A DNA stretch of 64,000 bases from a virus. The notes beneath the pieces were generated by a model. It was not told where the DNA came from, did not search any database, and was given only the letters and a program-made list of their open reading frames with translations. Where the stretch lies: IMG/VR virus record IMGVR_UViG_3300021197_000868, positions 32,001 through 96,000 of that record; one strand, given 5' to 3'. The translations under genes and the position numbers were made by a program. Of the stretch, positions 1 through 64,000 are shown piece by piece (positions within the stretch are counted from its first letter, which is position 1; each line of letters opens with the position of its first letter).

Positions 1-681
1 AAAGCAGAGCAGAAACGTCTTGAATACGTAAGTGAGCAACTCCTGATTAAAGGTCCTATGTCAGTAAAAATCCTTCAAAGTAATTTGAGTGAAGAAGGAA
101 TGATAAGTAAGTCATTTACATCTCGTAAGTTTACTACACTGCTTAACATGTTTGGTGAGGAATATGACATCATGAAGGGTAGTAAAAAAGGAACATATGT
201 TCGCCTTTCAAATGTAGGATTAGTCTTGAAGGATGTATGGTCATACGGCGCAGGTTTCCTCGATGCTGATGGTTACATAACTATCACTGAAAGAGGAGAG
301 CCTCGTGCTGGTATGATTGCTACTGGTGAGAGAGGGCGTGTACACTGTGAAGACCTCTACAAGACTATGGATTGCGGGATTTTACAACTAGATAATAAAG
401 TACATAAAAACTCCAAGCGTAGTCAGCATAGACTACAATTTTATTCTAAAGCAGACCTTCGTAAGTTCCTAAACGGAGTTTTACCACATCTGAAAATGAA
501 AGATACACAAGCAAAAGCGGTGTTAGCATTCATTGAAGAAAAGGACCCTGTACGAAAGGAAGAGTTAAAGCGTTTAGTACGCTACAAGAATTGGGAGGAC
601 GATTCTCGTAAATCGTCCGAACTCCTTAATTCATGGGGCTTAGACGCAGACACAATAGGTAAGTATGCGGAGGGTCTATGA
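1..681 (+). CDS. LAGLIDADG endonuclease-domain protein, 5'-truncated by the window edge
   Basis: Motif YGAGFLDADGYIT. Frame 1 is open from base 1 (KAEQKRLEYV...), so the ATG at 58 is probably not the true start. Confidence 0.8.
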   Translation, partial: KAEQKRLEYVSEQLLIKGPMSVKILQSNLSEEGMISKSFTSRKFTTLLNMFGEEYDIMKGSKKGTYVRLSNVGLVLKDVWSYGAGFLDADGYITITERGEPRAGMIATGERGRVHCEDLYKTMDCGILQLDNKVHKNSKRSQHRLQFYSKADLRKFLNGVLPHLKMKDTQAKAVLAFIEEKDPVRKEELKRLVRYKNWEDDSRKSSELLNSWGLDADTIGKYAEGL

Positions 682-2405
682 TGGCAGAAGAAGAAAAAGG
701 TCCAGTTAGTCGTTTCTTATCCGCTATTGCTAGTCCATTCCGTCGTAGGACTACACCTCAACCACAAATGCCCCTGTATACCACTGGTATACAAGAGCCA
801 GTGCTGGCTCAAGGTATTACCATACCTGCTCTTTATGCTGTAAGCCAAGAGAATCTTATTCTAAGAACTGTCCAATCTAAATTACGTCAAGAGATTTTCC
901 GACGTGGTTATCACTGGGAAAAGAAGTTTAGAAAGAAATGTATAGAGTGTGAAGAAGAGTTCCATCATGACGTAGAAGTTTGTAAGTCATGCGGTGGTGA
1001 AGTTCGTGACCCTGACCCTGAGCAGGTCATTTACGCTAAGTGGTTATTGAACGAAACCAATGCTATGGAGCAAACTTTCATGGAAGTGCTTGGTGAAATT
1101 GAAAATGACTTAAACGTTGTAGACGATGCCTTTTTACTTTTGATTAAAGAATACTATGTAGACCCTGAAAATGGAGATATTGCTTTCTATCGTGTTAAAG
1201 ATATAGTACGTGGTGACCCTATCTTCATGCGAATTATCGCTGATAAGCGTGGTATTCGTGGAGGGAGATACAAGATTTGTCGCATTCATCGTGACCAAGT
1301 TGCATATCCGGGTCAAGAGCCTAAATGTCAGACATGTGGCTCCCGTCTAGTTGACGCTCATTATGTCAACATGGCGGGCTCAGGTAAGAATCAATACTTC
1401 ACGAAAGGTGAAGTAATTCATATCAGTAAGTATAATCCATCGAAGTTGTATGGTCGTGCTCCTGTTAACACTATGTGGAGACAAGCGATGAGTCTTACAG
1501 CGATGGATAACTACATCTATACTTCCTATCAGAAACGTCGTACTCCAAAGGGTATTATTTCAGTCACTACAGACAATCTTGAATCTATGAAATCGTTTTG
1601 GAAATCTGTTGATGAAAAGATGGAGCGTGACCCTCACTATGTACCTAAAGTGGGTATTGAATCCTCTTCAGGCCGTGGTGGTGTGAACTGGGTTAAGTTC
1701 ATGGACACTTTAGAAGAGATGCAGTACATGGCTGTACGTGATGAGATTCGTAATCGTATCGCTGCATTCTATGGTGTATCATCAATCTTTATGATTGACA
1801 ATGGTAAATCAGGTGGACTGAATAATGAAGGTCTACAGATTCTCGTTACTAATCGTGCTGTGGAGTTTGGTCAGAAAGTTTACACTGACAATTTATTCCC
1901 ACGTATGTTGAAGGAAATGGATGTTACCGATTGGAAATTAACACTCTATCCTAACGAAGAAGAAGATGAAATTACAAGACTACGCCGTGATGAAATGGAA
2001 GTTAACCTAGCACAGCGTATGGCTATGTTAGGTTATAAGCCTGAATTATTAGAAGAAGGGGATAGAGATATTCGCTTTGTTTACAAAAAGCAAGAAGAGC
2101 AACCTCAACCTCCTCAAGGAGGAGCACCACCGGGTATGCCTCCGGGTGGAGGAATGCCACCGGGTATGCCTCCGGGTGGAGGAATGCCACCTCAGATGCA
2201 AGGAGGAGGACCAATGCCGCCATCACAACCCGGTGGTGAAGGACAAGGAATACGTACTCCACGCTCACCAGCAAGACCGCAAGCACGCTCTTCACCCGGA
2301 GCAGGTTCACCTATGTCTAGTGTCCAGCAAAGAGGACCAGCACCTACAATTTCGCAGCAAAATAGTAATGCTATGTTAAACTCAAGGAGGCCGAGAGGTC
2401 AGTAA
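678..2405 (+). CDS. Portal protein with zinc-ribbon insertions and a Pro/Gly-rich C-terminal tail
   Basis: Portal-like segments (EIENDLNVVDDAFL, EVIHISKYNPSKLYGRAP, TPKGII, RNRIAAFYGVS). First gene of the head module. Contains CxxC pairs. Confidence 0.85.
   Translation: MMAEEEKGPVSRFLSAIASPFRRRTTPQPQMPLYTTGIQEPVLAQGITIPALYAVSQENLILRTVQSKLRQEIFRRGYHWEKKFRKKCIECEEEFHHDVEVCKSCGGEVRDPDPEQVIYAKWLLNETNAMEQTFMEVLGEIENDLNVVDDAFLLLIKEYYVDPENGDIAFYRVKDIVRGDPIFMRIIADKRGIRGGRYKICRIHRDQVAYPGQEPKCQTCGSRLVDAHYVNMAGSGKNQYFTKGEVIHISKYNPSKLYGRAPVNTMWRQAMSLTAMDNYIYTSYQKRRTPKGIISVTTDNLESMKSFWKSVDEKMERDPHYVPKVGIESSSGRGGVNWVKFMDTLEEMQYMAVRDEIRNRIAAFYGVSSIFMIDNGKSGGLNNEGLQILVTNRAVEFGQKVYTDNLFPRMLKEMDVTDWKLTLYPNEEEDEITRLRRDEMEVNLAQRMAMLGYKPELLEEGDRDIRFVYKKQEEQPQPPQGGAPPGMPPGGGMPPGMPPGGGMPPQMQGGGPMPPSQPGGEGQGIRTPRSPARPQARSSPGAGSPMSSVQQRGPAPTISQQNSNAMLNSRRPRGQ
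2127..2191 (+). repeat. 30-bp in-frame tandem repeat (just over 2 copies) encoding PPGMPPGGGM
   Basis: ccaccgggtatgcctccgggtggaggaatg at 2127 and 2157, plus a partial copy at 2187. Confidence 0.95.
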
Positions 2406-2407
2406 CA

Positions 2408-2424
2408 TTATTTAAGGCTGCATT
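2408..2424 (+). promoter_or_regulatory. Archaeal TATA-like promoter upstream of the head-protein genes
   Basis: TTATTTAAGGCTGCAT in the intergenic gap, about 35-40 bp before the ATG at 2451; a GAGGGGAG RBS follows. Confidence 0.5.
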
Positions 2425-2450
2425 GATACGAATAACAAGAGGGGAGTAGA

Positions 2451-2798
2451 ATGAACTTAAAGAAAATGGACCCAATGGCCCGAAAACTTGCTGTACATAG
2501 TGAGCAATTCGCTAAGGCTTTAGAGAATGGAAATGCAGTAGATGCTCAAGCACATATCAATGAAGTATTGAAGTTTGCTGGCTTCTTATCAGACGACTTA
2601 CACACTGCTGTAGTTAAAGCAGAAAGAGAAACTGTTGACTTACAATTTAATATGATTTCAAAGATGAATGTTTCAGGACAGAAGTTTGATGTTAAGCAGC
2701 GTAACGATGTACTACCCGGTACAGTTATCGCCGCTAGAACTCAAAGAGGTATGACTCCTCACAAAGGTACATTCGGAAGATTCGTACCTGACCAGTAG
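2451..2798 (+). CDS. Hypothetical head-module protein
   Basis: ORF with RBS, located between portal and protease; contains VVKAE. Confidence 0.6.
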   Translation: MNLKKMDPMARKLAVHSEQFAKALENGNAVDAQAHINEVLKFAGFLSDDLHTAVVKAERETVDLQFNMISKMNVSGQKFDVKQRNDVLPGTVIAARTQRGMTPHKGTFGRFVPDQ

Positions 2799-2806
2799 GT
2801 GATTTA

Positions 2807-3130
2807 ATGAGCGATAATACTACTGAAAAGTTAATGAATACACTTATTTCAAAAATGGAAAACATGGACAATGACCTTCAGTCGTTAAAGCACCAAAATG
2901 CTGAGTTACGTAAGGCTCTAAATAATCCTACTTCTCTACTCCGTAAGGCTGGATTTGTAACTTCCACAACTCCTTTGAACGAAGATGTATCAGTCGACGC
3001 ATTCCGTGCTAACGATGATTCTATCATAAAAGGACATGATGACTTTTCTAATTCCGAGATACACCAAATGACTTGGGATGAGATTCACAATATGGCTGAG
3101 CAGGTCAAAGGTACTGAGGTGATTTCATGA
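2807..3130 (+). CDS. Small coiled-coil head protein with a scaffold-like C-terminal motif
   Basis: GGTGA RBS, N-terminal coiled coil. C-terminus MTWDEIHNMA resembles the scaffold C-terminus MSWDEVHQLA. Confidence 0.65.
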   Translation: MSDNTTEKLMNTLISKMENMDNDLQSLKHQNAELRKALNNPTSLLRKAGFVTSTTPLNEDVSVDAFRANDDSIIKGHDDFSNSEIHQMTWDEIHNMAEQVKGTEVIS

Positions 3131-3906
3131 GGCCAGTTAAGTCAGATAGAAGTAAAGAAGCAGACGATTTACTAAAGAAAGCAGAATATCTTCTGAAGAA
3201 AGCAGAAGATTTAGACATGATAGAACATGAAGGTGAAGATGTACCTGCTTTTGTCGCTGATGGAAAAGGACCTAACGATAAGAAGTCTAAGAAGTCTAAG
3301 GTATGCCCTGAATGTAAAGGTAAAGGGGATGATTGTGAATGCAATGAATCCGAAGATGAATCCGAAGATGAATCTGAGGGAGACTGCCCTGAATGCGGTG
3401 AAAAAATGAATAAGATGGGTTGCATGAAGATGGGCTGTGGTGGTAAAGTGGCTAAGGGAGCAGATATGGGCTCTCAGCCTAATTTCATTACTTCCTTTGA
3501 TTCTAATCCTCAAAACGTAATGTTTGCTGCTGAAAGCGGAGGACAAACTCGCAACGCCTATTACTCCACTAATCAACATTTATACAATGGTGAAGATGTA
3601 ACCAACAAAGGTTCAATATCTGAATCAGTGAATGTTGAGGCTCTATCTCCTAAAATGAACCCACATGATAGTATACAACGCCAAGTTGAGAACGGAGTGC
3701 TATCAAAGGCAGAAGAGGCACTAGCCAAAGCAAAAGAAGATTTGGCTAAGGCAGTATGTCGTCAATGTGGTGGCAATCAATTTTCAGGCTGTAAGTTAGG
3801 ATTCGGTATGGACTGCCCCGGTTTATCGGGCACAGGCCACGATAACGTTGGCGCTGAAGAAGGTCACCGTGACTCCGCCCCACCATCTGAATGGACTCAA
3901 TACTGA
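3127..3906 (+). CDS. Cys-rich (zinc-finger-like), acidic, low-complexity head-module protein
   Basis: CPECKGKGDDCEC, CPECG...GCMKMGCG and CRQCGG; many xK-[AG] sites; ATGA overlap with the upstream gene. Confidence 0.6.
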   Translation: MRPVKSDRSKEADDLLKKAEYLLKKAEDLDMIEHEGEDVPAFVADGKGPNDKKSKKSKVCPECKGKGDDCECNESEDESEDESEGDCPECGEKMNKMGCMKMGCGGKVAKGADMGSQPNFITSFDSNPQNVMFAAESGGQTRNAYYSTNQHLYNGEDVTNKGSISESVNVEALSPKMNPHDSIQRQVENGVLSKAEEALAKAKEDLAKAVCRQCGGNQFSGCKLGFGMDCPGLSGTGHDNVGAEEGHRDSAPPSEWTQY

Positions 3907-3919
3907 TGGTGGTGTTGAT

Positions 3920-6900
3920 GTGCGAGAAGATGCTGCTGACTGGTATCTAAGAGCACGTTCAGACTTAGTCAAATCTATTCTTGATGAATTAGACTATGAT
4001 TACTCAGTTGGTAATTATGTTCTAGCGAGTGAGAACCTAAGAAGACACGGCTACGATGTAGTTAAAGGCCCTGAAGATTTCATTTGTGATTTAGTAGTCA
4101 AAGAAGAGATGAAAGAGGATGAAAAGTCTTGGAAGGAAAAAATCGCCTCCGGTGATAGAAAAGAGATAGCAGAAGGCCGTTTAGAAAGACGGCAAGAAGA
4201 AAGAGGAAAATTAGAGCAACGTGGTCGTGAAAGAACATATGATACCTCTTATCTTTCTACTGGTTCAACAGCAAACATTGTACCTGACCATCATTGGCAA
4301 AATAGATTTAAAGAATCTACTACTCATGATTTCGTGAGCCTCTTCCCTGATGCTGATATAAAAGAAGACTCTCTTTATCCTAACACCCATCCTTTTCAAA
4401 AGGAAAACCACCCTCTTTTAACGACTAATGTACGTACTGGTCTACCTGCTTTCATTGAAACTTTACGAGACTTATACTTACCTTCTAAACCCGGTGCTAG
4501 TTCTTTAGCAGAGCAAATAAAAAAGCACGAAACAATGCAAGAAAACCATCATGTGAAAAACAATAATTCCAGTGTTACTGGTGTTAAGGATTCTATCACT
4601 GGTGAAATATCACATCCTTTTTCAGGACCTCTTCACGACTCTCACCTTCATGATATGTACTTAGACAATCTTGAAAACTGGAAACATGAAAATCAAGACC
4701 TAGTTGATTCAATTACAAAAAAATATAGTAACCCCGAAGAACAGGATTTTGCTATAGCGCAAGCCCATATGGATAATGCGATAAAAGGCTGGATGAATAA
4801 AGACGTAAATGATAGTGGTATGAGAACATCATTAGGATGGGGTGGTTATAATTTAGGTCTTGAATGGCTTTCACCAACGCAGAGAAATAACGTTGTAGAG
4901 CATTTAATGGGCAGTGGCTCAACATCACAAGGGGCTCAAAAAATATCCATAGATGGGAGTAAGGGTAAGCATATATCAGTTGGTCGAATAAAACGTAATT
5001 TAAAGCATAGGTTCTCTCCTGAGTTTTTCCATCAAATGAGAGGTATAATTCATACTTCTCAGAATCAAAGAAAACATGTTGAGGGAGAGGGCGATGTACG
5101 TGATATGAATGACCATGATTACCAGTTACTGTATGATGCTTTACATGACACTCATCACGAAGAGCATGGAAATATGGCTAATGCTATTATTAATGCTTTA
5201 AATGAAAAGCATGGTGGTGGGGATTCAGAACCACTTACTAGTATTCATGGGTTGAGAAGTTATCCTAAGTTGAAGCAGTCATTAAAATCACAAGATGTAA
5301 TACAAGCATTAGCAGACACTGGTGAAAATGTAATGAATAGGGGAGTAAATAGAGCAGCCTTACTTCATCTTCTTGGGTTAAAACAAACAAAAGATGGTTA
5401 CGAAGTTAACGAAAAAGGGCACTTTAATCACACTGATAGACCATTAAGTGTTGAGGATATGAAAAAACTCGATGAGACAATGGTTGAAAAACGCATAGGT
5501 TTACTAAAAGATAAGATGATTAGGAATGCAGAATCTCACGGTCATTTAGGTTTTAACGGCCCCCATGATGAAGATATTCCTGAAGATGAAAATGATTTAT
5601 GGATGCGTACCCAACACGGTACTGTTGGGAATGGTGCTATATTCAGTATGCCTTTCATGCGTGGTGGGAATGGTCGTAGTTCTTTAGCAAAACTTGAAAT
5701 GTTACATGACTGGATGCCTAAAGATGAAGAAGGTAATAGTCTAATTGGGGATATTACCCCTGAAGGAGCACTGAGAATCAATAATAAAAATGTAGGATTA
5801 TTTGGCTCAGTTGTACCTGCTGATTCTCAAATGATGGATAGTTCGTCTATGGGTCATCATCAAACTCAATCCTTTTGGGATGCCTCCTCTCATAGAAAAG
5901 AAAGTAAAAAGGGGAGATTCAAAAACAGAAACACCAAACAAAGTCATCATATAGGGCATTCTACTTTAGACCCTGAGATAGCAAATACTCTAGGTAGACT
6001 TACTAGAGATGAGAGGGTAGATGCTATTGGTACAGGTGGCTTTACTCACCATCTTGAGGGTCGTTCTACATCAGCGCATAACCCGATAATGCAGAGAGGA
6101 CAAAGTGCTACCGGGATTGAAACTAGAATCCGTGACAATGGTCGTTTAAGTCACAATGTACACACTAGATTAGGTAGAAATCACCCTCCTCATAAACCTG
6201 CTAAAGTTAGAATGTTAAAACACACTGAAATGAAATTACCAAAAAATAAACAACACCGTACTCATACTGGTGACGCTAGAGTGTTTGACGCTGTTCATGA
6301 ATTGTCAGGTAAAAGTAGAAAAGACTTACCTGAGAAATCCACTCTTGAATATCAAGAGAAACTAGAGAGTGCTTTAGATGAAGTTAATCATTTAGAAGAT
6401 ATGGTGACTATGTATGCCGACACTGGAGATGAAATGCCTGACGGTTTAATGGATAAACTGATGGCTGCTAAAATGAATCTAAAGAATCTTGAAGAAGTTG
6501 ACGCTACTACCCTTGCTTCGGGTAGAGGTATGACTCATCATCATAAACAGTTTGACCTAAAAATGGATGGTGACTTAACTGCTATCACACAAATGGCTGC
6601 TAAACTCAAACCTATTATGGAAAAAGAAGACCCTACTGCATTCGATACTACTAACAAATTGAAGTTTCTTTCTAACACATCACGTCTATACCATGATGCT
6701 AATAGAATGCTTATGATAGCACCTAATGATTCACATGGACTAACCACTTATGGTCCCGGTATAGATGAAGAAAAAATAAAATCCGCTAGTGCGATTGCTT
6801 CTGAAATTACTGGTGATACAATAGTTCCTCATCGTAATATGATGCTAAGCACTATGGAACACGGTGTTGACATTACCCATGATATGTCAATTGAAGATGT

Positions 6901-9367
6901 TATGAGTGCTATTGGTTTTGACCACGATGAAGATGACCCTCTTTACGAGCAACACAAAGACCTTGCTGAAAGGCTACGTGATAGTGCTCCTACTGAAGGT
7001 GGTTTACGGGCTATGACCCACGGCTCTTTATTGAGCACTGGAATGGCTTTCCATCCTAGAGGTCAAGACATTTCCTTAGACCATGAAAAGCATACTAATC
7101 ACATGAATGCTTTTGAAGAGACTTATGATAACGAGCCTGTAGTTCAGCGTTACAAAGAAATGGCTAGGGAAAAAGCACTGACTGGTAGAACTACTGAGAG
7201 AGGAAAAGAAACTAAAGGTTTGAACGAGTGGTTTAAGACTAATTTTCTTGGTAAATTAGGAGTAATTCCTCGTTTAATGAGCAAGCATTACAAACCAGAA
7301 TCTGAAAAATATGGATTAATGCACTTACCGATGGGTGATGTGAAGGATAAAAGTCACAATAAGAGTAAAGTTAAAAGTTTAATTCATGATATAATCGCAG
7401 TAGACCCTAAAATGGTTGACGTTGAACATGCTATTAAGCCCACAATAGATAGTACAGAGACTCCTATTGATAAATTAAACAGAAGTCATGGGCGAGAAAT
7501 ACACCCCGCTACGTCATTAAAGGGAGCCAACGTAGGCGACTATTTCGTTTCAGGTGCTATGGAAATGGGCTACCCAATGACTCCTACAGTTGGAATAGAA
7601 TGGGATGGTAGTAACTTTGTGGCTGGAACTAACATGCCTAGTCAGCAACAACTTCATTCTATTTCCGAGGAATCTTTGAATGCTATTCATGGTGAAGATA
7701 CAGTGAAACAAGTAATGGCTTTACCCGGACAATTCCCTAGCGGTCCTAATTCTCAGAACCCTAATCTTTTACTTGGAGGTAGAGCCGAGAGTGATAATCC
7801 TGATGATATGGGTAAATCTGATGATATGGGTGATACACTTACTGCCCTCATGGACCCTGATGTTTTGATTAAGAGTGATGATGGTAAACCACTTCCTATT
7901 CTTCCTATGCACCGTATATTCTCAGTTAAGGACTTTGAAGCATTACGTGGTTTTAGTGGTGAATGGGCTGCTTCAATACTCCCTGCTGATGAAAGATTCA
8001 TAGTTCGTAAGAAGGGTAATAGAGTCACAGCATATGATAAGGATGGTGATGTTGCTTTATCACCTGAAGATAGAAAACAATTCAAACTACTAAATGACAA
8101 GAACTGGATGTTAGATGCTGTTAAGGACGGTGGTGAGATTAACATTGTAGACATAATAGAATACGATGATACAAACATAGCCGACATGACTGTACGAGAG
8201 CGTTTGAAAGTTCTAAGAGGACAGTTCGATAGCCATGAACATGTCATAATTCCCGGCCCTCATAATCTACGATTAACAGATAATGAAGGACTAGAGACGG
8301 TTGTTGAAAGTTTAAATGAATCAGGAGAGCGTATTTTACTTCGTGACGCTACCTCTACTTACATGCGTGGAGAGAGAAGACACCCTAAGTGGTTCTTACT
8401 TAGACCTGATAAAGAAGTGACTCTCATCATTTTAGATGTTAGGGGTAAAGGTCCTTTCACTTATAGATTAGGAGCAGGGCCACTCGATGTAGAAGGTTTC
8501 GGTAATCGTGGTGTAGAATATGAAGGACAATCATATCTTGATGTGGGTACTGTAAAGAGTTCTAAACCATTTGAAGAAGGTGACTTTGTGAATGTTAAGA
8601 CTTCAGGTGTTAAATCAAGAAATCGAAATGGTAAGACTATATACGACGTAGCCGTATCTAAGATAGTTACAGAGACTGATGATGCTCCTGCTTCTCTTGA
8701 GACATTGTCACTGTTAACTAAATCACATTCTGTTATACCTGTTCAATTTTCAATCGACGTAACACATAATAAATTAACAGTATCTATACCTCAAGTAGAT
8801 GATGTAATCTACAAGATGAATAGAAACGCACATGGGCAGTGGGCTCACTCCCCTTACTCCACCTTGGCTGATTTACAAAAGAATGAATATCCTATTCTAT
8901 TGGCTGAAAGCCTACGACCTTTATGGAATCAAGCAGCCTCTTTAATGCTAAAGGGCGTAAAAGTCGGTATTGAAAGTGGTACACGTAGTATGTCAGACCC
9001 TAAACATCGTAAGCAAAGTGAAAAAGAATCCGCTGGTATTATTGATGATGATGATGAAATGAACATTCTAAAGCCTCAAATGGTAAAGACTCTAAGTCGT
9101 ATTGCTAACTTAGTAGATAAGGTAGCGAAAGAAAAAATGTCAGGAAGAGTAGGCGCTCAAGGCTTCGGAATAGATGTAGGTGATGGTACTGAGTCACCTA
9201 GAGGCCCTACTTCTCTTACAAGTGAAGAGTCACTACCTGACTGGGATATGTTGGAACGTCCTACCGAAGACCCCGAAGAAGAATACCCAGCGGCTCGTAG
9301 CAAGAGGCTAAAGCAAAAAAATAGAGAGGAGTCTAACGTTTATGAAGGAGATGAGGAAAATGAGTGA
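3920..9367 (+). CDS. Large His-rich putative internal head protein with a C-terminal degenerate ATP-dependent DNA ligase-like domain
   Basis: Probable GTG start at 3920 after a GGTGGTG RBS (the track starts at 3848). The region ~7885-8700 has ligase-like motifs: PILPM, GEWAASILPADERF, WMLDAV, IVDIIEYDD, RERLKVL, ERILLRDATSTYMRGERRHPKWFLLRP, then an OB-like segment. Confidence 0.7.
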   Translation: MREDAADWYLRARSDLVKSILDELDYDYSVGNYVLASENLRRHGYDVVKGPEDFICDLVVKEEMKEDEKSWKEKIASGDRKEIAEGRLERRQEERGKLEQRGRERTYDTSYLSTGSTANIVPDHHWQNRFKESTTHDFVSLFPDADIKEDSLYPNTHPFQKENHPLLTTNVRTGLPAFIETLRDLYLPSKPGASSLAEQIKKHETMQENHHVKNNNSSVTGVKDSITGEISHPFSGPLHDSHLHDMYLDNLENWKHENQDLVDSITKKYSNPEEQDFAIAQAHMDNAIKGWMNKDVNDSGMRTSLGWGGYNLGLEWLSPTQRNNVVEHLMGSGSTSQGAQKISIDGSKGKHISVGRIKRNLKHRFSPEFFHQMRGIIHTSQNQRKHVEGEGDVRDMNDHDYQLLYDALHDTHHEEHGNMANAIINALNEKHGGGDSEPLTSIHGLRSYPKLKQSLKSQDVIQALADTGENVMNRGVNRAALLHLLGLKQTKDGYEVNEKGHFNHTDRPLSVEDMKKLDETMVEKRIGLLKDKMIRNAESHGHLGFNGPHDEDIPEDENDLWMRTQHGTVGNGAIFSMPFMRGGNGRSSLAKLEMLHDWMPKDEEGNSLIGDITPEGALRINNKNVGLFGSVVPADSQMMDSSSMGHHQTQSFWDASSHRKESKKGRFKNRNTKQSHHIGHSTLDPEIANTLGRLTRDERVDAIGTGGFTHHLEGRSTSAHNPIMQRGQSATGIETRIRDNGRLSHNVHTRLGRNHPPHKPAKVRMLKHTEMKLPKNKQHRTHTGDARVFDAVHELSGKSRKDLPEKSTLEYQEKLESALDEVNHLEDMVTMYADTGDEMPDGLMDKLMAAKMNLKNLEEVDATTLASGRGMTHHHKQFDLKMDGDLTAITQMAAKLKPIMEKEDPTAFDTTNKLKFLSNTSRLYHDANRMLMIAPNDSHGLTTYGPGIDEEKIKSASAIASEITGDTIVPHRNMMLSTMEHGVDITHDMSIEDVMSAIGFDHDEDDPLYEQHKDLAERLRDSAPTEGGLRAMTHGSLLSTGMAFHPRGQDISLDHEKHTNHMNAFEETYDNEPVVQRYKEMAREKALTGRTTERGKETKGLNEWFKTNFLGKLGVIPRLMSKHYKPESEKYGLMHLPMGDVKDKSHNKSKVKSLIHDIIAVDPKMVDVEHAIKPTIDSTETPIDKLNRSHGREIHPATSLKGANVGDYFVSGAMEMGYPMTPTVGIEWDGSNFVAGTNMPSQQQLHSISEESLNAIHGEDTVKQVMALPGQFPSGPNSQNPNLLLGGRAESDNPDDMGKSDDMGDTLTALMDPDVLIKSDDGKPLPILPMHRIFSVKDFEALRGFSGEWAASILPADERFIVRKKGNRVTAYDKDGDVALSPEDRKQFKLLNDKNWMLDAVKDGGEINIVDIIEYDDTNIADMTVRERLKVLRGQFDSHEHVIIPGPHNLRLTDNEGLETVVESLNESGERILLRDATSTYMRGERRHPKWFLLRPDKEVTLIILDVRGKGPFTYRLGAGPLDVEGFGNRGVEYEGQSYLDVGTVKSSKPFEEGDFVNVKTSGVKSRNRNGKTIYDVAVSKIVTETDDAPASLETLSLLTKSHSVIPVQFSIDVTHNKLTVSIPQVDDVIYKMNRNAHGQWAHSPYSTLADLQKNEYPILLAESLRPLWNQAASLMLKGVKVGIESGTRSMSDPKHRKQSEKESAGIIDDDDEMNILKPQMVKTLSRIANLVDKVAKEKMSGRVGAQGFGIDVGDGTESPRGPTSLTSEESLPDWDMLERPTEDPEEEYPAARSKRLKQKNREESNVYEGDEENE

Positions 9368-9373
9368 TGCCGC

Positions 9374-9385
9374 TTTATTAATATA
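9374..9385 (+). promoter_or_regulatory. TATA-like box upstream of the protease/capsid operon
   Basis: TTTATTAATATA in a short intergenic gap, followed by a GAGGTG RBS. Confidence 0.5.
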
Positions 9386-9411
9386 CCAAAAGCAGACAAG
9401 AGGTGTTTAGT

Positions 9412-10794
9412 GTGTTACTCAGAACTCGACAAGACAACCTCTCCCTTCTCAAAGGGGGTAACGACCTCGTGGTCGCAGGTTACGCTAGTGTCGAACTGGT
9501 CGACAAGCAGGGGGATTTGATTACTCGGTCAGCCTTGAAGGATGCCTTCAAGAAATACATGACAGAGCCTAAATACAGAAACGTGCAACTAGCACATTCT
9601 AACATTCAGGTAGGAGAAGTCATTCCACAATACACAGACAGTGAAGGGAGGTTATGGAAAAGCGAAGTTGACGATGCAGGAATGTTCGTCGTAGTTCAAC
9701 TCAGAAATGACATCGAAAAAGCACGTGAAGTGTCAGCAGAGGTCAGAAAGGGGAACTTAACGGGATTCAGCATCGGAGGACAAGCATTCAAGCGAGTTCG
9801 GAAACATGATAGCAGCCACGGCAATTATCAAGAAATCAGCAAACTCGAACTCCATGAAATCACTATCTGCGAAAAAGGAATAAACCCTGAAGCAACATTC
9901 AAGATATTAAAAGAAGACAAAAATAAGGAGATGAAGAAAATGGCAGATGATGTTATGGAACAGATGAACAGCGTTCTCGAGCGCTTGGAAGGGCGACTAG
10001 ACTCAATGGAGAAGGGCGAATTACCACCTGCTCTAAAAGAGGCTATGAAAGATAAGAAAGGTAAGAAAGACGATGACAAAGACGAAGATAAGTCTGAGAA
10101 AGCGTACAAAGCCGATGATGATGAGAAAGATGAGAAGAAAGATGAGAAGAAAAAATCTGAATACTCTGACGTTATATCTGCTGAATACCTAGATTGGATG
10201 GAGAACACTCTAAAGTCTGCTGGTGTAGATACTACAGGTGCAAGAAACCATTTCGATGGTATCAGTAAAGCAAACCTTGGTTCTACACCTGAAGAACTAT
10301 CTGACTATGATTCTCGCTTCGCAGGACAAGTTAAGGGAAGAGCACAAGAAGGTGGCTCACCATCTACTAACGCACTAAGCCGTGCTGGTCTAACTCGTGG
10401 CGGCTCAGGCTCTGTAGAAAAGAGTGATTTCATCACATCTGTAGACCCTGCTTCACTAGAATACGCATACGAAGTCTTCAAGGCTGCAAAGCAAGAAGAG
10501 CAACTACGTAAGGGTATGGAAGTCAACTTCGAGTCTCGCTTCGCTCAAGAATCCAGTATGGAAATTGAAAAAGCAAAAGCACAGGCTTTCGATGCTCGCC
10601 AACCTCTTGATGAAGTCATGAAGGCTCTTGGAACACTTAATGAAAGAATCGACAACATCGGCTCTTCTGTAGAATCTTCTACAATCGCAAAATCCGCATC
10701 CACTGATTTCGAGGTCCCTTCTACGGCTGACCTTGGTAACATGTCATGGGATGAAGTTCACCAACTCGCTGGAGGATTATTCCGAGGCGAGTGA
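9412..10794 (+). CDS. HK97-family prohead protease fused to a scaffold domain
   Basis: VVAGYASVELVDKQGD, catalytic H (QLAHSN) and S (GFSIGG), EITICEKGINPEA, followed by a charged coiled-coil scaffold. The GTG at 9403 overlaps the RBS, so 9412 is the more likely start. Confidence 0.9.
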   Translation: MLLRTRQDNLSLLKGGNDLVVAGYASVELVDKQGDLITRSALKDAFKKYMTEPKYRNVQLAHSNIQVGEVIPQYTDSEGRLWKSEVDDAGMFVVVQLRNDIEKAREVSAEVRKGNLTGFSIGGQAFKRVRKHDSSHGNYQEISKLELHEITICEKGINPEATFKILKEDKNKEMKKMADDVMEQMNSVLERLEGRLDSMEKGELPPALKEAMKDKKGKKDDDKDEDKSEKAYKADDDEKDEKKDEKKKSEYSDVISAEYLDWMENTLKSAGVDTTGARNHFDGISKANLGSTPEELSDYDSRFAGQVKGRAQEGGSPSTNALSRAGLTRGGSGSVEKSDFITSVDPASLEYAYEVFKAAKQEEQLRKGMEVNFESRFAQESSMEIEKAKAQAFDARQPLDEVMKALGTLNERIDNIGSSVESSTIAKSASTDFEVPSTADLGNMSWDEVHQLAGGLFRGE

Positions 10795-10835
10795 AACTCA
10801 ATAACTAAGAAATGAAAATAAGGAGATGAAAAAAT

Positions 10836-12011
10836 ATGGCACGAAATTACGTACGAACAGTCACTGATATGGAGAGATACTACTATGGCGCAGGAAACGC
10901 TATGGGTTACTCTTACTCAGGAAGCGAGTTATTGAAAGCAGACTCACCTATGATGTCTACAACCGCAGGAACCTACCAAGCAATCTATGGTCGCAAGGTA
11001 TGGTCACAGTTGAACCAAGAGTTCAACGCATTCTCTATCATGCCAAAGCGCCCTTGGGACCGCAGTGGATGGAGAGTTATTACTGACAAGCCTAACGCAG
11101 GAGTTGTCCACGGTGGAATTGCAGAGAACGGTACACTACCTGACACTGTAAAGCCTGTGTTCCAACATGTTGCTGCAAAGCCTAAGACAATCGCTCACTC
11201 ATTCGATGTAAGCGAAGTCGCTGTATTCCTTGCTGACAAGGATGACGGTATGGGTGACATGCGCTCAGTTCTTAAAGAAGAAATGGGTAAGCACCACGCT
11301 GAAATGGTAAACAAGATGCTTCTTACTGACTCTGAAACAGTAGCAGGTAACAACTTTGAATCACTTGACCGAATCACCGGAAACGACGGTGGCTCTTCCG
11401 GTGGACTAACATCTATGGAAACTGGCGGCTCAGCAGGTACAGACCACTGTGGCGCAACAGACCTTGACATCTACAGCATTGACCGAAGTGCAAACGCATG
11501 GTCTAACGCTGTTGTAAACTGTGGTAGCGACAGAGCATCCGGTAACCGCCGTACTATGTCACTTGACCAACTAGATGACACATTCCAGCGAATGTGGGAA
11601 CTTGGTGGTAATCCAAAGGTTATCCTAACTGGATATGACACTCTAATGAGACTACAGCAATTGCTACAGGCTCAGCAAAGGTTCATGGAAGAGAAGAGAG
11701 TTACACCTACCTACAACGGTGTTAAAGGTGTACCGGGTATTGAAGCAGGTTTCATTGTAGCAACCTACAACGGTGTCCCAATCATTCCTTCTAAGGACGT
11801 TGAAAAGGACGGCATCAGTAGAATGTACTTCCTTGACACTGACTATCTATACTTCTCTACAGCAATACCTACTCAATACTTTGAGTCAGGAATCGAGACT
11901 GGCGACCCGTTCGCAATTAACAGACTAGGACAGGAAGGACTTTACCGTACAATGGGTGAAGTTTGGACTACCTTCTTCCGTGCTCAGGGTAGCGTAAGGG
12001 ACTTGAAGTGA
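10836..12011 (+). CDS. Major capsid protein (HK97 fold)
   Basis: Directly follows the protease, strong RBS, 391 aa. Contains FESLDRI, GGNPKVILT and ATYNGVPIIPS..MYFLDT, typical of HK97-type capsid proteins. Confidence 0.9.
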   Translation: MARNYVRTVTDMERYYYGAGNAMGYSYSGSELLKADSPMMSTTAGTYQAIYGRKVWSQLNQEFNAFSIMPKRPWDRSGWRVITDKPNAGVVHGGIAENGTLPDTVKPVFQHVAAKPKTIAHSFDVSEVAVFLADKDDGMGDMRSVLKEEMGKHHAEMVNKMLLTDSETVAGNNFESLDRITGNDGGSSGGLTSMETGGSAGTDHCGATDLDIYSIDRSANAWSNAVVNCGSDRASGNRRTMSLDQLDDTFQRMWELGGNPKVILTGYDTLMRLQQLLQAQQRFMEEKRVTPTYNGVKGVPGIEAGFIVATYNGVPIIPSKDVEKDGISRMYFLDTDYLYFSTAIPTQYFESGIETGDPFAINRLGQEGLYRTMGEVWTTFFRAQGSVRDLK

Positions 12012-12049
12012 TGTGGAGATTAGGAATTAAAATAAGGAGATGATGAATT

Positions 12050-12478
12050 ATGACAGCAGTATCATACACAAACAATGGATTGACGTTCGCATACGATGAT
12101 GGAGACATTACTGATTTAGAAGTAGTGCTCGATTTAGATATGCGTACAGGAACACTTGTAGACGAAACAGCATGGCTTGACGGCGGTGCAGCAGCGGGCT
12201 CTTATCCGGGCGCACTTGCTGGCTTTCAAGCAAAGAACAGTAACACTACAGACGCTAATGGTAGCCTTCGTTTAGTCACGGTCAAGTACGACCTTGAAGC
12301 GGCGGCAACAGAAGCATTCACTATGAGTGGTAACATCAGTAAGATTGTAACCATCGTAGGAAACGCTTACCCTACAGCAGATAAAACATTCTCAGTTACT
12401 TTTAGCGGATTGGTTGTAACCTCTCACGCAGAAGCAGCAGCAGATAACTGTTACTTAACAATGTTAATACTTGGTTGA
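12050..12478 (+). CDS. Putative capsid decoration / structural protein
   Basis: Beta-rich Ala/Thr/Gly protein immediately after the capsid gene, with a strong RBS. Confidence 0.5.
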   Translation: MTAVSYTNNGLTFAYDDGDITDLEVVLDLDMRTGTLVDETAWLDGGAAAGSYPGALAGFQAKNSNTTDANGSLRLVTVKYDLEAAATEAFTMSGNISKIVTIVGNAYPTADKTFSVTFSGLVVTSHAEAAADNCYLTMLILG

Positions 12479-12489
12479 AGGTGCTTAAC

Positions 12490-12903
12490 GTGCCTATAAT
12501 AACATATATTGGGCGTTCTCACACACGCAGAGCGACTGATGCAAAGATGAGAGATTGGGAGCAGAATAGACCAGTCGAAGTAACTTCGGCTTGGCTTGAC
12601 CACTACTCCCCTCGTCTAGGAGAAACAGACTTCAGGATAGAAGGTTGGTCGGTAGATGATGCTGAACTACGTGGTACTACCGATAAAGGTGGAGACGGAA
12701 TACCTGATGAAGGATGGGCTCGCAAAGACATAGCAAAGTGGTTAGCCACTTATGATATTAAACCAAGAGGTTATGCAACCAAAACTCAATTACTTGAGTT
12801 AGTTGAAACTGTAATGGGACCTGATGGGGTCGCTGAAACAGAAGAACTAGTAGCAGAGACTCAAGAGGCAGAAGAAGAAACTCAAGAAGGAGATGATGAA
12901 TAA
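12490..12903 (+). CDS. Protein with a HeH/LEM-like (Ish1-type) helical motif and an acidic tail
   Basis: WARKDIAKWLATYDIKPRGYATKTQLLELV. Probable GTG start at 12490. Confidence 0.5.
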   Translation: MPIITYIGRSHTRRATDAKMRDWEQNRPVEVTSAWLDHYSPRLGETDFRIEGWSVDDAELRGTTDKGGDGIPDEGWARKDIAKWLATYDIKPRGYATKTQLLELVETVMGPDGVAETEELVAETQEAEEETQEGDDE

Positions 12904-13229
12904 TGGCAGTAACGATAGACCCAAGACCGACATATTTCGGTGACAGAATGATAGTAACAGGCTCATACGCCGCTGGTGATAACGCAATTGATTTGAGTAG
13001 CGTATTAGCAAGTATTGACTTTGCAGGTGCAAACTCAAGCGGTATAATCGCATCAAGACCAATTACAGATACAGGTGGTACTGCTGACGAACAAGAAGTA
13101 GTCTTTGCACCTGATGTACGAATTGATGGTACAACTATCCGTATTGCGGGTGGTTTGGCTGATGGCACAATCGCTAACACAAACCCTGCACAGGCTGGAA
13201 CTTTTATCGCAATTGGTCGCCGCTCTTAA
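12903..13229 (+). CDS. Small structural protein
   Basis: TAATG coupling with the upstream gene; beta-rich. Confidence 0.55.
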   Translation: MAVTIDPRPTYFGDRMIVTGSYAAGDNAIDLSSVLASIDFAGANSSGIIASRPITDTGGTADEQEVVFAPDVRIDGTTIRIAGGLADGTIANTNPAQAGTFIAIGRRS

Positions 13230-13240
13230 GGTGACTAATC

Positions 13241-13435
13241 ATGGCTAACTTAACACCTAAATACAAGGTAGTGGGGCCATTCTCTCCAGTAGAGTTTGCT
13301 ACTCCCGCTGACTTAACAACCGCTATTGAAACAGCAGTTGGTACAATAGGCGACGCTTCTTCTACTACCAGTTTAGTCGCATCTGACCCCATAACGGTCT
13401 TAGGTAACATTTACATTATTGTAGCCTATGTCTGA
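13241..13435 (+). CDS. Small hypothetical structural protein
   Basis: GGTGA RBS; lies within the operon. Confidence 0.55.
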   Translation: MANLTPKYKVVGPFSPVEFATPADLTTAIETAVGTIGDASSTTSLVASDPITVLGNIYIIVAYV

Positions 13436-13450
13436 GTGTGGGGGAGATGA

Positions 13451-13750
13451 ATGGGCTTAGAGATTTCAACTATTGACTTCGACGACATTAGTCGTTTTCA
13501 GAAACAGGCATTACGTTCAGATGTAAGCATGGATTTGTCAGCGTTTGTTGACCCCGATAATCCACTGAAAGGCATTACAAATGAACAGCGTAATCGCAAT
13601 AGCGAGGCTGCTGATATACTCAATATAGGTTCAGGTACAAGGTGTACGCACTGTGGTATGCTCCATTTCTTATGGCGTGAAACATGCGCTACTTGTAAGA
13701 AACCTATGGAATATAATCTTGCTACTAGGAATGAGGAGGCTCGTGAGTAA
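13451..13750 (+). CDS. Zinc-ribbon protein
   Basis: CTHCG...CATCK. Confidence 0.6.
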   Translation: MGLEISTIDFDDISRFQKQALRSDVSMDLSAFVDPDNPLKGITNEQRNRNSEAADILNIGSGTRCTHCGMLHFLWRETCATCKKPMEYNLATRNEEARE

Positions 13751-15327
13751 TGCCTTCAGTATACAGTCCGGGTGAAGGCGAAACTCGCCCTCTTAATCCC
13801 AGTGATACTGTGTACACTACTCCTCAAAAGGTGGCAGATTACCTTGGTATCGGGCCACAAGAACCAGTTGCCACATCAGCAGATTCTGTATCAGACGGTG
13901 TATTTATCACTGGTGAAGACTATCGTAGATGCGGTACTGAAGTAGATGATACTATTCTCATCTACAGTGATGCTAACCCACTTGGTGTTGAGAAAACAGT
14001 TACTGCTATCGCTAATGGCGGGACAAGTGGGGTCAAATTAACATTCACAGGGTCTTTTACTCATGCTGACTTTGAGGCCGCTGATAACACATACGTGCAG
14101 AATCTAGCATCTTTTACTAACGCTAAAGTTGGAAGACAGCGTGGTGTTACTAAGGCTATTGTGCAAAATCGTATTCGTGAAGTACAGGATAAGATTGACA
14201 ACATCACTCACAATGCTTGGCGACCTTACTTAGTGTCGGCTGAGTACATCAACTTTGATACTTACAAACCGTATCGCCGTCGATACTATACAGATTATGT
14301 TGGTACTGCTCCGCTTCTATTCCGTAATGTTCAGCAGATTCTAAGACTAGAACTATGGCAAGGTGATGACTATCGTGAGATAGGTGCTGCTGAGGCTCGT
14401 GTTGCTATACCTGATGACCCTAGAAGCGTAAGCGGGTCATTAGTATTCAGTCCGGGTAATGGTAGTGCTGCTGTATTAACAGCAGGTACTGCTACTACTC
14501 AATGGCGTGCTGACTTTGACGCTGGGACCACTGCTCAGAATCTTGCTGATTTAATCAACAAAGAGGATAGAGTTAGTAAAGGAGCAGTTGAGTTCAGCCC
14601 TGCATTTACATTAGAAGGTAGCACTAGTAACATAAGCGTCAATAACGAGTTCTTCGCTTCTGCTAATTCTGACTATGGGACAGGTGTCGTTAAAATAACC
14701 AGTAGAAGACCAGTCAAGGCTGGAGAAACGTGTAGCATCGTCTCTACAGACAGCACAGTGTCTATTTCGCAGACTCAAGTTAACACAGCCACTGTTAGTG
14801 GTGTTGTCTCTACTACAATCACTGTAGATTCAGCCGATGGTTTCGCTCCTGCTGGAGTCTGTAAAGATGCTAGTGGTGATGTTTTCAGGTACACTGGTAC
14901 TACCGCTACAACATTTACTGGTTGTGTGATTGTAATTGGAAGCGCTCTTAGTGATATTAGTGGTGAAATTACCCAGCATACTTTACAAGTTGACTTACAG
15001 GGCGGAAGTGCTAGTGGAGACAATGCTCGTTTGCGTGATTGGTGGATGGACTATGAAACTGGCATTATCTACTTCAACAACTCATATCCATTCTTTGAGT
15101 GGAACGCTATCAAAGTTTCTTACATCTATGGTGAGCGTTATCTTGAGAAGGCCATAGAAGAAGTTGCTACGAAGATGGTAGTAATTGACCTACTAATGTC
15201 CGATGACCGTACTGTGTTGTTACCTGAAGGGAGTAGTAATATCGACTTAACCGCTAAGGTACAGTTACTACAATCAGAAATTGATAAGATTCTTCCACGT
15301 TATCAAGAAATGGTTCTCTTTGAGTGA
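13750..15327 (+). CDS. Head-tail adaptor-like protein with large inserted beta domains
   Basis: N-terminal YTTPQKVADYL and C-terminal IKVSYIYG...AIEEVATKMVVIDLL resemble gp6/gp15-type adaptors; position fits. Confidence 0.6.
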   Translation: MPSVYSPGEGETRPLNPSDTVYTTPQKVADYLGIGPQEPVATSADSVSDGVFITGEDYRRCGTEVDDTILIYSDANPLGVEKTVTAIANGGTSGVKLTFTGSFTHADFEAADNTYVQNLASFTNAKVGRQRGVTKAIVQNRIREVQDKIDNITHNAWRPYLVSAEYINFDTYKPYRRRYYTDYVGTAPLLFRNVQQILRLELWQGDDYREIGAAEARVAIPDDPRSVSGSLVFSPGNGSAAVLTAGTATTQWRADFDAGTTAQNLADLINKEDRVSKGAVEFSPAFTLEGSTSNISVNNEFFASANSDYGTGVVKITSRRPVKAGETCSIVSTDSTVSISQTQVNTATVSGVVSTTITVDSADGFAPAGVCKDASGDVFRYTGTTATTFTGCVIVIGSALSDISGEITQHTLQVDLQGGSASGDNARLRDWWMDYETGIIYFNNSYPFFEWNAIKVSYIYGERYLEKAIEEVATKMVVIDLLMSDDRTVLLPEGSSNIDLTAKVQLLQSEIDKILPRYQEMVLFE

Positions 15328-15332
15328 TGTAA

Positions 15333-15677
15333 ATGCCTAAAGATGAGTTTGATGAGTTGATGGATGACCATTTCACTTATGAAATGCTAAAACCTTCTTA
15401 TCAAAAAGAACTTCATCAAATAGTAACTCAGTCACCTGAGAGTTTTCGTAGAGTTGTTGAGCAACAAGAATTGGGTCTTGATGGTATAAATAAAAACGAG
15501 GCGGGTGAATATGAGCAACGTGGTAATTCTCCCGACCCCATTGTTCTTAAAGCAGCATTGGATAGGGTAGATAAGCGGATGCTTAGGGAATCACCGGCTT
15601 TGATAACTCACAAATTAAAGTTCATGGGTGGGAATCTAGTACCGGATAAGAAAGCGTACGAGAGGGAGGTCAGGTAA
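15333..15677 (+). CDS. Hypothetical neck-region protein
   Basis: ORF within the operon. Confidence 0.5.
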   Translation: MPKDEFDELMDDHFTYEMLKPSYQKELHQIVTQSPESFRRVVEQQELGLDGINKNEAGEYEQRGNSPDPIVLKAALDRVDKRMLRESPALITHKLKFMGGNLVPDKKAYEREVR

Positions 15678-16123
15678 TGGTAGCAACATGGACTGAATCT
15701 ATCGACGTTATCCTAGATGTATTAGGTGATTGGAATCGTGCCAATACGTCTAACATTAAACCCATAATAGCAGACATCGCTACTACTTCTCCTGAGCGTG
15801 GTAAGCGCATAGATATGAAAAAGTCCGACTACATTCTATGCTATGAGACGGCGCACAATGAAGAAGCACCTGAATTACTCTATGATTTCGTGACAACACG
15901 TGTAAACATCACAGTTGATTTACGAACTACCAAATCTCGAAAGCACATGCAAGCGATGGAAAACGAGGTACGTCGCCTCATTCATACAAAGCGCAAAGGT
16001 GATGGTACATCCTTTGACCGCCTTGTTTTCAAGACTCGTACGGACCTTTCAGACCGTACAAAACATCTTTTTCGCAAGACCTTCCAAATAGAAGTAGTTA
16101 TCTTTGCGGAGTTAGTGCCATAA
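15677..16123 (+). CDS. Putative tail terminator / tail completion protein
   Basis: 148 aa, directly before the tail tube gene; alternating beta pattern (VNITVDLRT, FRKTFQIEV). Confidence 0.55.
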   Translation: MVATWTESIDVILDVLGDWNRANTSNIKPIIADIATTSPERGKRIDMKKSDYILCYETAHNEEAPELLYDFVTTRVNITVDLRTTKSRKHMQAMENEVRRLIHTKRKGDGTSFDRLVFKTRTDLSDRTKHLFRKTFQIEVVIFAELVP

Positions 16124-16133
16124 GGTGAGCCGA

Positions 16134-18101
16134 ATGCCGTCAACAGTCTATAAGGGAGATTTAACCGAGATTTCTTTCGGTCACGAAACATCATTACAAC
16201 TAACACATCACTATGATGCTAGTAATTCTTTTACATATGAACATGAGGCTACTGACGCTGCTGCTGGAACCAGCACAATACGCTTGGCCGGTGGTGCTTC
16301 TGATACTCCTGTTGAAAGCGGCGTACTTCAACTACCACGTGGTATGTTGGTTGGTGCAAAATTAAGCATCATAGGAGCAACTAACTTCGCATCAGATGAT
16401 GCTACGTCAACTGGTAAGGTCTTTACTGTAGTGCAACATCACACTGGGACTGGTGGGAGTGCTGTTGAAACTGACTTTGTAGTCACTCCTGCTCTTTCCA
16501 CAGGCACAGGTATTCTTAGTAGTGCAGGTGGAGCCCTCCACTTCCACGCTTTTACTCTACCATCTGTTGATGTAGGTATGGGTTATCATGATACTCCTAA
16601 CGCTTCTAGTGAGTCAGTGCTTACTGACCAGTTTGTCGGCCTAGCAGCCACAGTTACACTCCCTGAGACGAAAGTTGACCTGAAGCGATACCATGTCGTG
16701 GGGCTCGGTAGAGATGTCGCTGTACAAGTACCGGGTCGTTTCGTCAATGAAGGGGGGTCTTTTGAAGTCAATATGCACAATCCTCGTTGGTTGTATTACT
16801 GTCTTGGTATGGAAGCGATTGACGTTGGTACAACATACGATTCTCTTTGTGATACAAATAACGATTTCAAATTAAACGGCTCTACGAAGGTTGGAGCGTC
16901 AACAATCATTTATGATGGTACAAACGCTCCTCCTAACTTTGGCTCCGCTGGTAGTGACCCAGTTGTAGCAGGTGATTATGTTATCATCAAAGATACTACT
17001 GCTGCTGATGTAATCACATACGATGCACCTGATAGCGGGAATAAGTTTGGTGCTGTTAGTAACCCGGAGACTACATACTTTGATACAACAGAAACTAGTG
17101 AAATCCGCCGTATTGTAGCAATTACAGCAACACATATTTTCCTAGATGATGGATTATTATTCCCACATGATGATGACAAAGACATCAAGTTCGCTAGATT
17201 CACTAGTGGTTCTACTCTAGGTAGTCCTAACCGTGCTTCAAGCGGTACTCTAACCAATGGTGTTACACGCCTTCTATATTCTCGCAGTAGCGTACCTTCT
17301 TTCGCTATGGAAGTTAGCATTCGTCGTCGTGATAGTGACGGCTCTGTAGACAATGTGGCTGACGGTGGTGCTACAGATACAAAGCAACTAACACGTGTAT
17401 TCCGTGGATGTAAGGTAAAGGACTTCAGCCTAACTGCTGATACCGATGCTGCATTAAGACTAACAGTAAACTTTGATTCTGCTCTATGTTATACTGACAC
17501 AGGTCGTCTTGAAGATGTCTCAACTAAAGGTGACAGATACAATGCTCACCGTATGTTTGAAGACACCGCTAATACAGACGCTAAGCGTAAAGAGTCCGGT
17601 ATTGAAAAGGGCACACAAAAACCATACATGTTCTACAACGGTACAATTGATGTTGCTGGAGTAAGAGTAGGTCAAGTAGTATCTTTCACTTTGAACGGCT
17701 CTACTGGAGTACAACAGTTTTACACAATCAACGGTGCTCCTACTACAGATGCTGCTACTGACCAAGTACCATTCGCAGGTGCTCGTAACGCTTCTATTGC
17801 AGTTGAAGGTAAGACTGAATACAGTATGGATATGGAAATTATAGTAGACGACCCTATCTTTTACCATAAAATGCGTAGAGGAGTAGACCACGATGCCACT
17901 AGTGCTAACATGATTAGACTATCATTTACTAAAGCAGGTACTGCTAGTACACGTGAACGCATTGACATTCTACTCGATGATTACGTTATTATAGAAGCCC
18001 CACTTCCTATTCCTGAAGATAAAGGCCCTATCCGTGCCCCTTTGAAGATTATGCCTAAAGCCATCCGTGTGATTTCAAGAGACACGCTATTCCATTGTTG
18101 A
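16134..18101 (+). CDS. Major tail (tube) protein with inserted accessory domains
   Basis: Tube-like motifs (RVFRGCKVKDFSLTAD, VVSFTLNG, EYSMDMEI). ATG at 16134 follows a GGTGA RBS. Upstream of chaperones and tape measure. Confidence 0.7.
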   Translation: MPSTVYKGDLTEISFGHETSLQLTHHYDASNSFTYEHEATDAAAGTSTIRLAGGASDTPVESGVLQLPRGMLVGAKLSIIGATNFASDDATSTGKVFTVVQHHTGTGGSAVETDFVVTPALSTGTGILSSAGGALHFHAFTLPSVDVGMGYHDTPNASSESVLTDQFVGLAATVTLPETKVDLKRYHVVGLGRDVAVQVPGRFVNEGGSFEVNMHNPRWLYYCLGMEAIDVGTTYDSLCDTNNDFKLNGSTKVGASTIIYDGTNAPPNFGSAGSDPVVAGDYVIIKDTTAADVITYDAPDSGNKFGAVSNPETTYFDTTETSEIRRIVAITATHIFLDDGLLFPHDDDKDIKFARFTSGSTLGSPNRASSGTLTNGVTRLLYSRSSVPSFAMEVSIRRRDSDGSVDNVADGGATDTKQLTRVFRGCKVKDFSLTADTDAALRLTVNFDSALCYTDTGRLEDVSTKGDRYNAHRMFEDTANTDAKRKESGIEKGTQKPYMFYNGTIDVAGVRVGQVVSFTLNGSTGVQQFYTINGAPTTDAATDQVPFAGARNASIAVEGKTEYSMDMEIIVDDPIFYHKMRRGVDHDATSANMIRLSFTKAGTASTRERIDILLDDYVIIEAPLPIPEDKGPIRAPLKIMPKAIRVISRDTLFHC

Positions 18102-18112
18102 GGTGAATAAAA

Positions 18113-18607
18113 ATGCCAAGTCCATCAGAATGTGTAACTAAATACCGTCGTTTATCTAACGAAGACTTTGCTATTTGGTATGGGAATACTTTAGGAGTGG
18201 ATGCAGAAGTCAGCGCTCTTTTAGCGCAGCATCGTACACGTAAGAGCATTCAGATAGCGATAGATGCTTTAGTACCTGCTCCTGTAGTAGAGGTTGAATC
18301 TGTAGAAGACATCCCTAATTCACAAGACTTCCCTTCTGATTTATCATACGATGCTATGTCGTTAAATGAACTCCGAGAGGAGTGTAAAAACCGTGAATTA
18401 CCTGTTTCCGGTACAAAGGCTCAGTTGAGCCTACGCTTGAAGCGTGACGATGAAGGTATATCCGAGTCCCTGACTGAAACTGAAGCCCCCGAGGAATCGG
18501 CTGCTGAAGTTGAGTCGGACACCCCCGCTGAAGAAGCGGCTGTGACCATAGGTGAGACAAATGCCGACAATATCGAACAAGAATCTATTACTGAGACAGA
18601 AGAATGA
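18113..18607 (+). CDS. SAP-domain protein with an acidic tail
   Basis: YDAMSLNELREECKNRELPVSGTKAQLSLRL is a close match to the SAP consensus. Confidence 0.8.
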   Translation: MPSPSECVTKYRRLSNEDFAIWYGNTLGVDAEVSALLAQHRTRKSIQIAIDALVPAPVVEVESVEDIPNSQDFPSDLSYDAMSLNELREECKNRELPVSGTKAQLSLRLKRDDEGISESLTETEAPEESAAEVESDTPAEEAAVTIGETNADNIEQESITETEE

Positions 18608-18920
18608 GCAAAGACACGAAATACCTGTAGACGATGATGAAATCATGGTTGTCTACGTTAGGGATATTTCCTTCTTTGATGTTCAGAAATCTGCTCAAGA
18701 ATTACTCACAATCGGTAAAGATGGCGGAATGTCTCTCGACCTAGAATCATATTGGAAGTACGCTTTTACTAATTGGATAGTCCGTACTGAACCTGAACTT
18801 TCTACTTCTGAATTACTAGACTTAAAAGGTCACATTGGTCAGCGCATAGCCGCTATTCTACCTAGCCCTGAGACAGTAGGTAAAATGTTACAGGGAGATT
18901 TTACGAAAGGCGACGCTTAG
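18561..18920 (+). CDS. Tail assembly chaperone (gpG-like)
   Basis: Position between tube and tape measure; ATG at 18561 after GGTGA. Confidence 0.65.
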   Translation: MPTISNKNLLLRQKNEQRHEIPVDDDEIMVVYVRDISFFDVQKSAQELLTIGKDGGMSLDLESYWKYAFTNWIVRTEPELSTSELLDLKGHIGQRIAAILPSPETVGKMLQGDFTKGDA

Positions 18921-19198
18921 AGATTGAGAGTTTTCTCACTCGTAAGTTAGTCGCCACACCTGAAGACATAGAAATGCAATTAGAATTATGGGCTTACGTA
19001 GTAGCAACACATTACAGCATATCACTAAAAGAGGTACATGAAATGACTCCAGCGACATTCCAACAATCTCTCTCATGGGCGCTTGCTGGTAGGAATCAAC
19101 AGGAAAAGCAAAAGAAGCGGCAGCGCCAAGAGTCAAAAAGCGGGGGTCGTGAAACAGTGTCATTAGATTACGACTGGCTCGATTTGGAGGACTTTTGA
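18884..19198 (+). CDS. Tail assembly chaperone gpT-like segment, probably reached by -1 frameshift
   Basis: The -1 frame is open from 18884 and overlaps the end of the upstream ORF at GGA GAT TTT. Contains SLKEVHEMTP, typical of GT chaperones. Confidence 0.6.
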   Translation, partial: NVTGRFYERRRLEIESFLTRKLVATPEDIEMQLELWAYVVATHYSISLKEVHEMTPATFQQSLSWALAGRNQQEKQKKRQRQESKSGGRETVSLDYDWLDLEDF

Positions 19199-20343
19199 TG
19201 GTAGCACTAGCAGGTTTAACTACGGCTATGAGCGGATTAAGTTCTGCTGCTAGTGGGCTCAGTGGTATCTTTAGTAGTCTAGGCGGTCTACTCAGTAGCA
19301 TTGGAAGTGCTATAATGAGTGCTTTTGGTACTGCGATGGATTTTCTAAAAGAGAAGTTCCAAGCAATAAAGGACTGGTGGAATGACAATATACAGCCTAT
19401 TTTCGATGAGTTTTGGGAGTATGTAGGTCCCACGATAATGGCAATATGGGAGTCGTTTAGTGCTTTGGGGACAGGTGCTATTGACTTAGTAGTAGGGGCA
19501 TTCGACCTACTAGTAGCGGGTGCTGAATTAGCATGGGGAGGTTTAACCTCGGCTATGTCATTTATGTGGGATGGCTTTGTAATGCCTATTTTTGAAATGT
19601 TTTCTGCACTCTTTAGCGGAGTTATTGCTCTTGCTACTGGAGATTGGGCAGGGTTTATTGATGCTGCTAAAGACTATTGGAATGATGGTGTTGTACCCCT
19701 TGTTGACTATTTTATAACCCCATTCTTAATTGGATTAGACGCTATTGGGACTGCATGGGATTTCTTAGTAGACCTTATGATGTCAGGATGGGACTTAGTA
19801 ATGGGAGTCTTCGACTTCACTTGGAAGGACCTTTTACCTGATTGGAGTTGGAGTGATATTATTCCGGGCGCTTTAAGCGATTTCTTTTCACTAGATAATC
19901 TAAGTAATGTTTTTGACAGTCTTGCATCTACGTTTGACGCAGTAGTAGAGCCAATTGTTAATGCTATAAATGATTATATTATTGACACTATCAATGACGT
20001 AACAGGATATGAATTACCCGTTATAGGTGAAAGTCTTAGGAGTATGACTGGTGTAGATAAAATACCTCAACTTGCTGAAGGTGGAATTGCTAGTGGGCCT
20101 ATGAGTGGTTACCCTGCTGTGTTACACGGTACTGAAGCAGTAGTGCCTCTATCAGGTGGTCGCTCTATCCCTGTGGAAATGAAAGGCGGCGGTGGGAAAG
20201 GTAACACCTTCAATATCACTATCAATCCAAGTGGTATTACAGACCGCACTGACAAGCGTGAACTCGCTCGCACTATGGGTAACATGATTCAACAAGAAAT
20301 ATCACGTGCTATAGGTGGCACTACTATGAGAGGGAGGATGTAA
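19198..20343 (+). CDS. Short tape measure protein
   Basis: Amphipathic Ala/Gly/Trp/Phe helical periodicity; C-terminal LAEGGIASGP..AVLHGTEAVVPL motif typical of tape measure C-termini. Confidence 0.8.
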   Translation: MVALAGLTTAMSGLSSAASGLSGIFSSLGGLLSSIGSAIMSAFGTAMDFLKEKFQAIKDWWNDNIQPIFDEFWEYVGPTIMAIWESFSALGTGAIDLVVGAFDLLVAGAELAWGGLTSAMSFMWDGFVMPIFEMFSALFSGVIALATGDWAGFIDAAKDYWNDGVVPLVDYFITPFLIGLDAIGTAWDFLVDLMMSGWDLVMGVFDFTWKDLLPDWSWSDIIPGALSDFFSLDNLSNVFDSLASTFDAVVEPIVNAINDYIIDTINDVTGYELPVIGESLRSMTGVDKIPQLAEGGIASGPMSGYPAVLHGTEAVVPLSGGRSIPVEMKGGGGKGNTFNITINPSGITDRTDKRELARTMGNMIQQEISRAIGGTTMRGRM

Positions 20344-20345
20344 TC

Positions 20346-21575
20346 ATGGGTGATGGATATGGCTCTCCGATTAGGTTGCACTTTGAAGACCCTGAAAGAA
20401 TGGCGGAAGCCGGTTACGAAGATGGTATGGAATTACAGGCTTTGAGTATAGCCCTGTCTGTAGAAAGAAAGGTAGGTGGTATGAGTCTACCTTATTTTGG
20501 AGGTCAACGTCTAGGGATAGATATGAATCGCTCTAACTCTACTATCATCATTGAAGGGATTTTTACAGATGATGGCTTAGGTAGAAGAGGAATATCTGCT
20601 AAGTCTGCATCAGCAGTAATAGATTTTGGGTTCAGGATGCAAGATGCTAGAGTAGTAGGTACTATTCCAAATATATCCCAAGGACACTTAAGTGCTTTAG
20701 CAAATGGCGATGGTAACGCTTCAGCCCAACACGGATTTTTGAAATTAAAAGGACAAGATGGGACTACACACACTATATCATTTCAAAGAGATACCGGGGG
20801 TTCAGTAGGGTACGTAAGTGCTCAAACTGTTAGAGTTAAAAATCTCACTGGCGCTGGCACATACATTACCCCTGCTCAATTGGCTACTGCTGTAGCGAGT
20901 GCTATAGCGGCTATCAGTGGTAGCCCCTTTACAACTTCTGTATCTGCTTCAGATGCTCCTAATGGTGGAGATGCTAAACTTACAATTACGCAAAGCACTT
21001 CCGGCTCTATGATAGCGGAGTCTTCTGTTAAGTTTGAAAACAATGGTAATATAGAACCTTATAATGAACTTTTCAAAGGTGGTAGAAATGCTTCTAATAC
21101 TGGAGGTAAGTCTGCCGGTGACAAAGTGCAGGACTTGTATGGTATACTTCACAATACAGGTAGAGGCGGCGTTGCGTCAGGTATTATGAGGGGTGTTGTT
21201 GGTGCAGTTTCTAACACTTTAGCAGTCATAGCAACTGCGGGGGCTGCATTAGAGCAAGGTATGTTAAGTTCAGCGTTAAGGGAGGATATTTTAGGTGATT
21301 ATCCTATAGGTATTCAGATTCCATATAACTCTATGATAACAGCACCCGATGGTAATAAATACGCTGCTAGAAACTTCTTAGTTCCTACTGGAACTGTGGG
21401 TATTAATGATAAGATGTCACACACTAACGATAATGCGGCTGGTGTAGATTTTAAAGAGTCTGATAAAACAACTGGAATTAAGGGCGCTGTGCAAAAGTTT
21501 GATGTTTCTTACAGTGCTGCTGAAGAGCACTACACTTATCAGATGGTCTTTGTACCAATAGACTTCCTAGGTTGA
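20346..21575 (+). CDS. Distal tail / baseplate protein with an insertion
   Basis: Immediately after the tape measure; Dit-like ends (TIIIEGIF, IKGAVQKFDVSY...YTYQMVF). Confidence 0.5.
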   Translation: MGDGYGSPIRLHFEDPERMAEAGYEDGMELQALSIALSVERKVGGMSLPYFGGQRLGIDMNRSNSTIIIEGIFTDDGLGRRGISAKSASAVIDFGFRMQDARVVGTIPNISQGHLSALANGDGNASAQHGFLKLKGQDGTTHTISFQRDTGGSVGYVSAQTVRVKNLTGAGTYITPAQLATAVASAIAAISGSPFTTSVSASDAPNGGDAKLTITQSTSGSMIAESSVKFENNGNIEPYNELFKGGRNASNTGGKSAGDKVQDLYGILHNTGRGGVASGIMRGVVGAVSNTLAVIATAGAALEQGMLSSALREDILGDYPIGIQIPYNSMITAPDGNKYAARNFLVPTGTVGINDKMSHTNDNAAGVDFKESDKTTGIKGAVQKFDVSYSAAEEHYTYQMVFVPIDFLG

Positions 21576-21584
21576 GGTGAAATA

Positions 21585-24500
21585 ATGCCAATAATGTTAC
21601 AATCCAACCACGCACTTTTCTTTGATGGTGTAAGCGACGGTGTCATTATCCCTCAAGGTGTATTTAGTAAACTAGGTAGAGATAACTCAGATGGTGAAAG
21701 AAACGCCTCTGACATAATAAGTGAATCTTCTCAAGGCGCTAGAGTAAACAGCGTAATTAGTGACGCATTAGGTAAAGAAATAGCAATAGAAGCATGGGTT
21801 ACTCCTGACTGCGGTGGTGTGATACTTCAGAAGTCATCTCAATTTTGTTTGAAACTAGGTAATGTAGATACACCCGGACCGGCATCTTTTGAGGTTAATC
21901 TTCAAACTGATAATGGTTTTAGAAAAGTCATAATTTCCACAGCAAGAGAAATCTCAAACGGTTATAATGGTACTGTATATCCTAGTACAACTAACAATGG
22001 GTTTGAAGACTCTTTCAACCGCTTCGTAGGCTCTAAGGATGATGCTACTAATCTAAATATCAACCAAAGACCACTAATTCATATTGTTGCTAGTATGAGT
22101 AAAGGTGTAGTTAGTCTTCACATCAATGGTGAGTTAATGGCTGAAGAGACAGTAGGTAGATGCTTTTTACCTGAGTCTGATGACCACGTCTACATAGGTG
22201 GAACAGGCGGTGAGTTTCGTGGAGTTATTGAGAGCGTTCACATAAGTTCTGTATTTTCAAATGAAATGACAACTCGTAACGCAGCCTTAGTTAACAACAA
22301 TACTCTAGCGTTGTTTAGATTTGAAGAGCCAATAGAGCCAATAGAAGGAATATACGACATCTCTTCTATCTCTTCTGCTAGTAATTTATCAGCGATAAAT
22401 GTTAGTACAAGTGATGCTGCTTTATTAGCGTCTAAACTAACTGGTAAAACTATAACCAGTGGTACAATAGATTTTACAGCCACTCCTTACTCTTCAGGTA
22501 ACTACAGTGTAGTTGATTACAAAACTGTACCCGGTACAAAAAACATCCGTGCTATACCTCATGTCCCATACAATCTTCTAATCAATCCCGGCTCTATAAA
22601 TCGTGACACTCAAAAGCCAAATCAATCTCCACCTGAGCGTGTACGTTTACACAATATAAATGTCAGCACTGGGGCTATACTAGTAAGTAGTATTCACTTA
22701 GATTTTGACGGCTCTACTAATGGAGACGGGCTTAGACCAGTATTACATTCTCGTAGTAGTGGTACTGGTGATGATTACTTTGTAGTGGTTAGCGCCGACC
22801 TTTTACTAGACAATGGGTCAGGTAAGCCATATCAACCACCTCACTTAGCATCTCAACTTATTGATAGAACAGGTCAAATGGTGCTTGACGAAGGTCACTT
22901 TGAGCAACACGGTATTGTTTTCTCTAGTAGAATGGCTACGACTACTAACGATACCAATAACCCCTTTGCTGTTACATGGCCTACTACATTAGACGAATCA
23001 TTTCAGATAGGACACTCAGGTAGACACATACTCAATCATGTTACAGGTCATCATTATCTCAGGAATATGCCGAGAGCGAGTGAAGAAAACTTAGACCAGC
23101 AATTTGGAAATGCTGATATTGTTGAGTTGATATATGACGGAGCGGCGCAGGGTATAGAGAAGCAGTTTCCTATCAATAGTAAAATAGATTATTATCGAGA
23201 TATTGCTCAAAGTAGAATAGTAGATATTACTTCATCTAGCACTGTCTCAGATTCGGTAGACAATGGATTAGCAGACCCTTCTAGGAAATTGATAGCAATC
23301 GGTGGTGAAAGTTTTAACCCAATGCCATTCGCTTTGAAAGGCCCCTTACCACTAAGTATAGATGATGCAGATGATAACATACGTAAACATCATCTTAGAC
23401 CATCTAAGACTAGTAGAGTTGCTATTTTAGAAGTTGATTTATCATCATACAATTTAGCATCATATGTTGAAATACATTACAATGCGATTGATTTTACTGG
23501 TGTCAGCATGGGTAAAACCACACCAATGTTAATGGTCGAAAAAACTGTTCCTGCCTCTAACCACTTACTTACAGGGACTACATACGTAATAGATGCCATT
23601 GAAGCATCTTTGGCTAGTGGTAAGACTCTACATGCACCGGGTGGTATCATTGAGATTTCTGCTCCTGTTCAAGGTGATTTAGCAACAGCGTCATTCACTC
23701 ATTCTTTGGTTGGGGATAACAGTGAAGGTTTTGAAAGTGACTCAGAACTAGATGAAAGATACACTCCTCAAAACTATACAACGATGACTACTGAACCAAG
23801 AAGACCTCCTCAAAATATAGCAGCATCACATACCTCTAAAGAAAGTCACGAATCTGTTTTCCATCATTTGATTATAGAGGCTAATAACGCAGGTAAGTTT
23901 AGCACATCACCAAGACCTTCAGCATCAACTAGTTCGGGTGCTGCTGGTGAGTTTGATATAGCGGTAGCAGCATCTGCTGGACCTGTACATGAAATGTTCG
24001 ACATAATAGACAATCACGCTACTACGACTCCGGGTGTACAACAACGCATTTACGTGCAACCATCTGACCGTAGTAGAACTGCTCAATTGAGACATGTAAA
24101 AGCAGTAGCAGATAACGGAAATGATTCTCACTTTGCTAGTATAATGTACTTAATGACTAGAGGAAAACTACGTAGCGTTATTGAAGAAGAAGGAGAAGAT
24201 GGCGCAGAGAGGTTTACTACGGTAAAATGTGTCGGTATAAATGCAGCAATTATCAACAGAAACGTAGACGAAATAGGTTCAGGGAGCCCTGATTCACACG
24301 TAGTCAAGGAGATAGACCCTAACGCCCCAGTAGTGACTGTCACACTAGGAGGAGTAGGGCAAGGAGCGTATGATACAAACCCATCATTCGACCCAAGCAC
24401 ACTATCGAGGTTGCCTTATAACACAAGGTTTGGATTTTCTTGTCACGCTGTATCTGTCCGTACAGACCGTGACACTACCGCCGCTGACCGTATTCAGTTC

Positions 24501-27500
24501 ATTGAAGTGCGTGCTCTAAACAACGGCGCTGATGATTTGAAATCATGGGGTACATATCCGTTCCCTAAGAAAGGGCGCTTATTTTTGAGAAGTGGGGCTA
24601 GTGCTGAGTATAGTAATAAGAACGGCGTGGCATTCTTCTTTGAAGATTCTGATGTTGGTAGTGGTAGATTCGTACTAAGTGACGGGTCAGAGGTCGCTAA
24701 TTTCTATGAGTGGGTTGGGAGTACAGGACTCAGTTCAACAGCAGGGGCCGTTAGTAGTAATAGTATAGTTAATGCTTCTATTGGTGAAGTAATACTCGGT
24801 GATGGTAATTTTTATGTAGAGAACGCTACTGCCGATGGCTCTACTGTTAACGATAGAATGTTTCAGTCAATGGACACCGTTACTCACGATTATCAGTTAG
24901 GTACTCAGTTCGCAAGTACACGTGCTCTAGTAGAAATACCTCTATTTAATCAGCAATTCTTCAAAGATATACCTAATGGGATATTACCGGGACCTGATAA
25001 CTCTTTGAAGTTACATCTTGACCCTACAATGACAGCACATACTTGGAATCCTTCACCTGTAGGAAGGCGCTATCAGGAAGTTTCACCCGGTGACCGTAGC
25101 GCACATTCCGCTTATGCTTATTCTCTATCACAGAATAATCATACTCGTAGTGCAAGTATTCAAGGAGAGGCACTTCTCGATACTAGTCCAACTCCTGATG
25201 TTTACAAACTCTATGTTAGTAATCCTGAGATATTCCCCGCTGCTGACATAGGTAGTTCAGGTAAGTCTTACTTCTACGTGGATGAAGTACAGCGACATCA
25301 AAGGGCATTCTTACCGAATGGTGAGTGGATTATTTACAATAATGACCCTTCTAGTGATGGTTTCATACAGTTTGAAGATGCTCTTTATGCTCATTCTGAG
25401 AAGTTCTTGGAGACACATGAGGCAGGTATGCAACTACTAGTAGGAGGAGGTTATCAAAGTGAAAGTTTAATTCCTCTAGTTGGTAGTTTCTTGAACCCGT
25501 CTTCTTCTATAGAAAGAAGAAGTGAATACTATCATGACTCTGCTAGTGTTAAAACTCAAGGTGGGAATGTAGACTATGGTCTACGTCAATATGTAAGTGC
25601 TGTTGAGTTTAAGGCGGGACCTACTACTAACCCCCATGCTGCTCGCATACAGTCGGGTAGAGCCCGAGGTCAAATCATAGGTGTAGAGCCTATTATGAAT
25701 GGGACCACTTTCACTGGTCTAGTAGTGTTAAGTCTATCAGACGAAGATATTGTTTCATTCCCTAACATTCAACCTAACATTGATAGTAATGGTAACATAG
25801 TTTACGAAACTGGAGATTATCATTATCTATTAGAAATAAAGTCACCTAATGGTGACACTAGAAGATTTATTTATTGGGGTGATGCTACTGCTACGTTTGC
25901 ACATTTAAGCAGCACGCCTACTAGTCCTAATGACTTTAGAAGTTCGATTATAGTTGAGGATATTTTCAACAAAGGTAGTACACTACCTGATTATTATAAT
26001 AAAACTCATGCTAGTTACATATTAGACCAAGAGGCTTTGTTAGTGAAAAGAGGTTTTATGTTTGGCTTTGACCATGATAAGGATAGTTCAGCACTAGAAA
26101 AAACACTCAATATCAGTGACACTTTCAGACCTCCTACTGCACGCCATCCTTGGACTATTAAAGCATCACCTACTGTCACTACTACTGCTTTGACTACTAC
26201 AAACACTACTAGTGAGCGATTACTACAAGCAGATACCAATAGCCTAAATGTTCAGAAAGATGACTATGTGTATGCTGAAATAGAAACCATATCAGGCTCT
26301 ACTATTGACAGCGTTAAGTTTCTAGGTAAAGTCACTGTTATTGCTGATGGTCATGCTCAAGGTACACCTTCGTCTGATACAGTCCTAACTTTAGATGGTA
26401 GTATGACTAGCGCAGTAGCGACTGCGGTGAACAGCGCTCTAGGAGATGCTGCTAAAAAGGTGTATCTTAGAGTTGGTTGTCATGACATCATGAGGAATGA
26501 TGATGAGGCTATCCTGAATAGAACATGGGTATTCCCGTATGCTCCCGGTGGCTTCCGTAAAGGAGACACTATATGGGCTAACATGACGTATAATAATCCT
26601 CACGCAGTAGAGGGATTATTTGCTAAGAGTCGTGGTGTGTTCAATGAAGCATTAGTTTGGAAGGGTTTCAATGGTGGATTAGGTACAATGCAAGATGAGG
26701 CTCGTGATAGTATTCCACTTGAGAACTTCTTGATTGGTAATACATGTAGAGAAACTGCTGAAAATTATCTCCAGCACGTAAACAAGACCATAGAAGAAAA
26801 TTACATAAATCTACTGGGAGATAATCCAAATGCTCCTATTGTTGCTTATCTCGACCCTACTTTGAAAGGTGATAATCATGCTCGTGTTTTGCTTTATGAT
26901 TGCGCTCATGACCGTGAGTTTATTGCATTCCAAGACTTACAGATGCAAGTTCAAACTAGCCCAAAGGTAGCAGAAATTGGCTTCCAAAGACATACTACTG
27001 GTTACAATCTTGCTACAGGTGGTGACCAAATTGATTTGGTTACTCACAACATAAAGTATAACGGTGGTAGTCAAAACGCCTTTATGACTCAAATTGATGT
27101 CGCTAATGGTTTCCCAAGTCAAAATAAGTATGTTAGACCCACTATGCGTTCAAGATTTATGGAGAGCGCTTACGCTCATGATATTGCTAATAATTATTCA
27201 GCATCGAGTATGCAGTCACCTGTTTCAGGAATAGTTACTTCTTTAGTTACCTTTTATCCAAACGGCGCTGGAGCAAACGGTAAAGAAGGAGGTACTGGTT
27301 ATTCACCAGCATCAGGTTTAGCGACCACTACTACTGGAAGTGGTTCAGGATTGACTGTTAATATCACATCGGCTGGAGGCGGCGGTACTAACCAAGGTAT
27401 TTTACAGATTCCTGTTATCAATGCCGCTGGAACAGGTTACGCTCATGATGATGTAATTACAGTTACTCAATCAGGAGCATCGGGTGGTAAGTATCGTGTG

Positions 27501-30500
27501 AGAATATCCCCCGCAGGGATTCCAACAAATCTCACCGCTTCTAACAGATTAACTCAATATGGAAAAGGACATGGTCACTTTGTACACACAGGTTATCATA
27601 CAGGTGGCTCATTTTCTGAAAGGGCTATAGGGGACAGTATTTTACCTAGAACTCAAGATGCAGTTGTATTACCTTATTGGGCTAATGAATTACATAAATA
27701 CAGTCGCAAAACGAGGTCTAGCCTAGATGACTTTGTTACTAAATTGACAATTCATCGTGAGGCGAAAACAGGAGCATCTATACGTGACCCTTCTACATTG
27801 TTTGATACTCCTGATGGTACAAGAGTCATTCCAGCATTCTTAGCCTTACGTGGTATACGCTCTAGTAGTCTCGACTTGTCAAACATGCGTGAGAATAGAC
27901 TTCAACATCTAAAGCATTGGACTGACATGGACTTCACTAGAAGGTTAACAATAGACTGTGGTCAAGTAGGAACACGTGACGGTGTTACTGACGTAGAGGC
28001 TGCTGCTCGTGAAGTTGTTAGAATTATTAACCAAGCAGGTGCTAAGAATGCTAGAACTAATAGCGTAAATGATGAAACAGGGTCTGCTCACGACCCCGCA
28101 GTTTGGTGGGATGTAGATAAGGCACTCGATACACAAGATAGTGGTAGCCACATGGGTTATCTTAGAGCACATTTAGGTAGGGTAGTGCAAGATATTAATG
28201 GTAATCAGGGTTATTCTATAATTATACATAGCACTGTACCGGGTGCTACTGGTCGTAATTTCTGCGTGTGGTTGGACAACGCTCGTGGTCAAAGTACATA
28301 TCAACCTGAGTTCCTTATTGGACATGGAGGGAGATTCAGAACATTTTGGTGTCAACCTGAAGAGATTAGTGGTGAAAACATGCACCCCGCTCCGATGCCG
28401 CTAAATAAGCACGGAAGACCATTTGCTCCTATTACAAGTTTACGTCAGTATACTTTACCCGATGAAACAGGAACACAGATAAAATCTTCTAATGACTTTG
28501 CTCAGCGTGGTGATGAAGAATCAGACCCTATAAACAGGGCCATTTCTATGACAACGGGCTCAGGTCAATCCCATAATACGGTTAACACTGAATCACTTGA
28601 AGTAGAAGGCTACGCTACTAGTTTTACAGAAGGGCTAAGAGTAGGCACACAAGCAGTTGCTAGAGTAAACTTAGGAGGATTAGTCGCTGCTGGTGTACCC
28701 GGTTTCGCTCCTGATGCTGGTACTTGGGGATTCGGGCGCAAGAGTGATAAAAGATTCACAAAAAAATACGGCGATATTGCTAAGACACAATCATCGGCTA
28801 CATTACCTACTAGATATAGTAACTACATACCATCTAATCAAGTGACTCACGACTCTATAGGTAACACACCTTTGTATGGATTTGAGTTTAAAGACCATTT
28901 AGGGAATAGACATGGTATTCGTATAGTGTACCGTTCAATAGATGAGGCATTTACTCTTGATGAGACTCAACTTCCTGACACCTTAGAAGATGAGATTATA
29001 ATTTACATAGATGACCGTGATGTAGGGCAGGGTGGATTCACAATAGGTCACCATATGCACGGATTAGGCGACGCTACTGGTCGATTTGACCCTAACCCCT
29101 CAAATGCTGATTTGATAGGTTGGCGTGGTAATAGGTGGAATGGCATTCCATCTGTTAACGCTGCTTATGATGTTGATGTTCACTATTCTAGTAATACTAT
29201 TAGAGTTCAAATGAGAGCACCTTACGACTCATGCCCTCATCCTGATGTTCTAGGTTATATGGGATTCCCATTGAAAAACGGGCTTATACAAATCTCTGAC
29301 CCGTTTAATCATGCTGACGCTAAGGGTACTTTCGGTCATGTGTATTCCTATACGCATCGTGACGTGGTATCAGGTATACACTATTTCTATGGAGTACAAG
29401 GAGATGATTTTAACGCATCACAAGGTCAGGCTGCTGGTGTTTCTACTGTAGTTACCACTCCAACTGATTTTGGTAATAGTGCTACTAGCGTTTACATTAG
29501 AGGTTTAATTTCATCTTGTTTGAACTGGACTACTCTACTGACTGATGAAGTTCTCGCTGCTGCTATCACAGCAACTATCAACTTGTCTAATCCAAACGTT
29601 CAGGAGGGTACACCATTTGACTGTAGAGAGTTCTTTGCCGCTGATGGTAGAACATTGGGCGAATGGGGGGTAGAGTCAGATGCTATACGTATTCGTGCAT
29701 TTAACACCAATAGAAATATACGGCCTATTTCTAATTTCTTTACAGCAAGTATTCATAGAGACATGTCTATTCAAGCAGCACATATCGAGCATGGTGACAT
29801 TGAGAAAGTAGAACATGATGGGACTTTAGGTAGTAGCAACCGCTCTGCTACTGACGCACAAATTGATGCTGGTTTAAGAGCGGAATGCGGCTACATACCA
29901 CATACAATTATTCAAATTATCAGTAAAGGTAGAGGTTCTAACGCAAACACTACTACTCCTATATTAGTAGATTCTAGTAACGAAGCAGTAAATACTGATA
30001 CTTGGAGTAAGAATCTTAACGGTGCTAGGTTTACTGCTTATTCCGGTGACCATATACTTCCTATGGTTAATAACCCAACTCTTGAGATTAATGAAATTAC
30101 TGCTACTGATGTAATCCTTGATAGCGGTAATGAACTATGGCACTTCGTGCGCCCTGCTGGTGCTGAAGGTGCTGCTGTTACAGATGGCGGTGGAGCCTCT
30201 ATAACTAAATTAGCCTCATTTGGTAGTAAATCATTATTTTCTTATAGACAAGATACAGCATTTGTTACTAGTGAAAATGGTGCAAACTCGCAGACTAAAT
30301 TGGATATTATTACTAAGAGTGATGATTTTGGTACAGTAGGGTCAGGAGCAGCAGATGTTGCTCAACGCTTTGCTGACCATAGATGCTTTACTACTGCGGG
30401 TGTTCGTGTGCTAGGTAGCCTACACTCAACACCGCAAGTATTCTTCCGTGGTGGTAGAGATAGTAGTGACCATTGGGTTCCACTATTCTTTGGTGGTGGT

Positions 30501-33500
30501 TTTAGTGGGGTTACCATTGACGTTAATGACGGGACCAAGAATGACTACAGTGATAAATATACACACGCATATGCAAATGGCCCCAACGGTGTTGCTGGTA
30601 TACAAAACGCAAATGAGACACTGTCATCGTTTTCTTTACTAGACTGTAACGCTATCTTGGCCTTCTTCCCCGGTACTGCTTTATTAAACCAGCATCGAGG
30701 TAGTCTCAATCCACCCTTCTTTAACAAAGACAACGTGCTTAGCCCTGATTTGAAAGCAGGGAGTCAGGGAGTAAATGATAAACATCCCACTGGTACTGTG
30801 TATAGTAGTGGTGTTCATCTTCAAGTTCCTTCTCCATTAGTTCTACGTTTCGCTCATCCAACTGCTCGTTACAGCGACCATGTAACGGCCACTGAAAACA
30901 AAACCACCTACTTAATTTATGGACCCGGTCAAGCATTCCCATATACTCAAGAAGTTTCTACTCCTGTAAATACGTTTGAGCCTCATCCGGGTAGAGCAAT
31001 AACAGTAGGAAATGGATGGTCTGCTGTGCCTTACACTAGTGGTAATGCTTCCTTTATGCCTAACCATATCGCTAATCATGATGGTTTTTATTTCCCTGAA
31101 AGTTCAACCTATCAATTAGGAAAACATCGCTTCCATTGGCGGCAAACCCTAAACTGGGAACCGCCTCAAGGTAGGCCAAATGTAGCAATTCTAAAGCAAA
31201 GACCTGAATCAGGTCGTATGTATGGTGAAATGTTTAACTTAGGTGTAACTAACTTAACCGATACTGAAGTTCACGAATATAGAAAGGCTCACCCTATGAG
31301 ACATGCTGTGTTTATGGGAGGCTCTATGGCGAGCAACTCAGAGTGGTGTTTCCATATGGATGGTGGGTATCATCCCGGTGGTACTTGGTTAGATAATCAG
31401 ATTACTTTCAACCCACCTCATCCTAGTAATAATAGCAGGGTCGCCAAACTCTCCGGGAATGAATTACACCCTACTGCATTCCGTGTCGCTGGTCCTTTAA
31501 CGACTAAAGTTCTCTACGGTGCTTCAGGCGGTGCTTTTGAGGCTCAAACTTTAACGACATCAGATGTTAACATGGAATACATAGTAGTAGATGGCACTAG
31601 ATGTCAAAATGGTGAAGAGTTAGCCTGTGTATTAGGTGCTGCTATAAACACGTTCCCCGGGGGTGGAGCACTCAAATCTATGGGTGGTACATTCATGCCG
31701 AGTATGGGTAATGCTATGCGTCAAGACCGTTATGGTTGGAGAGAGATAGATGACTCTAAGATTGTGTCTTATCAAAACTCAAACAATGACTTACATGATT
31801 GCTTTATAGTCTTGAACATGGGTACTACTGAAAGCGATGCAAGAAACATACCTGAAACGGGTTGGTTGCGTACCAGCAACAGTTTTGCTACAGGTTTAGT
31901 AGCGCAAAATACTCCAGCATTTGCTCCTTATCACTCTAGGATTGTATACCTAAACGGCTCAGACTACTATGTTAAGTTCTTCATAGGGCGTAATAGAATA
32001 ACTGGTAATCTTAGATTTGAAACATCAGCAACTTGGGATAACAAATTAGACAGCGCTACTCTAACTTATCCTACTATCAACACTGCTAACGTTGATAAAA
32101 TATATGTATGGACTAAGGCGGGTGTACACACTGTAGGTCTAGACGAAAGTACCACTGAACGTTTAGCGTACAACAGAGTACACTTTAGCGGTTTAGTAGA
32201 TGCAATTGACAGAACTAAACCGATTGGTGCTGTAGGCTGGTCCGGCAATCGTTATTCTTATCTCAATACTTTATCAGTAGGAAATGGAATTGCAGCGGGT
32301 CTTGGTGCTTGGCATTCTTCATTAGGCTTCTCACCTTATGGTAACAGCATAGGTTGCGCTAATGCTTTCGGTCATATACCAGTCATAGCACCTATGCCAA
32401 ATAGTCCTGAAAGTAGCCCACCTAACGACGGTAGTAGTGCTCTTGCTAATTTCCCTAATGAAGACAATCCTGATGGACCTCATGATGAAGCACAAATGGA
32501 TTCTGCCGTTACTGGTAGTTACACATTCCAAAATGTTGAAACTAGTGTTTATCATAACACTCCTATACTTACAAATCAACTTGACTTACAAAAGGAGTTG
32601 ACACATAAACAAGGTATTTATTCACGTGCTCTATTAGTCGTAGCACATGAATCAGAATTAGCACTGATAGCCAAGACAGACCGTAACGGTCACAAAAGTT
32701 GCGGAGACTGGATATTTTTAGGTAGGGCTGCGGATTTTACTAAAGCAGGTACAACTAGATGGGATGACCGAATACATGGACAGGATAGGTTCTACGCCCC
32801 TGCAAATGCTGGACCTAACGTTGAGGCTTTGATTAGAGATGGTACGGTCTTCCCTACTATAGCAGACTATACAGCATCTAATGCTTTAGATGGTAGTCCA
32901 TTCAATGCTGCTATAACTTTACATTCGACTCTTACTGCTGATACCCAATTAGAAAATGCTGAACCTTGCCTAAGTAAAACTGGTGACTTATTCTTAGATG
33001 TTGATAAAAGCATAGGCTCGCACTTTTCAGCAAGTGCTGGTGCTCAAAGAAATGTATCTGATGGTTTTTACAATTCTGCTTCAGTCGCTCCTTCTTCTTT
33101 ATTCGGTGGGACTAAACAGAAAAATACATTTTGGATTGGTGATGTTAATGGCTACGCTATGTATGACCGCTCTCCCGCTGACAACTTTAACATTGAACAT
33201 ATAGTTTGGAAGAGAATGGACGGTGGTAGTCTATCCATGCCAGCCGTTAATGCTCGTGGACTCGGTGCTATTCCTTTTATCAATCGTGTTAGCGGCATTA
33301 ACATAGGAGGTACTGGTGAATTAGCAGATACTCGTGCTGCTGGTACTGAACGCACTATAGGAGAAAAAATATATGGTAACGTTAGATTCTCGTTTGAGAC
33401 TACAAACAGCGCCATGTTACCTATATTACAAGCACAAGAACTATCACATCCTCAACTGGCTAGTAAACACCCTATAGCGCTTCAAAATGTGCTAGATATT

Positions 33501-36500
33501 CCTAATGAAGAATTACAGTTTGAAGATATGAATGTAGTTGATGATACAGGTCAAACACACGTGTTGAGCGGCGGCTCTCCTCTCGGTGTAATTATCCGTG
33601 CGTTTAGACCGACTGGAGAGAGGCTTGTTAGTGGTCTTGCACCAGCAACTGCTAACTCATCATTATCTCCTAACTTAATCATTCAATTACCTGACCCTGA
33701 TTCTATACCCGGAAATATACTAGTACGTAGTGGATTTGATAAATTACAAGCATATCAAAATGAAACTATGGGTGACGGTGGTATGATACATCCTGACCTC
33801 GGGCACTCACACATAGGTCATTTGTTTGATAACGTAGTAAAGGGACCTAGATTAGCCCCTACGATGAATGAGTCAGGTTGGGAACACGTAAGTGAAGGTA
33901 AGCCTCCCCCTCGTGAAGATGCTGACTTCGTAGATAGAGATTTCACTTATCCTGATAGCACTAAGGAGTCATGGCGCTCAGCAACTAATGATAACACATT
34001 AGCATCTTCTTATGAATTACATGACCGTACGCTCTTTTTCCATGTTACTAAAATGGGACATAGCCATACAGAAAGATTCCCTAATTCTTACACTCACGCT
34101 AACGGTATACAAAATCAATCGCTTACAGTTTCAAATTATGCAAGCGGTACATTAACTGCATCGGCTACTATAACGGCGACTATCTTTGATGCTGATTTTG
34201 CTACAAAAGAGCGTAGTGACAATAGGCGCTTCTTACGCCTTGCTACTACTACAGATAGTGTAGTGTTATCTTACACTGGTATTAGCGGTGCTACGTTCAC
34301 AGGAGTAGTTGGGGATATTGACTTTGACCAGTTCATAGCAGATAACCTAGGTACATCAACTATCACCATATCACCATCTTACTACATACCAGCAGGTAGC
34401 ACTCGTTTCTTCGCAGCACGTAGACTTCGTGACCACGCTGAAGTTAGCGGTAACAGTCCTGATATGGCTCATACTGAATATATTAGTGGTAATCAAAATA
34501 CTTTAATTATCAACAGATACAATAAACCACAGTTAACACCTATGCCAATGCCTCGCATGGGGCATCATTTCGTAAATGCTTCCATGCCAATGCTACCGGG
34601 ACATTGGGCTCATCCCGCTTATCAAGGTCTATACAGTAAGCACGAAATTGAAACAAGGGCTAGTTTACAAAATCCTGATTTAATAAAACTTTTAGATAAT
34701 GTGAACCCTACAACTACTACACTAGGAACATCAATTACAGATTACTTACATCCACTTAGTCCGCAACTAAGAATTAGTAGTTTAACCCCTACACCTAGTG
34801 GACCTAGTGACATACATGGTGGAGCATTCACATTAATGTTTGAAACTAAAGTGCGTTATGACGGCTATGGTATACTAGCATCCAAAGGAACTGCTGGTGA
34901 TATGAATAAACTAGGAGGGCATTCTATAATACTTGAAGCAGGTGCTAACTACACCCAAGATGGTCACTTCCCTGACCCTGCTGAAGTAGGCGCTTATCAG
35001 ATTGTTATACAGCCTAACCTGAGAAAGCATCAAATTACAGGTTTCCATCATAATCATAGCACTGCAACTGCTTTACCTAATGGTACTGCACGTGAACTGA
35101 CAGGTCAGCAGGTTAATCTTGTAGTCGGTATAAAATATGATAGTGAGAGAGGTGGCTCTCCTATTGGTGGGGTGACTCTTATCCTCGCTGAAGCCACTCT
35201 TGCTGACGTAAGGGGCTGTGAGATTTTCATTAATGAAATAATGTTAGACTATGACCCTGACCACGGAAGTCAGTTTACCAATACACCACCAATGCTGCTT
35301 TATAATGCACTTGGTGTACAGGGTAGCGAATCCCCTACGTTTACTCGCAGAAGTTTACCATATACTGTGGGTATGTTCGCTAATGCTACACCGGGGTATA
35401 CATCCAACATACCTTGGTGGAGTATAATTCACAAAGTAGGACCTGATGATAGCACTTCTAATGGTTTTACGCATCTAGCGTTATATCGCTTAGATAACTA
35501 TTACGAGTTCTGTAGGCCCTCTCATGGATGTATAGGTGCTCAATTAACACTTGCTGGTTATCCTTCTATTAGTCCTGATATATACTCACAAACTTTTGAA
35601 AACATATCTTTAGTAGCAGTCGCTAGAGTCACAGGAATTAGTTCAGGTAACTATGTAGATGTTGATGATGCTTCATTCTTCCCCGAAGTACCTTACTATA
35701 ATCAGAAACTGATATACACTGACGCTAATGGAATAGTTCAAACATTATCATACACTAAACGCTCAGGTCATACTTACTCTAGTGCTACTATGAATAGACC
35801 TACTCGATTCATAACAGCAGAAACCACCATGCCTCCAATTAATGCTATACTTAGATTATCATTACCTTACTCTACTAAGTTTGCTTCTGAACTATTTAAA
35901 GACAATAAATCTAGTGTCTTAATGCAAAACCTAGACCAATTACGAAAAGGAACTAGAGACACTAACGCTCTTTACACGCCTGACGCTTTCCTATCTATGT
36001 GGCATCCTAATTTGGGTAGACCTCATACATTCTACTCCGATGGTAGTAGAACATGGGGTAATGCTACTTCTGATAGAGCAGTCAATAAAGCAGCATACAA
36101 TAGTATGCCTGAGCACTTTGAAACCATACACTATCATAGTGTAAACTATGCTGCTAGTTTAGGTCCTTTCAATCTTGACTTCAAGACACCTAAGCCCCCT
36201 ACTAAAATTAGTCAAGTTACTACTGGTGCTACTACTAACACTCTAACATTTAACACGGATATTCGGGCTCAGTTTGACGCTGGTGACTATATCTTTGCTG
36301 ATGGTAAGGTTATAGGTAAAGTTGCTAGTGAGGCATTCTCTAATCCAACAACCACTATTACCTTCTCAGAGAATCTATTCTATACACCAGCAACTGGCTC
36401 AACTGTATTCAAAGATGCAGACGGTAGTGTAGATACCGCTGCTAATATACACGCTATGACGGGCTACGAGGCACAAGGTAGCGCTACAGTCATGCTGAGT

Positions 36501-38648
36501 CATTACTGGCCTTGTGGTAGTAGGGGTGGGCCTCTAGTAAGCAACTTAGAAGGCTATAGTGCTTGGTCTGCCGCTTGGCATATACCACGTAACCTAAGTG
36601 CAGCCGGTGGTAAGCACTGGAAAGATGCTGATGATGACGGTAATTACTCTGTAAGTAGCGGTCTTGCTATTGCTTCTAGTCTTGTATCTACACGCTCTTA
36701 TCCGTTTGGCTATCGCTTTGGTCTACGCCAACCGTGGAACAGACCCCAATGGGGTCATTATGGTATGCGTGCATTCACGGAAGCCGCAACACATAGTGGT
36801 GCTAGTAACTTCACAGTTGGTTACAAAGCAGGTCCTTTGACCGAGTATGAGTCACAAACTTGGGCTTCCAGCGATTCAAGTCTTAGTAGTGTCACATTAC
36901 CAACAACCTATGTTGGTATTATGGAGAGACAAACTAATTTCAGCGGTATGCTTGGTCCTGACAAAGCAGAATGGCAAGTGCGTTACAGTGATGGTCAACG
37001 TATGACTCGCTCCTTTGGTTGCCCCGTTCGTATCATTCGTAACGCTTCAACCGCTCCTCGTGATTGGTGGGGCGACCATGCTGGTTTAGGAGTTAGTACA
37101 GTGGAAGGGGCTGTTGGATATTACTTAGTAGATTGGTGGGGTAACACTCGTGGTGAAGATGTAAGGAGAGCGCCAGTACGAGGCTTTGGTATCAAACCTG
37201 CTTGGGACGCTGGCGACGCTTACGAATATGACCGTACTAACAATCGTACACCTTACGCTAGACTGTACAACAATGGCTCACCTATTGTCAACCTCAAAGG
37301 TATAATTGACAGTAGTGGTGATGTTCTAGGCTCTCCTTCAGCAGTAATACCACGTTTCGGTGGTAGATTGAATAACACTAACAGTGGTAACAGCGACATC
37401 TTGGTTGATGTATTTGCTCCTACAAACGCTATGCGAGTAGGTGACATGGGTGGAGGACGTGGTATTAGATACCCAACTCAATTCAATGAGGATATACTAG
37501 TTGAATTAAGCGATGTCTATGAGGGTTCAGGGGTTGTATTATCTCATCATACTGCTGAGCCTACATTTAGTCAAGGTTACATGCGCCCAAGGAATGACAC
37601 CTTACAATCCGATGAATTAGAACGTGGGATAAGTGCTAGATTAGATGTAGCAGAGGATGGTTTATTGAAACCCGAAGCAGCGGTTAGTGAACGTGTTGAG
37701 AGTATTAGTGGGACATCTGTTTACACAGAACCTATTTCACGCTCAAGCCCAAGGATAGGTATTGATGGTGAAAACATAGAGTCTCGCTCCACAGGTGTAA
37801 GCAACGACATGGTAGCAATCAATACTGAGGCTCATAGTCTACACTCAGATACAGGTGTAGGACAAAGAGTTGTACTCCAAGGTGGTATGCAGTCCGGCTC
37901 TCAGACATTAGCAGATTATGATTTAACCTCTCTATCATTTGCTGCTCAACCTCATGGTGGTGTAATGCGTTTCAGTCACACTAGTAATATCAAGGCACTA
38001 GGCGGTACTTACATTCTTGAGTCTCACTCTTTCGTTAACCCATTCGATGATACTGGATGGGGTAGGGGTAGTACATCAACTACTAGCAATCCTTACCAAA
38101 CTAGTGGAAGCGTCTCTAATCCACATAATTTAGTGGATTCAACGGTACGCTTTATGGTAAGACCTGTAAGGTTACTTGATAATAAACACATTGAAGTCTT
38201 TAGGTCAGATAGAAATGTAGCAGGTAGCACTCCTCAAGACGGTAATACGTACTACTCAGCCACATCAGGTGGTAAGTATGGGTTATTTGTTTACGAGTCT
38301 ACTGGCGCTGCTGCTACTTCTTACATGCGTGCTAGTTTACCTAATGCAAATGCCCCTTACCAACCAGTGTATCTCATGGAGAGTAGTAGCGATACAGTAC
38401 CTGTATCTAAGGGGCCTAAATTACCCGGTGCAGGAATGGCTACATTCGATAAAGATACATTAAAGTCCACTGTAACTAGACTTATAATAACTGAAAATAC
38501 ACTACAACATTATAGAAGTGATGCTCTTCGACGTACTGGAAGCGGTAAAGATTTCTCGATAAAGCCCCGATTCAGTCAATCTTTACACTCAAAAGGACAT
38601 AAAAAGGATGTAACCTATAGTACATCAGACCACAGTGGTGATGCTTGA
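21585..38648 (+). CDS. Giant (5687 aa) virion tail/adhesion protein with an N-terminal LamG/concanavalin-like domain
   Basis: ALFFDGVSD, IAIEAWVTP, HIVAS, LHINGEL, YIGG..FRGVIESVHIS, LALFRFEE. A 17-kb uninterrupted ORF in the tail module. Confidence 0.75.
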   Translation: MPIMLQSNHALFFDGVSDGVIIPQGVFSKLGRDNSDGERNASDIISESSQGARVNSVISDALGKEIAIEAWVTPDCGGVILQKSSQFCLKLGNVDTPGPASFEVNLQTDNGFRKVIISTAREISNGYNGTVYPSTTNNGFEDSFNRFVGSKDDATNLNINQRPLIHIVASMSKGVVSLHINGELMAEETVGRCFLPESDDHVYIGGTGGEFRGVIESVHISSVFSNEMTTRNAALVNNNTLALFRFEEPIEPIEGIYDISSISSASNLSAINVSTSDAALLASKLTGKTITSGTIDFTATPYSSGNYSVVDYKTVPGTKNIRAIPHVPYNLLINPGSINRDTQKPNQSPPERVRLHNINVSTGAILVSSIHLDFDGSTNGDGLRPVLHSRSSGTGDDYFVVVSADLLLDNGSGKPYQPPHLASQLIDRTGQMVLDEGHFEQHGIVFSSRMATTTNDTNNPFAVTWPTTLDESFQIGHSGRHILNHVTGHHYLRNMPRASEENLDQQFGNADIVELIYDGAAQGIEKQFPINSKIDYYRDIAQSRIVDITSSSTVSDSVDNGLADPSRKLIAIGGESFNPMPFALKGPLPLSIDDADDNIRKHHLRPSKTSRVAILEVDLSSYNLASYVEIHYNAIDFTGVSMGKTTPMLMVEKTVPASNHLLTGTTYVIDAIEASLASGKTLHAPGGIIEISAPVQGDLATASFTHSLVGDNSEGFESDSELDERYTPQNYTTMTTEPRRPPQNIAASHTSKESHESVFHHLIIEANNAGKFSTSPRPSASTSSGAAGEFDIAVAASAGPVHEMFDIIDNHATTTPGVQQRIYVQPSDRSRTAQLRHVKAVADNGNDSHFASIMYLMTRGKLRSVIEEEGEDGAERFTTVKCVGINAAIINRNVDEIGSGSPDSHVVKEIDPNAPVVTVTLGGVGQGAYDTNPSFDPSTLSRLPYNTRFGFSCHAVSVRTDRDTTAADRIQFIEVRALNNGADDLKSWGTYPFPKKGRLFLRSGASAEYSNKNGVAFFFEDSDVGSGRFVLSDGSEVANFYEWVGSTGLSSTAGAVSSNSIVNASIGEVILGDGNFYVENATADGSTVNDRMFQSMDTVTHDYQLGTQFASTRALVEIPLFNQQFFKDIPNGILPGPDNSLKLHLDPTMTAHTWNPSPVGRRYQEVSPGDRSAHSAYAYSLSQNNHTRSASIQGEALLDTSPTPDVYKLYVSNPEIFPAADIGSSGKSYFYVDEVQRHQRAFLPNGEWIIYNNDPSSDGFIQFEDALYAHSEKFLETHEAGMQLLVGGGYQSESLIPLVGSFLNPSSSIERRSEYYHDSASVKTQGGNVDYGLRQYVSAVEFKAGPTTNPHAARIQSGRARGQIIGVEPIMNGTTFTGLVVLSLSDEDIVSFPNIQPNIDSNGNIVYETGDYHYLLEIKSPNGDTRRFIYWGDATATFAHLSSTPTSPNDFRSSIIVEDIFNKGSTLPDYYNKTHASYILDQEALLVKRGFMFGFDHDKDSSALEKTLNISDTFRPPTARHPWTIKASPTVTTTALTTTNTTSERLLQADTNSLNVQKDDYVYAEIETISGSTIDSVKFLGKVTVIADGHAQGTPSSDTVLTLDGSMTSAVATAVNSALGDAAKKVYLRVGCHDIMRNDDEAILNRTWVFPYAPGGFRKGDTIWANMTYNNPHAVEGLFAKSRGVFNEALVWKGFNGGLGTMQDEARDSIPLENFLIGNTCRETAENYLQHVNKTIEENYINLLGDNPNAPIVAYLDPTLKGDNHARVLLYDCAHDREFIAFQDLQMQVQTSPKVAEIGFQRHTTGYNLATGGDQIDLVTHNIKYNGGSQNAFMTQIDVANGFPSQNKYVRPTMRSRFMESAYAHDIANNYSASSMQSPVSGIVTSLVTFYPNGAGANGKEGGTGYSPASGLATTTTGSGSGLTVNITSAGGGGTNQGILQIPVINAAGTGYAHDDVITVTQSGASGGKYRVRISPAGIPTNLTASNRLTQYGKGHGHFVHTGYHTGGSFSERAIGDSILPRTQDAVVLPYWANELHKYSRKTRSSLDDFVTKLTIHREAKTGASIRDPSTLFDTPDGTRVIPAFLALRGIRSSSLDLSNMRENRLQHLKHWTDMDFTRRLTIDCGQVGTRDGVTDVEAAAREVVRIINQAGAKNARTNSVNDETGSAHDPAVWWDVDKALDTQDSGSHMGYLRAHLGRVVQDINGNQGYSIIIHSTVPGATGRNFCVWLDNARGQSTYQPEFLIGHGGRFRTFWCQPEEISGENMHPAPMPLNKHGRPFAPITSLRQYTLPDETGTQIKSSNDFAQRGDEESDPINRAISMTTGSGQSHNTVNTESLEVEGYATSFTEGLRVGTQAVARVNLGGLVAAGVPGFAPDAGTWGFGRKSDKRFTKKYGDIAKTQSSATLPTRYSNYIPSNQVTHDSIGNTPLYGFEFKDHLGNRHGIRIVYRSIDEAFTLDETQLPDTLEDEIIIYIDDRDVGQGGFTIGHHMHGLGDATGRFDPNPSNADLIGWRGNRWNGIPSVNAAYDVDVHYSSNTIRVQMRAPYDSCPHPDVLGYMGFPLKNGLIQISDPFNHADAKGTFGHVYSYTHRDVVSGIHYFYGVQGDDFNASQGQAAGVSTVVTTPTDFGNSATSVYIRGLISSCLNWTTLLTDEVLAAAITATINLSNPNVQEGTPFDCREFFAADGRTLGEWGVESDAIRIRAFNTNRNIRPISNFFTASIHRDMSIQAAHIEHGDIEKVEHDGTLGSSNRSATDAQIDAGLRAECGYIPHTIIQIISKGRGSNANTTTPILVDSSNEAVNTDTWSKNLNGARFTAYSGDHILPMVNNPTLEINEITATDVILDSGNELWHFVRPAGAEGAAVTDGGGASITKLASFGSKSLFSYRQDTAFVTSENGANSQTKLDIITKSDDFGTVGSGAADVAQRFADHRCFTTAGVRVLGSLHSTPQVFFRGGRDSSDHWVPLFFGGGFSGVTIDVNDGTKNDYSDKYTHAYANGPNGVAGIQNANETLSSFSLLDCNAILAFFPGTALLNQHRGSLNPPFFNKDNVLSPDLKAGSQGVNDKHPTGTVYSSGVHLQVPSPLVLRFAHPTARYSDHVTATENKTTYLIYGPGQAFPYTQEVSTPVNTFEPHPGRAITVGNGWSAVPYTSGNASFMPNHIANHDGFYFPESSTYQLGKHRFHWRQTLNWEPPQGRPNVAILKQRPESGRMYGEMFNLGVTNLTDTEVHEYRKAHPMRHAVFMGGSMASNSEWCFHMDGGYHPGGTWLDNQITFNPPHPSNNSRVAKLSGNELHPTAFRVAGPLTTKVLYGASGGAFEAQTLTTSDVNMEYIVVDGTRCQNGEELACVLGAAINTFPGGGALKSMGGTFMPSMGNAMRQDRYGWREIDDSKIVSYQNSNNDLHDCFIVLNMGTTESDARNIPETGWLRTSNSFATGLVAQNTPAFAPYHSRIVYLNGSDYYVKFFIGRNRITGNLRFETSATWDNKLDSATLTYPTINTANVDKIYVWTKAGVHTVGLDESTTERLAYNRVHFSGLVDAIDRTKPIGAVGWSGNRYSYLNTLSVGNGIAAGLGAWHSSLGFSPYGNSIGCANAFGHIPVIAPMPNSPESSPPNDGSSALANFPNEDNPDGPHDEAQMDSAVTGSYTFQNVETSVYHNTPILTNQLDLQKELTHKQGIYSRALLVVAHESELALIAKTDRNGHKSCGDWIFLGRAADFTKAGTTRWDDRIHGQDRFYAPANAGPNVEALIRDGTVFPTIADYTASNALDGSPFNAAITLHSTLTADTQLENAEPCLSKTGDLFLDVDKSIGSHFSASAGAQRNVSDGFYNSASVAPSSLFGGTKQKNTFWIGDVNGYAMYDRSPADNFNIEHIVWKRMDGGSLSMPAVNARGLGAIPFINRVSGINIGGTGELADTRAAGTERTIGEKIYGNVRFSFETTNSAMLPILQAQELSHPQLASKHPIALQNVLDIPNEELQFEDMNVVDDTGQTHVLSGGSPLGVIIRAFRPTGERLVSGLAPATANSSLSPNLIIQLPDPDSIPGNILVRSGFDKLQAYQNETMGDGGMIHPDLGHSHIGHLFDNVVKGPRLAPTMNESGWEHVSEGKPPPREDADFVDRDFTYPDSTKESWRSATNDNTLASSYELHDRTLFFHVTKMGHSHTERFPNSYTHANGIQNQSLTVSNYASGTLTASATITATIFDADFATKERSDNRRFLRLATTTDSVVLSYTGISGATFTGVVGDIDFDQFIADNLGTSTITISPSYYIPAGSTRFFAARRLRDHAEVSGNSPDMAHTEYISGNQNTLIINRYNKPQLTPMPMPRMGHHFVNASMPMLPGHWAHPAYQGLYSKHEIETRASLQNPDLIKLLDNVNPTTTTLGTSITDYLHPLSPQLRISSLTPTPSGPSDIHGGAFTLMFETKVRYDGYGILASKGTAGDMNKLGGHSIILEAGANYTQDGHFPDPAEVGAYQIVIQPNLRKHQITGFHHNHSTATALPNGTARELTGQQVNLVVGIKYDSERGGSPIGGVTLILAEATLADVRGCEIFINEIMLDYDPDHGSQFTNTPPMLLYNALGVQGSESPTFTRRSLPYTVGMFANATPGYTSNIPWWSIIHKVGPDDSTSNGFTHLALYRLDNYYEFCRPSHGCIGAQLTLAGYPSISPDIYSQTFENISLVAVARVTGISSGNYVDVDDASFFPEVPYYNQKLIYTDANGIVQTLSYTKRSGHTYSSATMNRPTRFITAETTMPPINAILRLSLPYSTKFASELFKDNKSSVLMQNLDQLRKGTRDTNALYTPDAFLSMWHPNLGRPHTFYSDGSRTWGNATSDRAVNKAAYNSMPEHFETIHYHSVNYAASLGPFNLDFKTPKPPTKISQVTTGATTNTLTFNTDIRAQFDAGDYIFADGKVIGKVASEAFSNPTTTITFSENLFYTPATGSTVFKDADGSVDTAANIHAMTGYEAQGSATVMLSHYWPCGSRGGPLVSNLEGYSAWSAAWHIPRNLSAAGGKHWKDADDDGNYSVSSGLAIASSLVSTRSYPFGYRFGLRQPWNRPQWGHYGMRAFTEAATHSGASNFTVGYKAGPLTEYESQTWASSDSSLSSVTLPTTYVGIMERQTNFSGMLGPDKAEWQVRYSDGQRMTRSFGCPVRIIRNASTAPRDWWGDHAGLGVSTVEGAVGYYLVDWWGNTRGEDVRRAPVRGFGIKPAWDAGDAYEYDRTNNRTPYARLYNNGSPIVNLKGIIDSSGDVLGSPSAVIPRFGGRLNNTNSGNSDILVDVFAPTNAMRVGDMGGGRGIRYPTQFNEDILVELSDVYEGSGVVLSHHTAEPTFSQGYMRPRNDTLQSDELERGISARLDVAEDGLLKPEAAVSERVESISGTSVYTEPISRSSPRIGIDGENIESRSTGVSNDMVAINTEAHSLHSDTGVGQRVVLQGGMQSGSQTLADYDLTSLSFAAQPHGGVMRFSHTSNIKALGGTYILESHSFVNPFDDTGWGRGSTSTTSNPYQTSGSVSNPHNLVDSTVRFMVRPVRLLDNKHIEVFRSDRNVAGSTPQDGNTYYSATSGGKYGLFVYESTGAAATSYMRASLPNANAPYQPVYLMESSSDTVPVSKGPKLPGAGMATFDKDTLKSTVTRLIITENTLQHYRSDALRRTGSGKDFSIKPRFSQSLHSKGHKKDVTYSTSDHSGDA

Positions 38649-40063
38649 TGCCTTACTTAGCACAGCAACGTACGACGGGTGACACCAATGTTGTCATGAA
38701 GCAAGCACGTAAACCAGTATTTGTCGATAACGCACTTCACTTAGGTGAAATAACTAAACAGGGTTCTAGTAAGTCTAAAGTTACACTAAGGAAGCGCAAC
38801 ACAACATCTTACGCAATCGCATCTACTCACTCTTATGATATTGACGAGCGTGAAGATAGTATTGTTTTGACTCACACACCTACAGCAGGGCACGATTCTA
38901 CTTCTGCGATATATTACATGAACTCTAAATTAGAAGGAAACGATGCTGCTTCAAATACTCCGCCTTTATTGTATGCTATAGATAGGCAAACTGAAAGACT
39001 AGCGCTAGGTTCTACTTCCAGTGGAAGTAAAGGTACAGTTTTCGCTGTACGTAACATGAAGGGTAGCACTCTTGAAGAGTTAGGATTCGATTCTAAGCGG
39101 GCATACGCTGCTCAACCTATTGATGTTGGTCTACGTACTACCGACATGGCTATTAGATTAGGTAATGAAGTAGCAGGTGACTTAACTTCAATTAATACTG
39201 CTTTACCAATCTCACCATCTAATTCTAGTAATGACCGTAGAAGTTTTACCACAAAGTTCGTAGCCGCAGATTTCTATGGTGTTAACTTAATTACTGCTTT
39301 AAGATTCTTAGGAAGGCACGATAATTACATAACTTACTTTGAGAGGTTTGGTAGTCTGCTCTATGTACCGTTTAATTTTGCTGAAGCAGGTCGTTTTGTA
39401 AATAGTTCAATGCGAACAGGTACAGCATCTTCTAACCCTGTAGATAACACTAGTAATCGAATTATAGTGCAGGGTAAGGCATTAGCCGTCAATGAAAAAG
39501 CACGTGCTGAAGTTAATGACGGTGAGCGTCAAAGTGGTCTTGGTGCTGAGGTTATACAAGAGCCGCTAGTAGTTGAAGATTTTACTGTAGGTAGTAATCA
39601 ACAGGCTAGAATGGTGGGTAATAGTATACTAAAAGCAAATAACCTATTGAAAGGTAGTCAAAATAGTAACGGTCATCCTTCTTCGTGGGATTTAAGGCCC
39701 GGTAAAATTATTGAATACGATGGAGTAAGGCGCATTTTGGTTGAGGTTAAACATAATCTAGTGAATAACACTGCTGACCTTGTCTTCTTGACTTTAGATA
39801 CAGGTATTGAGGGCGTATTACTAGGTATATCCGAAGGCGTTCAAAGCATAGGTAGTAATCCAAACACAGTTGAGCAGATAACTGAAACTAACTTTTCATT
39901 ATTTGGGGAGATTAAAATTGTTACAATTCCAATTATTACAATTCAGGGACATGGAGATTCAGGCTTTGTTATAGGAAGGGCCATGAGTAGGGGTACTCTC
40001 GGTGCTACTAGTAGCCAAGAAACCATAGGTGGAAGTAAAAATACCCCAGTTAGGAGTGAGTAG
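38648..40063 (+). CDS. Putative baseplate hub / tail-tip protein
   Basis: NRIIVQG, QARMVGNSIL and DLRPGKIIEY..LVEVKH resemble hub/Tal-like proteins. Confidence 0.5.
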   Translation: MPYLAQQRTTGDTNVVMKQARKPVFVDNALHLGEITKQGSSKSKVTLRKRNTTSYAIASTHSYDIDEREDSIVLTHTPTAGHDSTSAIYYMNSKLEGNDAASNTPPLLYAIDRQTERLALGSTSSGSKGTVFAVRNMKGSTLEELGFDSKRAYAAQPIDVGLRTTDMAIRLGNEVAGDLTSINTALPISPSNSSNDRRSFTTKFVAADFYGVNLITALRFLGRHDNYITYFERFGSLLYVPFNFAEAGRFVNSSMRTGTASSNPVDNTSNRIIVQGKALAVNEKARAEVNDGERQSGLGAEVIQEPLVVEDFTVGSNQQARMVGNSILKANNLLKGSQNSNGHPSSWDLRPGKIIEYDGVRRILVEVKHNLVNNTADLVFLTLDTGIEGVLLGISEGVQSIGSNPNTVEQITETNFSLFGEIKIVTIPIITIQGHGDSGFVIGRAMSRGTLGATSSQETIGGSKNTPVRSE

Positions 40064-40064
40064 A

Positions 40065-40409
40065 ATGCCGATAAGTGACCACATAAAAAGAACTCTATTA
40101 GATACAATTGTTAGTAATATCAATGAAATGGTAATTGGTTTCGATGGAACACCGTCTACAGGTTCGGATGGTTCTGCTGGTAGACCAGCCTTGACTATCA
40201 ATCCTACAGTGAGAATAATAGACGATAGCACTATCTTAGTCGAAGGGTTCATACCTGCGACTGAGTCGTTTACTGATACAATTAAAGAGGTCTACATACA
40301 GTTCAGGGGCACATCGTCATTCACACCAGTGGCTAGACACACTATACTACCAATCAACAAAACCACTAAAAATGAAGTGAGAATCCAAGTTTTAATTGAG
40401 GTGAAGTAA
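40065..40409 (+). CDS. Small tail protein
   Basis: ATG at 40065 after GGAGTG; resembles small fibre-attachment proteins. Confidence 0.5.
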   Translation: MPISDHIKRTLLDTIVSNINEMVIGFDGTPSTGSDGSAGRPALTINPTVRIIDDSTILVEGFIPATESFTDTIKEVYIQFRGTSSFTPVARHTILPINKTTKNEVRIQVLIEVK

Positions 40410-43400
40410 TGAGTACAAATAATCCATTATCAGGACATACAGATGGCACTAACGACGGACTAAAAGATGGCGACCATATTCTCTCTCCATCTCTGACTAA
40501 CTTATACGAAGGTGTACATGGAAATGGTATATTGTTACCCAATGATACAGCCTACGGTGATAGCGATAGAAACGACCCGCCTGATTTACCCGGTGCTATA
40601 AGTGCAGGTTCAGCGGCTAATCAGTTCATAGTCAAGGCTTGTAATGTCATACTAGACGGAGTTGTTTATGCTATAGGTGGTGGGAGTAATATCACCGTTA
40701 CTTTAACAAAAACTACTACTGAGAAGATAGGTACTTTCGTAGAGATAGATAGTGGTAAAGAGTGTATTTTCGTAGTTGTCGCTACTGCTGAAGGACTGAA
40801 GGTTACTCAAACAACACCAATTACTACAGCATCGGGGGCATATCCTACAATCGCTGGTGGTGCTACTTCTTATCTAAAGACTGGTGGTGGTGCTGGGGCA
40901 AATCGTCAATCAATAGTATTAGGTACAATACGTGCTACTAATAGCGGGGGTACTACTGCTGGTAACCTTAACATTCAAGCGTTATCTGAGTACAATGATA
41001 AGCGTGTGTTCGTCAGACCTTCTCCTCTTTACTTATCCCCAGTCACTACTGGTGCTGTAGGTGCTACTGCTGAACTTGATGACCACACTGCTTTGGCTCA
41101 GATTCATGGCACTGGTCAACATGGTGCTTTAGGCGCTAACGGTGTTATATGGCAGTCCTATGGAAGTCAACTCGGTAGCACTACTGCTGGTGATAACGAT
41201 AAAGATGTAGTCTACTATAGTGGTACACACGCCGCTCGTTTCACTCGCTCATTATTTGACCGTGTATTAACAAGTACAGCGACCAGTCTTACGCTCACAT
41301 CAACAGATGCTAACATACTCATACTCACACCCGGAGGTAATGCTAATATCATAACAAATGGTACATTCCCTGCTGGTTATGTAATACATATTAGAAATCT
41401 ACACACTTCAAATTATGTAAGGTTCGCTCTTACATCTTCTTCGAGTAGTACAATGGTTACTTATTATGAAATAGCGGCTGCTACTTGTGCTAGTTTTGTA
41501 TGTACTGTGAGCCATGCTGATTACCCAACCTTTAGTCTATTGATGGATGATACCATAGACACCCCTCAACTAGCCGCTAACGCTGTCACACTCGATAAGA
41601 TGGCTGGTATAGTAAGAGGTAAAATCATAGTCGGAGATGCAAGCGGTGACCCTTCATATCTTGCGGCTGGTGCTAACGGTAAACTACTCGTCGCTGATGC
41701 AAACGGTGACCCTTCTTGGACTACTGTAAGTGGTGATGTTACCATAAGTGCTGGTGCTGTAACCATAGGTAACGATAAGATTGACAGTCAGCACTATGTT
41801 GATGGTTCAATTGATACAGCACATGTTGGTGATGACCAAATAACCTATGCTAAGATACAGGATGTATCAGCGACAGACCGCATACTCGGTAGAGATTCTG
41901 CAAGTGCTGGTGTTATTGAAGAAATCACCCCTGCTAATGTACGCACTATGCTGAATGTTGCTGATGGTGCTACTGCCTATAATGACGCAGCAGCAATAGC
42001 CGCCGTTGAAGGTGAGTCTACACTGGTGTTACAATCAGGAGTTACAGTCGGTACTGATTTAAAATTATCCACATCTTCTGATGATGCTATTATAGAGAAT
42101 GTAACCAGCGATAAAGATATTATTTTCAAAGCAAATGATTCAGATGGTGGCGGTGCAGGTCAAGAAATAATGAGAATTGATGGTTCTACTTCAAGAGTAG
42201 GTATTGGAACTGCTTCACCAACTACTGCATTGGAAGTTAGCGGAGATACGACAATATCAAGAAGTGCTGATTTAGGACAAACAAGAACATTAAGTATTGA
42301 AGGAGCAAGAAACGCTACGGGTACGGATTATGCAAGAATTGATTTAGAAAATTATGATTCTAATTCCGGTAGTCCGGCTACTTATGTCGGTGCAAGAATT
42401 AGTGCAGTTAATGATGCAGATGGAGTTGATGATGGGAGTTTAGTATTATCTACTGCTAATGCTGGAACATTAGCAGAAAGAATGAGAATTGATGATGAAG
42501 GGAATGTTGGTATTGGTACTGATACCCCAACTGCTAAATTACATGTTAAAGGTACAGATGCGGTTTTAACTATTGAGGACACATCAATAGGCATTGCGGC
42601 ACTTACTAATGCAATGTCGGGAATAAATGTAGTAAGCGCAGGTATGAATGCAGGCTCTTCTAAGTTTGGAAGCGCAGTTAAGTTTCTATCCACTGACCCT
42701 CAACTTACAACCGAGAATCCTAAGTTTTTAGCGGCATTAATTCCAAGAGCAACAGAAACCTATGACCATGATATAGATGGTGGAATGGCATTAGACTTCG
42801 CAATAACTGATAATGCACAAGGGGCGACTAATGTCCCTGTTGTAAAAATGACAATTGACCATACAGGTTTTGTTGGAATTGGTACAGATAGCCCCGATGC
42901 TAATTTACATGTAGTTGGTGCTGGTTCGGGCGACCATCTTATTTTAGAAGGAACTTTAGGTAGTGCTGCTACTTCTGCGCCTAATATGGTATTGTTTAGA
43001 AATGGTGATGATGCAGCCGCAGATATTGACGATAATGATTTAATAGGTCAAATTGTTTTTAGAGGCGAAAATGATGCTAGTACACCCCAAGAAGTAGATT
43101 ATGCTACAATTGAAGGAGGTATGGATGATACATCAGATGGTAGTGAAGATGGTCATATAACCTTTAATTTAATTGAAGCAGGAAATCTTACAGAGTTTAT
43201 GAGACTTAGAGCCGCTACAAGAGATGTAGTAGTTAATGATATATCAGACGATATTGATTTTAGAGTTGAAGGTAGCAATAATGCTAACTTATTATTTACT
43301 GACGCTTCTGAAGATAAAGTTAGTATTGGTACTGGTACAGTAGATGCTAATGCGCTATTGACAGTTGAAGGTGCAATATCATTAGATGAAATAAGTGCGC

Positions 43401-44008
43401 CGACAAATACTGCTAATAGAGGACAATTATACACTAATGCAGATAATGAATTACATATGATTGCGGGTAATGGAACTGACTATAAGTTCTTAAAAACAGG
43501 ACTACATTCTATTTACATCCCTGCTTCTGCCATGTACCCTAATACAACAAATGGATGTTCAGCATTAACTCAAGTTGAATTGTCTAATGGGCCTGAAATA
43601 AAAGTATTAGATTTTGATACTGCTTCTGATGAGTTCTGCCAATTTACTATTTCATTCCCTAAGTCTTGGAATGAAGGAACATTAACTTATGAAGTTTATT
43701 GGATGGGTGGAAATACACATACTGGTGATGTTGTTTGGCAATTAAAGGGAGTTTGTTTTGACGATAGCGACCCCGTTGATACTACATTTGGAAGTCCTGC
43801 AAATACTACAGCAAAGGCTCATAGTGGGACTACTAATGATATTAACAGGTCTGTAAGTGCTTCTGCTTGTACGGTAAAGAATGCTACTACGGATTCAATT
43901 ACCTTTTTCCAACTTAATAGAGATATTTCTGCTGATAGTTATAACACCGATGCTAGATTATTAGGAATGAAGATATTCTATACAATTGATGCGGGGAATG
44001 ATGAATGA
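40409..44008 (+). CDS. Tail fibre / receptor-binding protein
   Basis: Repeats SRVGIGTASP, GNVGIGTDTP, GFVGIGTDSP and DKVSIGTGTV; ERMRID motifs; short shaft repeats (AVTLDKMA, QITYAKIQ). Confidence 0.8.
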   Translation: MSTNNPLSGHTDGTNDGLKDGDHILSPSLTNLYEGVHGNGILLPNDTAYGDSDRNDPPDLPGAISAGSAANQFIVKACNVILDGVVYAIGGGSNITVTLTKTTTEKIGTFVEIDSGKECIFVVVATAEGLKVTQTTPITTASGAYPTIAGGATSYLKTGGGAGANRQSIVLGTIRATNSGGTTAGNLNIQALSEYNDKRVFVRPSPLYLSPVTTGAVGATAELDDHTALAQIHGTGQHGALGANGVIWQSYGSQLGSTTAGDNDKDVVYYSGTHAARFTRSLFDRVLTSTATSLTLTSTDANILILTPGGNANIITNGTFPAGYVIHIRNLHTSNYVRFALTSSSSSTMVTYYEIAAATCASFVCTVSHADYPTFSLLMDDTIDTPQLAANAVTLDKMAGIVRGKIIVGDASGDPSYLAAGANGKLLVADANGDPSWTTVSGDVTISAGAVTIGNDKIDSQHYVDGSIDTAHVGDDQITYAKIQDVSATDRILGRDSASAGVIEEITPANVRTMLNVADGATAYNDAAAIAAVEGESTLVLQSGVTVGTDLKLSTSSDDAIIENVTSDKDIIFKANDSDGGGAGQEIMRIDGSTSRVGIGTASPTTALEVSGDTTISRSADLGQTRTLSIEGARNATGTDYARIDLENYDSNSGSPATYVGARISAVNDADGVDDGSLVLSTANAGTLAERMRIDDEGNVGIGTDTPTAKLHVKGTDAVLTIEDTSIGIAALTNAMSGINVVSAGMNAGSSKFGSAVKFLSTDPQLTTENPKFLAALIPRATETYDHDIDGGMALDFAITDNAQGATNVPVVKMTIDHTGFVGIGTDSPDANLHVVGAGSGDHLILEGTLGSAATSAPNMVLFRNGDDAAADIDDNDLIGQIVFRGENDASTPQEVDYATIEGGMDDTSDGSEDGHITFNLIEAGNLTEFMRLRAATRDVVVNDISDDIDFRVEGSNNANLLFTDASEDKVSIGTGTVDANALLTVEGAISLDEISAPTNTANRGQLYTNADNELHMIAGNGTDYKFLKTGLHSIYIPASAMYPNTTNGCSALTQVELSNGPEIKVLDFDTASDEFCQFTISFPKSWNEGTLTYEVYWMGGNTHTGDVVWQLKGVCFDDSDPVDTTFGSPANTTAKAHSGTTNDINRSVSASACTVKNATTDSITFFQLNRDISADSYNTDARLLGMKIFYTIDAGNDE

Positions 44009-44448
44009 GTTTTGGTTATGTTGTTTGTGGATTTGGTTCACATCCATCAAGAGGAACGCCTTTGGCGGCTTCAATCATTGAAGACGGCTCTGCGCCTTTA
44101 ATTGATTTAGTAGAACATGCCGATGTTGCGGGTAGTGGGGTTTTTACTACGGGTGCTGGTGGAATCCCAATATGGGATGTTTCAGTAGTCGCTACGGGCG
44201 GTACTGGTAGTTATACCTATACTTGGCAACATGCAGAAGTTCGTGATGTTACTAATTCATTCAGCGTTGGTTCTGCTGGAACAACAAATGCGGCTAGATA
44301 CAATACTTTGGCTATTGCTGGAACAATTCCGGGAAGTGCTTCAGACCCACCAAATGACGCTCTTTACGAACTTACATGTACGGTAGATGACGGCGTTGAT
44401 ACCGCACAAGCAACTATCCAATGTGCGGTAGTTGCTATCCCACTATGA
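44005..44448 (+). CDS. Ig-like/PKD-type fibre-associated protein
   Basis: ATGGTGSYTYTW and YELTCTVDDG; last gene of the + block. Confidence 0.55.
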   Translation: MSFGYVVCGFGSHPSRGTPLAASIIEDGSAPLIDLVEHADVAGSGVFTTGAGGIPIWDVSVVATGGTGSYTYTWQHAEVRDVTNSFSVGSAGTTNAARYNTLAIAGTIPGSASDPPNDALYELTCTVDDGVDTAQATIQCAVVAIPL

Positions 44449-44613
44449 TTGAGTGAACACGCTATCCTGCCACATATGACCGCACTCTTTGCAGCACCAT
44501 AGGCTCAGGCGCTCCTTGTCACCATCAAGGAAGCGTGCCTGTAGCCGCCTAGGTATATGCTCGTGACCGCATCTGCGACACTTGACTTTCATCTTGTCTA
44601 GTAGTCTACCCAT
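44443..44613 (-). CDS. 56-aa TFS/TFIIS-C-like zinc-ribbon protein (absent from the ORF track)
   Basis: Manual translation: [61 protein letters not shown] coupling to the thermosome stop and a GGTGAG RBS. Confidence 0.7.
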   Translation of the reverse strand: MGRLLDKMKVKCRRCGHEHIPRRLQARFLDGDKERLSLWCCKECGHMWQDSVFTQS

Positions 44614-46088
44614 CACTCACCACGTCTACCGATGATGTCATCTATTCTGAGTATAGCAGTAGTGACTTCGGTTGCACTAGTGATAGCACTTTGAATCAAT
44701 GACATTGGCTCATAGACTTGAGCGTCATCCATGTCTTTAATCCCGCCTGTCTCTATATCAGGACCGAATGGTAGACCTGAGTGCCTCATGGCTAGAACAG
44801 TGTCTAGTGCATCGTGACCTGCGTTTTCAGCGATAGTACCCGGAATAGATTCAAGCGCATCAGCGAATGCCTCTATAGCCATTTGAGCACGTCCACCTAC
44901 TTCATTAGCGTTAGCACGCAGATGAGATGCTAGAGCGACATATGTAGCGCCTCCACCGTAGCAGATAGCGTCACCGTTAGCCACTAGTGAGACGACACCC
45001 AAAGCGTCATCGAACCCACGTTGAACTTCATCGAGTGTAGACTGTGTAGCACCGAATAGAACTAGAGTAGCCTCACTAGATGCTAGGTCACTGCTCACGA
45101 ATAGATAGTCTACGTCATTGTAACGACGACGCTCTATTACTGCTGCGCTTACTTCCATATCTGATTCAGGTATATGGTATGGCTTTACACCAAACTCATT
45201 ACCTAGCCTCTTCATAGTGCTTTCAGGTACTCTTCTCACTACGAAGATATTGCGCTTTCGTAGATACTGTACTACTGTATCATGTACACCATCACGCACT
45301 ATCACGACATTAGCACCGCTGTCTACGATGTGTTTTGCTGAGTCAAGCAATTGCTCACGACCAACATTTTTCAGTGTACTATATGAGGCAGCATCAACTT
45401 GAACCTGAACATTACCATCTTGCTTCTGCTCCTCAAGACCGTTATTGATTAGAAGAACACAAGTGCTATCGCCTTTGAAATCTCCATCGTTTGTAGTTAC
45501 ATCTTTGTTTAGAACTACACCGTTGAATAGATAAGAGTCAGCCAATGCACCACCGGGTGCTGCTAGAACACGAACGTCTGAAGCGTCACCTACTGCATTG
45601 ATTGTATCGACACATAGTTGAGCGACCTTTTGGTCTGAAGTTTCTAAAGACTTACCAGTGATAGCGGTCTTAGCGATAGATTGTAACTGTCTCTCACCTT
45701 CAACTGCAAGACTAGGTAGGAATGCCTGTACCATGTCTCTTGCTTTACTGTAGCCTTTGTTTACTACATTAGGATGAAGACCCTTGTCAAACAATGTCTC
45801 AGCGTTACTTAGTAACTGACCTGCTATGACTACGCTACTTGTAGTACCGTCGTAACAGTTAGTCTCCTGAACCTTAGACACTTCTACTATCATCTTAGCA
45901 GCAGGGTGGGCACTATCTAACTCACGTAGGATAGTAGCGCCATCGTTTGTTACTATGACGTTACCACCACCGTCGACCATCATCTTGTCCATACCCATAG
46001 GCCCTAGTGTAGTACGAACTGTACTCACAATCCGCTTCACTGCTTCTATGTTCATCCTTTGTGCATTGTGGTTTTTATTTTCACTCAT
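44613..46088 (-). CDS. ths: Group II chaperonin (thermosome)
   Basis: [55 protein letters not shown]. Confidence 0.95.
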
Positions 46089-46690
46089 TTCCAGTTCACC
46101 TCTATTTCTACAACTGCCCCATCTTCCAAGGAGCGACTCTTAATCACTCCATTTTCACGGCCATATTCGTATAGGTCGTAGGTCAATTGTGAATCTTTCA
46201 GACAGTATTCTGCTACCTCTAAGTAGCGCCCTGCTCTCCATGCTTCAGGGGCATCGTGGCTTGACATGCTCTTACCGACATCCAGTGTATTACGGGCCAG
46301 TAGTTCTAGGCTCGTAGCGATGTTTTTACCACCGGCTTTGTTTACAAGTAATTTAGTATCAATTACATTTTCTGCTTTATTCATTAAGTCTCCAGCAGTC
46401 CAGCAGTCTAGTGCTGCATTAAGAACAGGAAGGTCGAACTTCTTGATGTTGTGACCTAGGATGACACCACCTCCGTCTATGTGCTTCTGTAAGTGGTCAC
46501 CTAGTATACGTGGGTGTAAGTCATGGACTTCAGCCCCAACCATCTCGATGTCTTCTTTACTAAACACATGACCGTTTTCACCATCCCATGTTGCTACCAC
46601 TGTAGGTTCAAAGAGAGAGTGTTTATCCCACCCTCCTATCTCATACGAATAGTTACCAGTCTCAATATCCAATGCCATTACTTTACTCAT
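46085..46690 (-). CDS. DEDD-family 3'-5' exonuclease (RNase H-like)
   Basis: [22 protein letters not shown]. Confidence 0.85.
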
Positions 46691-48093
46691 GCTTCAGCCT
46701 CCTTTAGTCTGATGTAAACAACAGCACCGTCCTTTGCTGCGTTGAACATATATGCCGCCCAATCGTTAAACTTCTTGAACCCTGTGGCTTTGGTGATGTG
46801 ATGATTCTGACAATACTGTTGGATGACTGCCGCCTTCTTACGCCAGCCGTCACCACGCTTGTCTAGTTCTACAGATGACACTGAGTTGAACGCTGCCAAC
46901 CAGTCCTTCCTGTGTACTTCCTTCTCCATCTTCTTAGCACCGACTTCTACTTCTCCTTCTAACCATTGGATTAGATTCTTGAATAAGTCGTATAGAATAT
47001 CCTTAGCCATGTCAAGATGCTCACCAGTAACTACCCACGTGTCATCCATCATCGCTATGTGTGTAGCGAGGATAACTGAGTAGTTCTCCATAGCAGGTAC
47101 GAACGATGCAACAACATCAGCGATAGCGAAGTTAAGGTCTTTCAGTAACCCATAGAAGTCTTCTACCACGTCGTATGTAGCGGCGTAGAATGATTCATCG
47201 ACAGTGAACATTTCATGCTTGATTGATTGTACTAATTTTTCTTGCTCAGAGCGAGAATACTCACCCCATTCAGTAAAAGTAGTTTCAGTTAGATTCAGAA
47301 CACGGTCACGTAGGCGCTTCTCTAATCCAGTAAAGTAAGCGACGATGTCATCGTATGATACGTCACCACCAGTACCTTTAGTGAACGCCCGGTTCATACG
47401 TATCTGAGAAACCTCTTGTCTTCTGTCCATGTCCCAGTGCGACCAGTATAGCAGGACACGCTGGAAGATACCCTTAGTTAGAACGTACTCCTTAACCCCC
47501 TTCGGTGGGTAGGTAGTAATCCATAACGAGGCTAGTGACTCAGTCTCTATCCTCCTACCACTCAAGTGCTTTACTAGCACGTTGCTATTACTGCCAATTG
47601 GGTTACAGGCTGACTGTAGATAGAGTACAGTCTCTTGACTGTGCTTACCCGGATTGAGAATGATAGAGCCTTCATCGAAGTTCAGCGCTTTCTGCCCACC
47701 TAGCATACCGTCTGTCTGTACCTGTACCTGTTCCTTCTTACCGTCTTCATTAACACGGACTTCGGAAGTTACACCACCCACTAGACCAGCATCTGACCCA
47801 GTAGTATATGCGTCACTATCTAAACCGCAATCCTTCAGTACGTCACCTACGAACTCCCAAGCAATTGACTTACCAGTCCTAGAAGGTTGAATCCAAAAAC
47901 AATGTACACGTGGGTCAAGGTGAGTTGAATCCCACGGTATACGCACATAGGGCGCTGCTACCTGTCCTTGTATAAAGAAGAATGATAGCATCGCTGGTAT
48001 GTCATTGTCTATACTTACTCTACCGAACTCCTCCACGTAACCCTTGAAGAAGTCGAACTTGTTGACCACTTGGTATTCTGTTGCTTTGCGCAT
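46687..48093 (-). CDS. MCM-like AAA+ ATPase/helicase without an N-terminal domain
   Basis: Walker A PSRTGKS, GSDAGLVG, Walker B LNFDEG, candidate arginine finger GIFQR. Confidence 0.6.
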   Translation of the reverse strand: MRKATEYQVVNKFDFFKGYVEEFGRVSIDNDIPAMLSFFFIQGQVAAPYVRIPWDSTHLDPRVHCFWIQPSRTGKSIAWEFVGDVLKDCGLDSDAYTTGSDAGLVGGVTSEVRVNEDGKKEQVQVQTDGMLGGQKALNFDEGSIILNPGKHSQETVLYLQSACNPIGSNSNVLVKHLSGRRIETESLASLWITTYPPKGVKEYVLTKGIFQRVLLYWSHWDMDRRQEVSQIRMNRAFTKGTGGDVSYDDIVAYFTGLEKRLRDRVLNLTETTFTEWGEYSRSEQEKLVQSIKHEMFTVDESFYAATYDVVEDFYGLLKDLNFAIADVVASFVPAMENYSVILATHIAMMDDTWVVTGEHLDMAKDILYDLFKNLIQWLEGEVEVGAKKMEKEVHRKDWLAAFNSVSSVELDKRGDGWRKKAAVIQQYCQNHHITKATGFKKFNDWAAYMFNAAKDGAVVYIRLKEAEA

Positions 48094-48162
48094 ATTCTAC
48101 CTGACTGGCTACCTATACTTAAACTAAACTAAAGGCTATACAACCTATACATCATACAACAC

Positions 48163-48181
48163 CGATGCTGCTTTAAGTAGT
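48163..48181 (-). promoter_or_regulatory. Copy of the recurring ACTACTTAAAGCAGnAT motif
   Basis: Intergenic; matches the copies at 59033-59058 and 63130-63155. A separate TTTAAGTA box at about 48116-48123 (- strand) lies ~25 bp before the ATG at 48093. Confidence 0.55.
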
Positions 48182-48225
48182 CTCCGAGGGTACTACTTTT
48201 CCAGTAGGAGATTTTGTGTAATTAT

Positions 48226-48924
48226 TTACCGTTTCACCGTTCTTTGGATATGAACAGCCTCTTCACTGGTGAGAACATTGACTATCATCTGCCTTCGTTG
48301 TTCTCCTAATCCCTTGACTTGCTTCAATGAATCAGGGAACATCATCTCCTCTATGTTACCACACTTCTCTAGTAGGCGGTCTACTAAGTCAGGGCCTATA
48401 CCGGGTATAGCCAGTAGGACATCCTTACGAACATCGTTAGTAGACACTCTCCTTACAGCCTTAGCACCGTGGCTACTGGCTGGCTTGTGTAACTTGTCAT
48501 GTAGTTTAGTTACGAACAGCGCAGCCTCACTGACGTTAGGAGTATAGAATACCTGACAGTCGAAGTCAGCCATGATGCGAGCGATAGTACCAGTAAGTTC
48601 ACTCTGTACTCTAGTGTGAGTTAGACGCTTGCCGTTATTCTTAGCAACGGCTACGTGCTTCGCTACGCTCCCATGTACGAGCAGGAAGAATCTTTCATAG
48701 TTAGCATCCATGTTCTCTAACTGTCTCCAAAGATGACCGCTATGGCTTGATTGGAATAGGTCGCTAATACTCTTGGCTTCTACACATGCAGCCCCAAGTA
48801 AGTAGTCACCTACTACTAGAGCCTGTCTAGCAACAGAGAGTCCTGACTTCTGTGCCTTTCTTAGGATAGATTCGCATAAGGGTCCACGTTCGTTACTGTC
48901 TATTATTAGGTCAGGTTTCATCAT
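48226..48924 (-). CDS. XPF/ERCC4-family structure-specific nuclease with a HhH domain
   Basis: IIDSNE, VGDY, VEAKS..DL, and IPGIG / VKGLG helix-hairpin-helix motifs. Confidence 0.9.
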   Translation of the reverse strand: MMKPDLIIDSNERGPLCESILRKAQKSGLSVARQALVVGDYLLGAACVEAKSISDLFQSSHSGHLWRQLENMDANYERFFLLVHGSVAKHVAVAKNNGKRLTHTRVQSELTGTIARIMADFDCQVFYTPNVSEAALFVTKLHDKLHKPASSHGAKAVRRVSTNDVRKDVLLAIPGIGPDLVDRLLEKCGNIEEMMFPDSLKQVKGLGEQRRQMIVNVLTSEEAVHIQRTVKR

Positions 48925-49163
48925 TTTTCCTCCTTTGGTTTGTGGGCGATACAGAACTTATGTCCTACCACCCTCCATCTAGCGCATCTATTACCCTTCA
49001 TTCGATTTCCACGGCTTGATTTACTTATACCTTCACACTGCCATTCAGGAGGAGGATGCGCTGTAGAGCACTTGTAGCATTTAGGAAGAAAGCCCTCAAT
49101 TTTAAGATTACTCGGTCTAACAACTATCAGTGCCTCGCAGAAATGACATTTTAGTCTAGGCAC
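48921..49163 (-). CDS. Small Cys/His zinc-finger protein
   Basis: CHFC, CYKC, C...C...CIAH. Confidence 0.6.
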   Translation of the reverse strand: MPRLKCHFCEALIVVRPSNLKIEGFLPKCYKCSTAHPPPEWQCEGISKSSRGNRMKGNRCARWRVVGHKFCIAHKPKEEK

Positions 49164-50272
49164 TATTCCATCTCCTGTATACTACCATCGTAATATCTAC
49201 AGCGTCCAGTACATAGTCCATCGTACTCTAACTTACCACATGAGGAGGCTGAGTACCCCTTGTTAGACCCACTACCTATTACTATGCTTTCAACATGTCC
49301 CTTCGTAATATCTGCATTGTAGTCAACCCAGTTCTGCTTTTCTATAATATCACATATGCGATTGACATGTTCAATCTTAGTTTCTGCATCTACCGCTTCA
49401 GGTGAAAAGAACCATCTGAAACGGGCTGCTAAGTATGCCGCTAAGTGGAAGCGTGCTTTGTGAATAGGATTACCATGACCTAACGCTGACTGCGCTAGGC
49501 ATGGTAGGACAACTATGTCATCAAGAGTAACATCAGGTAGGTAGTCTACCTTCTCCACTTTACGTTTGAATGAGTTTCTTCGCTTAGGGAGTTCTATAGA
49601 CGCAGCCACTGAACCATGTTCTATGTAACCAGTTCTTGCTTCTTGTGATAATTCCATTAGTCCATCGTGTGTTAATTCTAAGACTTCTTTACTCATCAAT
49701 GGTATGCTCCAGCATCCTCTTCTAGCATTGTAGGAATTAGGAATACGAATCATACCGCTAGTATCGAATGCTACAGCAGGGTCATTACAACCAAGGTCTA
49801 ACTTCTTGTGCCATTGAGTCATCAAGTTACGACCACCCTCTTTGATACGCCGAACTTCTTGAGGGGTAGAGGGCATGTATGATTCTGATAGAGGAATCCA
49901 AAAATGGAATCCACCACCACTAAACCAAATGAAGTGTCTAATGTCTTCACTTAATAGATACCGATGTAGCCTTTTAACCTGCTCGTGCATATATGAGAAC
50001 TCTACATCAGCACCACGTTGCTTGAAATCCTTACAGTCGAAGTCCATGATGAAGTGATGTATGACTGGTGTATCATAATCAACACGGTGATTTCTAGGGG
50101 GCTTAGTAGCACGATAACCATAGGCTGTGAAGTAAGCGTTACCACTCCCGTTCTTACCCTTCCAGTAACGCTCTAACTCAGTCCAACTTCTTACTATGAA
50201 GCGACCACCCTGTGCCCCATTGGAGCCTATTTCTAACACTTCACGTGGGAAGTCTAGGCGCACGAATGACAT
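49163..50272 (-). CDS. Archaeo-eukaryotic primase, PriS-PriL fusion
   Basis: MDFD, FSGGGFH, RIPNSYN; C-terminal Fe-S-type Cys cluster (PCL...SCGKLEYDGLCTGRC). Confidence 0.85.
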   Translation of the reverse strand: MSFVRLDFPREVLEIGSNGAQGGRFIVRSWTELERYWKGKNGSGNAYFTAYGYRATKPPRNHRVDYDTPVIHHFIMDFDCKDFKQRGADVEFSYMHEQVKRLHRYLLSEDIRHFIWFSGGGFHFWIPLSESYMPSTPQEVRRIKEGGRNLMTQWHKKLDLGCNDPAVAFDTSGMIRIPNSYNARRGCWSIPLMSKEVLELTHDGLMELSQEARTGYIEHGSVAASIELPKRRNSFKRKVEKVDYLPDVTLDDIVVLPCLAQSALGHGNPIHKARFHLAAYLAARFRWFFSPEAVDAETKIEHVNRICDIIEKQNWVDYNADITKGHVESIVIGSGSNKGYSASSCGKLEYDGLCTGRCRYYDGSIQEME

Positions 50273-50276
50273 ACTA

Positions 50277-50561
50277 TCACGCTGGTAATTCTTTGAGCAC
50301 TAGTTTCACTATTTCATCAACTGTGTTATCGACTAAGAGTGATGTATGGATGGTAACTTCTAAGTCCCAAACATTCTTTGATGGAACACTCTTTTCCAAA
50401 TCAAACCACTCATCTAGTGTCATTTGTTTGGCCGATATAGCATGTACCACTATGTCATCTTCGGGTAACCCATATCTAAATCTCATAGTATCATCAGGTC
50501 TAGTCCACTTTACTGTCTGCTCTACTTCATCTAACTTAATTCGTAAATCTTCTCTTTTCAT
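50277..50561 (-). CDS. Hypothetical protein
   Basis: Fills the gap in the operon; ATG at 50561. Confidence 0.55.
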   Translation of the reverse strand: MKREDLRIKLDEVEQTVKWTRPDDTMRFRYGLPEDDIVVHAISAKQMTLDEWFDLEKSVPSKNVWDLEVTIHTSLLVDNTVDEIVKLVLKELPA

Positions 50562-50566
50562 ATTAC

Positions 50567-51526
50567 TCACTCCATAACATAGTCGCCCATCCATGCGGGG
50601 CACTTCTCCATAAAATCACACCAACCGCATAGCACGCCTTTTTTAGCGGGGAAGTCTCTTGTTAAATGAGCATCCACAATAGCCGTAAGACGTTTCTCAA
50701 TGGTCTTAGGTGCATAGCGACCACCGGGGCCGTTGACTGGTTCGTAATCCCATACAGGTCCATCTCCTCCATTGATACCACCACCGGGGAATTGCCATCC
50801 CCATCCTACCACTGGTAGGTATTCCATATGAGGGCTATGCTCTAGCATCATACGATAGAATTGCATTTCTGCTCGCATCTGTGATGGTTTGTATTTAGTC
50901 CACTTACCAGTCTTTAATTCCATTAGGATGATGCCTTGTTTATCATCATCCAAGAACATACGGTCAATGAATCCCTTCATGTGTATAGGAACTTCTGTAC
51001 CATCGGTAGCAGTAACTATACGAGTGGCGTGAATCTCAGCCTCATTACCTACTGGGAACCAGTCTTTAATCTCATCACGCTCGCAGTTACACAACCTTTC
51101 AAACTGCCATTTCACGTAGAGTCTAAGTTGCTCAGGCTCACCGTAAATGTAAGGTTCAGGAGGGCGTGGTAATGTATCAACACATAGACTGTGTGCTTTA
51201 TCTTTCTGCCCTGCTTCTATCAAGTCATAGACATCATTAACCACATCAGCCATAGCCTTCCACCAATACTCAACAGCGTCGTGAACATTAGACCCTCGGA
51301 TATGATAGTCTTGCTCCTCACCACGTAAACCAAGAATGCTTGAAAAGTAATACTGTTGAGGGCAGGTGTTGAACGTACCTGATGATGACTTGGTAACTCT
51401 TAGAATCTTATCCATCATATCAGGGTCCCAAGCATAGGTGCTCTTGTCATAAGATTTGAGTAGAACTTTGTGCTCGTAAGCATCACGCTCATTGTTACCA
51501 CCTTCAGGGTTAGGATTGTACCTCAT
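50567..51526 (-). CDS. Cas4-like PD-(D/E)XK nuclease with an Fe-S cluster
   Basis: CPQQY, GSNVH, GFIDR, ELKTG, QFY, CGWCDFMEKC. No CRISPR array or cas operon nearby. Confidence 0.85.
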   Translation of the reverse strand: MRYNPNPEGGNNERDAYEHKVLLKSYDKSTYAWDPDMMDKILRVTKSSSGTFNTCPQQYYFSSILGLRGEEQDYHIRGSNVHDAVEYWWKAMADVVNDVYDLIEAGQKDKAHSLCVDTLPRPPEPYIYGEPEQLRLYVKWQFERLCNCERDEIKDWFPVGNEAEIHATRIVTATDGTEVPIHMKGFIDRMFLDDDKQGIILMELKTGKWTKYKPSQMRAEMQFYRMMLEHSPHMEYLPVVGWGWQFPGGGINGGDGPVWDYEPVNGPGGRYAPKTIEKRLTAIVDAHLTRDFPAKKGVLCGWCDFMEKCPAWMGDYVME

Positions 51527-51759
51527 TCTTCCTCATCTCCTAATTTCTCTAGTCTACTTCTGCGAGGGAATACCGCTTTAGGAGTAGGTGAATCTATACT
51601 GTAGAACACGTCCCATCCCCTAGTAACATTCCTAAGTAAGTCACCACTTACTACACCCGCTACTCCATGAACGTCTATCGCTTGATACCATATCATACTA
51701 GTTGGTATCTTTTCTATGTCTATGTGCTTGTGTGGGCCTATGTGTAATCTGTATTTCAT
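51523..51759 (-). CDS. Hypothetical protein
   Basis: GGAGTG RBS; coupled ORF. Confidence 0.5.
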   Translation of the reverse strand: MKYRLHIGPHKHIDIEKIPTSMIWYQAIDVHGVAGVVSGDLLRNVTRGWDVFYSIDSPTPKAVFPRRSRLEKLGDEEE

Positions 51760-51808
51760 TATTCATCACTCCATATATCGTAATACATAACTAAATCATC
51801 TCCATCTC

Positions 51809-52072
51809 TCATGCTTGACCACCGCCGTGTCTTGCGCAGTAATAGGGCTTAACATTATTAGCCTCAAGTCTGCAATCAGACCCATCCTTGTTTCCATGTC
51901 TACAAGGGACTCTTGAGAACTTTTTCTTTACTGATGAGGGAGTGTGTTTTTTACATACGAGTAGGTTCCCTCTATCTGTATCTATACTTCTATATTCTCC
52001 GTGTTCTAGTTCACCGTAGAAGAAAATAGTTTCACTACAGTAAGCACAATCTAAAAAGAAATCTCTACTCAT
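51809..52072 (-). CDS. Small Cys-rich zinc-finger protein
   Basis: Start MSRDFFLDC at 52072; CAYC..CKKH, C..C..CARH. Confidence 0.55.
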   Translation of the reverse strand: MSRDFFLDCAYCSETIFFYGELEHGEYRSIDTDRGNLLVCKKHTPSSVKKKFSRVPCRHGNKDGSDCRLEANNVKPYYCARHGGGQA

Positions 52073-52251
52073 TCTACCATCTCCAGTAATTTCTCGGTGT
52101 ATACCGCCGCATCCATCAACTCTTCTTGTAGATGTACAAGCCATTCACGCATGGATAGAATCTCTTCCTCCATAGTCACGCCATACTTTTTCTTTCCTAC
52201 ATCAGACCTAGCCTTAATTTTCTTGCATACATTATCTTCTATTTTACTCAT
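52069..52251 (-). CDS. Small helical phage protein, all-alpha NTP-pyrophosphatase-like
   Basis: RSDVGKKKYG...WLVHLQEELMDAAVY (EExxD motif). Confidence 0.5.
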   Translation of the reverse strand: MSKIEDNVCKKIKARSDVGKKKYGVTMEEEILSMREWLVHLQEELMDAAVYTEKLLEMVE

Positions 52252-52255
52252 GTTA

Positions 52256-54631
52256 TCACCAATATGTTTTAGGGACTATATCCCCCGCTGCCGCTTCTAT
52301 AGACCACCCTACACTTTCGTATAAGCGCATTAGTTTACGCTTCACGAAGGTATCTAGTATCTTATCCCAGTCGACTATGAAATTATCTAATTCTTCTATG
52401 TCTCTAAACGCTACATATTTTACAGGGAGACTCTCACCATTTAGTTTGTAATAGTCAGGAGTGCCTTCTTTGACTCCCTTGACGTAAGTCCATGTCACGC
52501 TGTCTCCTTCTCTCCACTTCTCACCATCGCAGTGTTGATTGTAATACAAAGCAGCCCTTGCGCCATTGGTAGGCTTAGAATACTTATCAGGTGCTTTTGT
52601 TAATCTGTTAGAGGACACTACATGACTCATAGGTATATCACCACTCTTAACAGAGAGCGATATGGTTCTCAGGGTTTCAGTAACCTCTTCCTCTTCTGCG
52701 CCATGTCCTATTAGTTTCATGGCTGTCTCTTGAATCTGTTTAGTAATAGGCGCTGAACTAGATGCTTTCATCTCATAACCTGAAACTTTCAATTGCCCCG
52801 CTTCACTAGGAGGCCAAGTCTTGTAACCAAAGTATCTATTCTTGACAGACGCAGTAGTCCAGTAATCGAAATATGTTTCTAACTCTACATCCATATGCGA
52901 AAGGTCTAGTTTAGTTCGGGCTGTCTCGGTAAGATGTTCAGCGAGAGCCTTAGCCTCATCGAATGGAACTTGAATGAATGCTGAATCTGTGTGACCGAAT
53001 AGTGACTTGTAACCCATCTCTTCGCTTTCAGACAATAGATGCCTGATAGACTCACGAGCCCTGAAAGTGATAGCAGATGCTATGTCATTATCAATCCACA
53101 TACCCTGTATCTCTTTCATACCAGTCATACCGTAAAGAGCGTTCACAGCAACCTTCGCTGCCATTTGAAGCATGTTGTAACCAAGGCGCTCCTCCTCTGT
53201 CTTAGACTCACGCATGAGGCGTTTGTACTCCTTACGTAACTCTAGCATTTCTTCTACGATAGACGGTAGTAAACCCTTCTTTGTTTGGTCCCAGTGTGTA
53301 CCGTTACCTAGGCTCTTAATACCCGGCCCCGGCCCATCACGCTTAGATTCGTAAGAGAGATTGTCGGAGAGAATGATGTTAGGATATAGCGAGGCGTAGT
53401 CTACTAGAGCCACGCCTCTATGACGACCCATAATTGGGTCAGGAATGTAAGCAGCCTCTAAGTCTTCTCTCGAAGTTTTACGAGAACTAGGGGCCTTCTC
53501 TTCTGTGCGCCTACCTACTAGACCACGGAAGTAACGTGTAACCTTGTGAGTGCTCCCCCACGATACACCTGCTAATTGCTGCATAGCCACGAAGAAATCA
53601 ATAGCATTTAGTCGCTCACTGATGCTGCTTAATAAGGTGGTGTCCCGTAGACAGTAATCCACGAAATCATCATAGTATTCTTCCCACCCATTGAAGACAG
53701 TCATACCTTCTACTTCATCAGTTAGTTTGGAACCTAGTTCCAGTAAACCGGCAATCGTGTTTAGTTTACGATTAGGTAGTTGTCCACGGCCTGACTTCTG
53801 CCATAGAGTTTCAAAGCCACTACCGCTTTCCCATCTAGCGGCTGAGTCCCAACATATCCTACCTCTAATCGGTTGTTGAGTTTCTTTGTAACCGTTCTCT
53901 TTGAAGGGTTTTATCGCTGTATTGATTGGTGATAGCCTGTTAGGGTCTTTGAGTCTCTTCATTAAGTGTGGTAAATCAGCCCACATGAGAGCGTGCGCTA
54001 CTAGAATATCAGGGTCACATGCTTCCATGTGCTGAAGGAATCCTTCGTGCATAGCCGCTTCGCTACCATACTCATGTAGCATGTAGCCTCCCTCTCGCTC
54101 AATGAAGTTAACACTCATCGTCTTCACTTCAGGCTTCCAAGCGAATACCATAGGTACATCAGCATGTGAATCTACTACCGCCATAACAGTAGTGAATGGA
54201 TTATTCTTATCGGTATTCCATTCAAGGTCAAAGTACCATACTCTAGGGTGAAACACTGGTAACTTATCGGGGTACTTATCTAATAGGATTTGGTCAAGGT
54301 AATGTAAGTCTGCTTCATAAGTAGGGAGGATTGCTTTAACTTCCCATAACTCATTAGGTTTGTCTACCTCTAACTTGATTAGTGCTATTCCATCACGGCC
54401 TCTAGCCTTACACTTAGGATGGAGTGTGGCTGCCGGATGACGGTTACTCAACCTATCGAGTTTCCACTGAGGGAGATTAGAAGGAATCCAGCAGAAGGGG
54501 CGAACATAACCCTCATCGTCAGGGTGTATGGTAGTGACATCTAACTTACCATCCTTATCTCTAGTTCTAAGGTATAGTGAGGGCGCTCCAAAAGAGTCTG
54601 ACCATTCAGGGTAATACCAGTCTACTATCAT
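52256..54631 (-). CDS. polB: Family B DNA polymerase
   Basis: Exonuclease motifs FDLE and YCLRD; polymerase motifs DYASLYPNI, KVAVNALYG, FGHTDS, KNRYFG. Confidence 0.95.
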   Translation of the reverse strand: MIVDWYYPEWSDSFGAPSLYLRTRDKDGKLDVTTIHPDDEGYVRPFCWIPSNLPQWKLDRLSNRHPAATLHPKCKARGRDGIALIKLEVDKPNELWEVKAILPTYEADLHYLDQILLDKYPDKLPVFHPRVWYFDLEWNTDKNNPFTTVMAVVDSHADVPMVFAWKPEVKTMSVNFIEREGGYMLHEYGSEAAMHEGFLQHMEACDPDILVAHALMWADLPHLMKRLKDPNRLSPINTAIKPFKENGYKETQQPIRGRICWDSAARWESGSGFETLWQKSGRGQLPNRKLNTIAGLLELGSKLTDEVEGMTVFNGWEEYYDDFVDYCLRDTTLLSSISERLNAIDFFVAMQQLAGVSWGSTHKVTRYFRGLVGRRTEEKAPSSRKTSREDLEAAYIPDPIMGRHRGVALVDYASLYPNIILSDNLSYESKRDGPGPGIKSLGNGTHWDQTKKGLLPSIVEEMLELRKEYKRLMRESKTEEERLGYNMLQMAAKVAVNALYGMTGMKEIQGMWIDNDIASAITFRARESIRHLLSESEEMGYKSLFGHTDSAFIQVPFDEAKALAEHLTETARTKLDLSHMDVELETYFDYWTTASVKNRYFGYKTWPPSEAGQLKVSGYEMKASSSAPITKQIQETAMKLIGHGAEEEEVTETLRTISLSVKSGDIPMSHVVSSNRLTKAPDKYSKPTNGARAALYYNQHCDGEKWREGDSVTWTYVKGVKEGTPDYYKLNGESLPVKYVAFRDIEELDNFIVDWDKILDTFVKRKLMRLYESVGWSIEAAAGDIVPKTYW

Positions 54632-54635
54632 ACGC

Positions 54636-55391
54636 TCACGCACGCTGGTCTACTACTACAAGCAGGTCTTCACCTTGCTCGACTACAAAGACTGTGTTAC
54701 TACCCATGTGAACTTCAGCAGGGCCTTCCTTCAACAAACCTATACTCTCCATCAACCAAGCACCGTAAGTAGATTCTATAGGTGCATTAGGCCCAACAGG
54801 GTCAGTTAGGGTCACCGTATTGAATAGCCTAGCCTCATGTTTCTTACCTGCTGTAATACAAAGTTCAGACTCACCAGCATTCACTATCACTCTAAAGACA
54901 GGGCTGGCATTTAGAATACCCCTCATCTTTGAAACTGTTAGTAAGTCGGTGACGTTTACAGTACCACCTGCTTCTAAATCAAATGTATGCCACTTAGTCC
55001 ACTGAGAATCTATTGATGTTTCTATTATCTTCTCAATCAAAGGAACTTTACTGTAACTAACTACTGCTGTGCTAGTAGGGAATTGAACCTTAGTAGTACC
55101 TGCATTGATGTAAAGGGTCTTACCAGTACCTAACTGCTTGATGGTGACATTGTCACCCTTAGCAGACTTGAGGAACTTGCATATCTTTTCTAATTCAGTG
55201 AAGTCTATAGTACCCGACTTCTTGACTTCACCTTCTACCTGCTCTACTTTGTGAAAGTAGTGAGACATGAAAGCAACAGTAGAGGACATCTTACCATCGA
55301 GAGCAAAGGTAACCTTCAGGTCACCTACATTCTTACCGAATGAAGATAGGAAAGATAACGCTTGCTTGCGTTTCATTACAACTTCGGACAT
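54636..55391 (-). CDS. Putative sliding clamp (PCNA-like)
   Basis: About 250 aa with a two-domain alpha/beta pattern; adjacent to PolB and near RFC. Confidence 0.55.
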   Translation of the reverse strand: MSEVVMKRKQALSFLSSFGKNVGDLKVTFALDGKMSSTVAFMSHYFHKVEQVEGEVKKSGTIDFTELEKICKFLKSAKGDNVTIKQLGTGKTLYINAGTTKVQFPTSTAVVSYSKVPLIEKIIETSIDSQWTKWHTFDLEAGGTVNVTDLLTVSKMRGILNASPVFRVIVNAGESELCITAGKKHEARLFNTVTLTDPVGPNAPIESTYGAWLMESIGLLKEGPAEVHMGSNTVFVVEQGEDLLVVVDQRA

Positions 55392-55633
55392 CAAATCATA
55401 CCCCTGTATTTTCTAGGCTTAGAGCCCATACCTATCTTCTCTGTAACTTCATGTATGTCCTCATCAAAGTCGATTGGTAACTTACTTTGTGAAGGCGTAG
55501 TGATGTCACCAAACTCACCAAGAGTAGACTGACGTAGCACATGCTTACCACAATGAGGGCATAATCTGTTCGACTGAACAGGAGGCTTATGCTCCATAAC
55601 TTTCTTCCAAAACTTCCATTTCATAATAATCAC
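55391..55633 (-). CDS. Small zinc-ribbon-containing hypothetical protein
   Basis: CPHCG; QSTLGEF resembles a PIP-box-like motif. Confidence 0.45.
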   Translation of the reverse strand: MIIMKWKFWKKVMEHKPPVQSNRLCPHCGKHVLRQSTLGEFGDITTPSQSKLPIDFDEDIHEVTEKIGMGSKPRKYRGMI

Positions 55634-55645
55634 CTAACACAAGGA

Positions 55646-55764
55646 GGGAGAACGGTTAGAGGCAACAAAAAACCCCTTTACACGGAAAACTACAGTAGTT
55701 GGACGGGGGTCTATCTACTGAGGAAACACACCAAGCATAACCGTTTTTATTTGTGCAAACTCCC
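55646..55764. other. Intergenic nested inverted-repeat element (candidate structured RNA or origin)
   Basis: GGGAG/CTCCC, AACGGTTA/TAACCGTT, ACCCC/GGGGT and AACTAC-A-GTAGTT are nested. Confidence 0.45.
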
Positions 55765-55775
55765 ATGTGAATAAA

Positions 55776-56777
55776 TCAGAGTGTGCCATCATATAGTTCG
55801 GGTAATCCAAACCATTGTGGCTCCTGTCCTGCCTCCGTAATTAGAGTAGTTCTTTTCTGACCTTGTAGTCTAGCATTGGTCTTACTCTTTTCAAATGTAA
55901 CTTGGTACTCACTTCTTATCACTTCACCAGTGTCGTCATCTAAAGTGTCCTTACGGTCACAGATTAGTATCTGATAGACAAAGTTGTTACTAGCCTTTTC
56001 CCAGTCAGGTCGCCACGTAGGGTTAGAGTCCTCAGACTTACCCCACGAATAGTTAGTCAACCTCAGGTGAGTCTCCCAAAAGACACGTACACCTGATTTG
56101 ACTAGTCCTCTACATAGACCAGTCAACTGATGGAAACGAGTCTTACGAATAGCCCAGTCCCATTGATGACCTACCTTCTTGTTCCAGTCAGCAGCCTCGA
56201 TGCCATCCTTAGCGATGTTCAAGTCCACGATACGCATACAGTTTACACATACGCTGTCCCATAAGTCTACGCCTGTCACTAAGAATCCCCATAGTCTAGT
56301 ACCCTCATACTCAGGGTCACGTTGTTTATGAGCGATGTCATTAGCGAACTGTGTAATCGACATTACTCTGTCATGAGTAGCCGGGTAGTCGTATGCTGTA
56401 CGGTCACCTTTGGACATAACCCAAGGTTCCCAACATTTGATACCATCTTCTTCACGGTGGAATGCTGACTTGTTAGCAGCGCCTCCACCTTCAAAATCCA
56501 TAATCCATAGTTCCATCTCTAAGTCCTTCTCAGTACGTTCAGGCATAGCCTTCCACTTCCTGTAAGCGTCAGTAACAATAGCAGTCTTGCTAGTGTTATC
56601 GTGACCAGCGATACCCATGAATAGGTGAGTCTGTGGTGCATTGTCCATCATCTGTAGTTCCTTCTGTAGCATAGCGAAAGGGTCACTAGAAGTGCTCTTG
56701 TTAGCAGGAGTTTCTGCAACAACAACCTCTTCTTCTTCTTTCTCCTCAGCCTCTTTTGTCTTACCAAATCCTGCCAT
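55776..56777 (-). CDS. RecA-superfamily (Sak4/AAA_24-like) ATPase
   Basis: Walker A-like GHDNTSKT, IMDFEGG, LVTGVD, FWETH, FEKSK. Confidence 0.55.
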   Translation of the reverse strand: MAGFGKTKEAEEKEEEEVVVAETPANKSTSSDPFAMLQKELQMMDNAPQTHLFMGIAGHDNTSKTAIVTDAYRKWKAMPERTEKDLEMELWIMDFEGGGAANKSAFHREEDGIKCWEPWVMSKGDRTAYDYPATHDRVMSITQFANDIAHKQRDPEYEGTRLWGFLVTGVDLWDSVCVNCMRIVDLNIAKDGIEAADWNKKVGHQWDWAIRKTRFHQLTGLCRGLVKSGVRVFWETHLRLTNYSWGKSEDSNPTWRPDWEKASNNFVYQILICDRKDTLDDDTGEVIRSEYQVTFEKSKTNARLQGQKRTTLITEAGQEPQWFGLPELYDGTL

Positions 56778-56788
56778 TCATAACCACC

Positions 56789-58114
56789 TCATTCAAACTG
56801 GCCTCTACCAGTTTCTCCGCCTGTTGCTCTTCTGCGAATACGCCTTGAATCAGCATACACACCCATGATTTTCAAGTTAGGAATGTCTCTACCATCTTTA
56901 CGCTTGACTGCAATACGACCACACACAAGTACGGTAGAACGCTCAGCATACGGGACTTCTTCGTCTCCTTGGTAAGCAACAAAGGGACTAGTTAAGTCAT
57001 TACATGCGCTTCCAATCCACCCCATCACTTCACGCCCGTCACTGTTACCATGAAGGCTTTGAAGTTCAGTAGATGTTAGGCTCAAAGAGTAGGTACGGCC
57101 ATTCTCATCGTAATCACTATCACGTGCTTCAGATGACAACCTGTTGATTGTACCCTTGGTAAATACTACCGGCCCCGATTTACCCTGTTCACCATTGATA
57201 GTGAAAGAGCGACTACCTGATTCAAAAGCCTCAGTTAAGTCTTCAAGTGGGGTATAGTAACCATGAAGTTCTGTGTCTACCCACATTCTCATTGGGTTTA
57301 GAAGAGGGCGAACCTCCTCAGATACGAAGTCCTCAGTGTATTCGATACTATCTTTTATACCGAGTGATGTACCAAGTACATCTTTGAATCCTTCAGGAGC
57401 CTTATCATTAGGCGGTCTTGCTTCTAGTCTGCAAGATTTACCAATGCGTACTTCCATGTTAGCACTCTCACCTTGACAGTCTAATCTCCATAGTTGAATA
57501 GCATTGTCATTAGTGAACTCTTCTTCGGGAGCACCCAAGAAGAAATAGTTACGACCCATCATACTCATGGCCTTTGGTCTACCGGCCTTAGTGAGTAATA
57601 CAATACGCTCACCGTCTGATATGAAAGAGTGGTCAGGGACTTCATCTGTAGAGAACTCACTGCGCTTCTCACCGTTAGAAGTGTTTAGCATCCACACGCC
57701 TTCACCTTTGGTATAGTGACCTACAAAACCACTTCCAACTGCTGCGCCGGAATCAAGAGTAAAGTCACGCTTTGCTCTCTTCACTAGGTTAGTACGACGG
57801 TCACGTGAGTTAGGCTCTACTCCTACGAACATACCTACGAATGGAATGCCACCGTAGTTACCGCTACCTGAACTTTCGTTACGGGTTTCGATGAGCATTT
57901 GCTCGGCCCAGTCTGTAAGTAAGTCTTCATCCTCATTGGCAGGGTTCTCACATAGATACTCCTTCCCTATGTAGGCTAAGAATTGCTTCTCTACTTCTAC
58001 TAAATCTTTCTTAGTTCTCTCAGCGTACTTGGTTAGTCTTTCAACCACACCTGCTGGTAGTCCTATTGTGCTTGCTTCTACTGTATCTTCCATACTTTCA
58101 TATTCTTCACTCAT
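56789..58114 (-). CDS. Putative RPA-like OB-fold ssDNA-binding protein
   Basis: Acidic and beta-rich with a helical N-terminus; between the ATPase and RFC; OB-like C-terminus (STVLVCGRI..NLKIMGVY). Confidence 0.4.
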   Translation of the reverse strand: MSEEYESMEDTVEASTIGLPAGVVERLTKYAERTKKDLVEVEKQFLAYIGKEYLCENPANEDEDLLTDWAEQMLIETRNESSGSGNYGGIPFVGMFVGVEPNSRDRRTNLVKRAKRDFTLDSGAAVGSGFVGHYTKGEGVWMLNTSNGEKRSEFSTDEVPDHSFISDGERIVLLTKAGRPKAMSMMGRNYFFLGAPEEEFTNDNAIQLWRLDCQGESANMEVRIGKSCRLEARPPNDKAPEGFKDVLGTSLGIKDSIEYTEDFVSEEVRPLLNPMRMWVDTELHGYYTPLEDLTEAFESGSRSFTINGEQGKSGPVVFTKGTINRLSSEARDSDYDENGRTYSLSLTSTELQSLHGNSDGREVMGWIGSACNDLTSPFVAYQGDEEVPYAERSTVLVCGRIAVKRKDGRDIPNLKIMGVYADSRRIRRRATGGETGRGQFE

Positions 58115-59018
58115 TGTGTTCAACCTCCTTCTTCAGTCGAGCCACTAGGCAGTCGACGAAGGAATAGGAACCGATAGGCCACTCGTACATGTGTGGAACC
58201 ATCTCACCTAACACGGCCATTACCGTGAAGGTTGTATCTGAATCCATCTCAATAAAAGATGTTAAGTTGTTGTGGAATGAACGCATGACCTGAGTAATAG
58301 TATGTCCTCGGTCTAGCATTCTATAGAGGGATGAACGCATGTCAAGCCATTGACTTCCCATAGCAGCCAGTGCTGCTGCTGATGCGTTGTTCTCTTCTGT
58401 CTTCAATTCGGTTATAGCCTCAGAAGATTCTGCTTGCATCCATTTACTGACTGCTGAGCGCATGTCGCCGCCTGTATGGTAAATGAGATACATGGCTGCA
58501 TCTTCACCTAAGTCTCTGAGTTGCAGTAATCTCTCAGCGCCTTCTTCAGGTGTGATGGGTTTGAACTCATAGCATTCGCATCTGCTCTTGATAGCAGGGC
58601 GAATCTTGCTCACGTCATTAGCAGTGAGAATGAACAGACAATTGTCTGCATTGAGTTCAATGATTTGTCTTGCTGCATCTTGAGCAGCAGGGGTAAGACC
58701 ATCTGCCTCGTCTAACACAATGACTCTTCTAGGAGCGCCTACTGCTTTGACACTGCTCCACTGTTTCAAGTCATTCCTTACGAAGTCAATACCCCTGTCA
58801 TCACTAGCATTTGTGATGACGTAGTTGATAGGGTCATAGAAGTCTCCTAAGACGGAGCGTGCTATGACTCTAGCAGCACTGGTCTTACCTGTACCCGGTG
58901 GACCGTACAAGAGAATAGCGTTAGGCCACTCTTCTTTATCTTCCCAAGAACGAGCATCACTAATGAAGTGAATCTGACCTGCTAGGTCATCTAATGTCAT
59001 TGGTTCAAACTCCATCAT
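58107..59018 (-). CDS. rfcS: Replication factor C small subunit (clamp loader)
   Basis: PMTLDDLAGQ, GPPGTGKT, NASDDRGID, LDEAD, AIKSRC, GGDMR. Confidence 0.92.
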   Translation of the reverse strand: MMEFEPMTLDDLAGQIHFISDARSWEDKEEWPNAILLYGPPGTGKTSAARVIARSVLGDFYDPINYVITNASDDRGIDFVRNDLKQWSSVKAVGAPRRVIVLDEADGLTPAAQDAARQIIELNADNCLFILTANDVSKIRPAIKSRCECYEFKPITPEEGAERLLQLRDLGEDAAMYLIYHTGGDMRSAVSKWMQAESSEAITELKTEENNASAAALAAMGSQWLDMRSSLYRMLDRGHTITQVMRSFHNNLTSFIEMDSDTTFTVMAVLGEMVPHMYEWPIGSYSFVDCLVARLKKEVEHNE

Positions 59019-59472
59019 CGTCGCCTCCTCTATCTTCTAATCCTGCTTTAAGTAGTGATGCGCTGTATGCCTCGATTTCAGCATCAAATGCTGAAGCCCA
59101 TTCAGTGAAAGTTTCAAAGTCTTTTGGAGGAGGATTATCATATACCCAACAGAACATGTGTAGTCCTTCTTGGTCTGCAAAGAGGGGGCGCAGTGACATC
59201 TTTGAATTGTCTGACATCAGAATGTAAGCCATCCATCTTTGTACTTCATTCTTGGAAGTGTATCGCTCTTTCACTTCAAGACCTGCTACTGATAGAGCGT
59301 CTTCTACAGTGGTGTGTGCTTGTAGTGAAGGCATCTGAGTCCACCTAACACTAGGCTTGACCCTGAAACCTGCTGGTCTGTCGCTGGCTTTTGTTACACT
59401 GACATTGAATGTGACTCCACCTAGAATGTAACCTATACCTAGCCATGTCTCTCGCTCATCATTCTGTATCAT
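59005..59472 (-). CDS. Degenerate LAGLIDADG-fold protein
   Basis: WLGIGYILGGVTFNVSV...GFRVKPSVRWTQ follows the I-CreI-type helix/beta pattern but lacks the acidic catalytic residue. Confidence 0.45.
   Translation of the reverse strand: MIQNDERETWLGIGYILGGVTFNVSVTKASDRPAGFRVKPSVRWTQMPSLQAHTTVEDALSVAGLEVKERYTSKNEVQRWMAYILMSDNSKMSLRPLFADQEGLHMFCWVYDNPPPKDFETFTEWASAFDAEIEAYSASLLKAGLEDRGGDDDGV
59033..59058 (-). promoter_or_regulatory. 26-bp motif copy upstream of the RFC gene
   Basis: 25/26 identical to 63130-63155; the TTAAAG core is ~30 bp before the start codon. Confidence 0.55.
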
Positions 59473-60736
59473 TACTCATCCCCCTTTCTATTAACTCAGT
59501 GACTTGAACTATGTCACCTATACCTAAGTTAGGTCGGTAACCAATGTATATTCCTTGATTGATATAACCATCCTCACCTACTTGTACGGCTGCTACTTCT
59601 ATGACATTCAGTTCACCCTTACGTCCGAATACACCACCATCTTCACGGTGTGGTTTTTCAGGTATGGGTATCTTAGCCACTGTTACTAACTCATCTAGTC
59701 CATCAAGAGCAGCGAGAGTCCAGTGACTATCATCAATCTCATGCAAGCATAGGTTCACACGTGACCTGTGTGGGTACATCACGTAGCCCATTACTTCATC
59801 AGGTTCGTATATACTACTACCTTCTATCAGTCTTACAGCCTGTACGTCAGGAGAGTTTAGTCTTACGTTCACCTGAAACCATGCACCTTCTTTTTCAAGG
59901 GGGATGACTTCAGTCTCAACACTAAACGTATGGCGGCGCTCATCGAAACTTCTGTACACACCCTCATAAATATCAATGCCTACATCTCCTACCGCCTCTA
60001 TTATCACGCCAGTGCCAGCCCTACATTTTCTATATTCATCAGTCACTAACTCACCGTTACGATGTCTTACCTTACCAGCGTAGTGATAGTGTAAGTCTCC
60101 ATTAGGGATGACTACTGCATAGTATTCTCCTTGTGGTGGACTTAGTTTAGACCAACGTCTCCATCGAGCAGGAGCAGGGAATAACCTTGGGTGTCTCCAC
60201 CATTCCTTTAGCACGTGGATAGATTCAGGGTCATCATACATCTTAGCGAGTGTCTCCTGATTTGTGTTCTGTCTAACTATCTTCGGTGGTATCTCAAAGG
60301 AGGCAGCCATCTTACCAAAGAAAGACCGCTTGCTTATTGGTGGTTTACCACTGAGGAGATAACGCCAAACTAACCTAGCCTCAATCTCATTGAACTGTTG
60401 TGCTATCTGCGAGAAGGACATATCTTCAAACGGTAAGTCTAGTACCTTCTGACATGTCATGTCTTTTGATGCTGCTTTATTACTCTCGGATGCGAGGGCA
60501 TACCATACCTCCTCATGTGGTAGCATGTTATCAACCACGTCGAAGTAAAGTTCCATCTCCTTTGCTATCTTGCTAACAGCATTGTGTCTTTCAACTCTAG
60601 CCTTTGTAGGGAAGAAGAACTCATAGAAGTACAAAGCCTCATCCTTATCGGTGAGCCAACCTCTAAGTTGGTTCCCAGTGAGTTTGTCACCTAGTCTTAG
60701 ATGCTCGTGCATGGTTGCTAGTTTAGCGAACCTCAT
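59459..60736 (-). CDS. Degenerate archaeal-type ATP-dependent DNA ligase-like protein (DBD, NTase and OB regions)
   Basis: N-terminal MRFAKLA and EIEARLVWRYLLSG..MAASFEIP resemble the ligase DNA-binding domain. Motif I region reads GEYYAVVIPNGD with no Lys. SFDERR and SIYEPD follow. Confidence 0.55.
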   Translation of the reverse strand: MRFAKLATMHEHLRLGDKLTGNQLRGWLTDKDEALYFYEFFFPTKARVERHNAVSKIAKEMELYFDVVDNMLPHEEVWYALASESNKAASKDMTCQKVLDLPFEDMSFSQIAQQFNEIEARLVWRYLLSGKPPISKRSFFGKMAASFEIPPKIVRQNTNQETLAKMYDDPESIHVLKEWWRHPRLFPAPARWRRWSKLSPPQGEYYAVVIPNGDLHYHYAGKVRHRNGELVTDEYRKCRAGTGVIIEAVGDVGIDIYEGVYRSFDERRHTFSVETEVIPLEKEGAWFQVNVRLNSPDVQAVRLIEGSSIYEPDEVMGYVMYPHRSRVNLCLHEIDDSHWTLAALDGLDELVTVAKIPIPEKPHREDGGVFGRKGELNVIEVAAVQVGEDGYINQGIYIGYRPNLGIGDIVQVTELIERGMSNDTE

Positions 60737-60924
60737 CCTCTCACCTCCAAACAAGCAGGGCATACTGGTAGTGATTTGATGAACTCCTTGTCATTCATCT
60801 TACTGTTAGGCCAACTGGTATTAGTTGACACTGAGTCGCACAGGTTACCTGTGCTAGTTATGAAGATGTGTATTACCTTAGGAGTCTTCCTCTTATCCCA
60901 GTCAGCCCATTCTACATCGCTCAT
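60733..60924 (-). CDS. Small hypothetical Cys/His protein
   Basis: Coupled ORF; H..LC..CPAC. Confidence 0.5.
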   Translation of the reverse strand: MSDVEWADWDKRKTPKVIHIFITSTGNLCDSVSTNTSWPNSKMNDKEFIKSLPVCPACLEVRG

Positions 60925-61136
60925 TCAATCCCCTCCTTTCTAATGAAGTCATGTAGTCTCTTTCCTAAATCATTGAAGTCGTCACACTCATCACGCATGG
61001 TGATTAGTGCTTCACGCAATCGCTTAACTTCTGCGAGCAGGTCATTGTGTTCATTCACAACATCTTTCCAATCATGGTGATTCATCTTATACCAATCGTC
61101 AATCGTTAGTCCTTCGTATTTCTCTGTGTCAATCAT
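60921..61136 (-). CDS. Small coiled-coil protein, paralog 1
   Basis: MIDTEKYEG...LLAEVKRLRE. Confidence 0.65.
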   Translation of the reverse strand: MIDTEKYEGLTIDDWYKMNHHDWKDVVNEHNDLLAEVKRLREALITMRDECDDFNDLGKRLHDFIRKEGIE

Positions 61137-61453
61137 TCTTTCACCAACCTATTCAATTCCTTGATGTTATTCTCAAATGTGTATGAATCATTGTTCACCC
61201 ACAACTCAGCCTCAAACAGTTTTGCTTTCAGTCGCTTGACTTCTGCTCGCTCATCTATGAGTGCTTGAAGGAGAAGTGGTGCGTCTTCTATGAGTCGTGC
61301 GTCTGCCTTGTGATTACCCAACTTAGCCTTATTACAAGCCATCCAGTATGGGATATGCCAACCATATTCACCATTATCTTCAGGCTCTCCTTGTCCTACC
61401 ACTTGCCAAATCTCAACAGGTGTGTGTCCTTCGTATTCGTCTGTGTCAATCAT
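61133..61453 (-). CDS. Small coiled-coil protein, paralog 2
   Basis: MIDTDEYEGHT...ADARLIEDAP..AEVKRLK. Confidence 0.65.
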   Translation of the reverse strand: MIDTDEYEGHTPVEIWQVVGQGEPEDNGEYGWHIPYWMACNKAKLGNHKADARLIEDAPLLLQALIDERAEVKRLKAKLFEAELWVNNDSYTFENNIKELNRLVKE

Positions 61454-61650
61454 TCAACCAACTCCATTAGTGCATCTATGATATACTTCCCTCTAATGTC
61501 AGCATGGATATTTTCTGCAAGTGACTTGATACCTTCACGTAACCTCTTAACTTCTGCAAGTAGGTTGTCTGCTACATCAAAGTCAATATAGCCTAATTTA
61601 TTGAATAGTCCCGCTTCTCTTCTTCTTTCTTCTTTGTCTGTGTTAATCAT
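61450..61650 (-). CDS. Small coiled-coil protein, paralog 3
   Basis: Start MINTDKE at 61650; LLAEVKRLRE. Confidence 0.65.
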   Translation of the reverse strand: MINTDKEERRREAGLFNKLGYIDFDVADNLLAEVKRLREGIKSLAENIHADIRGKYIIDALMELVE

Positions 61651-61985
61651 ACATATTCCTCTATTAGTTCTTTGAAAGCATTCTGCCATACACTAGGTCT
61701 TGGTTGAGTACCTACACCAAACAACTCCAGTGTTAGGTTTCTCATTTTGATAGCACTGACTTTCATACCGTTGCGCTTTGCTGCTAGGTAGATACAGTCA
61801 ACCATCAAACCATGTGGGCTACGTGAAGCAGTCCACATAGGTGAACGTTCTACTTTCATCTGTAGTATCTTCGCTGAAGCGAACTGCTCTACAGTCAGAC
61901 CTATGCTGGTCGCTAACTCAAGAGCCCTATCATCTCTACCGTGTGCATCATAAGCACGCCTTAGTGCATCTGCTTTCTCACTCAT
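61647..61985 (-). CDS. Truncated TFB/TFIIB-like single cyclin-fold protein
   Basis: RSPHGLMVDCIYLAAKRNG matches the TFB repeat pattern (GR/KSPxGLAAAALYIAS..G). Confidence 0.6.
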   Translation of the reverse strand: MSEKADALRRAYDAHGRDDRALELATSIGLTVEQFASAKILQMKVERSPMWTASRSPHGLMVDCIYLAAKRNGMKVSAIKMRNLTLELFGVGTQPRPSVWQNAFKELIEEYV

Positions 61986-61987
61986 AG

Positions 61988-62539
61988 TCAGTCCTCATCT
62001 CTCTTTGTGTAGACATCAACAAGACCGTTAGTAACTCTTAGTGCTTTGATTAGTGCCTTATTCTCACGCTCTAGTTGAGCACTGTATTCTTCTAGTGCTA
62101 ATATCTTGATACGTGCTTTGCTTAACTCATCTTTACACACACCTAATTTAGCCAAGGTGTTGTCTTCTTCCCTTGGGTCCTTCGGGAAGTACGGGTTGTC
62201 TTCCGTCATCATTTCGTAGGGGCTTGTTGCCTTTGCCCAATTGGATGACCAAGTCAACCTTGCTTCCGGCTGTTGTCTTCTATCATCTTTGTTACCAGTG
62301 CCTTTTCTAAACTCATTACCAAAGGGAGGGCCAGTACCACTATGTCTCTTGGCTATGTCTACACCTCTCCTACGGAGTTTAGTGCATCTCATACTAACTG
62401 AAGCCGAAGAGCGTTTCAGTTGAGTAGCAATATCTATGTTGCTAACTCCATCACGCCTCATCTGTATCAGTTTCTGTTCATCTAGTTCAGTCCACTTTCC
62501 TTTGTGTGTCTTGCCTTTTTTCATATTCTTTTTCTTCAT
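61988..62539 (-). CDS. Myb-like HTH protein with a C-terminal coiled coil
   Basis: KGKWTELDEQKL...IATQLKRSSASVSMRCTKL. Confidence 0.7.
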   Translation of the reverse strand: MKKKNMKKGKTHKGKWTELDEQKLIQMRRDGVSNIDIATQLKRSSASVSMRCTKLRRRGVDIAKRHSGTGPPFGNEFRKGTGNKDDRRQQPEARLTWSSNWAKATSPYEMMTEDNPYFPKDPREEDNTLAKLGVCKDELSKARIKILALEEYSAQLERENKALIKALRVTNGLVDVYTKRDED

Positions 62540-63120
62540 GATTCATTCACCTCAATTCTTTCTTTCACTTCAGCACTGATTGCGCTCACGTCCATGTGGG
62601 CAGTGCTGAGTGGAATGGCTTGCATCTTGAGCAGGGTATCTCCTGCTCGTGTGGACATTGTATGTCCTAGTATTTCTTCGAGTGCTTCATTCAAAGCGGC
62701 CTCGTGTTTAGTGTCATCTTCTACTGTATCATCAGTGATGATAGCAGCGATGTCTTTCAGTGCCTTCTTTACTACAGGGCTCATGACATCAGCATCAGCA
62801 TCTGTAGGTACGAAGTTACGTATAGCCATCCTAAGAAGACGGCGCATGATTCTCTTCATTGGTAACTTACGTGGGATGCGCTGCTCAACTGCTGCACATC
62901 TACGGTAACCATTACCGTGTGTCTTACCACCAGTGTGAGGCTCAGGTACTAACATAACTGTAGAGCCAGTTAGCATGTCTGTCACCATCACCTGTGGGTT
63001 GGAGTAGTAGTCCTCATCCTTGTGGTGTGAGTTCTTCTCACGCTTCTCTATCTGAGACGCTACCACCTTGAGGGCCTTGGCAGTACCATCAGTCCATTCC
63101 ATCTCTGCTACTTGTTTCAT
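62536..63120 (-). CDS. Hypothetical protein
   Basis: GAGGGG RBS; coupled ORF. Confidence 0.55.
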   Translation of the reverse strand: MKQVAEMEWTDGTAKALKVVASQIEKREKNSHHKDEDYYSNPQVMVTDMLTGSTVMLVPEPHTGGKTHGNGYRRCAAVEQRIPRKLPMKRIMRRLLRMAIRNFVPTDADADVMSPVVKKALKDIAAIITDDTVEDDTKHEAALNEALEEILGHTMSTRAGDTLLKMQAIPLSTAHMDVSAISAEVKERIEVNES

Positions 63121-63129
63121 CAATACCCC

Positions 63130-63155
63130 TCTTCTAATTCTGCTTTAAGTAGTGA
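63130..63155 (-). promoter_or_regulatory. 26-bp motif copy upstream of the ORF starting at 63120
   Basis: TCACTACTTAAAGCAGAATTAGAAGA. A related TATAAAGCAGCATCG lies at 63181-63195. Confidence 0.55.
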
Positions 63156-63242
63156 ACTAGCAGTCTCCTTGTTTTCAAAACGATGCTGCTTTATAGGCAA
63201 GCGAGAGAGTGGGCGATTTATCTGACACACCATCATCTGTAT

Positions 63243-63575
63243 TCACTCCTCCTGTGTATCTATTCTACAGTAGTAGTCTCTACCTTCTGTGATTAACACG
63301 CCATCCCAGTTCTCTATACCTAACCTAGGCGCTGCCTTTCTAACATACCAATTCCTTACTGCTGCTGGTGTAACCTGTATTATTACACCAGTCATGTATC
63401 TCTGTCTTTGCTGACGATTGGGATTACCAAACTCAGTTCCAACTGTCAAGATGTGATAGTTCTTCGCTACCTCTTCTTCTATAGATTTAGATATGAATGC
63501 TTGAGGCTCATGCTCATCAATAAACATTTGAATAGCAGACTTCACTGATGGATAATGCCACGGTCTTTTAGCCAT
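63243..63575 (-). CDS. Hypothetical protein
   Basis: GGTGAG RBS. Confidence 0.55.
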   Translation of the reverse strand: MAKRPWHYPSVKSAIQMFIDEHEPQAFISKSIEEEVAKNYHILTVGTEFGNPNRQQRQRYMTGVIIQVTPAAVRNWYVRKAAPRLGIENWDGVLITEGRDYYCRIDTQEE

Positions 63576-63845
63576 TCACTCACCTTCCTTTCTAGTGCGC
63601 TGTTCTTCGATAGCCTCGCACTCTTCGATAGCCTCTAGTAAACGTGGTAACATTTCCTTTGCTTGTTGTAGTGTAAGTCTAGCACCATGTCTTGTGTGTT
63701 GATTGGCTCCATCCTTTGTCTTGATGATTCGCAGGTCTATCCATGTCTTACCATAGTAGTCTATGTGCGCTAGGCGTACATCACCAGCACCATCTTTCCA
63801 CTTGCCTTCCATGCTCGCAGTCCTCCATACAGATACTTCACTCAT
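63576..63845 (-). CDS. PC4/Sub1-like ssDNA-binding protein
   Basis: VRLAHIDYYGKTWIDLR...HTRHGARL matches the PC4 pattern (Y.GK..IDIR...PT.KGI.L). Confidence 0.8.
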   Translation of the reverse strand: MSEVSVWRTASMEGKWKDGAGDVRLAHIDYYGKTWIDLRIIKTKDGANQHTRHGARLTLQQAKEMLPRLLEAIEECEAIEEQRTRKEGE

Positions 63846-63846
63846 A

Positions 63847-64000
63847 TTATTTCCACCTCTTCAAACTAACATAGCAATCATGACATAACTTATGTACAGG
63901 GTGTAGTGGTTCTTCTCTACGACACGTAGTACATCTAGGCTGTAAGTCTTTGAATATGGGATGCCTCTCAGTGGCATGACTCTTCTTCTTCTTTCGACTA
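63847..64000 (-). CDS. Partial zinc-finger protein, truncated by the window edge
   Basis: Manual translation ...PRCTTCRREEPLHPVHKLCHDCYVSLKRWK*. Confidence 0.5.
   Translation of the reverse strand, partial: SRKKKKSHATERHPIFKDLQPRCTTCRREEPLHPVHKLCHDCYVSLKRWK

Follow-up and report, generated by a model that had tools for sequence, protein, structure and literature searches.

A strongly constrained zinc-ribbon microprotein gene at the end of the replication gene string in magrovirus-like tailed viruses

What purpose might a Cys4 protein of 56 amino acids serve in a marine virus, when its gene lies under the usual gene-calling cut-offs and begins inside the stop codon of a thermosome gene? The locus lies in a stretch of 64,000 nucleotides (hereafter, the window), taken from a virus record of 104,930 bp (bases 32001-96000) with a completeness rating of 97%. 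On the minus strand of the window the coding sequence occupies 44443..44613, stop included, from an ATG at 44613-44611 to a TAG at 44445-44443. A sequence-only reading had described this frame as a TFS-like zinc ribbon lacking the catalytic Asp-Glu dyad, translationally coupled to the thermosome gene, and had proposed that it inhibits or redirects host transcription. The open reading frame is where that reading placed it, and both of the stretches it quoted, CRRCGH and LQARFLDGDKERLSLWCCKECGHMW, are present in the translated product. The upstream gene encodes the thermosome, a group II chaperonin (44613..46088, minus strand; PF00118, E 2.5e-123), and its TGA at 44615-44613 lends its last A to the zinc-ribbon ATG in a one-base overlap (TGATG). 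An SD-like GGTGA at 44617..44621 (minus strand), 4-8 nt 5' of the ATG and within the 3' end of the thermosome gene, is the putative ribosome-binding site of the zinc-ribbon gene; a GGTGA, GGAG or GAGG before the start recurs in relatives, whether or not the thermosome gene overlaps. A start at the GTG one codon upstream is improbable, since all relatives share MGRLL as their first residues at the position of the ATG.

The open reading frame is a genuine, strongly constrained gene, far beyond chance. A scan of IMG/VR recovered 43 loci encoding the protein at 73-100% amino-acid identity, with the frame intact in all of them, so that the conservation in related viruses which the sequence-only reading had proposed as its own test is amply present. 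Median pairwise dN/dS is 0.096 at a median dS of 1.36, contigs from three independent marine metagenome runs show zero differences over the gene, and it occurs as a single copy in the 104,930-bp record. In the one RNA run with sequence from the stretch (X20, oligo-dT contigs), contigs of a relative 90-99% identical cover part of the thermosome gene and nothing of 44443-44613. The protein matches its best-conserved neighbours in conservation and, in divergent thermosome-bearing relatives, surpasses the thermosome (74-82% vs 61-68%). A chance frame, or a read-through extension of the thermosome, is excluded by purifying selection on the gene and by its independent occurrence in relatives without a thermosome.

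Around the gene are a group II chaperonin and a DEDDy-type exonuclease, as well as an ERCC4 nuclease and a primase-like protein, whilst the opposite strand carries giant tail proteins. These neighbours fit the published description of thermosome-encoding magroviruses (PMC5434244); the source is therefore probably a magrovirus-like, thermosome-encoding virus. Magroviruses are described as ranking with the most abundant surface-ocean viruses, with hosts that are uncultured (PMC5434244), and from the same account Poseidoniales are the presumed hosts of magrovirus-like viruses. Zinc, ribbon and TFIIS go unmentioned in the magrovirus descriptions consulted. Across 185,579 prokaryote species, each represented by one genome, there was no cellular copy of the gene: the sole true match lies in a Parvibaculum MAG, on a 31,462-bp contig that was taken to be a mis-binned virus because it is the same size as an IMG/VR viral contig (L026, also 31,462 bp). 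Nothing in GenBank phages was matched by the protein using tblastn, and a distant family member used as query (P0045) yielded no viral locus.

The wider family was delimited by an exhaustive HMMER search of 1.84 billion representatives, in which some 35 small proteins (43-155 aa) match the whole profile; none of the full-length matches carries a second known domain or is a fused form. Long proteins of 230-3403 aa that match profile positions 35-55 repeatedly were set aside as zinc-finger arrays, which share the second knuckle only. In a wide alignment of 39 sequences (A2), the sole invariant positions are C12, C15, C41, C44 and W48, with R23 conserved at 90% or more. The corresponding HMM, run over all fetched loci, gave 192 matches and 131 unique core sequences falling into two subfamilies: one with an N-terminal MGRLLDxL helix and the consensus ...CRxCGHEHIPRRLQARYLDGDRERISLWxCKECGHIW; the other shorter, with the consensus ...CPYCGEETIPRRILGFYVGSPxSVKIWECRECKALW. 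Common to both (131 unique sequences) are IPRR(I/L), a G/A-x-Y/F strand and (L/I)W-x-C-x-x-C-x-x-(L/I)W. The knuckles are separated by 23 to 29 residues, most often 24 (118 family matches) or 25 (69).

In the 56-aa protein itself the spacer between the two pairs (C12 and C15, C41 and C44) is 25 residues. The first zinc knuckle, C12-R-R-C15, is encoded at 44569..44580 (minus strand, as are all of the following), with both cysteines invariant in alignments A1 and A2. Strand 2 starts with I20-P-R-R23 (44545..44556), the most conserved non-Cys motif of the family and present in both subfamilies. The hairpin tip, F28-L-D-G-D-K-E34 (44512..44532), occupies the site of the Asp-Glu pair of TFS and is conserved in close relatives only: it reads DGD[KR]E in one subfamily, YVGS in the other, and NNHQ, VNER or ADGE elsewhere, and is not of constant length. 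The second knuckle, C41-K-E-C44, is followed by G-H-M-W48 (44470..44493), C41, C44 and W48 being invariant in A2; C40 is unconserved in the family. The protein is basic overall, with 12 K/R against 7 D/E.

AlphaFold2 supplied with A2 predicts a short N-terminal helix and a three-stranded zinc ribbon with a long hairpin (pLDDT 80.4, vs 67 with close homologues only), the helix spanning residues 3-8, the strands 22-27, 35-40 and 47-49, and the hairpin loop residues 28-34 between the first two strands. In structural comparison of the model, Foldseek against the PDB places the Thermococcus celer TFS C-ribbon (1qyp) at the top (TM 0.53, 26% identity, E 0.054), followed by many C-ribbons of Pol I, III and V subunits and by TFIIS, none reaching E <=1e-3. 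In BFVD, where the best E is 0.042, giant-virus TFIIS proteins rank high in a mixture that also includes a terminase, a TFIIB-like protein and phage proteins without a name. VIA-align takes no account of sequence and yields Z scores of 3.6 or less throughout: NrdR and ribosomal ribbons stand at 3.4-3.6, TFIIS at 3.1 and 1qyp at 2.9, and RAZR, NrdR, a ribosomal protein, TFIIS, Brf1, 1qyp and TFS4 all fall within one Z unit. The ESM Atlas returned only unnamed archaeal and bacterial small-protein clusters (score 0.94).

The surroundings of the gene offer a second line of evidence. In the window the leftward string consists of a primase-like gene, an ERCC4 nuclease, a 468-aa protein with a GKS motif, the DEDDy exonuclease, the thermosome and, last, the zinc ribbon. 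The exonuclease (201 aa; 46085..46690, minus strand) matches phrog_403, 'DNA polymerase exonuclease subunit' (E 3.9e-12), and D-x-E, HNIxxFD and YCxxD are invariant in its alignment (A4). Beyond the zinc-ribbon gene lies a convergent 147-aa open reading frame (44005..44448, plus strand), which ends the structural block, has weak SprB-repeat and Hoc-like matches, shares 6 nt with the 3' end of the zinc-ribbon gene and marks the junction between the replication and structural modules. Thermosome-less relatives show the same arrangement of primase-like gene, ERCC4 nuclease, 468-aa homologue, exonuclease and zinc ribbon, with tail-fibre genes then convergent; in 36 such loci the zinc-ribbon gene follows directly, 100-150 nt after the exonuclease, with no thermosome between. 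A survey anchored on the exonuclease found the gene in 64 of 80 loci (~80%); of the 16 without a match, 12 are well covered and have no small Cys4 frame within 4 kb, and four run off the contig. Most magrovirus-like tailed viruses thus have the gene, though some lack it, and its stable feature is a position at the end of the replication/recombination string, at the junction with the structural block.

Taken with the pattern of conservation, this position leads us to favour, tentatively and at somewhat less than an even chance, a reading of the microprotein as a nucleic-acid-binding accessory of the replication/recombination set. Produced together with the replication and recombination genes, it would act as a zinc-stabilised small basic module that binds nucleic acid or an acidic protein surface. 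Binding would occur through the conserved IPRR strand and the knuckle face and not through the hairpin tip; the working surface is placed there because the cysteines, W48 and the IPRR(I/L)-x-G/A-x-Y/F stretch are conserved and the tip is not. On such a mechanism the protein would be neither a transcript-cleavage factor nor a TFS4-type inhibitor acting through its hairpin tip. A complex prediction pairing the exonuclease (A4) with the ribbon (A2) scored 0.00, which gives no answer either way.

Several observations sit awkwardly with a role in replication. Position in a viral operon may reflect the timing of expression and not function. The gene is inverted in five loci, L046, L161, L162 and L164 among them, which weakens a strict link to the replication genes, and its absence within 4 kb from the dozen well-covered exonuclease-anchored loci counts in the same direction. 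Finally, the best named matches of the protein, weak as they are, come from the transcription apparatus (the ribbons of TFS, TFB and RpoP).

The last of these returns us to the proposal of the sequence-only reading, in which the protein would mimic the TFS C-ribbon on its own, enter the NTP-entry funnel (secondary channel) of the host's RNA polymerase and, as TFS4 does, interfere with transcription by inhibiting or redirecting it. We consider this unlikely, despite some resemblance. The protein shares with the C-ribbons of TFS/TFIIS, Rpb9, A12.2 and C11 (1qyp, 1tfi) the pattern C-x2-C, 24-25 residues, C-x2-C, as well as a G-H after the knuckles, a Trp after the second knuckle and a three-stranded sheet with a protruding hairpin. 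In phmmer searches of the PDB the best full-length match is 1qyp (E 0.0048, residues 5-49), followed by Rpb9, C11 and A12.2 at E 0.05-0.5; the best NCBIfam match is TFS_arch (TIGR01384; E 2.6e-4, positions 60-99 of 101); and the leading PDB and BFVD structures are mostly TFS/TFIIS-type ribbons. From a 1qyp-type TFS segment 23 TFS proteins were collected, 14 of which were aligned (A3), and hhalign of the family against this C-ribbon gave probabilities of 92-96% and scores of 39-42, well over the maximum of 24.6 reached by 150 column shuffles with the Cys columns fixed (12 +/- 3). The C-ribbons of TFS, Rpb9, C11 and TFIIS thus appear to be the nearest solved sequences and structures, none at a significant level.

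Against this proposal stands, firstly, the failure of every curated threshold. TIGR01384 reaches 21.6 bits against a cut-off of 64.75, and PF01096 (TFIIS_C), the assignment that the sequence-only reading had suggested checking, reaches 14.3 bits (E 0.037) against a gathering score of 21, being matched by seven of 20 close members and two of the 39 A2 sequences. DUF7479 (20.7 bits), the gpA terminase ribbon (18.9) and the TFIIB ribbon (18.6) all score above it in Pfam, and the TFIIS_C assignment accordingly fails; in VIA-align the various ribbons are tied. Secondly, a profile of close homologues found nothing in the PDB with an E below 0.29, and the family profile matches 1qyp less well (E 0.88) than the single sequence does, so family information does not reinforce the link to TFS. 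Thirdly, the resemblance to the TFS C-ribbon is no stronger than that to the TFS N-terminal ribbon: with the wide family, the first hhalign alignment is to the N-ribbon (score 37, vs 42.5 for the C-ribbon), and among 17,982 six-frame frames a TFS N-ribbon HMM retrieves the zinc-ribbon frames at E 1.8e-5, compared with 1.8e-4 for the C-ribbon HMM. The Cys4 C-x2-C spacing and the aromatic residue after the second knuckle are both present, with W48 invariant. Such spacing and such an aromatic are, however, common to many other ribbon families. The protein belongs to the broad class of zinc ribbons employed in the archaeal transcription machinery, and it is not assignable to the TFS C-ribbon family, because the cut-offs fail and the N-ribbon HMM and other ribbons match comparably. 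The earlier description of a TFS-like ribbon therefore stands in so far as the nearest solved ribbons are of TFS type and share the Cys4 arrangement; the match is unspecific, and the specific attribution falls with the thresholds.

The hairpin also speaks against a mimic. The hairpin tip is the working part of both TFS and TFS4. In A3 the TFS hairpin residues Q85, R87, D90 and E91 are invariant; at this site the viral protein reads LQARFLDGDKE, and the Q, R, D and E positions are unconserved across its family, the Q-x-R-S/A-A/G-D-E motif of TFS having no equivalent. As had been noted from the sequence, the tip is altered to LDGDKE, with no adjacent Asp-Glu pair. The N-terminal ribbon is likewise absent, as claimed: a helix of six residues is all that precedes the single ribbon of this 56-aa protein, with neither linker nor TFIIS domain II. 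Conversely, the conserved IPRR strand has no counterpart in TFS.

TFS4, the non-catalytic TFS paralogue of Sulfolobales, inhibits RNA polymerase (PMC5715097, PMC8448823), and does so via a shortened hairpin with two or three lysines, carrying KKK (PMC5715097). Its N-ribbon binds the jaw and lobe, its linker adds strands to the jaw, and its basic C-ribbon sits in the acidic funnel (PMC8448823). The viral protein resembles TFS4 (7oqy chain Y; VIA-align Z 2.8 over 41 residues) in lacking the catalytic pair and in its basic surface, and the electrostatic docking of such a basic protein in the acidic funnel, as for the TFS4 ribbon (PMC8448823), is conceivable. The differences are nonetheless considerable: the viral hairpin is one residue longer than that of TFS (spacer 25 vs 24) where that of TFS4 is shorter (PMC5715097); its D-G-D-K-E tip is variable and of mixed charge where that of TFS4 is Lys-rich, and the YVGS tip of the large short subfamily is neither acidic nor basic; there is one ribbon instead of two with a linker, and the N-ribbon and linker that anchor TFS4 to jaw and lobe (PMC8448823) have no equivalent, no fused form having been found in the family search. 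TFS4 is, moreover, a host protein restricted to Sulfolobales and the microprotein is viral. A TFS4-type hairpin is thus contradicted by spacer length, tip charge and ribbon number alike. A further comparison is with ATV RIP/ORF145, a viral inhibitor of archaeal RNA polymerase, which shares with the microprotein its small size and a proposed action on the host enzyme; RIP is not a zinc ribbon and binds the DNA-binding channel of the polymerase (PMC8448823), and no relation of sequence or fold to the microprotein was seen.

The Pfam family that comes nearest is DUF7479 (PF24292). It is the top Pfam match of every close member (20 of 20) and of 26 A2 sequences out of 39 (best E 4.7e-6), and the match takes in the two knuckles (profile positions 2-40 of 60) but leaves the C-terminal third of the profile unaligned. 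Members scanned singly reach 17-23 bits, under the gathering cut-off of 27; one cluster (P0005) carries a precomputed match to PF24292.2, a newer version of the model. No DUF7479 member above the cut-off was found in 14 control genomes, and neither DUF7479 nor PF24292 is mentioned in the literature. From these profile scores, the zinc-ribbon microproteins are best read as a family of their own just under the Pfam DUF7479 threshold. DUF7479 is a zinc-ribbon domain of unknown function, so that its name lends none to the microprotein; in PHROGs, too, the match is to a family of unknown function (phrog_16644, E 0.0039).

A transcription regulator working outside the funnel is about as improbable as the mimic. 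It would either be a DNA-binding ribbon or, in the manner of the TFB ribbon, bind the dock of RNA polymerase, and would help in the switch from replication to the convergent structural genes, a role for which a gene that always lies at the junction of those two modules, on either strand, would be well placed. The N-ribbon of TFB/TFIIB is another small Cys4 ribbon, one used in archaeal transcription, and PF08271 outscores TFIIS_C at 18.6 bits, although this is under its 29-bit cut-off and covers only profile positions 2-33 of 43, with no B-reader or cyclin domains following. The ribbon of NrdR, which binds DNA, ranks high in VIA-align (Z 3.4-3.5). In one separate locus (L046) the zinc-ribbon gene lies directly after a tail-fibre-like gene and is convergent with an adjoining full-length TFB gene beside the thermosome; TFB, however, occurs in just one of 212 fetched loci, so this neighbourhood is not general. 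All of the matches on which such a regulator would rest are sub-threshold and unspecific, and no target site or promoter motif is tied to the gene.

Somewhat more doubtful again is a reading that combines elements of the foregoing, in which the protein would be a minimised viral descendant of a TFS/Rpb9-type ribbon, docking in the funnel of the Poseidoniales RNA polymerase by its basic IPRR face, without the N-terminal anchor, and reprogramming host transcription.

The relationship with the thermosome is best understood from those relatives that encode one. The order exonuclease, thermosome, zinc ribbon holds in all 43 close loci, where the synteny that the sequence-only reading had suggested checking is complete; it does not extend to thermosome-less relatives, in which the gene follows the exonuclease. 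Among 32 thermosome-bearing loci anchored on the exonuclease, 28 have the zinc-ribbon gene near the thermosome gene (25 on the same strand, three on the opposite strand: L161, L162 and L164) and four have none, and whilst the ATG/TGA overlap recurs in many close relatives, a gap of 90-700 nt separates the two genes in several others. A role as co-factor, regulator or dedicated client for the viral thermosome, which the overlap and the unbroken order in close loci might suggest, is very improbable given the 36 thermosome-less loci with the gene directly after the exonuclease, its absence from four thermosome-bearing ones, its opposite orientation in three more and in L046, and those variable gaps. 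The thermosome gene was more probably inserted between the exonuclease and zinc-ribbon genes in one lineage, so the translational coupling, present in the window as TGATG and no feature of the family at large, would be secondary.

As a microprotein found in ~80% of exonuclease-anchored loci, the product is a good target for expression and binding experiments, whichever of its readings is correct. If the accessory reading holds, with DNA or a replication enzyme as the ligand, it would constitute a new accessory of archaeal-virus replication. Were it to bind RNA polymerase, it would represent a new way for an archaeal virus to seize transcription; and were it a funnel-docking descendant of TFS/Rpb9, an archaeal virus would for the first time be seen to encode a secondary-channel factor, one present in most members of a very abundant marine virus group. 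The synteny, for its part, presents the thermosome gene as an insertion into an older gene string.

Judged from gene order, the DEDDy exonuclease and zinc-ribbon genes appear to have been separated by insertion of the thermosome gene (window 44613-46690), a reading that comes from setting this interval against related loci L055-L132 and L165-L212. In the locus comparison, relatives that lack the thermosome gene keep the order exonuclease to zinc ribbon, with a gap of 100-150 nt between the two, and the genes upstream of the pair are the same as those in the window. In L202, which comes from a lineage without the zinc-ribbon gene, the slot is filled by two small ORFs of 58 and 74 aa on the opposite strand (L202:4777-5185, minus strand), both of which contain hydrophobic stretches.

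Upstream of the exonuclease gene in the same string of replication genes, a 468-aa protein with a GKS motif (SRTGKS; window 46687-48093, minus strand) is without a family in Pfam, NCBIfam or PHROG, and is conserved at 23-51% identity in all relatives examined, adjoining the ERCC4 nuclease and exonuclease genes in each. Between the primase-like and ERCC4 nuclease genes lies an 80-aa ORF rich in Cys and His (window 48921-49163, minus strand); it matched no Pfam family above threshold and is a candidate for another small metal-binding protein encoded in the zinc-ribbon gene's string.

A full-length TFB gene was found directly 3' of the thermosome gene in L046, a divergent relative on a 100-kb IMG/VR contig (L046:6241-7158, minus strand; TFIIB repeats, E 9.8e-36; zinc ribbon, E 3.2e-12), and is absent from the other 211 fetched loci and from the window. 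Within a 115-aa frame, window 61746-61835 (minus strand; G000:C1:93746-93835 on the whole virus record) has weak similarity to a single TFIIB cyclin repeat, under the cut-off (E 0.0047, 13.8 bits).

The ribbon gene also occurs, at 79% identity, on a contig in a bacterial MAG filed under Parvibaculum sp. (L049, NZQM01000043.1). This is probably a mis-binned magrovirus contig, because its size, 31,462 bp, is also that of the IMG/VR viral contig behind L026.

Follow-up and report, generated by a model that had tools for sequence, protein, structure and literature searches.

A ligase-fold protein lacking the catalytic lysine, encoded in the replication block of a magrovirus-like genome, as a probable non-catalytic replisome subunit

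Magrovirales, tailed viruses that infect marine Poseidoniales archaea, rank with the most abundant archaeal viruses in surface ocean waters and have been cited for encoding an almost complete archaeal-type replisome, 'ATP-dependent DNA ligases' included. In ligases the lysine of motif I (KxDGxR) is the site of enzyme-AMP formation and motif VI (RFPR) is needed for adenylylation; the canonical nucleotidyltransferase (NTase) domain comprises ∼200 aa. To our knowledge, all members of the covalent nucleotidyltransferase superfamily that have been characterised use the motif I lysine. An 'ATP-dependent DNA ligase' is listed among the magrovirus replication genes (PMC5434244, PMC10768690, PMC12999244). 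In poxviruses, an inactivated ligase, A20 (vaccinia OPG148; A22 in mpox), serves as the polymerase processivity subunit; it is described as deriving from a bacterial NAD-dependent ligase, of which only the NTase and OB domains are present, placed between other domains (bioRxiv 10.1101/2022.11.22.517515; 10.1101/2023.09.03.556150).

Here we describe LIGL, the product of a real 425-aa gene on the minus strand of a 104.9-kb magrovirus-like genome, within a window of 64,000 nt (positions 32,001 to 96,000 of IMG/VR record IMGVR_UViG_3300021197_000868; Table 1). We consider it probable, at roughly 60%, that LIGL is an inactivated archaeal-type ATP-dependent ligase that has been reused as a non-catalytic replisome subunit of Magrovirales. 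The ORF of about 425 codons that a first-pass annotation had marked at this position is confirmed, as are the two strings quoted from it, YAVVIPNGD (residues 206–214) and FDERR (264–268). The longest ORF possible in this frame extends to 60763; the likely start is the ATG at 60736 because GGAGGTGA lies 4 nt upstream of it, because the stop codon of the preceding ORF (60733–60924) overlaps it as ATGA, and because all homologues share this start.

Table 1. Features of the LIGL locus and of the related head-module domain (window coordinates)
Feature	Position	Strand	Evidence or remark
LIGL, ligase-fold protein without catalytic lysine, 425 aa	59459..60736, including stop codon	-	ORF, structure models, alignments
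LIGL residues 1-177, helical DNA-binding domain (DBD) homologous to Lig1-type ligases	60206..60736	-	structure match, colinear alignment
LIGL residues 178-324, minimised NTase domain, 147 aa	59765..60205	-	structure match
LIGL residues 325-425, OB-fold domain and C-terminal helix (OB 325-402)	59462..59764	-	OB matches, model residues 148-225
GGAGGTGA, ribosome-binding-site-like (Shine-Dalgarno-like)	60741..60748	-	4 nt before LIGL ATG 60736
orf155, downstream partner, degenerate LAGLIDADG-like GxGYILGxxxF motif	59005..59472	-	overlaps LIGL by 14 nt; in 34/36 related loci
Clamp-loader ATPase, RFC small-subunit-like	58107..59018	-	AAA, DNA_pol3_delta2; phrog_168 E 7e-40; overlaps orf155 by 14 nt
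orf444, orf333 (Walker A GHENTGKT, P-loop ATPase), orf252, family B DNA polymerase (PolB)	52256..58123	-	rest of conserved block
Ligase-like domain in 1839-aa head-module ORF (3848-9367)	about 7865..8827	+	profile homology to LIGL

Sequence searches return no match for LIGL in Pfam, PHROGs or NCBIfam, in the PDB by sequence or by profile, or in GenBank phages by tblastn. Six-frame searches at the locus with PF01068, PF04675 and PF04679 found no match at any threshold, and the ESM Atlas yielded only uninformative matches, to unnamed or HTH clusters, with scores no higher than 0.86. When mapped onto archaeal ligases with hhalign in local mode, the full-length LIGL profile is not significant (Prob 1.8%), and its C-terminal NTase–OB half reaches E 5.5e-4 at Prob 30%.

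In its predicted structure, LIGL is an archaeal-type ATP-dependent DNA ligase fold over all three domains. The full-length AlphaFold model (pLDDT 77) matches Thermococcus and Pyrococcus ligases with Foldseek E values of 1.2e-10 to 9e-10 and 3gde with a Z of 12.8 (VIA-align), reproducing the DBD–NTase–OB architecture of Lig1-type ligases. A model of the NTase and OB domains (pLDDT 90.2, pTM 0.83) attains Z scores of 13.3 against 3gde and 13.1 against 2hiv, and ranks 1–43 of its structure search are held solely by ligases, capping enzymes, RNA ligases and inactive derivatives (snurportin-1 and 8wpf chain B). The NTase domain superimposes on the Chlorella virus ligase (2q2t_A) with a Z of 12.7 and an rmsd of 2.7 Å over 136 residues and on 10ye_L with a Z of 12.6, the rmsd across ligase matches being 2.7–2.9 Å. 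The N-terminal domain fits the Lig1 DBD 8b8t_A (Z 9.8, rmsd 3.9 Å over 166 residues) and 7d9k_A (Z 9.2), and it keeps both the N-terminal MxFxxLA helix and the signature helix EARLxWR (canonical EAKYxxR), in which Arg121 is conserved. The archaeal ligase DBD-like N-terminus and the OB-like C-terminus that the first-pass annotation had read from the translation are therefore both supported by the models, the latter through the OB matches of the NTase–OB model. The OB domain is strongly acidic (family median net charge −9, pI 4.5) and the NTase domain mildly so (median pI 5.9, against 7–9 in archaeal ligases); ALDG (345–346), G405, D408 and Q411 are invariant in the C-terminal part. The proposed ligase identity of LIGL thus stands at the level of the fold, where the resemblance is real, and not at the level of sequence profiles, where an empty ligase search had been named beforehand as counting against it. 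No sequence-profile library detects this conserved family; only structure prediction reveals what it is.

The motif I strand of LIGL reads AVVIPNG and has Ile210 at the lysine position, although the residue equivalences for motifs I and III are drawn from strand order and low-probability alignments. Depending on the clade, this strand reads AVVIPNG, YQRIPNKG, WFVxDCG or YEIVRG, and it contains no conserved Lys in ∼100 members, which upholds the earlier remark that motif I lacks its lysine. Just five basic columns are conserved along the whole protein; in 103 members, every basic column that reaches ≥70% conservation is occupied by a residue other than Lys, and no column is ≥85% Lys among 42 distinct members. 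In hhalign alignments, at low to moderate confidence, the motif IV Lys corresponds to Ile304, two residues after the invariant Arg302, and the motif V Lys-x-Lys to Tyr321 and His323, so that the motif IV/V region is free of these lysines, as had been suggested. Motif VI RFPR aligns by the same method to a variable segment, YINQGIYIG, and is not conserved. Several other elements are kept: motif Ia RxGE, whose Arg226 is R or K in 98 of 103 members; the NTase residues Glu247, Asp255, Arg267 and Arg302; and the R-x-D after motif VI, represented by Arg401 and presumably by Asn403 (Asp in relatives). Glu247 and Asp255 are ∼98% conserved and lie on strands that correspond, by strand order, to motif III/IIIa. 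The second Glu of D/E-G-E and the motif IIIa aromatic residue are not conserved in full-length alignments.

The gene is maintained as part of a fixed block. LIGL has more than 100 intact orthologues in fixed synteny, full-length down to 23% identity, and a dN/dS of 0.22 against a 78%-identical orthologue, the DBD being the best conserved part (dN/dS 0.13), with a conserved face comprising E84, S85 and E117–W124. The family is restricted, with 23 matches among 1.84 billion representative proteins. LIGL heads the string LIGL–orf155–clamp loader–orf444–orf333–orf252–PolB; among related loci with enough upstream DNA, this gene order is identical in 36/36 and the clamp loader has LIGL upstream of it in 73/73. 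The placement of LIGL in a replication block is accordingly upheld, the clamp-loader and polymerase genes accompanying it in all such loci. Start and stop codons overlap by 14–17 nt along LIGL–orf155–RFC–orf444. A PDB profile search and the PCNA Pfam models gave no identity for orf252, orf444 or orf333; orf252 is presumed to be the sliding clamp, by its size, position and the literature only. A PIP box in LIGL was considered and rejected: the conserved SKRSFF (135–140), which lies in a predicted helix, and the C-terminal Q411-xxx-L are both wrongly spaced for the canonical motif.

We found no canonical ligase in the LIGL-bearing genome by profile searches, including six-frame searches with PF01068, PF04675 and PF04679. 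The earlier statement that no intact ligase is visible therefore holds for this genome, but it is not general because two relatives, G036 and G047, carry LIGL together with a canonical KFDGVR ligase (PF01068, 72–75 bits). The presence of a canonical ligase beside LIGL in these relatives also indicates that LIGL is not a stand-in for one. An origin of LIGL from the canonical viral ligase of G036 and G047 was rejected (hhalign Prob 0.1–0.2%). A pattern scan for an archaeal ligase in the syntenic position yielded 29 viral loci, none related to magroviruses, and an archaeal ligase HMM, applied to 80 loci, found nothing at distances of up to 6 kb from the clamp loader.

A second ligase-like domain is carried by the head-module ORF of the same genome and corresponds to the 'ligase embedded in the structural module' of Philosof et al. 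2017 (PMC5434244). Like LIGL, this domain is without the canonical motif I lysine: it reads ILPADER, with L at the lysine position, and relatives read SKWYDGKR, with W there. The lysines of motifs IV and V are likewise changed, to R or L, and motif V reads WFLLR. Both ligase-like proteins consequently look inactive, as the first-pass annotation had proposed. Unlike LIGL, the domain resides within a protein of ∼1800–2100 aa encoded between the portal and protease genes, gives a weak match to PF01068 (14–31 bits) and keeps YDGxR in relatives. The LIGL NTase–OB profile matches it with hhalign Prob 90.5%, E 1.4e-6 and a score of 49.5, whereas reversed or block-shuffled controls score 11–24 with Prob up to 3.2%. 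Given this homology, the idea that the two pseudo-ligases are independent of one another is not supported. Because the two are closer to each other in profile comparison than either is to archaeal ligases, a single diverged ancestor that was duplicated appears likelier, on sequence grounds, than two separate inactivations. A broader scheme is conceivable, although we hold it only tentatively: in Magrovirales one ancient, already inactivated ligase may have been duplicated for two non-catalytic jobs, as a replisome subunit (possibly holding polymerase, clamp loader or clamp to primer ends, as A20 does in poxviruses) and as part of a giant head-module protein, with sealing left to the host or to a separately captured ligase.

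A non-enzymatic replication role is the most likely interpretation of LIGL because a ligase shape without the lysine has been kept beside clamp-loader and polymerase genes. The ancestor would have been an archaeal-type three-domain ATP-dependent DNA ligase whose ligation chemistry was lost, and LIGL would now be a non-enzymatic core subunit of the Magrovirales replication machinery. It would be translated from a tightly overlapping string together with orf155, the clamp loader, orf444, the P-loop ATPase, the presumed sliding clamp and PolB, and would act as a scaffold or adaptor in the replication assembly, mainly through its DBD homologue and acidic OB domain. Arg302 and the motif Ia residue Arg226 may preserve some contact with DNA. 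The joining of Okazaki fragments would then fall to the host ligase, or in some relatives to the canonical viral ligase that they acquired separately.

Of the other functions that could be assigned to this fold, an unlikely one that nevertheless deserves weight is that of a non-catalytic binder of nicks or DNA ends, which would still wrap or recognise nicked or 5'-phosphorylated DNA in the way of a ligase without sealing it. Such a binder would mark or protect Okazaki junctions, pass them on to a partner such as the host ligase, or act as a competitor of that enzyme; the first-pass annotation had raised such competition as a conjecture, along with a role as a decoy or as a partner of the head-borne domain. 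All three of the domains with which ligases encircle DNA are kept, the genome has no ligase of its own, and Arg226, DBD Arg121 and Arg302 are conserved; the equivalent of Arg226 contacts the nicked strand in the Chlorella virus and Lig1 ligase structures. However, the acidic NTase and OB domains make it somewhat less likely that LIGL grips nicked DNA as a ligase does, the conserved basic columns number only five, and motifs V and VI and most of the nick-contacting lysines are gone. It is quite improbable that LIGL is still an enzyme, whether it uses a non-canonical nucleophile or is completed in trans by orf155, to which it is translationally coupled, as happens in heterodimeric phage ligases. 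The near-invariance of Glu247, Asp255, Arg267 and Arg302 on strands that form the nucleotide pocket in ligases would fit such an activity, as would the adjacency of orf155 in 34 of 36 related loci and the existence of a heterodimeric phage ligase in the PDB (9hu3, Z 7.5), but the family conserves neither a Lys nor motif VI, the motif I lysine is, as far as is known, universal in characterised members of the superfamily, and canonical ligases coexist with LIGL in two relatives. A lysine supplied in trans was rejected, as the orf155 alignment, read by eye, shows no conserved Lys or KxDG.

Binding of a nucleotide or cap-like ligand without covalent chemistry, as in snurportin-1, whose inactive NTase fold recognises the m3G cap, is highly improbable. 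With an NTase domain that is likewise small, snurportin-1 ranks near the top of the single-domain matches (1xk5_A, Z 12.2; 3gjx_B, Z 11.9). Genuine ligases, however, equal or exceed these scores and extend the match to the DBD and OB domains, the replication operon offers no reason for such a ligand, and the motif IIIa aromatic residue is not conserved. Reading LIGL as a pseudogene in decay, or as an ORF that arose by chance, would agree with the lack of a match in the family libraries and is otherwise refuted by the conservation data, namely the many intact syntenic orthologues under a low dN/dS, to which the confident fold and the Shine-Dalgarno-like site with its coupled start can be added; its probability is negligible.

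If LIGL is a non-catalytic replisome subunit, the picture of replication autonomy in these viruses changes. Sealing is probably host-dependent in the LIGL lineage because LIGL is universal there and has no conserved lysine that could be adenylylated, and because many of the genomes have no canonical ligase. Alongside poxvirus A20, LIGL would provide a second and independent example of a DNA ligase turned into a non-enzymatic replication protein, in this instance from an ATP-dependent three-domain source and in a virus that infects a prokaryote. It would also be the first replisome subunit of pseudo-ligase type from a virus of prokaryotes. As the hosts are not culturable, LIGL also provides a concrete target for reconstitution of an archaeal-virus replisome.

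Among known systems, LIGL is closest to the Lig1-type ligases (3gde, 2hiv, 2cfm and 3rr5), with which it shares the DBD–NTase–OB order over its whole length (Foldseek E 1e-10, Z 12.8–13.3). Still recognisable in LIGL are the N-terminal helix, the EA[KR]xxxR helix of the DBD, motif Ia RxGE, an F-x-E-R helix after motif IIIa, a YxP turn before motif V and R-x-D after motif VI. LIGL differs from these enzymes in being shorter (∼425 against ∼555 aa, with an NTase domain smaller by ∼50 residues), in its acidic NTase and OB domains, in the loss of the motif I and IV/V lysines and of motif VI RFPR, and in matching no Pfam or NCBIfam model. The m3G-cap-binding domain of snurportin-1 resembles LIGL as a small inactive NTase fold (Z 12.2, rmsd 3.2 Å over 138 residues), but it belongs to a eukaryotic nuclear import adaptor, has no DBD or OB domain and occurs in an unrelated context. 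Poxvirus A20/A22 resembles LIGL in being a viral replication protein with a ligase NTase–OB fold, a disrupted active site and a strongly diverged sequence, and the LIGL NTase domain matches A22 (8wpf chain B) with a Z of 8.1. Unlike A20, LIGL scores higher against ATP-dependent ligases (Z 12–13.3) than against NAD-dependent ones (3jsl and 4glx, Z 8.4–8.7), keeps a Lig1-type DBD and comes from a tailed virus of archaea with a clamp loader of its own. Judged from the structure models, LIGL is an analogue of poxvirus A20 and not a relative of it.

LIGL, a 425-residue protein encoded in the replication block, is clearly ligase-like in its predicted structure, and the resemblance appears at the level of the fold. 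Sequence and profile searches of Pfam, PHROGs, NCBIfam and the PDB returned no match to LIGL, and six-frame searches of the region with the ligase profiles PF01068, PF04675 and PF04679, the check proposed in the first-pass annotation, were negative. In profile–profile comparison with 11 archaeal ligases the full-length protein gave a non-significant yet colinear alignment (Prob 1.8%), and the C-terminal half, with a deeper alignment, reached an hhalign E of 5.5e-4 (Prob 30%). A full-length AlphaFold2 model built from 19 homologues (pLDDT 77) matches archaeal ATP-dependent ligases with Foldseek E-values of 1.2e-10 to 9e-10 and 3gde with a VIA-align Z of 12.8; its residues 1–174 match the DNA-binding domains (DBDs) of Lig1 (Z 9.8, rmsd 3.9 Å over 166 residues) and LigIV (Z 9.2). 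A second, confident model of residues 178–425, which comprise the nucleotidyltransferase (NTase) and OB domains, was built from 50 diverse homologues (pLDDT 90.2, pTM 0.83) and matches 3gde and 2hiv with Z of 13.3 and 13.1. The first 147 residues of this model align with the Chlorella virus ligase (Z 12.7, rmsd 2.7 Å over 136), with LigIII-alpha (Z 12.6, 2.9 Å over 143) and with the ASFV ligase (Z 12.4). Ranks 1–43 of the structure search are exclusively ligases, capping enzymes, RNA ligases and inactive proteins derived from them (snurportin-1, 8wpf chain B). Next come OB folds, aligned to model residues 148–225.

The catalytic lysines are missing throughout the family. Among 42 distinct members no column contains at least 85% lysine, and in 103 members just five basic columns reach 70% conservation: Arg121, Arg191, Arg226, Arg267 and Arg302. 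To our knowledge, the motif I lysine is required in every characterized member of the covalent nucleotidyltransferase superfamily, and a classical ligase is therefore excluded for the LIGL family as a whole. At the motif I position the strand reads AVVIPNG, YQRIPNKG, WFVxDCG or YEIVRG depending on the clade, with the glycine alone kept. Colinear alignments place Ile304 at the motif IV lysine, Tyr321 and His323 at the motif V lysines, and a variable segment at motif VI (RFPR). LIGL retains RxGE of motif Ia (Arg226), Glu247 and Asp255 in the strands of motifs III and IIIa, Arg302 in that of motif IV, the F-x-E-R and N-terminal helices and, as EARLxWR, the signature helix of the DBD (EAKYxxR in canonical ligases). 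The motif I and III mappings are based on strand order and weak alignments; the lack of any conserved lysine is independent of them. The earlier reading as a pseudo-ligase, which had cited the strings YAVVIPNGD and FDERR (both found in LIGL), is well supported.

LIGL is a working gene. Its homologues form ∼25 clusters at 40–100% identity, with only 23 matches among 1.84 billion representative proteins, and its own profile recovered 36 viral loci. A clamp-loader scan added 80 loci, with a LIGL family member just upstream in all 73 that have enough upstream DNA; the remaining seven break off within 900 bp. The order LIGL–orf155–RFC (clamp loader)–orf444–orf333–orf252–PolB–PDDEXK–primase is common to 36/36 loci, although orf155 is undetected in two and some loci stop before the last genes. 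Against a 78%-identical orthologue, dN/dS is 0.22 overall and 0.13, 0.20 and 0.48 for the DBD, NTase and OB domains, making the DBD homologue the most constrained part. A 9.6-kb contig assigned to a 'Parvibaculum sp.' MAG (L053, NZQM01000180.1) encodes a thermosome with 50% identity to that of the virus; the contig is probably a piece of a magrovirus that ended up in a bacterial bin.

The longest ORF at the locus has 434 codons, and the true start is likely the ATG at 60736, because GGAGGTGA lies 4 nt upstream, the start and the end of the preceding ORF share an ATGA and MRF/MKF at this ATG is the N-terminus in all homologues; the originally annotated boundaries are therefore correct. Overlaps continue along the operon, of 14 nt between the LIGL stop and the orf155 start, 14 nt between orf155 and the clamp loader and 17 nt between the clamp loader and orf444. 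No family match was found for orf155, whose pattern GxGYILGxxxF...G[FY]R[VL]R recalls a LAGLIDADG fold minus the acidic residue, and none in PDB or Pfam for orf333, which may correspond to the published 'RadA-like ATPase'.

Coordinates of LIGL and other features (window coordinates unless marked)
Feature	Position	Strand	Remark
LIGL	59459-60736	-	ligase fold
Longest ORF at LIGL locus	59459-60763	-	
orf155	59005-59472	-	between LIGL and clamp loader in 34/36 related loci
orf333	55776-56777	-	Walker A motif GHENTGKT; highly conserved (72% mean column identity)
Head-module ORF	3848-9367	+	1839 aa; ligase-like domain ∼7865-8827
Tail-region ORF	21585-38648	+	5687 aa, single ORF; then ORFs of 472 and 1199 aa
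HMGL-like (HMG-CoA lyase family)	genome 13622-14494		L002; outside window
ArdC-N + zincin-peptidase	genome 641-1672		outside window
SNF2 helicase	genome 3847-6495		outside window
Canonical ligase of G036	G036:C1:11420-15022		L180
Canonical ligase of G047			L179

The source IMG/VR record (104,930 bp, estimated 97% complete), of which the window spans bases 32001-96000, carries a minus-strand block around LIGL with a group II chaperonin, ERCC4 nuclease, primase-like protein, PD-(D/E)XK nuclease, family B DNA polymerase and RFC-like clamp loader, a plus-strand block of head and tail genes, and a terminase gene just upstream of the window. This content matches published Magrovirales, the order of tailed viruses with ∼100-kb genomes that infect marine group II archaea (PMC5434244, PMC10768690, PMC12999244). 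No intact ligase had been seen in the window at first reading, and no canonical one is present in this genome: across its whole length the RNA_ligase and NAD-ligase families have no match, and the sole PF01068 match, below cut-off at 18.2 bits, lies inside the head-module ORF. Of 19 related records, 14 are in the same state, among them all five with a completeness of 90% or more. Two of the 13 records in a second set, the magrovirus relatives G036 and G047, encode a canonical ligase besides LIGL (∼380 aa, KFDGVR, LQKVK, PF01068 72–75 bits), ∼18 kb from it in G036. This coexistence argues that LIGL does something other than ligation. The canonical ligases match archaeal ligases (profile Prob 95%) and have no specific profile relation to LIGL or the head-module domain (Prob 0.1–0.2%).

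The head-module domain can be aligned with archaeal ligases across motif I (Prob 70.6%). Its canonical lysine position holds L (ILPADER) in the window and W (SKWYDGKR) in relatives, and motifs IV and V read LLRD and WFLLR, respectively. The LIGL NTase–OB profile matches this domain with Prob 90.5%, E 1.4e-6 and a score of 49.5, exceeding reversed or block-shuffled controls (11–24), so the proposal that LIGL is an independent second pseudo-ligase is not borne out. Judged from these profiles, the two more likely come from a shared, already diverged ancestor.

We favor LIGL as a non-enzymatic subunit of the replisome that would serve as scaffold or adaptor (probability roughly 0.6), because its NTase and OB domains are acidic, its DBD is the most constrained part and its operon is coupled. 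The NTase domain has shrunk and is mildly acidic, and the OB domain is strongly so (median net charge −9); in archaeal ligases the NTase domain is basic. This charge weakens the case for a ligase-like clamp around nicked DNA, although contacts with DNA through Arg226 and Arg302 may persist. Our second-ranked reading, a non-catalytic binder of nicks or junctions, is rather unlikely.

According to Philosof et al. (PMC5434244), magrovirus ligases show ready similarity to those of cells and were acquired three times independently; neither they nor the ICTV profiles consulted mention inactivation. LIGL may be among the genes they left unannotated, because its sequence shows no detectable resemblance to ligases. 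It has no match in the collection of GenBank phages. The closest functional precedent for a replisome subunit of this kind would be A20/A22 of poxviruses, an inactivated ligase linking the polymerase to UDG (bioRxiv 10.1101/2022.11.22.517515, 10.1101/2023.09.03.556150). Because A20/A22 derives from an NAD-dependent ligase, it is an analogue of LIGL rather than a relative. LIGL would join the known cases in which a viral replisome has put to new use an enzyme that lost its activity.
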